Below, piece after piece: positions 1 through 64,000 of a stretch of DNA of 64,000 nt. The first letter of the stretch is position 1, and every line of letters starts with the position of its first letter. This DNA comes from Schizochytrium sp. TIO01 (taxonomy: Eukaryota; Protista; Bigyra: Labyrinthulomycetes). A program made the translations under genes and the position numbers. The stretch spans positions 1 to 64,000 of the forward strand of contig SMSO01000013.1 in NCBI GenBank assembly GCA_004764695.1. The letters run 5' to 3'. The notes under the pieces were generated by a model, which did no database searches, was not told the DNA's origin, and saw only the letters and a program-made list of their open reading frames with translations.

Positions 1-12000: not shown

Positions 12001-13875
12001 TTTGAAGGCCGCTCTTGTTCATCCAAAGAGCTCCACATACACACTCCAATCATACTCCGAGCATATACTACGCAAGCCCATCTCCCACGCGACCACGTTG
12101 TCTCTGCGAGCCTCCAGCAGCTCCAAAGGTGTTAGTTGCACGAAGCACCCCGAACACAGAAACTCTAAAGGTCGCTGCATTGTACACGGTGAATAATTTT
12201 GCAGCCCAAGGAGACGGACGAAGAGTTCGGCAAGGAACTTTTTGAGCGCAGGTTCTTTGTAATGAGTATGGACTTGGCGTGCTGTGCTTTGGATTACAAA
12301 GAAAGCAAGAGATGTTTAGAAAGTCCTGTGATAAGGCAGAAATGCTCTTTTGATTTAGTGAGGACAACGAGGAAATGGATTTTAAGATCTGAGAGCGCCA
12401 CAGGACATTTCATACTATCGGGGAGCAAAGAAGCGTACTTCAAACAGATGAGTGAGCTTGATGGAAACCTAGCAGAGAACGGAGAATGATTCAAATTTCT
12501 ATCTTGCTTACGCTAGAATCAATCGAATTTGAGTCAATTTCCCTGTTGAAACAGGGTGAACCCTCTGTAAATAACTTTGTTTTTCCATTTTTAAAAGTAA
12601 ATATGTCATAGTCTGTAACTACCTATTTAGTAGAGAAGAAATTACAAGAAGAAAAAATACGAAAAGAGAAGGAGAGAGCAACGACTTATGCCCTCGGCGT
12701 CCGAACTATTACAATGTAAGTTTTATTGTGTAGAGTTTAGCAACCTATTTACTCCAGCAGATGGTTTACTTGTGTCAGTCTTGACACTTGTTGAATGTAA
12801 TCGATGTAATGGAAAAGTCAATAGACTTAAAAGAAACATGCATGACGATCAATAATCCAGCTTCGTACTTGGCTACAAACACCAACACCGTCACTACGTT
12901 AACCTTCATAATAGTATCCAACAACATCTAAGGATTGCTATGCACAAGAACAACCCCATCTAACATGCAATTTTTTTGACGCGTCTGTGTCTAGCGTCGA
13001 TGCGTGCTGGAATGTAAGTAAATATCGGAATGATTTGTTGCAATGCCAACGATGCATGGCTTTTCACATCTTCTAGCATGGTAATACGATTCTTGCACAA
13101 TAAATACAAAAGAGATTTCACTATTATTAATGAACTTCAAGTCGCGAAGAATCGAACTTGTTTACGCAAAGTTAGAAAGTATCCTAAACGATTGAATGCC
13201 AAATAATCAATTATACCTCGCCACTCCTGTGATATACTGGCGGTCAACTCAACTCGACGGGGACCCGTTTATCAAAAGATGTACTATTAGGTGACACATA
13301 CATACAAAGTTGCTGAAGGAAAGCTTGAAAAAATGTCTCTTTTATAATTCAATTGTCTCTGTCTCACAATGACTAGTTGGAAAGACAACGTAATCTGGAT
13401 ATTGTGTGCTAACCCTATAATTTGCTCTGATGAATGAAACATCTGCTCGAAGTAGTAACGTATTACGAATGCCCCAGCATCATATGGTTATTGGGAACGT
13501 ACAAGAGCCGATTCGCAAACTCAGGGTTAGCCAGCCGCTTTGATGGCAGGGTAGGCCTGTGGGGGGCTGTTCGATTCTACAGAGAGCGAAATGTCCGCAG
13601 CGAAGACTGACACCATAGACAAAGTTGACAAGTTCGAAATTCAACAAATACAAACGTACTGAAGGATAATTGTGCTTTGCATTTGACAAGAGAAGATCAC
13701 TTCCAAGAGTCAGAAATATTGAGCTAGTATGAGCTACGCTTGATCATTGCCAAGCTCGCTTCAAGAGGTACAACCCAAACCTTGCTCTTAGCCTAGGTAA
13801 GTACACCAAAAAGCACAGTGTACCGATAGCGTAGTTAATACCCGACAGCGTAGTTAATACAGTTGCATATAAAAG

Positions 13876-16800
13876 TTAACACAGTTTAAATTCTGGACCA
13901 ACGATGTCTGGCGTTAGCAGAGGCACAAGCTGCTGTTCGAGAGCATGCTGAAGATTTCTGTCTCTAATATTAGCATTCCAGTATTCACGCAGACGTTCTG
14001 CACGTAGCAGCCGCCATGCCTCACGAACCTGCTCGAATGAATCAGCAAAAAATGGATCTTGCCCAAGCTTTTTCAAGCAGGTTCTCACATGACCATGACA
14101 AGCATTTGCATCCTGAGAACTATAGCCAAGACACCAAGCGCAGAAGTGATGACCACAAGTATCATTACCACACTTTACAGCGCAGCAACCGGCAAAATCG
14201 TGTACATATGCCTTACAGTTCGGACAACATGTGCTCAAGATCTTCTCTTGAATATGAAGTAAATGCCGTTGCGCGTCGCGATTCTGTTCATCTGCACGTA
14301 AAACTTCTGCTATGCGCCTTTGGATCTCTTTCTCCGCCCAAACTGCTGCTTCATTTTCTGCCTTCATCTTCGCAATTAACAAAAGATGATTCAAAGCAGT
14401 TGGTGCAAGACGGGTGATTTCTTGACCTGATATCCTTCCATTACATTCAGGTTTCATGCATGCCATCGTTCCATCAGCATCCACGCTTACGTTAGCAAGT
14501 GGCTGTGCCGCCGCTTCTACTGCAGATTCGATACAGTCTCTGCAAAGGAAGTCTCCCTCCTCGCAGCTCGTGCCCTCGGAAAGCAGATGCTCCTCCATGC
14601 ATACTAGACATATCTTGACAGGGATCTTAGGAGCTCCAAAAGCTTCATGTTGGAGTGCTTGGCGAGCGGTGGGGCGCTGACCAGGGTCTGTTGCTGTAAG
14701 AGCATCGATAAGTGTCTGCATTGCAGCGGTTCGCTCAGTAGGATACAGCTCCTTTAAGCTGATGCCCACAGAGTACATGTCCATCGCTGTTTCAAACCTA
14801 TCTACAGGGCCATTCTGCAACTCGGGGGCAACGTACCGTGGCGTTGCCTGAAGTGATGTGTAAGTTGCAGTGTAGTCTGCAACCTTGATGCCGTCAAAGT
14901 CGCCAATCAATGGTGTCCCGTTGCTTGTGAGGAAAATGTTTTCTGGTTTGATGTCACAATGCACAATGCCGTGGGTATGTAAATCCGCCACGCCGATGAG
15001 CAGGCCCACAGCAAGTCGGTCGCGTGCTGCTTTGCCTTCGTTAGGATGACTCTCAATCCACTTGGCAAGGTCACCTTGCTCGTAGAAAGGCATTACAATA
15101 CAGCCACGCGGTACTCCATGTGCCAGATCAACAAAAGCACCATTGATACGTATCACGTGCTGAGACACCACTTTGCCCAGATTGGCAACTTGTCTGTAGA
15201 AGGTTTTGGATTGACTTGAATGTCCAAGCTGAAACTCTTTGAGAACCATAGTTTTACCAAAGTTGTCAAGAACCTTTTGTACTCTCTTGCCACCTCTGGA
15301 AGCAAGGGGCTCGTCGACAGGCTTGAAGTCCGAAACTGTGACATTCGTCAACCAAAGGTCAGAACATGCTACTTCAAAAACACCCTCTGCACTTACGTGA
15401 AGCCTTTCCAGCCAGGCTCTATCTTGCAGCAACTCTGGATAATGTTCCTGCGCGTGTTGCAGAGTCTCAGCAAGCTTATGACGAAAAGCTTTGCTAAGGT
15501 TGATAGGGTTGCCTTGAGAGAGAATGAGCTCTTGTTTCGTGATTCGATTTATAAAATATGCTCGCTCTTCCTCATCCAAGTCCTCAGCGTCGACATCTTC
15601 TCTAGCTCTTTTTAATCTTTCTGTGGCTTTCCTCGACTTGTCAAGTTTCTGGTATAATGCTTCAACATCTGAGACGGAAGGTTCTTTCAAACCCAGTGCT
15701 GCATAGTCATACAGCTCAGAGAGCTCTTTTGGTGTGCACTTGCTCGCGTCATTCAACGCAGTGCTTTCAGAGTATCCTTCAAATCGAGCAAATGTTGAAC
15801 TTATTGCGCAAAGTATTTTGGACAAGTGGGCACTGAGAGTATCTTCATGGAGGACTTCGAGCTCTTCCTTGAGAGCACTCTCAAGTTCAGACAACTCGGG
15901 TTGTAGCTCCATGGCCTGCTCAGGTGTTCTCAGAGCAACCGATAATCCATCACCAAGTTCTAGCTCAGACAATCGAGAGATGACGCGCTTTACAGCTTGT
16001 TGGCTTCGTTCACCAATGTTGTTGGGATGACCTTCTCCACTCCTCTTGTACCCTTCCACGCATTGGACAGCCTGAGCTACGAGTTCTTGGCAGTGTTTGA
16101 AGTCATCTGTGCTGGTCTCTTCATCGACTGGTGCAAGGTTGATCTTTAGATCGTTTACCAAACTTTCGACTCTCACTTTGAATTCTCGCACTGCACTCTC
16201 ATCACTTTCGCAAAGGTTGGCGCGAACCCATGGGTGCACGACCTGCAAAAGTGAATGCAGGTGCCTCCGTTCGGTGTTCCGCTTTTCGATGAGGCTTGGC
16301 AAGCCATTTGCAGAGCTTGCACGAATCTGGTCTTGTAGCGCGTCAAGACTCTCTTTGGAGTTCTTGATGTCAGCGGAAACCTGTCGCAACTTCACTTGGC
16401 CAAAGTAGCCCTGGATCGCCGATCCTACGAATTCCTCAAGCAAGGCAATTCCAGTCTGCAGGGAGTTCCCTCTGACCCCGCCTTGGTCCGCGCGCAAGTC
16501 CGAGACTTTCTTGGCAAGCTGCACCACATCAGCGAAACTCACGCTCGCTCCATCCGGCCGTTCTCTGAGGCGAACAAGAAGACGTAAGCAAACGAGCAAA
16601 ATGATGTTGAAGCAGTAATAAAGGCAGAAGCAAAAGTTAGGATCCCCTATATCTCAATAACACAATTCGTGGAATGAATGATTACACCATCCCAAACAAA
16701 GACTGACCGCATGAACTTACCCAGATCCATCCAAAGTAGCAAGCCCGGCGCTCTTAACGCCATCTTGCTCGTTCTTGGGCTCTGCAGACGGCTCGCTTTC

Positions 16801-19092
16801 TGCCGACTCTATGGAGGCACAAGAATCGGTGTCTGACGAGATATCAATGTCCTCTCCAGGAGAACACACCCTTTCGAACAATTCTTCAGGGGTCAAAGAA
16901 CTCCAACCATAGAAACTGCGGCGTTTTGTAAACGAATGAACGAAAGAAAGACAGTAAAAACGCTTGTTAGAAAAACGATGAACGCATCTAAAGACGGCCT
17001 CGGAAGTCCATATGGAGACATGGAGAGAACCAGCGAAGGCAAGGCTCTGCACAAGCTGGGAATAGCAGCAGAGGGAACGAAACTTACTAGATTTGAACAG
17101 AAGGACATGCTTTGTGCAGAGACTTTGCGACGGCCTTTGCGCCCTCCGAGCCAATGTTGTTATACTGAAGACTGTGAGTATAAATGAATAAGTTTGTTTT
17201 GTTCATTCGTTGTCAGGAAAGACAGGTCCAGTCAGTTGATCCTGTTTTGTTTTGTTTTTCCTCACAATAAAAAGCAATCAGTTCTTCTTTTTCTGCTGCT
17301 GCTGCCTATCAAATTATATAGATTTCCTTCTTCTCTTTGTAAAAAAGAAAAGACTTCTTTGCCTTTCTTTGCGTACCCAACTACGTAAACTACTTAGGTA
17401 GTGTACCAGCAGTACTACAAACACCAAGCACTAAAAAGAAAGAAAGAAAAAGCTTGGTCCTGACTATTACGATAGCTTTCCCTCGTGGATGATTCCACAA
17501 ACGTACTGTAAAGTTTGAAGGTTCTTGCATCCCTCGAGTGCCTTTGCGACGGCCTTTGCGCCCTCCGAGCCAATGTTGTTGTCTGAAGACTGTGAGTATA
17601 AATGAATAAGTTTGTTTTGTTCATTCGTTGTCAGGAAAGACAGGTCCAGTCAGTTGATCCTGTTTTGTTTTGTTTTTCCTCACAATAAAAAGCAATCACC
17701 TCTTCTTCTTCTGCTGCTGCTGCCTATCAAATTATATAGATTTCCTTCTTCTCTTTGTAAAAAAGAAAAGACTTCTTTGCCTTTCTTTGCGTACCCAACT
17801 ACGTAAACTACTTAGGTAGTGTACCAGCAGTACTACAAACACCAAGCACTAAAAAGAAAGAAAGAAAAAGCTTGGTCCTGACTATTACGATAGCTTTCCC
17901 TCGTGGATGATTCCACAAACGTACTCTAAAGTTTGAAGGTTCTTGCATCCCTCGAGTGCCTTTGCGACGGCCTTTGCGCCCTCATCGCCAATGTTGTTGT
18001 TGTAAAGACTGTGAGTATAAATGAATAAGTTTGTTTTGTTCATTCGTTGTCAGGAAAGACAGGTCCAGTCAGTTGATCCTGTTTTGTTTTGTTTTTCCTC
18101 ACAATAAAAAGCAATCAGCTCTTCTTCTCTTCTGCTGCTGCTGCTGCCTATCAAATTATATAGATTTCCTTCTTCTCTTTGTAAAAAAGAAAAGACTTCT
18201 TTGCCTTTCTTTGCGTACCCAACTACGTAAACTACTTAGGTAGTGTACCAGCAGTACTACAAACACCAAGCACTAAAAAGAAAGAAAGAAAAAGCTTGGT
18301 CCTGACTATTACGATAGCTTTCCCTCGTGGATGATTCCACAAACGTACTTAAAGTTTGAAGGTTCTTGCATCCCTCGAGTGCCTTTGCGACGGCCTTTGC
18401 GCCCTCCGAGCCAATGTTGTTGTTGAAAGACTGTGAGTATAAATGAATAAGTTTGTTTTGTTCATTCGTTGTCAGGAAAGACAGGTCCAGTCAGTTGATC
18501 CTGTTTTGTTTTGTTTTTCCTCACAATAAAAAGCAATCAGCTCTTCTTCTTCTTCTTCTGCTGCTGCTGCTGCCTATCAAATTATATAGATTTCCTTCTT
18601 CTCTTTGTAAAAAAGAAAAGACTTCTTTGCCTTTCTTTGCGTACCCAACTACGTAAACTACTTAGGTAGTATACCAGCAGTACTACAAACACCAAGCACT
18701 AAAAAGAAAGAAAGAAAAAGCTTGGTCCTGACTATTACGATAGCGTTCCCTCGTGGATGATTCCACAAACGTACACTAAAGTTCGAAGGTTCTTGCATCC
18801 CTCGAGTGCCTTTGCGACGGCCTTTGCGCCCTCCGAGCCAATGTTGTTTCCACCAAGACTGTGTTTGTTTGTTTGTTTGTTTGTGAACAAGTGAGAGTAA
18901 GTATATGCCATTTCCAACTTCTTCATTAGTGCCACTACAAGTTCAAAACTATTCTTCTTCTACAAAGCTGACTACTACAACAAATCGACGACGCGGTGCC
19001 TCCTTCTTCTGTCTGCTCCCTTCTGCATCGTGCGCTTACCTAATCTCCGTCGTATCTTCTCTGATGTCCTCAATTCTCTCTGCTTTGGTCAT
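13876..19092 (-). CDS. LRR / helical region / protein kinase / RING + IBR-Rcat-like protein, copy A (5 LRR exons; two frameshifted as assembled)
   Basis: Exons: 19092-19040 (MTKAERIEDIREDTTEI); LRRs 18858-18775, 18430-18349 (82 nt), 18008-17925, 17589-17507 (83 nt), 17171-17088; acidic linker 16915-16721; final exon 16564-13876. All introns GT..CAG, phase 2. Kinase motifs VLKE, HCDIKPEN, DFDG, YVAPE, DMYSVG; RING-like CLVC..C..FLCRDC..CMKPEC; CCPNC..GCCAVKC..CGHHFCAWC. Confidence 0.85.
17088..18858 (-). repeat. ~420-bp exon-intron tandem array, copy A (5 LRR exons)
   Basis: Repeated unit with acceptor ..tatactcaCAG and donor GTACGTTTGTGG flanking a GSEGAKAVAKALEGCKNL exon. Confidence 0.95.
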
Positions 19093-20274
19093 CGTGTTTT
19101 GCAGCAGTGAGTGTCACCTTTGATGGATGGATTGATCAATCGCGTTGATTGACTTTGCCCGTCTTTGTCTTCGCTTTGTTTTGGCGCTCGAAAGAGAGAG
19201 AGAGAGAGAGAGTAGTTTGAGTCTTCGCTCGCGCTGCTGATCAGGAACAGAGACTTCTGCTCTCTCTTCTTCTTCTCCTTCTTCTTCTTCGCAGCAAGGA
19301 AGGAGGAACGGGCGGACTCCTCGCGATGCCTCGAAAGTGCCTCTGCAGACCAAGCCTCGCCCACGAGCAACGAACGCGTGGAGGGGTGTGGCGCGCGAGA
19401 GGTCGCGGGGGCGTGGATATCGTGCGTGCGCGCTGCCTCGTGTTGCGGGTTTGCGGCTTCAGCAATGGCATGGTATTCCCTTTTATTCCTTTCCTGTGTT
19501 AAGGTCCTTTGCCCTTTTGTTTAAGGTGCTTTCACTTCGTTTCTAATTTATCTTGGGAGCGCAAAAAAGGAGTCTGAAGAAAGACGAGGAGGCCTCGTGC
19601 TTCGACCAGGTCAAAAACAAGACAGGGGGCGACACGAGGAAGGACTCCATCCCTTTATGGTCGTGCAGATGAATAGAGTTAACGCATAGAACTACTCTTC
19701 AAGCTTTCTATTTTTTTTTAAAAAATAAATATAAGAAATTAAGTTGGTGTGTAAAGCACAAGAAGGATGTTAAATTTTGATTGCCATGGCGTATTGTGTA
19801 ATGAATAGCAGGCAAGAAAAGATCCTTGTATTGAGGTCTATTTGAGATAAGAGGTGGGAGCTTATTGAATCCTTTTGTTGCCTTTGTTGAAGTCTTGGAG
19901 CGACACAAACTCGCAACTAAAGCTTGGGAGAGAATGCAGAACAAGTCGACAATTTTCGGATTTCAAAGATGTGTCGAGTCGTTGGATATTTGCTTCACGG
20001 CTTCAATGTGAAAAAAGCAGAGAGTTGCTTTCAACGATCAGAGCTACGGGCGGCTGCGACCAAAGGTGTGCCAGAAAGAAGGAAAGGAAAATTTCAAAAA
20101 GAGGAGAATCTTTGACCGAGAGTAGATGCCTGATTGCCTTTCTTGCATTGGTTTTAATCCTCTTCGGGTAGGTTTTATTTCATAAAATTAATCTTTGATG
20201 TGTATTATATTGTGATATCAACCGTGGAGTTGCTTTCTTGTAGTGCTAGGGTAAAAAATAATTAAAGGGAAAAA

Positions 20275-20393
20275 AACATTCAACACCGGGGCTTCGCATG
20301 CAGTCCCCTATCATACTACTGACCCGGCCCTACGCGACTTTACTTCTCAGTGCGAATGAGATGAGGTGTTACCCGCGTGGTATGATCGAATGT
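20275..20393 (-). rRNA. 5S rRNA (copy 2)
   Basis: Same 119-nt sequence as copy 1, followed by a T run. Confidence 0.93.
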
Positions 20394-20415
20394 GCTGAGG
20401 ATAGGGTGCATGATG

Positions 20416-20423
20416 TATTTATA
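20416..20423 (-). promoter_or_regulatory. TATA box (TATAAATA) at -30..-23 of 5S copy 2
   Basis: Position conserved across all four 5S genes. Confidence 0.78.
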
Positions 20424-20954
20424 GGTATCATTAAATTTGATAGTCACTTACTTACTTTTTTGACGACTTAGGTGCAAGATATAAGGAGAGAGTGGTAGTG
20501 GAACCTCTGCAGCAAGCATCCCTGCAAAACATATTCTAGGAGTAGGCTTGAGGAAATAGGAATAGCCTTGAAAGAGCGAGAAAGAAAGGAGGTCATACAT
20601 GCAGACCCGAGGCTGAGTAGGCAAGGTTAGGTCCAAACTAGTAAAATATCCTTTTACCTCGAGAGCACTAAGAAGCATCTCCTTCTTAGGGAAAATCAGA
20701 ATAACTCAGTAAGTCAGACCATGTGTGCAGAACCCGGTCATCGACTTGCAGCTTTACGTCCAGCAGGTTCGAAACCTTCTGCAACGACTGGGACTGTGCC
20801 ACGAGCTTAGCTGAAAAGGCACACGCACGCGCTCGCTCGTAAAGGTATAGATCGTTACTTGCTGCGCGATGTCAGACCACCCAGGTGTTGTCACTGCTTG
20901 AAAAGCTTCAGAATGGCGCTACAACTTTAGAGTAAGTTAACATCGTACTAGCTC

Positions 20955-21182
<228 letters not shown>

Positions 21183-21344
21183 GGTTGATTTATTGAGTAT
21201 GCATCAATCGAAGAAACATCAAAATGACAGCACAACAAAGGTGAAATCCTGAAAGCCAACCTAGATCACTCACGTCCATGCATGCACCTAATATAATGTA
21301 TCATGTGTAATGTATTGCTTGCCATCATTGAATCAAATCGACAG

Positions 21345-34243: not shown

Positions 34244-34960
34244 TTTGTACTATTTAGTAGTATAAAGTTTTTTCTTTTTTTTTCATTTATTTTATTGTTG
34301 GTGACTCCCGGGGAGAATGGATTTGTTTTTTTGAGGATGAAGTTCTTTTGGATATTATTTTAGGGCAGGGAACGGCGAAGGGTAGGGAGTGGTTAAAGGA
34401 AACAATAGGCTAGTTTGAAATGAGAACTTGGTGAAGTGAGAAGTGGATTATGGGTGTTGCATAGAGTTTGTTGCAACACCCTATGGTGGAAAAGTGAGGC
34501 ATATGAATGGAGAGTAAGTACATGGTCGGGAAGGTGGTTAGGAGGGATTGAGTTTAGACAAAGAAACGCGATAGGGGTGAAGTAGAAAGGGAGTTTCATT
34601 AGTTTTTGCTATACTCTACAGAGAGTAAGTGAGAAACTGGTGAAGCTCCCTTTTTTATTTGTCAGAGGAATGGTTTTTTGAAGTACTTTCTTAGAGCGAT
34701 CCCCGGCAATAGTTATGAAATTTCGAAACTTTCAACATGAGTGAAAAGATAAACTTTCAGTCTAATCTTTGAAACAGGAAAAATTGTTGAAGGTAACATG
34801 AAAGGTTGTCTAATTAAAAGAAACAAACAGATTATGAAGGATTTTGCTTTACTCCTTTGATACAAGGATTGTGAAAATTATTAAAGTGCATGGCGTATTC
34901 TTGTTTGAAAGGTAGGCTCATTGATGTATAAACGGTTGTTGTCGATTTCAATTAGGAAGT

Positions 34961-35075
34961 GTTGCGGTGACCGAGTGGTTAAGGTGGTGGACTGCTATGT
35001 GGCTCATAATGTTGAGTACAACATGTCTTGATCCATTGTTCTCCGAACGCCTGGGTTCGAATCCCAGCCGCAACG
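34961..35075 (+). tRNA. tRNA-Ser(GCT) with intron, unit B
   Basis: Matches 2694-2808 apart from one intron substitution. Confidence 0.92.
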
Positions 35076-35984
35076 ACGTAGCTTTGCTTCAATTTGGATT
35101 CCACATAGAATCAAAATAAGTGTCGTGCATTTTTTTTGTTTCGGTTCCTGGTGTTTTTTGTTTTGCTTATGTTTCTATCTTTGAATAAAAAACAGGTACT
35201 ATTCCTTGCAGATTTAGGCTTTCTTCCGAAATCTGCTGGGTGAAATAAACGGAGAATCGACTGATTTGAAACATTGTAGGGAATTGTTGAACTGTAGACT
35301 TGACCGCATTTGAAGGGAACGAGTGAAAACCAGAAGATCCTGCATTCGCAAATAGCACATTTGTTTTTGTACCCGTTTATGATACTACCCTATATTTTCT
35401 GAAGAAGTAAGTTCCCTCCAAAGTTGAGAGCTTCAGCTCTTTGAAGGTAATTTAAGTATTTTGAAAGCTTCTATACAACGAATTGTAGAAGCTATAAATC
35501 AACAGTGCTCTTCTTTTGTAAAAAGAAAGAAGAACGACAAACAACATCGACAATAAAACCAGTATCCCTAAAACATATAGTGCTGCTTTGAATGCAGATG
35601 GAGAAATTATTTACGAAGTCTCCGTCAATTAAAGGATCAATCGAAAATAGTGTGGGCCACGACAAACCGAAATGTTCGATATTTTATAAATGCTTGTCAC
35701 TTCATTTTCGCTTCCTGCTTCTTTCCGAACTTGAAAGCATTCGAGAGGTAATTTCCTCGCTTGCCGATTTACCTTTCGGATATAGCTGATCTAGTCTTTC
35801 TCACAATTTTGAGTTTGGAGTTGATTGATACATTTGTCAACCTGGTAAAGGTCGCTAAATGAATTACCCAATCCAACATGAAGATATACTTTTCGAAGCT
35901 AAATGACTTTGAGCAGTGGATGAGGAATACAAAATGTGCTTTGACTTGACCGTGCTAAAGTAAGCTTGACTTTACTTTAGCACG

Positions 35985-36041
35985 ATGGTAGAACGTCACG
36001 TTGTGGCGGTGACGACCGTGGTTGGATTCCGCGCGAAGGCA
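35985..36041 (+). pseudogene. tRNA-His(GTG)-like remnant, unit B
   Basis: Same sequence as 3726-3782. Confidence 0.6.
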
Positions 36042-36806
36042 CTCACTTCAAGACTAGGAAACTGAATATTTTTGTTGGTTTCTTTTCATACTGATACCAT
36101 CCATATCTTACGGTGTGTTTTACTGAATGTACAAGCTCAAGAAATGAAAGGTTAGTTCCCTTTTAAAGGATTCTTTTTCATACTGACAAATGATGATGTA
36201 TCGAGTGTTTTTAACGAATGTTTGAAAAATGCAAAAGCTATTCTTCAATGCTTGCTAGCTTGCAAACCAAAGAAGAGGAGACAGTATTCGGGAAGGCACG
36301 CTACAGTCTGGCTGATTACGTTGGGATTTGGAATTCTATGTACTATACAAGTATCTCCGGTTTGATCTACACTTGTGCAAGGCATCGCTGATTAAGCTAA
36401 ACTTTCTTTGGCAGTTCTTTCCTTGGCACTTGATGAAGGCTCGTCAATTTTATCATAATGATGCTATGATTTTGATTTCTACAATTTAAATCATCGGTTC
36501 TGTTTATCCTCAGATTTCTGAATTAGACTAACGTAAAGGTATACATTTGAGTATACATAGTTTCAAGGTAAAGCCTTGATGATTTGCAGTAAAAGTAATG
36601 CTGTGCTGTTTAAAACCATAGGCTTTTAAGAGAACATGGAGAATCGATAAGCTTGAAAACAAATGTCAGAAGGATATAAACAGGAATTTGTCTACTTTCT
36701 GTACGAGTTTCCGTGGCTTTGCTTTGGCAAGACTGAAACGCAGGTAAAGCATTTGATCCCACAGTTACTTTCCCTAAAACAAAAAGAAATACACTTTGGG
36801 TTCCAG

Positions 36807-36880
36807 AATCTCCGGCGGGACTTGAACCCACGATCTCCTGATTCGTAGTCAGGCACCTTATCCAACTTGGCCACGGAGAC
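36807..36880 (-). tRNA. tRNA-Arg(ACG), unit B
   Basis: Same sequence as 4548-4621. Confidence 0.92.
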
Positions 36881-37433
36881 AACTTGCTAAGTTGAAAGTG
36901 AGACTTGCTGCTGTCAAAAATATGTTTTCCTCACGCCCTATCCTGCAAACTTTATTGCACAAAAGTTTAAAGCTGACCGTTACTTTAAGCAAAATCAAAT
37001 TTACATATTGCCATAAATTATTTGCACAAGGATCAAACGCTTGAAGCACATTTTAGCTAACGACCCTTTTGCCCTCTACAAGGCTCGTGGGCGTAAAGAA
37101 GCGAGCCACTGCGCATTGAATGATTGAGAGTTCTCTTTAAAATATAATAAAGTTTTTCACTTAAAGGTTTATTTAATACCCCCTTTCCTGTAAATTAAAA
37201 TATATATTATAATAGAATTCTAAAAGTTTTTTGTTTTTTGTTTTTTGTTTAAAGAAAAAAAAAAGTAAACTTAATTTTAGAAAATGAAAGTGTTAAAAAC
37301 AAAAACTGAAAATTGAAAGAATGTAATTGATCTTTTTTTTTTTTTAAACCGAAGAGCGGAGTCCGAATAAAACGATTCGTACATTCATAAATTGGTCATT
37401 ACAAATGTGTAAAATTGTTGAAATGGACGAGAC

Positions 37434-37931
37434 CCCTGGTCGATTTAGAGGCAATCGCGGCGAAAAGGTATCCGTAGGAGGATAGGCTAGCCTGCGGAAA
37501 GGTGAACGAAGAGGATGCGTGCGTGGAGCGCAGCCGCAACTCTTTGAACTTTGAGAAAACTAAGCTGATGAGTGAGTTAGTTTAGCTAAAGCGGAGACTA
37601 AAGAAGACTTGCTGGGTGAGCTCGGCGAGACTCGGGTGGCCGTGAGTAGCCAGAGGTTTTGGGTATGCTTGCCGGCGAGGCTTCCTCTTAGGTAGGTGTG
37701 TGATTTCCTTGTTGCACGATAGCGTGGACGGTAAGAGGAACTATTTTATCTGTAAAAAGATTTTCAATTAAAAAGGAAAGTCCTTTCAACCTTTCTTTTC
37801 AGTGAAAAGTAAAATAAATTTTAGGCTTGAGGGGATTGAAAGTTTTCTCTGGTTTTTCTTGATGATATGGAATATGAGGCGAATGCATTCATTGGACAGC
37901 TTGTTTAAGAAATATCCTACAGGGCCAGGAC
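37434..37931 (+). repeat. ~500-bp rDNA-associated element, unit B
   Basis: Near-identical to 5170-5666. Confidence 0.8.
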
Positions 37932-40662
37932 AAAAAAGAAGATACCCAATATGGTGAAGTTGACCTTACCCCAAGTTTACTGGAATGTCAGGTATCCCAA
38001 GATATCTGTTACGACAATATGTAGAGCAACGATTGTCATGAAGGTGTGTAGTAGGATAATAACGATTTAAAAAAAAGAGTTTAATTGAAGAAATCTATAA
38101 AGACAAACTAAATAAATATTAATAGTTTATATTAAATTAAAAAACTTATTTGAATAAATGTCTTTGTTTTAATTTTTATGAATTTCTATTATTATTATTT
38201 AAAGTGCTTTCCAACACTAATCATTCTATTAATAGCAAAATGAATTGGTGAAGCATATCAGGATGCCGTATCCCATCGAGAGTATTCATTGCAACACGTT
38301 TCAACGTCAAAGACATATCTTCTCCTGCAATGTATTCTTCAAGGTACCTCTCGGCATGAAGACACCGTATTCGCGTGGATTGCTTATTCTCATCCTACGG
38401 TCATTAACTACACGATCAACAATTACATCACAAATTGTACACAAGGTGTTACTAATGCATGATGAATGCTTCGTTTAGTTTATTTTGAGCATAGTAATAC
38501 GTTATGTACAAGAACAAAAACGTCCAGTGGCGTTTGATCGATTATATTATTGTTTTGCTTCAAGCTTGAAAAGTAAATGAACATTCAGATAGTCTAGATT
38601 TATTGCTGGAATTAAATGAAGCACCGTCCCTCAGTGGTCCTTTTATATGATTCTTGAAAGAGCAAGATAATGTGCATTCGCTTTTCGTGAAAGACTGAAA
38701 TATATTCGCAAACGTTGGCATTCACTGTGTGAGATCTTCCAGCCTCTGTAACTTCATCCCGCTTGCTATAATAATTTAACTCCTTATAGATATGTAAAAC
38801 ATTTCTTTACCACTAAACCAATCTACAAGAGATGTTTTACTTTTCTCTATCAACAAGAGTACTGATTAGCATGGAATGGATCCAGTTTTAAAATTGTACA
38901 AGGTACGATCTGTCTTTGTAAAAACAAACAAAAACACCAAAAACTCATTGTTTAATATTAAATTAAACTTTTTAATTTGAAAAGTTAAATATTTTAAACC
39001 AAAAGTAAAAGTTTAATTAAAACAAAACAATTTTGTTTTTATATTCTGTTCTAATACATTTTTGTTTTTAATCTTTAAAAGTTAAAAGGAGTAAAAGTAT
39101 TTGCAAATTTTTAAATTGACAGAAATCATTGATGTAGCCTGAATGAGATCTTCGAGAGACTTAACGAGTCTTAACTAGTTTGCTGCTGCACAGAATAGAG
39201 CATCTTCAGATCAAGGGTTGCACAATAGTATAGGCTCCACTGCTTAGACAGGTGACAAGCCGACTTGCTGTTTAGAAGCTCAATCCAAATGAATCCTTGG
39301 TGTGTGAACTTTCCGAAACCAATGTTTTTAGCTCGTTAAGCATTTTCAAATTGGTCATAAAGCTGTCCAACGTTGTTTACTGCAGCATGGCTTTCTAGGA
39401 ATCACGTTTGTCTTTAAACTTTCATGCTCAGAGCACTCTGCAGTATGGTGATGATGTAGATTTGTTCGACGGAAGGGCTCTGTCGAACAAAGAAATTATC
39501 AAATTGTGCTTCCTTAGAGAGTAGACCTTTTGTATGACCTCATCTATCAAAAAACATTATTGGGGCCATTTCGCGAATGTTTTGGGCAGCCGCAACAAAG
39601 TCAAGCTTTCGTTTTGCTGAGTCTTGTTTAAAAAGTTAAAAAAAAGGATGTTTTTGTTGGAGGCAAACTCAGGTTAAAATTCTCTCAAGTATTGTACGTT
39701 CGATGAAGGCAAGTGATACAAATTTCCATAAGACTCTGAATCAACAATCATGTATTATATACGAATGCTTTCCAGTGTAATAGCAGAACTTAACAGCATG
39801 CCTGTATGCATTAGAATATTTATTAAAAACGATATCATGGAGCTTGGTGCAAACGACAGAACACCACAAAATATTTCTAAATAGATTCACGGACGTTCGA
39901 AATACGATATGTTGCAGCTTTTTCGAAGCAAGTCCTTTGGGAACCGGAAATACAAGTCAAATGTGTGGTAAGTACGCTTTGTGCCTGCACATCAAATTAC
40001 TTCGATAGCATCAACATAGAAAACCTGATTTGAAGGGAAAACAGTGCAATAAGGAATTGCACAAAGAATCACAAATTGAGAACTACCACTTATTTTGTGA
40101 CTAGTCCCTTTCATGGTTAAGAAAGGTCATTTGTTAATTTGGAGATGCCGCAAAGAGGAACTCATAAAGGATTTCTTATTTCAAAAACGCATTTCGCGAG
40201 AGCACCCCCTAAAATATAAAGAAGCAGCTTTCGAACGATTTGCAACTTAATCTTTGACAGTGATGTGTTGGGGAAAAAGCTGTGTGCAAAGGCCCAGTGA
40301 AGGAATCGCAGGCACTCATTTATTCGTCGCAATTGATATGTTTCAAAATACTTCAAAATTTGCAGTCATCGTACAGATTCGAAAGGAAAGAAGAAACTTT
40401 CTCTCCAGTTCAGTAGAAGATGCTGTGCGGTCAAAACATGCAATATCTTGCTTTGACGGTAGTGTAGGTAAAGTTGTTGCTGGGCAATCATTGTTCTCAA
40501 CAGTAGAATTGCAAGTTCTAATTTATACGCTAAGGTTCTGTTAGTTCTAGTTAGACAATTCTTCAAATAAAGTTCTAGATAGATTAAACTCTAGTCTGTA
40601 TTTTATTTCTATAATAAAGTGTGGGAAGATCAAAAGGAAAAGCATCAGAACTTGAATCAAAT

Positions 40663-40991
40663 CAACAAGACCTCACTTGTTTCACAGATCTTTCTGAGGC
40701 ATAAACACCTTCTATAATTGAGAAACAAAGGTTCTCACTTAACACTGTGCTCGATGGCGGAGACAGAGACCCATCTTGCCAAAGCAGCGGTGCTGGCAGC
40801 AGCTCGAGCCTCGTCCAAGTCTCGCAGAGCCAAGGTTGATGTGATCTCATCTCACAGCTTCGTTCGTTTGGAGGCAAAGCAGAAGGAACCGGAAGCAACC
40901 TACAAGCGCAGGTAGTCAACCCAGCATCATTGCTAAGGCCAAGCGAACCACCCACTATGCTCTACCTGCTCGCCTAGAGCAGTCCTCTATG
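40663..40991. other. Segment inverted relative to unit A (8618-8960)
   Basis: Reverse complement of the unit A segment, with small indels. Confidence 0.9.
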
Positions 40992-42331
40992 GAGAATCAG
41001 CTGTCCACCTGAAAGAAGGTCTGCCACCAAGCCTAAACCATGGCCTCTGGAGAAAGGATTCAATGCTGGGTCATACGCCTGGTCATTGTCACTATGCGGC
41101 TATTTTGCTCGTTGGTATGTTTTTGTAAAATTTGCCGCTGACTAGAGTAATGAACAATTATTCATAAACACGAGCGACTTCACGGGTCACAAAAATATTC
41201 AAAGTGATCTGCACATTTTGGCCAGGACAATAGCAATGAGAGACTTTTTGAATAAAAGGTTTTTTTAATATGGTTCCTCTACAGTGTAGAACCTTCTACC
41301 ACATAAGCAATTACCGCGGTGACAATTGCAAATATTAAAAGTGGCCATGAACTCCGCAGTGCATTTAATTGGTCCATATGTAGACGCCATTTCCCGCATT
41401 GTCGTTCGCACTGAACTGTGCACGAAAAGCAGTCAACTGTACATTGGAATTATACTGTTGCGACAATAACAACGTTCTGTTGAATTTTATGCTAGCTAAG
41501 TCATGCCTTTGTTTTATTGGTCTAATGAATATGTTCCTTGTAGTAGGTATCTGCCGAAGTACCAATACTAACTTAGTTTAGGAAAAACGAAAAATAAAAC
41601 GTCGTACATCACCAGATGGCCAAAGTTTCTCCTCTAAAAATCTAGATCAATTCAGGTCGCTGGAGAATTGAAATCAAAATTCTTGGTACCTGACTTTGTT
41701 TCGAAAAATAGTAAATTAAACACGGCTGTCTTCAGGGAAGCTACTGAAAATTTTATTTCCTAAAATCTGCTGCTGAAGGGTATCTTTAATATATACGACT
41801 TTTGCGCTGTTACCTTGAAAGTCCGCCACCTGGGCAGATGAAAGAGTTAAAAGACGAATCCTCGGGCCAGCGAATGGCGTTCGAAATGAACAAAATGCAT
41901 CTCGCGATTGAGAGTTGTGATAAGCATGGCCCCTTTTAAAAGCTAGTGCGACCTTTTTCTGTGAATCTTCTATTCAATAAGATTTTAATGCGTAGTTTTT
42001 ATTTGTTTCTGCAAATGTGCTTTACAGAGAGTGTAACTACTGCCCCTGACTTTCCCTAGTAGATCATCCATTAATGCAAAGTAATTTTGTTTATTTATCT
42101 CTTTGGTGCCTAACTTTTAATGCATTGCAAAAAATAGGATACATCAATTTTGTGATCCCCTATCATTTTCTAAATGTAGGAATGTTGATAGTAAGCCAAC
42201 GATACGTACGTCAAAAACGAAGATATTAACTCCGTTTTGTGTGGTAAATTAATGTCATTGCTCAAATATTGTGATTCAAATCGAGGTACCAAAAATGAGT
42301 GGCTAGGAAAAAAATAAATAAAATGAAAAAT

Positions 42332-42450
42332 AACATTCAACACCGGGGCTTCGCATGCAGTCCCCTATCATACTACTGACCCGGCCCTACGCGACTTTAC
42401 TTCTCAGTGCGAATGAGATGAGGTGTTACCCGCGTGGTATGATCGAATGT
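42332..42450 (-). rRNA. 5S rRNA (copy 3)
   Basis: Same 119-nt sequence. Confidence 0.93.
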
Positions 42451-42472
42451 GATCGAGTGAGTCGAATTGTGG

Positions 42473-42480
42473 TATTTATA
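42473..42480 (-). promoter_or_regulatory. TATA box (TATAAATA) at -30..-23 of 5S copy 3
   Basis: Position conserved across all four 5S genes. Confidence 0.78.
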
Positions 42481-45400
42481 CTCCAGACCGTTATTTCATT
42501 CTTTTTATATAAAAAGTAACAACGCAGAAAGTAGCTTTCCTTCGAGTCTCTCTGGCCTCTGCCATGAAGACAAAAGCTTCCTTGCAGGCTTTCTGCTACG
42601 AAGTGTTTTATCTGTCTTTCTTGAGATACAAGCTAATGCCGAGCGACAGTAAAGTTAGTAAACAGCAAGTCTGCTCTTTTTTTCGACAAAACAGAAACAT
42701 ATAACTTTCTCAACAAGTGATGAATTTCTGTTTTAGATTGACACTACTGAGAAGGAAAACTGACACAGTACTACGTCATGACTTCGCAAGGCTCAAAGGA
42801 ACACCTCCATGACAAGACCATGGTGAAGCGTCAGTCAACATAGTGATGCGTCTATGTCATGGAAGGAAGGGGACGAAGCAAGCCTGGAAATGAGTTTGCA
42901 AGACAATCCGACAAGGTTAGTAAAGCTATAGGTCCTCTACTCTCTTATTTGAGTTGAAGCATGTGCCTTTCGAGCAATCGATTATTTATTCTGTGAATAT
43001 TACAAATCTTGTGTGCATGATAAAGAAATGCCTCATATTTCTTTCCCAAGCACGAAAGTATCCGACATGATTGAGAAATTCCAGACCTGTCTTACATAGG
43101 TTAATGTTTATAAGTATTTGCTTTAATCTAGTTTGCATAGTTTAAAATAATCACATTAAGAAAAAAAATGAAATTTTACACTGTTTTTTAGTTGTGGTGT
43201 TCCTTATTGTTGAGATATGCAGGTCAGAAAAGAACATCATAAATCGGAACTGGTGTACCTGTTGTTTATTGTACAGCTTACAGTTCTGTGCTAGAAGAAA
43301 AAGTCACACTTGTTCACTTCAAGATGTTCCTTTGCATGTCCAATTCTCACCGATATAGTTTGGCTCTCTCCTTCAGAAGATTCTTCCTTTCACAGATGCA
43401 AGATGTTCTACGTTCATGATTCATTGAAGCAGCTGTGTATTTCCTGAGAAACAACAACGAGCTAATTCCCCAAGCTTGAGACAAGAAAGAAAGTTACTGG
43501 GTACTACTATTCCTATTGAGTTAACCACCTAGATAGAATATCTAGTGTTACAAAGTTGACTATAACGAGAAGTGCGTATAAAAGCAAATGAAGGAACTAG
43601 CCAAGCACGGTTGTGCGCATTCTGTTTGGCTGTGTACTCACATGTGTCTCAACTGCTTTGAAACTGACTCGAACAGCAACCTTGATGTATGTTTGAAGAA
43701 CAACACAATCTTCAGTGGGAGCACAACACTACACCATCACAGACATCTCGTGGGAGATGCTACCCACTTAACACTTTCGTTGACACTCTCGGCACATGTT
43801 GATTAAATATGCGTGCTCCCCTCTTGGAGGCATATTGCAAGTTAGCGTGAGGCGATCACCAAGAGAGAAATGAAGGAAAAGAAATGAAGGAAAAGAAAAG
43901 TAAGAATTAATATTCAGGAACTGCTGACAAGGCCTATTGTCAAAGTCTATAGGCTTTGGTCTTGTCTTCGGCACATTGAGATGATCCGTCCGACACATAA
44001 CTGTAAAACTTCGATAAGGCATAAGTATGTAGAGTCAATAGTTTCTTTCAACAGATAAATCATAATGTAGTGTTTTTAAATTCATCATTGTAGAATATGC
44101 CTTGGAACACTGCTAAAGCTTATCATGCGAGATTCTATTAAGTCAAGTAGCCAGATTAAAATATGCAGTTCATGGGGCGCAGCAAAATTTATATCATCTG
44201 AGCTGAGATTACCAATCAAAGAGTTCTGTGGAGAAGAGCCATTGTCACACTATTATAAGTCCTCGTAGTCTAAGACTTATAAGAATATGACTATCAGATA
44301 CGAAGGAGTGAGAACAAAGGAAACTTATAAGTGAATGTGTAATACACAACCAAAGACTTGTGTTGAACAAACGAGCTAGCCTAACCCCTTGAGCTCCGAG
44401 TTTTAACAGTCTTAGTCTCATACTCAGGGTATGAACTGTTCCACCTGTTCAATATCTTTACGCAGCAGCAGCTGATCATTTACTAGGACAATAAATCCTT
44501 GAATGCACAAAACTCTTGAAGTTTTGGTGCTGAGTGTTCATCTCCAAGGTTTGCAATCGCTAACTGTGTACGCCGAAGCATAAAAAGATGCCGCCATCTT
44601 CCTATGTAACCTCTGGCTGCTTAGAGCTCTTTTAATAGCGATTGTGCACTTACTTTGTAGCTTCTGTGGTATCCACAATTCTGTCATTGTCTCGCAATCT
44701 CAGATTGATGGAGTAAACTAATTCCCTTATCACTCTGTGTGTTCTTGCAATGCTCTCTTCTATAAAATCTTTGAAGAACAACTTAAAGAGGCGATCAGGA
44801 AGGCAATGTTTTGCCTTTGGAGGTTCGTTGAGTCAACTTTGTTCTGAGGGCTTAAGATGTGGAAATTTAATGGTTTTCTTGAGAAGAGTCCATGCTTCGA
44901 ATAGTAAATCTGGATACATGACATATCAAGATTAAAGAGTTTCGAGGATTAAATAACTAATGGTTTCCATCTAGCTTTCAAAAGTTGTCTGGAGTGCAAA
45001 GGCTTGTGTTCAGAGTCTGATCTCTACGATTGACTTATTGTGAAATAGTAAATAGTTACCAAGAAAGAACCCCAATCTCCCTATTACTCAGGTCGTCATA
45101 GGTTCGGAGAAAGGGTTGTGTCTATAATACTACTTTTGCTCTTGCCTTTGATGGAGTTCTTATGCAAATTGTAAACGCCCAGCACCTCGCAACCGAGAGG
45201 AAATCGTCGCTGCTGAAAGGTGATACTGATTAGCATGAGGTTGACTGTAAGAATGAAGGCAAGAAGCTTGATGAAGGTTATAAGAAGGTTGATTTAAGTG
45301 TTAGCGAACTGCTGTCCTGAGGAATGAATTCCAGGACAGATGGAGTCATGTAGTAACTAGGGAGATTAAGACATTCTTGAATGTGGTTAGATATAATCGA

Positions 45401-46153
45401 TGGGGTTAGGTTATCCAACCTTCTCCAACCATTGATCCAAGCTAAACCAAGCTTGGGTGTCCGTGATGTGCATTCACACTTCTAGTTCTTGGCTTCAGCA
45501 TCCTCATGAGTCTGGCTGCCTATTCTTGTTCTAATGCAAACCTGATCTCTATTGGGTTTTACAAAGGGACACCAAGAACTCTAGCAATGTCTTGTCCACT
45601 AGTTCCTTCGATTGGAGATCTCAGCAGTCACATTAAGGGTTTCAGTGTCGTTAGAAGAACTGCATTTTGGCTTTGATGAAAAAATAAATAAAAAGTTGCT
45701 TTCCGAAATGAGAACTATTAAGAACTACCAAAGAGAGTTGAATGAAAAAAGTATTTTTGAGTTTATTTTGCGACGATTTGGCTTAAACATAGAGTTTCTG
45801 ATACCTTGTGGTGTTGCTGAATAAAATTATCGGAGGAACGGAGAGAGTAAAACAAAGAAAGGATTTGTATCTAATAATAAAGTAAATATGCTCTCCTCAA
45901 ACTGGAAAAATAAAGTTCAGAAAGCATATATATCATCAGTGAAATGTTAACGAATCATTACACTGTTCAAAATTATGTTTAATTTATGTTAAGTTTTAGT
46001 ACGTCCCCTCACCAAGAACCTTGCCAAAAAAAAAACATTATAAATTTTGATCCTGTTGGTAGACGTCGGTACTGTCTGGAGGAGAGCAATTACTTTCTCG
46101 CCTTCTAGTCAACAGCGCTTACGAAAAAGATAATCATTAAAAATTCGATTAAT

Positions 46154-49100
46154 TTATTCCAATCTGAAGTTTGCGCCAACAATATCTGGTGTTAGCAAAG
46201 GCGACAATAACTCTTTCAAAACGAGTCGAAGATTTCTATCCTGAATTTTTGCATTCCAGTACTCACGCAGACGTTCAGCGCGCAGCAACTGCCACGCCTC
46301 ACGAACCTGCTCAAATGAATCAGCAAAAAATGGATCTTGCCCAAGTCTTCTTGAACAGGTTCTCACATGATCATGACATGCATCTTCATCCTGAGAACTG
46401 TAGCCAAGACACCAAGCGCAGAAGTGATGACCACAAGTCTCATTACCGCACTCTACAGCACAGCAACCGGCAAAATCGTGTACATATGCCTTACAGTTCG
46501 GACAACATGTGCTCAAGATCTTCTCTTGAATATGAAGTAAATGAAGCCGTGCGTCGCGATTCTGTTCATCAGCACGTAAAACTTGTGCTATGCGCCTTTG
46601 GATCTCCTTCTCCGCCCAAACTGCTGCTTCATTTTCTGCCTTCATCTTCGCAATCAACAAAAGATGATTCAAAGCGCTTGGTGCAAGACGGGTGATTTCT
46701 TGACCTGATATCCTTCCACTACATTCAGGTTTCATGCATGCCATCGTTCCATCAGCATCCACTCTTACGTTAGCAAGTGGCCGTGCCGCCGCTTCTACTG
46801 AAGATTCGATACAGTCTCTGCAAAGGAAGTCTCCCTCCTCGCAGCTCGTGCCCTCGGAAAGCAGATGCTCCTCCATGCATACTAGACATATCTTGACAGG
46901 GATCTTAGGAGCTCCAAAAGCTTCATGTTGGAGTGCTTGGCGAGCGGTTGGACGCTGGCCAGGGTCTGTTGCTGTAAGAGCATCGATAAGTTTCTGCATT
47001 GCAGCGGTTCGCTCAGTAGGATACAGCTCCTTTAAGCTTATGCCCACAGAGTACATGTCCATCGCTGTTTCAAACCTATCTACAGGCCCATTCTGCAACT
47101 CGGGGCAAATGTACCGTGGCGTGGCCTGGAGTGATGTGTAAGTTGCGATGTAGTCCGCAACCTTGATGCCGTCAAAGTCGCCGATCAATGGTGTCCCGTT
47201 GCTTGTGAGGAAAATGTTTTCTGGTTTGATGTCACAATGCACAATGCCGTGGGTATGTAAATCCGCCACACCGATAAGCAGGCCCATAGCAAGTCGGTCG
47301 CGCGCTGCTTTGCCTTCGTTAGGATGACTCTCAATCCACTTGGCAAGGTCACCTTGCTCGTAGAAAGGCATAATAATACAACCACGCGGTACTCCATGTG
47401 CCATGTCCACAAAAGCACCAGTGATACGGATCACGTGCTGAGACACCACTTTGCCCAGATTGGCAACTTGTCTGTAGAAGGTTTTAGATTGACTTAGATG
47501 TCCAAGCTGAAACTCTTTGAGAACCATAAGTTTATCATCTCCATCAAATACTTTCTGGACTCTCTTGCCACCTCTGGAAGCAAGGGGCTCGCCGACAGGT
47601 TTGAAGTCCGTAACTGTGACATTCGTTAACCAAAGGTCAGAACATGCTACTTCAAAAACACCCTCTGCACTTACGTGAAGCCTTTCTAGCCAGGCTCTAT
47701 CTTGCAGCAACTCTGGATAATGTTCCTGCGCGTGTTGCAGAGTCTCAGCAAGCTTATGACGAAAAGCTTTGCTAAGGTCGATAGGGTTGCCTTGAGAGAG
47801 AATGAGCTCTTGTTTCTTGATACGATTTCTAAAATATGCTCGCTCTTCCTCATCCAAGTCCTCTATTTCAAGTTCTTCTTTGGCTCTCTTCAAAATTTCT
47901 GTGGCTTTCCTCGACTTGTCAAGTTTCTGGAATAATGCTTCAACATCTGAGACAGAAGGTTCTTTCAAACCCAGTGCTGCATAGTCATACAGCTCAGAGA
48001 GCTTTTCTGGTGTGCACTTGCTCGTGTCATTCAATGCAGCACATTCAGTGTATCCTTCAAATCGAGCGAATGTTGAACTTATCGCGCAAAGTATTTCCCA
48101 CAATTGGGTACGAAGTGTATCTCCTTGTAGAACTTCGATCTCTTGCTTGAGAGCACTCTCAAGTTCAGACAACTCTGGTTCTAGCTCCATGGCCTGCTCA
48201 GGTGTCCTCAGGGCAACCGATAATCCATCACCAAGTTCTAGCTCAGACAATCGAGAGGTAACGCGCTTTACAGCTTGTTGGCTTCGTTCACCAATGTTGT
48301 TGTGTTGGCCTTCTCCACTCCTCTTGTACCCTTCCACGCATTGGACAGCCTGAATAACGAGTTCTTGGCAGTGTTTGAAGTCATCTGTGATGGTCTCTTC
48401 ATCGACTGGAGCAAGGTTGATCTTTAGATCGCTTACCAAACTTTCAACTCTCACTTTGAATTCTCGCACTGCACTCTCATCACTTTCACAAAGGTTGGCG
48501 CGAACCCATGGGTACACAACCTGCAAAAGTGAATACAGGTACCTCCGTTCGGTGTTCCGCTTTTCGATGAGGCTGGGCAAGCCATCAGCAGAGCTTGCAC
48601 GAATCTGGCCTTGTAGCACGTCAAGACTCTCTTTGGAGTTCTTGATGTCAGCGAAAACCTGTCGCAACTTCACTTGGCCAAAGTAGCCCTGGATCGCCGA
48701 TCCTACGAACTCCTCAAGCAAGGCAATCCCAGTTTGCAGGGAGTTTCCTCTGACCCCACCTCGGTCAACGCGCAAGTCCGAGACTTTCTTGGCAAGCTGC
48801 ACCACATCAGCGAAACTCACGCTCGCTCCATCCGCCCGTTCTCTGAGACGAACAAGAAGACGTAAGCAAACGAGCAAAATGATGTTGAAGCAGCAACAAA
48901 AGCAGAAGCAAAAGTTAGGATACCCTCTATCTCAATAACTCAATTCGTGGAATGACTAATTACACGATCCCAAACAAAGATTAACCGAATGAACTTACCC
49001 ACATCCATCCAAAGTAGCAAGCCCGGTGCCATCAATGCCGTCTTGCTCGTTCTTGGGCTCTGCAGAAGGCTCGCTTTCTGCCGACTCTATGGAAGCATAG

Positions 49101-52100
49101 GAATCGAGCTCTGACGAGAAATCTGCAATGTCCTCTCCAGGAGAACACATTTCGAACAATTGTTTTGGGGTCAAAGGCAAATTCCGATTATAGAAACTGT
49201 GGCGTTTTGCAAACGAATGAACGAAAGAAAGAGAATATAAGTGCTGGTTAGAAAAACGATGAACGCATCTAAAGACAGCCTCGAAAGTCCATGTTAAGAC
49301 ATGGAGAGAACCAGCGAAGGCAAGGCTCTGCGCAAGCTGGGAATAGCAGCAGAGGGAACGGAACTTACTAGATTTTAACAGAAGGACATGCTTTGTGCAG
49401 AGACTTTGCGACGGCCTTTGCGCCCTCCGAGCCAATGTCGTTCTCAGAAAGACTGTGAGTAGAAATAAATAAGTTTGTTTTGTTCATTCGTTGTCAGGAA
49501 AGACAGGTCCAGTCAGTTGATCCTGTTTTGTTTTGTTTTGTTTTTCCTCACAATAAAAAGCAATCAGCTCTTCTTCTGCTGCTGCTGCTGCTGCCTATCA
49601 AATTATATAGATTTCCTTCTTCTCTTTGTAAAAAAGAAAAGACTTCTTTGCCTTTCTTTGCGTACCCAACTACGTAAACTACTTAGGTAGTGTACCAGCA
49701 GTACTACAAACACTAAGCACTCAAAAGAAAGAAAGAAAAAGCTTGGTCCTGACTATTACGATAGCTTTCCCTCGTGGATGATTCCACAAACGTACACTAA
49801 AGTTTGAAGGTTCTTGCATCCCTCGAGTGCCTTTGCGACGGCCTTTGCGCCCTCCGAGCCAATGTTGTTGTTGTCAAGACTGTGAGTATAAATGAATAAG
49901 TTTGTTTTGTTCATTCGTTGTCAGGAAAGACAGGTCCAGTCAGTTGATCCTGTTTTGTTTTGTTTTGTTTTTCCTCACAATAAAAAGCAATCAGCTCTTC
50001 TTCTTCTGCTGCTGCTGCCTATCAAATTATATAGATTTCCTTTTGCCCTTCCTTCTTCTCTTTGTAAAAAAGAAAAGACTTCTTTGCCTTTCTTTGCGTA
50101 CCCAACTACGTAAACTACTTAGGTAGTGTACCAGCAGTACTACAAACACCAAGCACTAAAAAGAAAGAAAGAAAAAGCTTGGTCCTGACTATTACGATAG
50201 CTTTCCCTCGTGGATGATTCCACAAACGTACACTAAAGTTTGAAGGTTCTTGCATCCCTCGAGTGCCTTTGCGACGGCCTTTGCGCCCTCCGAGCCAATG
50301 TTGTTGCCAGAAAGACTGTGAGTATAAATGAATAAGTTTGTTTTGTTCATTCGTTGTCAGGAAAGACAGGTCCAGTCAGTTGATCCTGTTTTGTTTTGTT
50401 TTTCATCACAATAAAAAGCAATCAGCTTTTGTTCTGCTGTTGCTGTTGCCTATCAAATTATATAGATTTCCTTCTTCTCTTTGTAAAAAAGAAAAGACTT
50501 CTTTGCCTTTCTTTGCGTACCCAACTACGTAAACTACTTAGGTAGTGTACCAGCAGTACTACAAACACCAAGCACTAAAAAGAAAGAAAGAAAAAGCTTG
50601 GTCCTGACTATTACGATAGCTTTCCCTCGTGGATGATTCCACAAACGTACTCTAAAGTTTGAAGGTTCTTGCATCCCTCGAGTGCCTTTGCGACGGCCTT
50701 TGCGCCCTCCGAGCCAATGTTGTTGCTACGAAGACTGTGAGTATAAATGAATAAGTTTGTTTTGTTCATTCGTTGTCAGGAAAGACAGGTCCAGTCAGTT
50801 GATCCTGTTTTGTTTTGTTTTTCATCACAATAAAAAGCAATCACCTCTTCTTCTTCTGCTGCTGCTGCCTATCAAATTATATAGATTTCCTTCTTGTCTT
50901 TGTAAAAAAGAAAAGACTTCTTTGCCTTTCTTTGCGTACCCAACTACGTAAACTACTTAGGTAGTGTACCAGCAGTACTACAAACACTAAGCACTCAAAA
51001 GAAAGAAAGAAAAAGCTTGGTCCTGACTATTACGATAGCTTTCCCTCGTGGATGATTCCACAAACGTACACTAAAGTTTGAAGGTTCTTGCATCCCTCGA
51101 GTGCCTTTGCGACGGCCTTTGCGCCCTCCGAGCCAATGTTGTTGCCAGAAAGACTGTGAGTATAAATGAATAAGTTTGTTTTGTTCATTCGTTGTCAGGA
51201 AAGACAGGTCCAGTCAGTTGATCCTGTTTTGTTTTGTTTTTCATCACAATAAAAAGCAATCAGCTTTTGTTCTGCTGTTGCTGTTGCCTATCAAATTATA
51301 TAGATTTCCTTCTTCTCTTTGTAAAAAAGAAAAGACTTCTTTGCCTTTCTTTGCGTACCCAACTACGTAAACTACTTAGGTAGTGTACCAGCAGTACTAC
51401 AAACACCAAGCACTAAAAAGAAAGAAAGAAAAAGCTTGGTCCTGACTATTACGATAGCTTTCCCTCGTGGATGATTCCACAAACGTACTCTAAAGTTTGA
51501 AGGTTCTTGCATCCCTCGAGTGCCTTTGCGACGGCCTTTGCGCCCTCATCGCCAATGTTGTTGCCAGAAAGACTGTGAGTATAAATGAATAAGTTTGTTT
51601 TGTTCATTCGTTGTCAAGAAAGACAGGTCCAGTCAGTTGATCCTGTTTTGTTTTGTTTTGTTTTTCCTCACAATAAAAAGCAATCAGCTTTTGTTCTGCT
51701 GTTGCTGTTGCCTATCAAATTATATAGATTTCCTTCTTCTCTTTGTAAAAAAGAAAAGACTTCTTTGCCTTTCTTTGCGTACCCAACTACGTAAACTACT
51801 TAGGTAGTGTACCAGCAGTACTACAAACACCAAGCACTAAAAAGAAAGAAAGAAAAAGCTTGGTCCTGACTATTACGATAGCTTTCCCTCGTGGATGATT
51901 CCACAAACGTACCCAAGTTGAGTCAGGTTCTTGCATCCCTCGAGTGCCTTTGCGACGGCCTTTGCGCCCTCCGAGCCAATGTTGTTGTTGTTAAGACTGT
52001 GAGTATAAATGAATAAGTTTGTTTTGTTCATTCGTTGTCAGGAAAGACAGGTCCAGTCAGTTGATCCTGTTTTGTTTTGTTTTTCCTCACAATAAAAAGC

Positions 52101-55100
52101 AATCAGCTCTTCTTCTGCTGCTGCTGCTGCTGCCTATCAAATTATATAGATTTCCTTTTGCCCTTCCTTCTTCTTTTTGTAAAAAAGAAAAGACTTCTTT
52201 GTCTTTCTTTGTGTACCCAACTACACCAGCAGTACTACAAACACCAAGCACTAAAAAGAAAGAAAGAAAAAGCTTGGTCCTGACTATTACGATAGCTTTC
52301 CCTCGTGGATGATTCCACAAACGTACACTAAAGTTTGAAGGTTCTTGCATCCCTCGAGTGCCTTTGCGACGGCCTTTGCGCCCTCATCGCTAATCTTGTT
52401 GTTGTAAAGACTGTGAGTATAAATGAATAAGTTTGTTTTGTTCATTCGTTGTCAGGAAAGACAGGTCCCAGTCAGTTGATCCTGTTTTGTTTTGTTTTTC
52501 CTCACAATAAAAAGCAATCAGCTCTTCTTCTTCTTCTGCTGCTGCTGCTGCCTATCAAATTATATAGATTTCCTTCTTCTCTTTGTAAAAAAGAAAAGAC
52601 TTCTTTGCCTTTCTTTGCCTACCCAACTACGTAAACTACGTAGATAGTGTACCAGCAGTACTATAAACACCAAGCACTAAAAAGAAAGAAAGAAAAAGCT
52701 TGGTCCTGACTATTACGATAGCTTTCCCTCGTGGATGATTCCACAAACGTACCCAAGTTGAGTCAGGTTCTTGCATCCCTCGAGTGCCTTTGCGACGGCC
52801 TTTGCGCCCTCCGAGCCAATGTTGTTCTTATTAAGACTGTGAGTATAAATGAATAAGTTTGTTTTGTTCATTCGTTGTCAGGAAAGACAGGTCCCAGTCA
52901 GTTGATCCTGTTTTGTTTTGTTTTCATCACAATAAAAAGCAATCACCTCTTCTTCTTCTGCTGCTGCTGCTGCTGCTGCGTATCAAATTATATAGATTTC
53001 CTTCTTCTCTTTGTAAAAAAGAAAAGACTTCTTTGCCTTTCTTTGCCTACCCAACTACGTAAACTACGTAGATAGTGTACCAGCAGTACTATAAACACCA
53101 AGCACTAAAAAGAAAGAAAGAAAAAGCTTGGTCCTGACTATTACGATAGCTTTCCCTCGTGGATGATTCCACAAACGTACTACAATTGTTGAAGGTTCTT
53201 GCATCCCTCGAGTGCCTTTGCGACGGCCTTTGCGCCCTCCGAGCCAATGTTGTTGCTACGAAGACTGTGAGTATAAATGAATAAGTTTGTTTTGTTCATT
53301 CGTTGTCAGGAAAGACAGGTCCAGTCAGTTGATCCTGTTTTGTTTTGTTTTTCATCACAATAAAAAGCAATCAGCTTTTGTTCTGCTGTTGCTGTTGCCT
53401 ATCAAATTATATAGATTTCCTTCTTCTCTTTGTAAAAAAGAAAAGACTTCTTTGCCTTTCTTTGCGTACCCAACTACGTAAACTACTTAGGTAGTGTACC
53501 AGCAGTACTACAAACACCAAGCACTAAAAAGAAAGAAAGAAAAAGCTTGGTCCTGACTATTACGATAGCTTTCCCTCGTGGATGATTCCACAAACGTACT
53601 TCAGATAAGTCAGGTTCTTGCATCCCTCGAGTGCCTTTGCGACGGCCTTTGCGCCCTCCGAGCCAATGTTGTTGTTGTTAAGACTGTGAGTATAAATGAA
53701 TAAGTTTGTTTTGTTCATTCGTTGTCAGGAAAGACAGGTCCAGTCAGTTGATCCTGTTTTGTTTTGTTTTTCCTCACAATAAAAAGCAATCAGCTCTTCT
53801 TCTTCTGCTGCTGCTGCTGCCTATCAAATTATATAGATTTCCTTTTGCCCTTCCTTCTTCTTTTTGTAAAAAAGAAAAGACTTCTTTGTCTTTCTTTGTG
53901 TACCCAACTACACCAGCAGTACTACAAACACCAAGCACTAAAAAGAAAGAAAGAAAAAGCTTGGTCCTGACTATTACGATAGCTTTCCCTCGTGGATGAT
54001 TCCACAAACGTACACTAAAGTTTGAAGGTTCTTGCATCCCTCGAGTGCCTTTGCGACGGCCTTTGCGCCCTCATCGCTAATCTTGTTGTTGTAAAGACTG
54101 TGAGTATAAATGAATAAGTTTGTTTTGTTCATTCGTTGTCAGGAAAGACAGGTCCCAGTCAGTTGATCCTGTTTTGTTTTGTTTTTCCTCACAATAAAAA
54201 GCAATCAGCTCTTCTTCTTCTTCTGCTGCTGCTGCTGCCTATCAAATTATATAGATTTCCTTCTTCTCTTTGTAAAAAAGAAAAGACTTCTTTGCCTTTC
54301 TTTGCCTACCCAACTACGTAAACTACGTAGATAGTGTACCAGCAGTACTATAAACACCAAGCACTAAAAAGAAAGAAAGAAAAAGCTTGGTCCTGACTAT
54401 TACGATAGCTTTCCCTCGTGGATGATTCCACAAACGTACCCAAGTTGAGTCAGGTTCTTGCATCCCTCGAGTGCCTTTGCGACGGCCTTTGCGCCCTCCG
54501 AGCCAATGTTGTTCTTATTAAGACTGTGAGTATAAATGAATAAGTTTGTTTTGTTCATTCGTTGTCAGGAAAGACAGGTCCCAGTCAGTTGATCCTGTTT
54601 TGTTTTGTTTTCATCACAATAAAAAGCAATCACCTCTTCTTCTTCTGCTGCTGCTGCTGCTGCTGCGTATCAAATTATATAGATTTCCTTCTTCTCTTTG
54701 TAAAAAAGAAAAGACTTCTTTGCCTTTCTTTGCCTACCCAACTACGTAAACTACGTAGATAGTGTACCAGCAGTACTATAAACACCAAGCACTAAAAAGA
54801 AAGAAAGAAAAAGCTTGGTCCTGACTATTACGATAGCTTTCCCTCGTGGATGATTCCACAAACGTACTACAATTGTTGAAGGTTCTTGCATCCCTCGAGT
54901 GCCTTTGCGACGGCCTTTGCGCCCTCCGAGCCAATGTTATTCTCAGAAAGACTGTGAGTATAAATGAATAAGTTTGTTTTGTTGATTCGTTGTCAGGAAA
55001 GACAGGTCCAGTCAGTTGATCCTGTTTTGTTTTGTTTTTCCTCACAATAAAAAGCAATCACCTCTTCTTCTGCTGCTGCTGCTGCTGCCTATCAAATTAT

Positions 55101-58100
55101 ATAGATTTCCTTTTGCCCTTCCTTCTTCTCTTTGTAAAAAAGAAAAGACTTCTTTGCCTTTCTTTGCGTACCCAACTACACCAGCAGTACTACAAACACC
55201 AAGCACTAAAAAGAAAGAAAGAAAAAGCTTGGTCCTGACTATTACGATAGCTTTCCCTCGTGGATGATTCCACAAACGTACTACAATTGTTGAAGGTTCT
55301 TGCATCCCTCGAGTGCCTTTGCGACGGCCTTTGCGCCCTCCGAGCCAATGTTATTCTCAGAAAGACTGTGAGTATAAATGAATAAGTTTGTTTTGTTCAT
55401 TCGTTGTCAAGAAAGACAGGTCCAGTCAGTTGATCCTGTTTTGTTTTGTTTTTCCTCGCAATAAAAAGCAATCACCTCTTCTTCTTCTGCTGCTGCTGCG
55501 TATCAAATTATATAGATTTCCTTCTTCTCTTTGTAAAAAAGAAAAGACTTCTTTGCCTTTCTTTGCGTACCCAACTACACCAGCAGTACTACAAACACCA
55601 AGCACTAAAAAGAAAGAAAGAAAAAGCTTGGTCCTGACTATTACGATAGCTTTCCCTCGTGGATGATTCCACAAACGTACCCAAGTTGAGTCAGGTTCTT
55701 GCATCCCTCGAGTGCCTTTGCGACGGCCTTTGCGCCCTCATCGCTAATCTTGTTGTTGTAAAGACTGTGAGTATAAATGAATAAGTTTGTTTTGTTCATT
55801 CGTTGTCAGGAAAGACAGGTCCCAGTCAGTTGATCCTGTTTTGTTTTGTTTTTCCTCACAATAAAAAGCAATCAGCTCTTCTTCTTCTTCTGCTGCTGCT
55901 GCTGCCTATCAAATTATATAGATTTCCTTCTTCTCTTTGTAAAAAAGAAAAGACTTCTTTGCCTTTCTTTGCCTACCCAACTACGTAAACTTCGTAGATA
56001 GTGTACCAGCAGTACTATAAACACCAAGCACTAAAAAGAAAGAAAGAAAAAGCTTGGTCCTGACTATTACGATAGCTTTCCCTCGTGGATGATTCCACAA
56101 ACGTACCCAAGTTGAGTCAGGTTCTTGCATCCCTCGAGTGCCTTTGCGACGGCCTTTGCGCCCTCATCGCTAATCTTGTTGCCAGAAAGACTGTGAGTAT
56201 AAATGAATAAGTTTGTTTTGTTGATTCGTTGTCAAGAAAGACAGGTCCAGTCAGTTGATCCTGTTTTGTATTGTTTTTCCTCACAATAAAAAGCAATCAC
56301 CTCTTCTTCTGCTGCTGCTGTTGCTGCCTATCAAATTATATAGATTTCCTTTTGCCCTTCCTTCTTCTCTTTGTAAAAAAGAAAAGACTTCTTTGCCTTT
56401 CTTTGCGTACCCAACTACACCAGCAGTACTACAAACACCAAGCACTAAAAAGAAAGAAAGAAAAAGCTTGGTCCTGACTATTACGATAGCTTTCCCTCGT
56501 GGATGATTCCACAAACGTACACTAAAGTTTGAAGGTTCTTGCATCCCTCGAGTGCCTTTGCGACGGCCTTTGCGCCCTCCGAGCCAATGTTATTCTCAGA
56601 AAGACTGTGAGTATAAATGAATAAGTTTGTTTTGTTCATTCGTTGTCAAGAAAGACAGGTCCAGTCAGTTGATCCTGTTTTGTTTTGTTTTTCCTCGCAA
56701 TAAAAAGCAATCACCTCTTCTTCTTCTGCTGCTGCTGCGTATCAAATTATATAGATTTCCTTCTTCTCTTTGTAAAAAAGAAAAGACTTCTTTGCCTTTC
56801 TTTGCGTACCCAACTACACCAGCAGTACTACAAACACCAAGCACTAAAAAGAAAGAAAGAAAAAGCTTGGTCCTGACTATTACGATAGCTTTCCCTCGTG
56901 GATGATTCCACAAACGTACCCAAGTTGAGTCAGGTTCTTGCATCCCTCGAGTGCCTTTGCGACGGCCTTTGCGCCCTCCGAGCCAATGTTGTTCTTATTA
57001 AGACTGTGAGTATAAATGAATAAGTTTGTTTTGTTCATTCGTTGTCAGGAAAGACAGGTCCCAGTCAGTTGATCCTGTTTTGTTTTGTTTTTCCTCACAA
57101 TAAAAAGCAATCAGCTCTTCTTCTTCTGCTGCTGCTGCTGCTGCGTATCAAATTATATAGATTTCCTTCTTCTCTTTGTAAAAAAGAAAAGACTTCTTTG
57201 CCTTTCTTTGCGTACCCAACTACACCAGCAGTACTACAAACACCAAGCACTAAAAAGAAAGAAAGAAAAAGCTTGGTCCTGACTATTACGATAGCTTTCC
57301 CTCGTGGATGATTCCACAAACGTACACTAAAGTTTGAAGGTTCTTGCATCCCTCGAGTGCCTTTGCGACGGCCTTTGCGCCCTCCGAGCCAATGTTATTC
57401 TCAGAAAGACTGTGAGTATAAATGAATAAGTTTGTTTTGTTCATTCGTTGTCAAGAAAGACAGGTCCAGTCAGTTGATCCTGTTTTGTTTTGTTTTTCCT
57501 CGCAATAAAAAGCAATCACCTCTTCTTCTTCTGCTGCTGCTGCGTATCAAATTATATAGATTTCCTTCTTCTCTTTGTAAAAAAGAAAAGACTTCTTTGC
57601 CTTTCTTTGCGTACCCAACTACACCAGCAGTACTACAAACACCAAGCACTAAAAAGAAAGAAAGAAAAAGCTTGGTCCTGACTATTACGATAGCTTTCCC
57701 TCGTGGATGATTCCACAAACGTACCCAAGTTGAGTCAGGTTCTTGCATCCCTCGAGTGCCTTTGCGACGGCCTTTGCGCCCTCCGAGCCAATGTTGTTCT
57801 TATTAAGACTGTGAGTATAAATGAATAAGTTTGTTTTGTTCATTCGTTGTCAGGAAAGACAGGTCCCAGTCAGTTGATCCTGTTTTGTTTTGTTTTTCCT
57901 CACAATAAAAAGCAATCAGCTCTTCTTCTTCTGCTGCTGCTGCTGCTGCGTATCAAATTATATAGATTTCCTTCTTCTCTTTGTAAAAAAGAAAAGACTT
58001 CTTTGCCTTTCTTTGCGTACCCAACTACGTAAACTACTTAGGTAGTGTACCAGCAGTACTACAAACACCAAGCACTAAAAAGAAAGAAAGAAAAAGCTTG

Positions 58101-58899
58101 GTCCTGACTATTACGATAGCTTTCCCTCGTGGATGATTCCACAAACGTACTTCAGATAAGTCAGGTTCTTGCATCCCTCGAGTGCCTTTGCGACGGCCTT
58201 TGCGCCCTCATCGCTAATCTTGTTGTTGTAAAGACTGTGAGTATAAATGAATAAGTTTGTTTTGTTCATTCGTTGTCAGGAAAGACAGGTCCCAGTCAGT
58301 TGATCCTGTTTTGTTTTGTTTTTCCTCACAATAAAAAGCAATCAGCTCTATTTCTTCTTCTTCTGCTGCTGCTGCTCCTGCCTATCAAATTATATAGATT
58401 TCCTCTTCTCTTTGTAAAAAAGAAAAGACTTCTTTGCCTTTCTTTGCGTACCCAACTACGTAAACTACTTAGGTAGTGTACCAGCAGTACTACAAACACC
58501 AAGCACTAAAAAGAAAGAAAGAAAAAGCTTGGTCCTGACTATTACGATAGCTTTCCCTCGTGGATGATTCCACAAACGTACACTACTCGTTGAAGGTTCT
58601 TGCATCCCTCGAGTGCCTTTGCGACGGCCTTTGCGCCCTCATGACCAATTCTTTTCTCACCAAGACTGTGTTTGTTTGTTTGTTTGTTGGTGAACAAGTG
58701 AGAGTAAGTATATGCCATTTCTAACTTCTTCATTGGTGCCACTACTAATACAAAGCTATTCTTCTTCTACAAAGCTGACTACTACAACACATCGACGACG
58801 CGATGCCTCCTTCTTCTGTCTCCTCCCTTCTGCATCGTGCACCTACCAAATCTCCGTCGTATCTTCTGTGATGTCCTCAATTCTCTCTGCTTTGGTCAT
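46154..58899 (-). CDS. LRR(23) / helical region / protein kinase / RING + IBR-Rcat-like protein, copy B, predicted 1623 aa
   Basis: Exon 58899-58847 (53 nt). Then 23 exons of 84 nt with lower coordinates 58582, 58151, 57725, 57326, 56920, 56521, 56107, 55681, 55282, 54868, 54440, 54014, 53600, 53181, 52753, 52327, 51913, 51489, 51070, 50651, 50232, 49796, 49369. Linker 49196-48999; final exon 48842-46154. Total 4872 nt, divisible by 3, no internal stop seen, all GT..CAG phase 2. Same kinase and zinc-finger motifs as copy A. Confidence 0.9.
49369..58665 (-). repeat. 399-436-bp exon-intron tandem array, copy B (23 LRR exons)
   Basis: Near-identical introns that vary in (CTT)n(CTG)n length, an optional ttttgcccttcc insertion and an optional ~20-nt deletion; invariant 45-nt exon core. 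Confidence 0.97.
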
Positions 58900-60121
58900 C
58901 GTATTGCAGCAGTGAGTATCACCTTTGATGGATGGATTGATCAATCGCGTTGATTGTCTTTGCTTTTCTTTGTCTTCGCTTTGCTTTGGCACTCGTAAGA
59001 TAGAGAGAGAGAGAGTCGTTTGAGTCTTCGCTCGCGCTGCTGATCAGGAACGGAGACTTCTACTCTCTCTTCTTCTTCTTCTCCTTCTCCTTCTTCTGAG
59101 CTGCAAGGAAGGAGGATCGGGTGGACTCCTCGCGATGCCTCGCAAGTGCCTCAGTAGACCAAGCCTCGCCCACGAACAGCGGACGCGTGGAGGGGTGTGG
59201 CACGCGAGAGGTCGCGGGTGCGTGGATATCGTGCTCGTGTTGCGGCTTTGCGGCTTTGGCGATGGCAGGGTATTCCCTTTTATTCCTTTCCTGTGTTAAG
59301 GTCCTTTGCCCTTTTGTTTAAGGTGCTTTCACTTCGTTTCTAATTTATCCTGGGAGCGCAAAAGAGGAGTCTAGTCTTGAAGAAAGATGAGGAGGCCTCG
59401 TGCTTCGTCTAGGTCAAAAACAAGGCAGGAGGCGACACGAGGAAGGACTCCATCCCTTTATGGTCGTGCAGATGAAGAGAGTTAACGCATAGAACTACTC
59501 TTCAAGCTTTTTTCTTTTTTTTTTAAATTAAATAAATATAAGAAATTAAGTTGGTGTGTAAAGCAAAAGAAGGATGTTGAATTTTGATTGCCATGGCGTA
59601 TTGTGTAATGAATAGCAGGCAAGAAAAGATCCTTGTATTGAGGTCTATTTGAGATAAGAGGTGGGAGCTTATTAAAACCTTTTGTTGCCTTTGATGAAGT
59701 CTTGGAGCGACACAAGCTCGCAACTGTGTCATTGAGGAGCGTAAAAGAAAATAATCTTGATATAGCTAAAGCTTGGGAGAGAATGGAAAACAAGTCGACA
59801 ATTTTTGGATTTCAAAGATGTGTCGAGTTGTTGGATATTTGCTTCACGGCTTCAATGTGAAAAAAGCAGAGAGTTGCTTTCAACGATCAGAGCTACTGGC
59901 GGCTGCGACCAAAGGTGTGCCAGAAAGAAGGAAAGGACAGTTTCAAAAAGAGGAGAATCTTTGACCGAGAGTAGATGCCTGATTGCCTTTCTTGCATTGC
60001 TTTTAATCCTCTTCGGGCAGGTTTTATTTCATAAAATTAATCTTTGATGTGTATTATATTGTGATATCAACCGTGGAGTTGCTTTCTTTTAGTGCTAAGG
60101 AAAAAAATAAAAGGAGAAAAA

Positions 60122-60240
60122 AACATTCAACACCGGGGCTTCGCATGCAGTCCCCTATCATACTACTGACCCGGCCCTACGCGACTTTACTTCTCAGTGC
60201 GAATGAGATGAGGTGTTACCCGCGTGGTATGATCGAATGT
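60122..60240 (-). rRNA. 5S rRNA (copy 4)
   Basis: Same 119-nt sequence, followed by a T run. Confidence 0.93.
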
Positions 60241-60262
60241 ACTCTAAGATCGGTTCATACTC

Positions 60263-60270
60263 TATTTATA
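60263..60270 (-). promoter_or_regulatory. TATA box (TATAAATA) at -30..-23 of 5S copy 4
   Basis: Position conserved across all four 5S genes. Confidence 0.78.
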
Positions 60271-60785
60271 CTCAGTTTAAAAATGGTTGTTATTTACTTC
60301 TATGGTCTGGAGCAAACATCACTGCAAAAGATATTTGAGTAGAAGTTATTATCTAGTTTGGTAAAGATAGGCCTAGTAGATTTTGTTAGAAAGAACTCAA
60401 GTGCAGAAAAAGAAGACCAGCGCATGCAGAACCCAAGTGTCGCTGCAGAGATTGATCAAATCACTATTTACGACAGAACAGCAGGTGTGGCACAGCAGAG
60501 AGCAGGGAGCATATGCAACATCAGCAGCGACGAGCAACACGATTGCTAGTCGGCAACCCTTTTCTTCGCGAGCGTTGGCTTAGCAAGGATTGACAAGAGA
60601 CAAAGCTCGAACGAACGATCGGCGAGGGAGGGCGCTCTTGAAGTGCAGTATACACAGGGAGCTTCTACTACACGCTGATCGTGTAGCGTAGAAACGGGTG
60701 GCGGGAGACTAAGTGGAGTTTTCTTAGGTTCTTCTTGGAGTCAACTGTTGAAAGTACTGTCGCCAGGCACGAACGAGGGACGAAA

Positions 60786-63700
60786 ATGATTAGAGAAAAC
60801 ATGATTTCAGATCACTCTTGTGACTTCTTTGGCGAAATGAACAAGCGAACGCTTCGAAAGCTTCGTGAAGGTTCGGTTACCAAAAATAAAGAGTAAGTGT
60901 AAAAGTAAGAGAAGAGCTTAGGACACAGAAACACCAGACCAAGAATATCTAGCCAGTTAGTAAAAATTTGACTTCCCCGATTTGCGTGTTGATCAGCCGT
61001 GCGTGCTTTATTCATGTGCTGGATACAGATTTGAAAGGGTTGCTGACTTTGAACTTGTTGATGATGCAAAATCTCTTTTTTTAATATAATAGACTAAGTG
61101 GGTACCATTGGGCACGAGTTCAAATTAGCAACGAAGGTTGGCAAGCCTTGACTGAGGCAGTGAAGGAAAATCGTGTGGAGTCAACCTTGAAGTGAGTTTT
61201 CGTTAAAGATTCCGTATTCGCGCGGCATTGTAGACGATCATTAAATTAATGACTGACGGAAGCTGTTCTTTCTCGGTGTTTCGGAGGAAATTCTCGATGA
61301 ATAGACTCAAGAACATTATTGAAGTAATATACAGCCACTGTCTAACCTAACCTAACCTAACCTAACCACGCTCTCCTGTCCACGCATTAACCTGCCTGTA
61401 AGCAGACCTGAAACTCCGATAACTCATATATCATCCTCTTTCTCTTTCTCCTGAGTTTGTCATCCTTGTCAGACTACCTCTCCACGCTTCACAGCACAGG
61501 CTACTCTGCAATAAACATTAATATTAGCAATGATCATTGGGTTGCTCTCGCAAACGCACTGAAGGAGACTACAGTATTGTCTGGGCTCATGTAAGTGAGA
61601 ATTTACATCTCGTGTGTTGAGGCAATGGATCTGATCACACCATTTCATGTTTAATTACATATACACTAACATGAATGATTACCCGTCGAGGCACACAATA
61701 CCATTCTTTGATGGTGGCAAACAAGCAGCTTGTGTAACGTCCCATTCACGACTGAAATGATCAAGGGCTTGGATGGTGTTCTCCAGAAGAATCGAGCTTT
61801 GAAGCGTTTGGGGTGAGTTCAGCTAAGTTAAGGTGAAATGCCATCTAGGTCCCACCTGACAGGTTGTCATTTTTTTGACGAGCATGTCATTGGGGACGAC
61901 TTTGTAGGATCATTATTTGAAAACTGCTAACAGTGAGATTATTTGGTGGTTACTATGATACTCCTTGTTATCAATGGGTGCACAGGCTTTTGGATAACAA
62001 TCTTGGGAGTGAAGCTTTTGCGATTTTGGCGGAAGCTCTGAAGATGAATGAGACGCTGAAATGTTTGGAGTGAGTTTGTTGAAGCAGTAAGACAAGATAT
62101 GTGGTCTCTTTGCCGGTCATTAAAGAGTTTTTTGGTAACAAAATGAGAATGACGACTGACGATGGTATAAATTAATGTGGTTTTACTTGTGAGCGAGCAG
62201 GATTGAAAGGAATATCGGGGCTGACGATTGCGTCGTTTTAGCTGATAGTCTAAAGAACAACCAGTCACTGAGTACAGTAAAGTGAGTATAGTCGGCCTTT
62301 GCAATATTTGCTAGATGTTATGTCTTGTCGTGCATATAAGAGAGTTATATGATAGGTAGCTAACAAATTGTGCGATGCGTTGGCATGGTGGTTTCTTGAA
62401 TGAACAGTCTTGATGACAATACGATTGGCAGCAAAGGTTGTTTGGCTTTGGCCGAGGTGCTCAAGGTAAACGAAACGCTGAGAATTCTACAGTAAGTATA
62501 TATAGTCTATGTATGCCGCCGGATACAGGAATGTTTCTGATAGTTGTGCAGGAAGTTCGCTGACGTTACTGTCGATTGATTAAACGATACTGTTGCATAA
62601 TTTTTGACAAGCGGGAGCTTACAGACTTCGTGGTAACAACGTTGGCAGCAATGTACAGTGTTGGCAGATACACTCAAGAAGAACAAGACGCTGACAGAGT
62701 TGGGGTGAGTTGAACACGATTTCAAGTGTATTCATGTGTCTGTGAAATGGTGAACATGTGGGGCACAAGGAGAGGTTTTGCCTTGATCTTTTTAAAATTA
62801 AAAACACATGGTGAGAAATGTTTGAGCAAGGTGGCTGACGTTCAAACTGGAGTGAAATCACTTTTAATTTTTCATTGTCAATTGTGGACCAATAGGCTGG
62901 GGAACAACAATATTGACAACAAAGGTTGTGCAGCGTTGGCGGATGCACTCAAGACAAACCATACGTTGACCATGCTAGAGTGAGTTGACTGCTATACCCT
63001 TTGCATGCATGCAACAAGAGGGATAGTCATATGATATACTGACAGGAAGCATTGGAATGATTACGATTCTGAAAACTATTTATTGTCTTTGGCCGAGTAC
63101 GGATGCGCAGCCTTACATCTAACAAAATCAACGACGAAGGATGGGTGGGCTTGGCGGAAGTACTGAAGGAGAACAAGACGGTGGAAACGTTGCTGTGAGT
63201 TAGACTAGCAATTTATCAGGCTATTGCCGGTACGAGAAGTTACCCATTGTAGCTTCTTTTGCAAAGAGATGACTGACTTTGATATGAATTGACGCATTTT
63301 TCTTTTTCCACAGGATGAATGGAAGCATTGTTGGCGATAAAGGTTGTGCGACGTTTGCCGAGGTACTCCAGAAAAACCATTCGCTGAAAAACCTAGGGTG
63401 AGTTGAGCAATCTATGTGTTAGACCATTCTGAGAATACACGGGCCTTTGTTCAAATACTTGTCTGTTTCAAGTAAACGTTGGAATATTAGAAGCATAGAG
63501 TTGCAGATGTAGTGGGTCCGTACTAATTGTGCAGGAAGACTATTTGTTAAGATAGCTGACTTTCGTGTAAAAATGGAAACAAATGAAATGATTTGCTATT
63601 TCGTTTTGGACTAATAGTCTGGGTACGAAGTACTTTGATAGCACAGGCTTTCGCGCTTTTCTGGATGCAATCGAGGAAAACCAGGTTTTGAAAGCGCTAT

Positions 63701-64000
63701 TGTGAGTTGAATGAATTTTTTTGGGGGGCTCGGACTGATGCAGAAATGATCAGAGGGTCGAAAGAAGTTGTGCAATTACGTGTTTGATTCAAGCAAGTAG
63801 AGCAGGAAGCGATGTTTGTTTTTGAAACCATGAGGAAGCCATTCGTGACACTGTCAGAGGACTAACGTTGGATTGGAAGGGGTTATGGCACCCAACAACG
63901 TTTTGATTTTATTGCTAACTGCAATCTAACAGCTTGAGCGCAATGAGCATTGACGACAAGTTTTGTGTGGCTTTGGGTGAGGTGTTGAAGAAGAACAAGG
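60786..64000 (+). CDS. RI-type LRR protein, third family, with non-repetitive introns (partial; one frameshifted exon, possible pseudogene)
   Basis: Phase-2 AG/GT exons: 60786-60892 (start tentative), 61093-61191, 61495-61590, 61729-61812, 61986-62069 (LLDNNLGSEAFAILAEALKMNETLKCL), 62201-62281, 62408-62491 (LDDNTIGSKGCLALAEVLKVNETLRIL), 62625-62704 (80 nt), 62896-62979, 63111-63194, 63314-63397, 63618-63701, 63933->64000. Confidence 0.8.
61342..61367 (-). repeat. (TTAGG)5 telomere-like tract in an intron
   Basis: ctaacctaacctaacctaacctaacc on the + strand. Confidence 0.7.

Follow-up and report, generated by a model that had tools for sequence, protein, structure and literature searches.

The LRR-ROCO genes of Ectocarpus carry one LRR, of a plant-like type, in each 72-nt exon (24 aa); their repeat number is variable, inactivated exons occur, and their variable sites lie on the concave face of proteins that have been proposed as candidate pathogen receptors (PMC3341825). 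In Tetrahymena, LRR genes are described that have 90-bp exons, more than 96% phase-2 introns and an exon-plus-intron tandem unit of ~347 bp seen in the DNA; there the youngest such genes are subtelomeric or pericentromeric, unequal recombination was proposed for their growth, and the authors considered the one-LRR-per-exon design to be unique to Tetrahymena. In Aurantiochytrium limacinum, the LORE-TEARS repeats of group 5 have a unit of ~421-434 bp (range ~408-481 bp), lie between two 5S genes in the subtelomeric rDNA unit and comprise 32 elements of 1.8-20.4 units in an independent Nanopore assembly, and those of group 0 have a 385-bp unit between 5S and 18S; group 5 was published as a chromosome-end spacer without database similarity (bioRxiv 10.1101/2023.06.15.545109).

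We propose that the stretch at 46154-58899 of the window, which is the whole 64,000-nt stretch of DNA analysed, is a genuine protein-coding gene, single and rich in introns, that lies on the minus strand of an rDNA-linked unit from an Aurantiochytrium-like thraustochytrid, and we put the probability of this explanation as a whole at roughly 80%. The narrower claim, that a real spliced gene with the order LRR array, linker, helical region, kinase and RBR module is present, is in our judgement very likely correct. TRF reports a tandem array at 49404-58640 with a 419-bp unit in 22.1 copies (91% matches), in which a pattern search of the minus strand found 22 exact sites of CAG, 84 nt and GTA[CT]GT, each encoding at offset +1 a stop-free 27-aa LRR peptide. 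One 84-nt exon and one intron of ~335 nt make up each unit, and a diverged cap supplies the 23rd LRR exon. Joined in silico, the ATG exon, the 23 LRR exons, the linker exon and the last exon (Table 1) give 4872 nt, or 1623 aa, with 0 internal stops; the 26 exons are intact, all splice sites are canonical, and the introns are without exception GT..AG and in phase 2. The 23 in-frame, phase 2-2 exons and the 1623-aa product predicted by the sequence-only reading were thus reproduced, all 23 being exactly 84 nt long; the donor is GTA[CT]GT in 22 and GTAAGT in the 23rd. Every other family member that was examined has this design too, so chance can be excluded as its source. Since each intron interrupts its codon between the second and third bases, the reading frame survives the gain, loss, exchange or skipping of units.

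Table 1. Features of the 23-LRR gene and its surroundings (positions in the window).
Feature	Position	Strand	Transcript-like evidence
5S rRNA gene, 1.2 kb upstream of ATG, same strand	60122..60240	-	
Exon 1: ATG + 17 codons + 2 nt; first half-LRR strand; donor GTAGGT	58847..58899	-	
LRR exon 1, 84 nt, phase 2, CAG..GTACGT	58582..58665	-	
LRR exon 2, 84 nt	58151..58234	-	
LRR exon 3, 84 nt	57725..57808	-	
LRR exon 4, 84 nt	57326..57409	-	
LRR exon 5, 84 nt	56920..57003	-	
LRR exon 6, 84 nt	56521..56604	-	
LRR exon 7, 84 nt	56107..56190	-	
LRR exon 8, 84 nt	55681..55764	-	
LRR exon 9, 84 nt	55282..55365	-	
LRR exon 10, 84 nt	54868..54951	-	
LRR exon 11, 84 nt	54440..54523	-	
LRR exon 12, 84 nt	54014..54097	-	
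LRR exon 13, 84 nt	53600..53683	-	
LRR exon 14, 84 nt	53181..53264	-	
LRR exon 15, 84 nt	52753..52836	-	
LRR exon 16, 84 nt	52327..52410	-	
LRR exon 17, 84 nt	51913..51996	-	
LRR exon 18, 84 nt	51489..51572	-	
LRR exon 19, 84 nt	51070..51153	-	
LRR exon 20, 84 nt	50651..50734	-	
LRR exon 21, 84 nt	50232..50315	-	
LRR exon 22, 84 nt	49796..49879	-	RNA-like contigs 50-fold over flanking intron; 84-nt-period joints
LRR exon 23, diverged cap (..AKSLHKACPSVKI), 84 nt, donor GTAAGT	49369..49452	-	
Acidic linker exon, 198 nt	48999..49196	-	RNA-like contigs cover exon
Last intron, 156 nt, GTAAGT..CAG	48843..48998	-	
Last exon, 2689 nt incl. TAA stop 46154-46156: helical region, kinase, RBR module	46154..48842	-	
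All-helical region, ~420 aa, no recognisable family or fold	47570..48841	-	
Protein kinase domain (Pkinase)	47021..47560	-	
Predicted RBR-type module: RING1-like, IBR-like knuckle, long helix, RING2/Rcat-like	46157..46960	-	
5S rRNA gene, 3.7 kb downstream	42332..42450	-	
Neighbouring copy, 5 units, previous ~32-kb rDNA unit	13876..19092	-	

The gene shares with the Ectocarpus LRR-ROCO family a stramenopile host, fixed-length symmetric one-LRR exons, in-frame shuffling, a variable repeat number and the occurrence of inactivated exons, so that the precedent invoked by the sequence-only reading is a real one, albeit with 72-nt exons and in ROCO genes (PMC3341825). However, the exons are here 84 nt (28 aa) and of RI type rather than 72 nt and plant-like, the Roc-COR GTPase effector of Ectocarpus is replaced by a helical region, a kinase and an RBR module, and the exon-intron unit has been homogenised into a 419-bp satellite in rDNA spacers. 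In exact exon length, phase-2 introns and an exon-plus-intron tandem unit it resembles the Tetrahymena arrays, whose host is a ciliate, whose exons are 90 bp and for which the text consulted mentions no kinase-RBR output. The family described here provides a second, independent instance of the Tetrahymena-type geometry. As the Tetrahymena authors had thought this design unique, a further independent case suggests that arrays of exact-length, phase-2, one-LRR exons are a solution on which evolvable binding domains have converged.

The array also lies between two 5S genes, and a 5S gene stands upstream at 7 of 12 other family loci; the array of the neighbouring copy (418 bp x 4.1) likewise sits between 5S genes, at 10295 and 20275. 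With the same layout, unit size and 5S flanks in this window, the array is LORE-TEARS group 5, the match being one of position and unit size. Its 22.1 units slightly exceed the published maximum of 20.4, which we attribute to another assembly or strain. In contrast to the published description, the repeats of groups 5 and 0 are here LRR exon arrays, and those of group 5 are spliced into an LRR-kinase-RBR mRNA. The reassignment of these 'non-coding' repeats (126 elements in the published assembly) as protein-coding exon arrays alters the reading of the unusual rDNA subtelomeres of thraustochytrids.

Evidence of splicing came from a comparison of three RNA-like runs from three studies (X1, X2 and X3), whose RNA label is a tool's guess and whose contigs are short and multi-copy, with one DNA-like run (X22). 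The predicted linker-to-kinase junction, 48842 to 48999, which removes exactly the intron 48843-48998, was found in one contig of each of X1, X2 and X3 and was absent from X22, and depth in a bin wholly inside this intron (48905-48971) was zero in X1-X3 versus 7876 in X22. The ratio of LRR exon depth to intron depth was ~50 in X1-X3 and 2-3 in X22. In addition, joints that go back and whose intervening letters (37, 27, 21, 20, 11, 2 and 1) exactly fit an 84-nt period occurred in the RNA-like runs only, whereas the joints of X22 showed only the genomic period of 400-422. An intronless form was absent from the genome, where 0 sites had two exon cores at spliced spacing versus 227 at genomic spacing. 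Furthermore, P0157, a transcript-derived protein (MMETSP0960) from a diverged paralogue, is 99% identical to a locus of this genome, which is also indirect support for the species identity, and 84-nt AG..GTAAGT exons with introns of ~85-105 nt between them match its LRRs at 100%. Together with the junction and the 84-nt-period joints, this bears out the earlier view of the 'satellite' as a spliced exon array. Contigs with zero differences to the last exon of the 23-LRR copy were present in the RNA-like runs. As the RNA label is guessed and the contigs are short and multi-copy, expression is shown at the level of the subfamily and not for the 23-LRR copy. The protein collections searched contain nothing above 70% identity to the last exon of this copy.

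The genome holds at least 50 copies of the last exon, most with open frames of ~925 aa. Over this exon the median dN/dS is 0.32, with 0.21 for the kinase and 0.27 for the RBR module; the rDNA-linked copies among themselves show ~0.3, and purifying selection acts on the C-terminal exon. LRR number, on the other hand, ranges from 4 to 18 exons in eleven arrays examined, versus 23 in this copy, so that the contrast drawn earlier between a variable sensor and a fixed C-terminal module holds. Family members that are 61-67% identical keep the 84-nt exons while their introns are unalignable, and in those arrays for which the 3' end was retrieved, the last LRR exon is a diverged cap. Among ~130 units in 13 arrays, 108 were scored as 84 nt and four as 82-83 nt, the lengths of the remainder not being settled by the crude boundary scan. 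The paralogue at 13876-19092 does have the five units attributed to it, but as assembled it is not an intact 5-LRR gene: exon 3 (82 nt, 18430-18349) and exon 5 (83 nt, 17589-17507) both break the frame, so that joining all five units yields stops. Its frame is kept (1062 aa) only when exons 3 and 5 are left out, and its last exon is intact and 90% identical. The two frame-breaking exons suggest that some copies may be decaying.

The 23 consecutive 28-residue repeats fit the RI-type consensus LxxLxLxxNxIGxxGAxxLAxALxxNxx, in agreement with their earlier assignment to RI/NLR-type LRRs, and the codon split by the intron corresponds to the x between two Leu of this consensus. The 28-aa RI type is that of animal NLRs. 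Against Pfam PF13516 (LRR_6), exons searched singly scored 17-18 bits (E 0.003-0.006; gathering cutoff 23.4), and the relative P0010 matched with E 1.4e-33. Within the array, the two exon ends have nucleotide diversities of 0.24 and 0.43, compared with 0.022 for the introns and 0.00 for the 45-nt exon core. Hypervariability is confined to the exon ends, where diversity exceeds that of the introns 10-20 times and falls on the x residues of LxxLxLxxN. pN/pS is 1.15 at the six x-position codons versus 0.12 elsewhere. The same end-variable, core-conserved pattern is found in seven other arrays, where the exon cores are more conserved than the introns. An LRR sensor with variation concentrated on the concave strand, here a predicted one, is also a feature of NLRs and lamprey VLRs; unlike NLRs the protein has no NACHT or NB-ARC, and unlike in VLRs the variation is germline and copy-to-copy, with no sign of somatic assembly. 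Apart from a limited set of variants on which they draw, the LRRs of the 23-LRR copy are identical to one another; a recent expansion, not selected diversity, may lie behind this.

In the last exon, the Ser/Thr-kinase(-like) domain, read earlier as a kinase, matches Pfam Pkinase (E 8e-27, 94.7 bits, cutoff 31.7). The beta-3 Lys (VLK), HCDIKPEN and the Asp of DFD are present; in every family member seen, Gln replaces the alpha-C Glu, and with DFD in place of DFG and a degenerate glycine loop the domain may be either a pseudokinase or an atypical kinase that is still active. The C-terminal fingers, with the motif CPxC..GC..C..FCAWC..HxH..C (RING2/Rcat-like), gave only 8.7 bits to IBR_2 and 7.8 bits to zf-C3HC4_4 in Pfam, far below the cutoffs. 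A family profile matched RNF216 (5.7e-6), parkin (6.7e-5), CUL9, ARIH2 and HOIL-1 over both halves, and an AF2 model of the module (pLDDT 91.6) had as top Foldseek matches RNF216 (E 1.4e-4), followed by HHARI, HOIL-1L, ARIH2 and parkin, with low global TM-scores against RBRs (0.25-0.28). The RING1, IBR-like and RING2 order agrees with the RING/IBR-type fingers read from the sequence. C166 of the module, the Cys of 'GC', is conserved to at least 90% among 26 diverse members; in the alignment it falls on the 'GC' Cys of the RNF216 Rcat, the catalytic Cys of that protein. Judged by profile and model, the module is a divergent RBR type (RNF216/parkin-like) of no named RBR subfamily; we file it in this way because the Pfam IBR and RING matches are below threshold and ubiquitin-ligase activity is only predicted. 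It has the RING1-like part, second zinc knuckle, helix and RING2/Rcat-like CPxC..GC..C..C of the RBR E3 ligases (RNF216/TRIAD3, parkin, HHARI, HOIL-1), but is very divergent, with an extra HxH..C tail, a C-terminal helical extension and the kinase fusion. The helical region of ~420 aa gave no specific family or fold match. Candidate assignments to better-known classes were rejected: a plant-type LRR receptor kinase, as there is no signal peptide or transmembrane helix (the N-terminus MTKAERIEDITED... is not hydrophobic, and the maximum 19-residue Kyte-Doolittle mean of the last exon, 1.2, lies inside the kinase); a ROCO protein, as the last exon has no Pfam match to Roc or COR; and an NLR/STAND receptor, as it has none to NACHT or NB-ARC.

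One could hold that the array serves chiefly as structural satellite DNA in the maintenance of chromosome ends or rDNA, its LRR frames being relics or chance exonisation; the published LORE-TEARS interpretation and the regular placing with respect to rDNA and 5S speak for this view. We regard it as largely refuted already, with hardly any chance of being right: the 84-nt length and phase hold in the great majority of the ~130 units, including arrays with unrelated introns, splicing is observed, exon cores are more conserved than introns, and each array is terminated by a cap exon followed by a conserved exon of 900 aa on which purifying selection acts. It is also very improbable that the gene is real and its 23 units are an artefact of collapse or expansion. 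The units are 91-100% alike, form an array of a type that is hard to assemble and come from one assembly; however, the aperiodic order of exon-end variants and the intron length classes of 315-352 nt would not be expected from collapse or looping, the Nanopore assembly of A. limacinum has group-5 arrays of 1.8 to 20.4 units, and a second locus of this genome carries about 20 consecutive units.

A further possibility, which we think unlikely, is that the family is real but the rDNA-linked 23-LRR copy is untranslated, being used, or just tolerated, as a store of LRR cassettes that expressed members could acquire by gene conversion, comparable to silent VSG or var genes. RNA contigs that cannot be assigned to one copy, repeats near-identical but for a few end variants, a neighbouring copy with frame-breaking exons and the lack of a near-identical protein in the collections searched would fit such an archive, whereas the full integrity of the gene, the zero-difference last-exon contigs and the dN/dS of ~0.3 among rDNA-linked copies speak against it. 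Less easily set aside, though still doubtful, is the view that these are fast-evolving cytosolic LRR scaffolds with a kinase/E3 output and a housekeeping or developmental role (nucleolar, cell-cycle or mating). RI-type LRRs are present in many non-immune proteins, the genes lie in rDNA spacers adjoining 5S, and no defence domain (NACHT, TIR, death) was found; yet recognition families are marked by just such features as are seen here: variation at predicted ligand-contact x positions well above the intron level, at least 50 copies with variable repeat number and, in relatives, the joining of the same module to Ank or other repeat sensors.

Returning to the spliced LRR-kinase-RBR gene as the preferred reading, each 419-bp unit supplies one LRR, and the array is spliced, as shown at the level of the subfamily, through the acidic linker onto the conserved exon. 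The product would be a cytosolic receptor, given that it has no signal peptide or membrane helix, and its concave LRR face would bind variable ligands, most plausibly viral or other non-self. In PINK1/parkin and in phospho-activated RNF216, phosphorylation by a kinase that is a separate protein controls an RBR ligase; here kinase and RBR stand on one polypeptide behind an LRR sensor, and by analogy only, as no homology of the kinase to PINK1 was found, the output might be phosphorylation-controlled ubiquitin transfer by the fused pair. Unequal crossing-over and gene conversion among rDNA-linked copies would generate variation in length and sequence. A recognition or receptor role of the LRRs is probable; a specifically immune or non-self-sensing one is a tentative proposal. 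Because thraustochytrids carry mirusvirus-like elements and are used industrially to make DHA, a large, variable family of candidate receptors would be a concrete entry point to their immunity. It would be tempting, if rather far-fetched, to see the rDNA-linked subtelomeres as a diversity generator, in which ectopic recombination among 5S-flanked arrays and in-frame exon skipping yield new LRR-kinase-RBR receptors that differ among clonal lineages or cells, an anticipatory VLR-like repertoire against mirusvirus-like elements; were this true, the LORE-TEARS class would consist of receptor gene bodies, not spacers.

No description of the LRR-helical-kinase-RBR architecture was found in the literature searched. 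The kinase-RBR module is an uncharacterised signalling cassette of some breadth, because it is widespread in protists together with other repeat sensors (1510 cluster representatives), relatives in other protists combining LRR_6 or Ank repeats with Pkinase and the module.

The gene at 46154-58899 (minus strand) is intron-rich, and its exon-intron modules are the units of a satellite array. Exact matches to CAG, 84 nt and GTA[CT]GT occur at 22 sites in the array on the minus strand, and from its second base each of these exons encodes 27 residues without a stop, in the pattern L-x-x-N-x-I-G-x-E-G-A-K-A-V-A-K-A-L-E-G-C-K-N-L-x-x-L. When all 26 exons were joined by script, from the ATG exon through the cap repeat and the acidic linker to the last exon (table), they gave 4872 nt, or 1623 aa, with no internal stop, every intron being GT..AG and lying after the second codon base. 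The sequence-only reading, which had 84-nt phase-2 exons running in frame from an ATG exon through a linker into a kinase exon, was thus right for this gene, down to the length of 1623 aa. Searched one by one, single LRR exons give a LRR_6 match under the Pfam threshold. We put the probability that this is a real gene at about 0.9.

Features of the window discussed in the text (Tandem Repeats Finder for the tandem arrays)
Feature	Position	Strand	Remark
ATG exon	58899-58847	-	donor GTAGGT; final residues form the first half-strand
23rd 84-nt exon, diverged cap repeat	49369-49452	-	donor GTAAGT
Acidic linker exon	49196-48999	-	198 nt
Last exon	48842-46154	-	2689 nt
Short LRR exon, neighbouring copy	18349-18430	-	82 nt
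Short LRR exon, neighbouring copy	17507-17589	-	83 nt
419-bp unit x 22.1	49404-58640		between two 5S genes
418-bp unit x 4.1	17123-18848		between two 5S genes
385-bp unit x 5.5	22154-24279		upstream of 18S
Partial LSU	1-1964
SSU	28721-30508
5.8S			between SSU and LSU
LSU	30898-34241
5S genes (4)	10295, 20275, 42332, 60122	-
tRNA matches	2694-2808, 34961-35075	+	downstream of LSU
tRNA matches	4547-4621, 36806-36880	-	downstream of LSU

To examine splicing, contigs from four public runs were placed on 47900-49900. Three of them (X1, X2 and X3, from three studies, with 21-37 Mb of contigs each) are called RNA by an automated guess only, and the fourth, X22, is a DNA-like run of 62.5 Mb. A bin lying wholly within the predicted last intron (48905-48971) has zero depth in X1-X3 versus 7876 in X22, and one contig in each of X1, X2 and X3 carries the joint 48842->48999, an exact skip of the predicted GTAAGT..CAG intron at 48843-48998, which is absent from the X22 contigs. 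An LRR exon bin is ~50x deeper than the adjoining intron in X1-X3, as against 2-3x in X22. Because the stretch held just one full array exon, LRR-to-LRR junctions show up as joints that go back. Such joints in the RNA-like runs have 37, 27, 21, 20, 11, 2 and 1 letters between their aligned sides, each exactly as an 84-nt period demands, and in X22 the go-back distances of 400, 414 and 422 are those of the genomic unit; a single joint (49848->49797, 15 letters) is off the 84-nt period. As a control, pairs of exon cores in the whole genome occur at 0 sites with the spliced spacing of 39 nt and at 227 sites with the genomic spacing, so that contigs with the 84-nt period cannot be this organism's genomic DNA. 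Since the contigs are short and the family is multi-copy, the linker-kinase joint and the 84-nt-period LRR joints, which the sequence-only reading had foreseen and which are present in three RNA-like runs, establish splicing at the level of the subfamily and not for this copy alone.

For a paralogue ~37% identical in the last exon, the same 84-nt exon design, with very different introns, is proven at the mRNA level. A search with the C-terminal module recovers the protein cluster P0010/P0156/P0157 (1240-1243 aa), which includes 'complete' ORFs of the MMETSP0960 transcriptome assembly; its representative, P0010, from the same 90%-identity cluster, has LRR_6 (E 1.4e-33), Pkinase and the same C-terminal module. 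Residues 328-1236 of P0157 match contig C13 of this genome (G000:C13:1153892-1156618) at 99%, indicating that transcriptome and genome come from the same or nearly the same organism; the MMETSP0960 sample is probably Aurantiochytrium limacinum, whose taxon id is 87102, although the id in the sample header, 87120, belongs to a fungus and the literature searched has no paper naming the sample. Residues 151-327 map at 100%, in 27-residue blocks, within 1.5 kb upstream of the C13 last exon. Over the last seven LRR exons of this locus, each block has AG and one base in front of it and two bases and GTAAGT behind it, which makes the blocks 84-nt phase-2 exons, with introns of ~85-105 nt.

The family combines a conserved C-terminal exon with hypervariable x positions and a variable number of repeats. 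At least 50 copies of the last exon occur in the genome (64.07 Mb in 37 contigs, the window being the first 64 kb of contig C12), with 61-100% protein identity, mostly as open frames of ~925 aa and a few with stops. Among the best 30 copies dN/dS has a median of 0.32 and reaches 0.45 at most, and the regional values are 0.39 (helical part), 0.21 (kinase) and 0.27 (Cys-rich module). Arrays upstream of 11 further copies hold 4 to 18 exons of 84 nt, one more locus has ~20 consecutive units, and a cap exon of the ..SLHK..P.V.I type closes every array whose 3' end lies in the sequence taken. Members 61-67% identical have LRR core sequences of their own and introns of 230-545 nt that are unalignable (diversity 0.44-0.55), with conserved exon cores (0.15). 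A 5S gene lies on the same strand 1.2-1.6 kb upstream in 7 of 12 loci, and since diverged members have no 5S gene within the 10 kb taken, the family probably extends beyond rDNA units.

Across this array's 22 units, exon bases 1-25 have a nucleotide diversity of 0.24 and bases 71-84 one of 0.43, against 0.00 for the 45-nt core and 0.022 for the introns, and seven further arrays have the same end-variable, core-constant pattern. Over 114 non-cap exons, entropy is highest (3.0-3.1 bits, 13-15 residue types) at positions 2, 3 and 26 of the exon and peaks less strongly at 5, 8 and 25. With the split codon added, these six make up the x positions of LxxLxLxxNxIGxxG. Uncorrected and near saturation, pN/pS in the rDNA-linked subfamily is 1.15 at the six x-position codons versus 0.12 at the other 21. 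In solved LRR proteins the strands with the x positions line the concave, ligand-binding face. A concave-face location of variable LRR sites has been argued for Ectocarpus as well (Zambounis et al. 2012, PMC3341825). Homogenisation of the units has spared only the presumed contact residues, a pattern that diversifying selection acting against concerted evolution would give, though it names no ligand.

The last exon encodes a helical region, a kinase domain and a Cys-rich module. The kinase (47021-47560, minus strand; Pfam Pkinase E 8e-27, 94.7 bits) has the beta-3 Lys, HCDIKPEN and the first Asp of D-F-D, and its Gly loop is poor. Gln replaces the alpha-C Glu, and D-F-D replaces D-F-G, in the window copy and in the homologous proteins P0001-P0003 and P0157 alike, and these substitutions are a family trait rather than the decay of one copy; to judge by its residues, the domain may belong among atypical kinases or pseudokinases. 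In the PDB it comes closest to a 'MAP kinase kinase-like protein' that is uncharacterised, with generic kinases (CDK, PAK and StkP) next, and it was assigned to no kinase subgroup.

For the last 268 residues, RING, IBR and parkin matches are all sub-threshold in Pfam and single-sequence PDB searches, and the assignment therefore rests on family profile and fold. In a scan of 1.84 billion cluster representatives the module was found in 1510 proteins at E <= 0.001. A profile of 26 diverse members matched RNF216 (5.7e-6) and parkin (6.7e-5) in the PDB, then Cullin-9, another RBR, ARIH2 and HOIL-1, and in Foldseek an AlphaFold2 model of the module (pLDDT 91.6) matches RNF216 best (E 1.4e-4), then HHARI, HOIL-1L, ARIH2 and parkin. 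Near-invariant residues run C-x2-C .. C .. C-x2-C, then C .. C, then a ~55-residue helix, and after it C-P-x-C .. G-C .. C .. C .. F-C-x2-C .. H-x-H .. C, with the 'GC' cysteine aligned to the 'GC' of the RNF216 catalytic domain. Profile and predicted fold thus point to a divergent RBR-type module and a putative ligase. The 420 residues ahead of the kinase are all-helical, with no Pfam family and no Atlas match. Likeness to a ClyA-type helical pore-forming toxin was rejected (Foldseek weak, E >= 0.026, TM about 0.2), as was any other fold, including an MLKL- or pore-former-like executioner: the best VIA-align Z of 8.1 fell on generic helical bundles, under the noise level for helical models. 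Neither a signal peptide nor a membrane helix was found in the protein.

Kinase gating of an RBR ligase is known from PINK1/parkin and from phospho-RNF216. By this analogy, the product would be a cytosolic receptor with an LRR horseshoe that binds variable ligands and a kinase or kinase-like domain that gates the RBR ligase fused to it. New lengths and combinations would come from unequal crossing-over and gene conversion, for which there are many near-identical subtelomeric copies. We lean towards a role in recognition, and a function in immune or non-self sensing is a more tentative suggestion that we rate somewhat below even odds.

The family of the RBR-type module is unnamed and has no Pfam hit (P0013, P0014, P0018 and P0024 among its 1510 cluster representatives), and the module is C-terminal in proteins of up to 3211 aa from thraustochytrids, a dinoflagellate and an oomycete. 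It often follows a kinase behind varied sensors (Ank, LRR, a weak PQQ-like match): in Hondaea fermentalgiana, a thraustochytrid, the kinase plus RBR-type cassette stands behind ankyrin repeats or behind LRR and ankyrin, and the module occurs without the kinase in dinoflagellate and oomycete proteins. The closest Logan-derived proteins to this last exon are three that are 51-59% identical. The Ectocarpus precedent cited in the sequence-only reading is real, although the exons there are of 72 nt: its ROCO genes have one LRR per exon, with in-frame shuffling, and have been proposed as pathogen receptors (Zambounis et al. 2012, PMC3341825). In Tetrahymena, exons of exactly 90 bp and phase-2 introns form arrays of ~347-bp units, a design that the authors of that study thought unique. 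The geometry of fixed-length exon arrays is common to all three, whereas the present family differs in its 84-nt exons and RI-type LRR, in its output (kinase plus RBR, with no Roc-COR and no NACHT) and in its niche between the 5S genes of subtelomeric rDNA units. In the literature searched, we found no report of LRR-kinase-RBR genes.

The window holds two consecutive rDNA-linked units of ~32 kb each. Its layout, with a 419-bp array between 5S genes and a 385-bp array before 18S, is that of A. limacinum, in which group 5 of the LORE-TEARS repeats has a ~421-434-bp unit, 1.8-20.4 units per element and 32 elements flanked by two 5S genes, and group 0 a 385-bp unit in the 5S-18S interval (Collier et al., bioRxiv 10.1101/2023.06.15.545109). 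The link to LORE-TEARS drawn in the sequence-only reading holds for group 5 in both unit size and position; no report of a coding role for these repeats was found in the literature searched. Both rDNA units have two tRNAs just downstream of LSU, one a tRNA-Arg(ACG) and the other a 115-nt Rfam tRNA match that is probably intron-containing and has no ARAGORN call. The telomere repeat reported for A. limacinum, CCTAA/TTAGG, recurs in permuted form as an interstitial (CTAAC)x5.2 at 61342-61367, 1.1 kb past the upstream 5S gene. Two other loci (L034 4884-5163 and L041 3511-3790) have a pair of 5S genes upstream of the LRR-kinase gene, the second being diverged (77 versus 96 bits), with a 42-nt gap and a start-to-start distance of 161 nt.

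In the neighbouring copy (13876-19092, minus strand), credited earlier with only five LRR exons, that description had to be corrected, as two exons are 82 and 83 nt long and, as assembled, lead into stops unless both are skipped. Exons of these lengths make up ~3% of units. Here they arise by single-base losses outside homopolymers and together remove 3 nt, so that the frame is restored after the second, with stops in between. Inactivation, exon skipping or errors of assembly may each account for these two exons.

The 385-bp group-0 array upstream of 18S is also built of one LRR per exon, on the plus strand (21345-24001), with six exons of 84 nt each, CAG..GTAAGT and a core ..IGSEGAKAVAAALKENRSLTSL; eight further exons of this type lie in L034 (plus strand). 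No long exon was found 3' of the array before 18S, where a run of 688 N (24280-24967) directly adjoins it; this run lowers the apparent GC of 24001-26000 to 0.24. The intron between the first two group-0 LRR exons is stretched to ~950 nt by a 276-bp unit x 2.3 (98% matches, 21435-22074), and the interval from the 5S gene at 20275 to the first of these exons contains a (GCTT)x59 microsatellite (98% matches, 20951-21187).

What the first reader, a model, noticed from the sequence alone, without database searches (positions are those of the whole stretch)
49369..58665. Hypervariability confined to exon ends and reshuffled from a small pool around an invariant 45-nt core
Seen: the core encoding EGAKAVAKALEGCKN appears identical, including third codon positions, in the 22 non-capping exons of B and 4 of A. 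The 5' ends vary as L-[DN,SG,RS,NN,YN,NK,SE]-N followed by [NIGS,NIGD,KISD]. The 3' ends vary as [QTLV,QTLD,TQLG,QQLY,TYLN]. Variants differ by multi-nucleotide blocks and recur in new pairings: YNNKISD with QTLV (52327, 54014), TQLG (55681) and TYLN (58151); RS with QTLD (50651) and QQLY (53181); NN with TQLG (51913) and TYLN (53600); SE with QQLY (54868, 55282) and QTLV (56521, 57326); SG with NIGS, NIGD and KISD. Known: these x positions of LxxLxLxxN form the concave ligand-binding face of LRRs. Inference: crossover or gene conversion in the invariant core and introns generates combinatorial binding surfaces under diversifying selection, loosely analogous to VLR cassette assembly.
Basis: partly seen in the sequence, partly recalled or inferred. 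Interest (0 to 1): 0.9.

Follow-up and report, generated by a model that had tools for sequence, protein, structure and literature searches.

The report
Hypervariable LRR exon array, homogenised introns
A 419-base "spacer repeat" between two 5S rRNA genes of a thraustochytrid-like protist has the structure of a gene's exon-intron array, one leucine-rich repeat per exon, where recombination keeps introns and the helix-coding core identical while the binding-strand codons stay highly variable and get re-paired, as in fast-evolving recognition receptors.

Summary
On the minus strand, 22 tandem 84-nt exons share a 45-nt core that is identical in all 22, and in 4 exons of the neighbouring copy. Diversity is 0.24 and 0.43 at the two exon ends, 0 in the core and 0.02 in the introns.

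Several units are clean chimeras whose junction falls inside the invariant core or the intron. Across 207 family exons, markers on either side of the core are in complete linkage equilibrium.

Three points need correcting:
- The "small pool" is local to each array and comes from recent unit duplication. Family-wide there are 139 distinct 5' ends.
- Core and intron invariance is concerted evolution. A dispersed paralog with the same exon design has diverged cores and unrelated introns.
- Nothing points to VLR-like somatic assembly. The germline gene is a complete, in-frame 1,623-codon model: LRR array, kinase, then a Cys-rich tail.

The closest analogues are Podospora HNWD repeats and the Ectocarpus and Tetrahymena one-LRR-per-exon arrays.

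This scan has already reported the same family on other DNA of this genome. No single reads were available, so the within-exon pairings rest on the assembly alone.

The parts
58847..58899 (-). Exon 1 of gene B: ATG plus 17 codons and 2 bases, followed by a GTAGGT donor. There is no signal-peptide-like start (MTKAERIEDITEDTTEI..).
   Evidence: Read from the sequence. The same N-terminus (MTKVTRIIDIKEDTTEV) begins the transcript-derived family protein P0090.
49796..58665 (-). Array of 22 exons of exactly 84 nt, separated by 315-352-nt near-identical phase-2 introns (419-bp tandem unit). Each exon encodes one 28-residue RI-type LRR. In each exon the first 25 nt and last 14 nt are variable and the middle 45 nt is invariant.
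   Evidence: LRR_6, NOD2 and RI similarity of single exons.
55681..55764 (-). Example of a chimeric exon (YNNKISD + TQLG). Alignment columns 1-72 are identical to unit E54014, and columns 26 to the end of the unit are identical to E56920/E57725, so the exchange junction lies inside the invariant core.
   Evidence: This exact exon is unique in the genome.
53181..53264 (-). Chimeric exon (RS + QQLY). The 5' part equals E50651, and the rest of the unit, including the intron, equals E54868. It marks the edge of a 4-unit (1,687-bp) higher-order duplication in which E54868..E53600 corresponds to E53181..E51913.
49369..49452 (-). Capping LRR exon (84 nt; LSENDIGSEGAKAVAKSLHKACPSVKI) with a GTAAGT donor.
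   Evidence: Pfam LRR_6 E = 0.0037. The matching cap KSLHKSCPFVRI is present in P0090.
48999..49196 (-). Linker exon (198 nt) that joins the LRR array in frame to the effector exon.
   Evidence: Splice sites and frame read. The homologous linker (..NFSLTPRELF..GEDID..) is present in the spliced transcript protein P0090.
46154..48842 (-). Last exon: helical region, protein kinase domain, and a Cys-rich RING/IBR-like tail. The five parts of the model sum to 4,872 nt, which is 1,624 codons in frame.
   Evidence: Pkinase E = 8e-27, 94.7 bits against a cutoff of 31.7. The tail is only weakly like parkin RING2 (E = 0.05) and IBR_2 (E = 2.7). Against gene A, dN/dS = 0.27.
17088..18858 (-). Gene A, the positional paralog in the neighbouring rDNA unit. 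It has 4 LRR exons plus a cap with the same invariant core. Two of the exons are 82 and 83 nt.
   Evidence: Its effector ORF at 13876-16599 is 90% identical in protein to B.
42332..42450 (-). 5S rRNA gene flanking gene B on its downstream side.
   Evidence: Rfam, 96.5 bits.
60122..60240 (-). 5S rRNA gene flanking gene B on its upstream side. The gene therefore sits between two consecutive 5S genes inside an rDNA unit.
   Evidence: Rfam, 96.5 bits. This is the position described for 'Group 5' LORE-TEARS.

Best explanation
This is the ligand-binding domain of a cytosolic receptor-like protein, made of an RI/NLR-type LRR array, a protein kinase and a Cys-rich tail. It is encoded as a tandem array of exon-plus-intron units that lies in the rDNA/5S spacer.

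Unequal crossing-over and gene conversion among about 340 such units, within arrays and between chromosome ends, keep the introns and the 45-nt helix-coding core identical. This is concerted evolution.

The codons for the beta-strand and its flanks lie at the two exon ends and are joined across each splice site. They escape homogenisation and stay highly diverse, most likely because selection favours different solvent-exposed residues in every repeat.

Because exchange junctions fall in the identical stretches (core and intron), the two half-strands are re-paired freely. Recent unit duplications give each long array its own small local set of recurring variants.

Shown here: the anatomy, the diversity pattern, the chimeric units, the linkage equilibrium, and concerted evolution measured against a non-homogenised paralog.

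Inferred: selection as the force maintaining diversity, ligand binding, and the signalling role of the kinase and tail.
For: Coding anatomy:
- All 22 exons are 84 nt with canonical splice sites and no stops or indels, while the introns carry 52 gapped columns.
- The whole model sums to 1,624 in-frame codons.
- P0090, a protein predicted from a poly-A transcriptome assembly of Aurantiochytrium (MMETSP0961), has the same start, four 28-residue LRRs, cap, linker and Cys-rich tail. It maps exon by exon at 84-94% identity to a paralog in this genome.
- Contigs of RNA-guess runs join exons at the predicted borders, including two adjacencies native to gene B: TYLN|NK at 57809->58152 and QTLV|RS. The listed joints of the DNA run X1 do not do this.

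Structure:
- In the P0090 model the LRR part has pLDDT 80-93. The strands cover LRR positions 3-7, straddling the splice site, and the helix is the core.
- Foldseek matches the model to NLRP1, NOD2, NLRP3 and RI LRR domains.

Concerted evolution:
- The A and B effector ORFs differ at dS = 0.19, but A-versus-B introns differ by only 0.016 and the cores by 0.
- Intron divergence between arrays on different contigs (0.028) equals that within arrays (0.027).
- The dispersed paralog L123 has the same 84-nt exons, but its cores differ at 7-11 of 45 nt and its introns (268, 146 and 219 nt) cannot be aligned.
- A second array family in the window encodes EGAKAV with different synonymous codons.

Exchange:
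- Clean chimeric units, whole-unit identities, Rm = 11, and linkage equilibrium across the core in 207 exons.

Selection-like signals:
- Hypervariable codons take up to 18 residues but carry only 3-10% aliphatic/hydrophobic ones, against 39% expected from a uniform code.
- Stops are few, 5 against about 18 expected.
- Each residue is written almost always by a single codon.
- pN/pS is 1.7, against 0.32 at scaffold codons in the same blocks.
Against: - Across-core pairings rest on the assembly alone. Every available run was held as k=31 contigs, which cannot bridge a 45-nt invariant core.
- Synonymous diversity at scaffold codons inside the variable blocks is also high (pS 0.26, against intron 0.028). 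The excess is therefore not purely amino-acid-driven. It fits old block haplotypes that resist homogenisation, but equally a locally raised mutation rate.
- The pN/pS estimate comes from saturated multi-hit codons and is not a formal test.
- About 17 family exons carry 1-2-nt indels exactly in the hypervariable codons: 11 of 19 in the most homogeneous array and 2 in gene A. This indicates either consensus errors at those sites or real decay.
- Splicing evidence is at family level, not specific to gene B, and the runs' RNA status is a guess.
Confidence: 0.75

Rival explanations
1. Assembly or polishing artefact. In a 9-kb array of near-identical units, misplaced reads produce a consensus that mixes variants, which creates false chimeric exons and false 'new pairings'.
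For: No single-read check was possible. Indels of 1-2 nt cluster exactly at the hypervariable codons and are commonest in the array with the most uniform introns (L031: intron pi 0.006, 11 of 19 exons affected). Consensus errors at heterogeneous columns would produce this pattern.
Against: All 22 exons of B are intact and exactly 84 nt. The chimeras are clean: each parent segment matches with 0 differences over hundreds of bases, intron indel haplotypes included. Linkage equilibrium holds over 207 exons in 22 arrays on many contigs. Two across-intron adjacencies of B appear as spliced joints in independent runs.
Confidence: 0.08
2. Targeted hypermutation. A mutational process focused on the exon ends, rather than selection acting on exchanged variants, produces the diversity.
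For: Diversity at the exon ends (0.24-0.43) exceeds even the synonymous divergence of the effector ORF (0.19). Synonymous sites within the blocks are elevated (pS 0.26). Indels are confined to the same codons.
Against: At the hypervariable codons each amino acid is written by essentially one codon (S = TCT 24/25, T = ACT 46/46, N = AAC 19/19). This indicates spread of a limited set of alleles by descent and exchange, not repeated random hits. Residue usage is strongly biased towards polar and aromatic residues, and stops are depleted. No mutator element (DGR-like template, reverse transcriptase) was seen in the unit.
Confidence: 0.08
3. Programmed or somatic diversification: VLR-like cassette copying, or frequent mitotic unequal exchange, gives cells of one clone different arrays.
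For: Two pairs of whole units in B are 100% identical, so duplication is very recent. Adjacent rDNA units carry 4 and 22 repeats. rDNA spacers are classic mitotic recombination hot spots (general knowledge).
Against: The germline gene is complete and in frame, with ordinary splice sites. There is no incomplete recipient gene with donor cassettes, so the defining VLR layout is absent. No data on cell-to-cell variation could be obtained.
Confidence: 0.06
4. Non-coding structural spacer, which is the published reading of LORE-TEARS; the apparent exons are coincidental.
For: The preprint describes these repeats as spacers lacking similarity to GenBank sequences and never mentions LRRs.
Against: The unit length varies only in the introns. 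The 84-nt segments keep frame, splice sites and LRR consensus. They join in frame to a kinase ORF under purifying selection (dN/dS 0.27). A spliced transcript-derived protein of the family exists, and spliced joints are seen in RNA-guess runs.
Confidence: 0.03

Closest known systems
Podospora anserina HNWD (het-d/het-e) WD40-repeat genes and other fungal NLRs with highly conserved internal repeats (Paoletti, Saupe & Clave 2007, PMC1805685)
   Same: Repeats evolve in concert within and between loci. A few codons per repeat, on the interaction surface, are hypervariable. Repeat number varies between paralogs, and repeat reshuffling plus selection generates the recognition repertoire (abstract read).
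   Different: Here the repeat is an RI-type LRR, not WD40. Each repeat carries its own intron, which is homogenised together with it. The effector is a kinase plus a Cys-rich tail, not a NACHT/STAND module. The arrays sit in rDNA/5S spacers.
Ectocarpus ROCO LRR genes with one 72-nt exon per LRR and exon shuffling (Zambounis et al. 2012, PMC3341825; also PMC11378527)
   Same: One LRR per exon of fixed length, symmetric intron phase, a variable number of exons, positively selected sites on the concave face, and a proposed immune-receptor role.
   Different: The Ectocarpus exons are 72 nt, and that paper describes them as 'phase 0' exons (length a multiple of three). Here the exons are 84 nt with phase-2 introns that split the beta-strand codon. 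Near-identical introns and an invariant core are not the reported feature there. The effector there is ROC-COR, not kinase plus Cys-rich tail.
[quoted passage not shown] 2019, PMC6564038)
   Same: Tandem exon-intron units of fixed exon length. The phase-2 'junction codon' is shared between neighbouring exons. The units are masked as repeats and enriched in subtelomeric regions. Unequal crossing-over is invoked, and some are fused to protein kinases.
   Different: The exon is 90 bp rather than 84 bp and the lineage is different. That family is associated with a LINE-like element. The passages read do not describe an rDNA-spacer location or an invariant core with hypervariable ends.
Lamprey/hagfish VLR assembly
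   Same: Diversity is carried by LRR concave-face residues, and short identical stretches inside LRR modules serve as exchange points (general knowledge).
   Different: VLR genes are incomplete in the germline and are completed somatically from flanking cassettes. Here the germline gene is complete and spliced, and exchange is inferred only on an evolutionary scale.
LORE-TEARS 'Group 5' repeats of Aurantiochytrium limacinum (preprint 10.1101/2023.06.15.545109)
   Same: A unit of about 421 bp, located between two consecutive 5S genes in subtelomeric rDNA regions, with copy numbers up to about 22.
   Different: They were published as non-coding spacers possibly involved in chromosome-end maintenance. 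Here they read as the exon-intron array of a protein-coding gene.

Membership tests
RI/NLR-type leucine-rich repeat (Pfam LRR_6 class) | 28-29-residue repeat with the LxxLxLxxNxIGxxGaxxLaxaL consensus | tested here: met
   All 22 exons plus the cap translate to this consensus. Single exons hit designed RI-like LRRs, NOD2, RI and RanGAP in the PDB, with E down to 1.8e-7.
RI/NLR-type leucine-rich repeat (Pfam LRR_6 class) | Pfam LRR_6 score above the curated cutoff | tested here: inconclusive
A single 27-residue exon scores 20.9 bits (E = 3.4e-4), below the 23.4-bit whole-protein cutoff.
RI/NLR-type leucine-rich repeat (Pfam LRR_6 class) | Alternating strand-helix solenoid fold | tested here: met
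   The model of the natural family member P0090 has pLDDT 80-93 in the LRR part, with strands every 28 residues and helices between them. Foldseek matches NLRP1, NOD2, NLRP3 and RI LRR domains at about 3 A rmsd over about 130 columns.
One-LRR-per-exon shuffling arrays (Ectocarpus ROCO, Tetrahymena 90-bp type) | Every repeat on its own exon of fixed length, with symmetric intron phase | tested here: met
   22 of 22 exons are 84 nt and all introns are phase 2. Family-wide, 103 of 127 exons have the canonical 25+45+14 layout.
One-LRR-per-exon shuffling arrays (Ectocarpus ROCO, Tetrahymena 90-bp type) | Homology to those families (ROC-COR effector; 72- or 90-bp exon) | tested here: not met
   The effector is Pkinase plus a Cys-rich tail, with no ROC/COR hit. 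The exon is 84 nt. The system works like them but is not a member.
Concerted-evolution repeat receptors (fungal HNWD type) | Repeats more alike within and between paralogs than the rest of the genes are | tested here: met
   A-versus-B effector dS is 0.19, against intron 0.016 and core 0. Between-array intron divergence is 0.028.
Concerted-evolution repeat receptors (fungal HNWD type) | A few hypervariable codons per repeat under positive selection on the interaction surface | tested here: inconclusive
   The location is met. pN/pS is 1.7 at saturated codons with linked synonymous variation, and no recombination-aware site test was run.
Concerted-evolution repeat receptors (fungal HNWD type) | NACHT/STAND nucleotide-binding domain | tested here: not met
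   Pfam finds only kinase models in the 907-residue ORF.
VLR-type somatic cassette assembly | Incomplete germline gene completed from flanking donor cassettes | tested here: not met
   The germline model is complete: 1,624 in-frame codons with canonical splice sites throughout.
VLR-type somatic cassette assembly | Cell-to-cell sequence variation at the locus | not testable with these tools
   Only collapsed contigs of public runs were available.
RBR (RING-between-RING) ubiquitin ligase | RING1-IBR-RING2(Rcat) zinc-finger triad | tested here: inconclusive
   The tail has only weak matches: parkin RING2 E = 0.05, IBR_2 E = 2.7, zf-C3HC4_4 E = 5.4. In the P0090 model this region has pLDDT below 50.
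LORE-TEARS Group 5 | ~421-bp unit repeated in tandem between two consecutive 5S rRNA genes near rDNA | tested here: met
   A 419-bp unit x 22.1 copies lies between the 5S genes at 42332 and 60122, with 18S/28S genes in the same window.

The most novel reading that the evidence does not exclude
By sitting inside the rDNA/5S spacer at chromosome ends, the array uses the high mitotic recombination of rDNA as a diversity generator. Unequal sister-chromatid exchange and ectopic conversion would keep re-pairing half-strands and changing repeat number, so that even clonal populations would hold many receptor variants. Exon skipping between the identical phase-2 introns could add further in-frame variants.
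Probability: 0.12. Interest if true: 0.85.

Novelty: new variant of a known kind. Interest (0 to 1): 0.6.

Why it matters
If right, sequences published as non-coding chromosome-end spacers are the recognition domains of a large receptor-like family. The genome holds at least 342 core-bearing exons and several dozen loci with a roughly 900-residue open frame for the effector.

The exon-intron unit shows unusually cleanly how concerted evolution and diversification can coexist at a scale of tens of bases. Introns and the helix codons are wiped uniform genome-wide, while 37 bases flanking each splice site stay diverse and are freely re-paired.

This gives a testable model for how a unicellular stramenopile, one whose relative Aurantiochytrium limacinum carries persistent mirusviruses, could build a recognition repertoire. 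It also extends the one-LRR-per-exon design from brown algae and ciliates to labyrinthulomycetes, and links it to rDNA recombination.

It is also a caution for genome annotation: satellite-like repeats can be genes.

Tried and rejected
The contigs that carry the 56-59% identical effector homologs P0001 and P0002 from other organisms could not be fetched, so no cross-species test of concerted evolution was possible.
- The metagenome scan with the effector alignment returned only generic kinases, at most 45% identical over the catalytic loop.
- The representative-protein search with one exon (read through into 13 intron codons to reach the 30-residue minimum) found about 2,000 RI-like LRR proteins. 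It found no spliced array-type member with the invariant core. The closest was P0090, at 69%.
- A second word-based search with the P0090 LRR part found no array-type proteins either.
- The look-up of sequencing runs gave only Logan contigs, with no raw reads. Read laying therefore could not test across-core pairings, exon skipping or array-length heterogeneity. Joints between non-adjacent exons, such as TYLN|NN, cannot be told apart from paralog transcripts.
- Nei-Gojobori pN/pS is unreliable at these saturated codons.
- Linkage inside gene B across the 45-nt core (MI 1.64) and across the 335-nt intron (MI 1.61) is equal. This hints at denser junctions per base in the core, but the numbers are too small to claim a hot spot.
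- The joined (spliced) protein was never submitted to a search or fold. Only single exons by reference, and the natural protein P0090, were used.
- The taxid printed in the P0090 header (87120) resolves to a fungus and is evidently a typo. The same header names the organism 'Auranti...'.
- The organism of the window itself could not be named with the tools.
Full report
**What is there**

The window holds two units of an rDNA repeat of about 32 kb. 28S ends at 1964, 18S lies at 28721-30508 and 28S at 30898-34241. There are four 5S genes and several tRNA genes.

Between the 5S genes at 42332 and 60122 lies a minus-strand gene. Tandem Repeats Finder sees its main part as a 419-bp unit repeated 22.1 times at 49404-58640.

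Read on the minus strand, each unit is an 84-nt exon followed by a 315-352-nt intron. Acceptors are ...CACAG and donors GTACGT.

The gene model has five parts:
- exon 1, 58847-58899
- 22 LRR exons, 58582-58665 down to 49796-49879
- a capping LRR exon, 49369-49452
- a 198-nt linker exon, 48999-49196
- a last exon, 46154-48842

These sum to 4,872 nt, which is 1,624 codons with no in-frame stop in any part. I worked this out by arithmetic and by reading each exon separately.

The last exon carries a protein kinase domain (Pkinase E = 8e-27). It ends in a Cys-rich tail that is only weakly like parkin RING2 and IBR (E = 0.05 and 2.7). There is no signal-peptide-like N-terminus.

The introns are phase 2: two bases of a codon end each exon and one base (always T) starts the next.

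**Checking the observation**

In an alignment of the 21 complete units, diversity by region was as follows:

| Region | Variable columns | Pi |
|---|---|---|
| Exon 5' end (25 nt) | 25 of 39, both ends together | 0.24 |
| Exon 3' end (14 nt) | (included above) | 0.43 |
| Core (45 nt) | 0 of 45 | 0 |
| Intron | 28 of 365 | 0.020 |

The contrast between exon ends and introns gives Fisher p = 1e-15. All length variation is intronic: 52 gapped columns in the introns against none in the exons (p = 1.5e-5). Variation stops exactly at the splice donor and starts four bases after the acceptor.

**What the variable codons are**

Each exon translates to an RI/NLR-type LRR. Single exons hit designed RI-like LRRs, NOD2, ribonuclease inhibitor and RanGAP in the PDB, and Pfam LRR_6 at E = 3.4e-4.

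A search of 1.8 billion representative proteins with one exon found a natural spliced family member, P0090. It comes from a poly-A transcriptome assembly labelled Aurantiochytrium (MMETSP0961).

P0090 has the same N-terminus as gene B, four 28-residue LRRs, the same cap and linker, and the Cys-rich tail without the kinase. It maps exon by exon at 84-94% identity to a locus on contig C31 of this genome. This independently supports the exon borders of the family.

Its AlphaFold model is confident in the LRR part (pLDDT 80-93). Strands fall at residues 16-20, 44-48, 72-76 and 100-104, with helices between them. Foldseek matches NLRP1, NOD2, NLRP3 and RI LRR domains.

Mapped onto the repeat, the strand covers LRR positions 3-7, and the split codon is position 5. 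The invariant 45-nt core encodes the start of the helix through the following loop.

The hypervariable codons, taken from 109 family exons, are LRR positions 2, 3, 5, 7 and 8. They show 6-18 residue types and pi of 0.4-0.7 at all three codon positions. There is also a two-state D/S codon (GAT/TCG) at position 13. Coordinates are not returned by the tool, so solvent exposure is inferred from LRR geometry, not computed.

**Concerted evolution, not sequence constraint, explains the invariant parts**

- Genes A and B lie in adjacent rDNA units. Their effector exons differ at dS = 0.19 and dN = 0.05, with 90% protein identity. Their LRR introns differ by only 0.016 and their cores not at all.
- The genome holds 342 core matches with at most 3 mismatches.
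- In 113 units from 14 arrays on several contigs, intron divergence between arrays (0.028) equals that within arrays (0.027). Core divergence is 0.009 or less, and exon-end divergence is 0.26-0.36.
- A natural control exists. The dispersed paralog on C31 has the same 84-nt phase-2 exons, but its cores differ at 7-11 of 45 bases. Its introns (268, 146 and 219 nt) cannot be aligned.
- A second array family in the window (385-bp unit, plus strand, 21370-24026) encodes the same EGAKAV motif with different synonymous codons.

Uniformity is therefore a property of the tandem arrays, produced by exchange.

**Re-pairing**

Several units in gene B are clean chimeras:
- E55681 equals E54014 over alignment columns 1-72 and equals E56920/E57725 from column 26 to the end of the unit. 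Its junction therefore lies inside the invariant core.
- E53181 equals E50651 up to column 76 and E54868 from column 14 onward.
- E56107 is a three-part mosaic.
- E56521 has its junction in the intron.

Two pairs of whole units are 100% identical (E52753 = E54440, E56920 = E57725) and another pair differs by one base. A four-unit block of 1,687 bp is duplicated. The Hudson-Kaplan minimum is 11 events, and one interval is exactly the core.

Across 207 exons from 22 arrays, the GAT/TCG marker just 5' of the core and the CTTCAA/CTGACT marker just 3' of it occur as 65/18/64/18. The odds ratio is 1.02 and p = 1. Both markers differ by several bases, so recurrent mutation is implausible. Markers across the intron are equally unlinked.

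**Correcting the 'small pool'**

Family-wide there are 139 distinct 5' ends, 62 distinct 3' ends and 190 distinct exons among the 207 sampled.

Recurring variants are local. Identical 5' ends are shared 10.7 times more often within an array than between arrays, or 7.4 times without gene B. Besides B, redundancy is seen in other long arrays: C18 has 15 distinct 5' ends in 19 exons, and C30 has 10 in 17.

Most of B's recurring 5' ends were not found among the 105 other exons first sampled. The chimeric exon E55681 is unique in the genome.

The small pool is therefore what recent unit duplication leaves behind, not a genome-wide cassette library. The 3' ends are drawn from a more limited shared set.

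**Is it selection?**

Signals consistent with selection for diverse surface residues:
- Hypervariable codons are depleted of aliphatic/hydrophobic residues (3-10%, against 39% for a uniform code). They are rich in S, G, R, Y, D, N, Q, W, E and K.
- Stops are scarce, 5 against about 18 expected.
- Each residue is written almost always by one codon. This argues for spread of alleles by descent and exchange rather than random repeated hits.
- pN/pS is 1.7 at these codons, against 0.32 at scaffold codons in the same blocks.

The estimate is from saturated codons. Synonymous diversity at the scaffold codons (0.26) also far exceeds intron diversity. The safest reading is that whole short blocks resist homogenisation. 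This most likely reflects selection for different surface residues, possibly helped by heteroduplex rejection at the mismatched blocks. A locally raised mutation rate is not excluded.

**Reads**

All public runs holding the stretch were available only as k=31 contigs.

Contigs of runs guessed to be RNA do join exons at the predicted borders. Two of the joints match adjacencies native to gene B:
- TYLN|NK, at 57809->58152
- QTLV|RS, laid at 53264->54015 but native to the exon pair E51070 -> E50651

The listed joints of the DNA run X1 lie elsewhere. Joints between non-adjacent exons cannot be separated from paralog transcripts.

**Comparison with what is known**

The position and unit size match the 'Group 5' LORE-TEARS of Aurantiochytrium limacinum. 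These were published as spacers with no GenBank similarity, and the text does not mention LRRs. No paper in the library links them to LRR genes.

The closest mechanistic analogues are:
- the Podospora HNWD WD40 repeats, which combine concerted evolution with four selected surface codons (PMC1805685);
- the Ectocarpus ROCO arrays with 72-nt one-LRR exons (PMC3341825);
- the Tetrahymena arrays of 90-bp exons with phase-2 introns (PMC6564038).

Nothing supports VLR-like somatic assembly. The system works like these known ones but belongs to none of them: there is no ROC-COR, no NACHT, the exon size differs, and the location in rDNA spacers is not described in what I read of them.

This scan has already reported the same family from other pieces of this genome. 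Added here are:
- the exchange analysis;
- the array-local origin of the small pool;
- the non-homogenised control paralog;
- the transcript-derived family protein.

**Caveats**

- About 17 family exons carry 1-2-nt indels exactly in the hypervariable codons. Eleven of 19 are in the most uniform array and two are in gene A, which as assembled has a frameshift and a stop. These may be consensus errors at heterogeneous columns or real decay. Either way they are a warning about base-level accuracy at these sites.

Noticed in passing
window 17088-18858 (minus): Gene A's LRR exons are 84, 82, 84, 83 and 84 nt. The missing bases lie in the hypervariable codons, and as assembled the 82-nt exon runs into a TAA. 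The three middle exons sum to 249 nt, so skipping them would keep the frame. The effector ORF is intact (dN/dS 0.27 against B).
   Followed up: partly
L031 (G000:C7:1068500-1077500) and other arrays: 1-2-nt indels occur almost only inside hypervariable codons 2-3 or at the split codon, in about 17 of 127 exons. Eleven of the 19 exons in L031 are affected, and that array's introns are the most uniform (pi 0.006). The cause could be a consensus-error hot spot or real decay.
   Followed up: partly
window 21370-24026 (plus): A second one-LRR-per-exon array (385-bp unit, 84-nt phase-2 exons, CGACAG acceptor, GTAAGT donor). It is hypervariable at the same codons but has a different core sequence and a different intron family. 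A 276-bp tandem (2.3 copies, 21435-22074) sits in its first intron, and a (GCTT)59 microsatellite lies at 20951-21187.
   Followed up: partly
window 1-64000: The protein-coding genes lie inside rDNA repeat units of about 32 kb. Each unit carries 18S-5.8S-28S, two 5S genes, and tRNA genes, one of which is 115 nt and probably contains an intron. The two units differ in length mainly through the LRR array, 4 units against 22.
   Followed up: partly
window ~24281-24400 and beyond: A run of N (a withheld stretch) follows the second array. It explains the GC dip to 0.24 at 24-26 kb.
   Followed up: no
L123 (G000:C31:8497133-8500945), minus strand: A dispersed family member with 3 LRR exons plus a cap, joined directly to the Cys-rich tail with no kinase. 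It is the genomic counterpart (84-94% identity) of the Aurantiochytrium transcriptome protein P0090, so the family has at least two effector architectures.
   Followed up: partly
G000, many contigs: More than 50 loci encode the Cys-rich tail within open frames of about 900-970 residues, many of them near contig ends. This indicates a family of several dozen LRR-kinase genes.
   Followed up: no
window 46154-48842 (minus): The kinase has HCD instead of HRD in the catalytic loop and DFD instead of DFG (..IVHCDIKPEN.., ..IGDFDGIK..). Both are conserved in all six aligned homologs.
   Followed up: no
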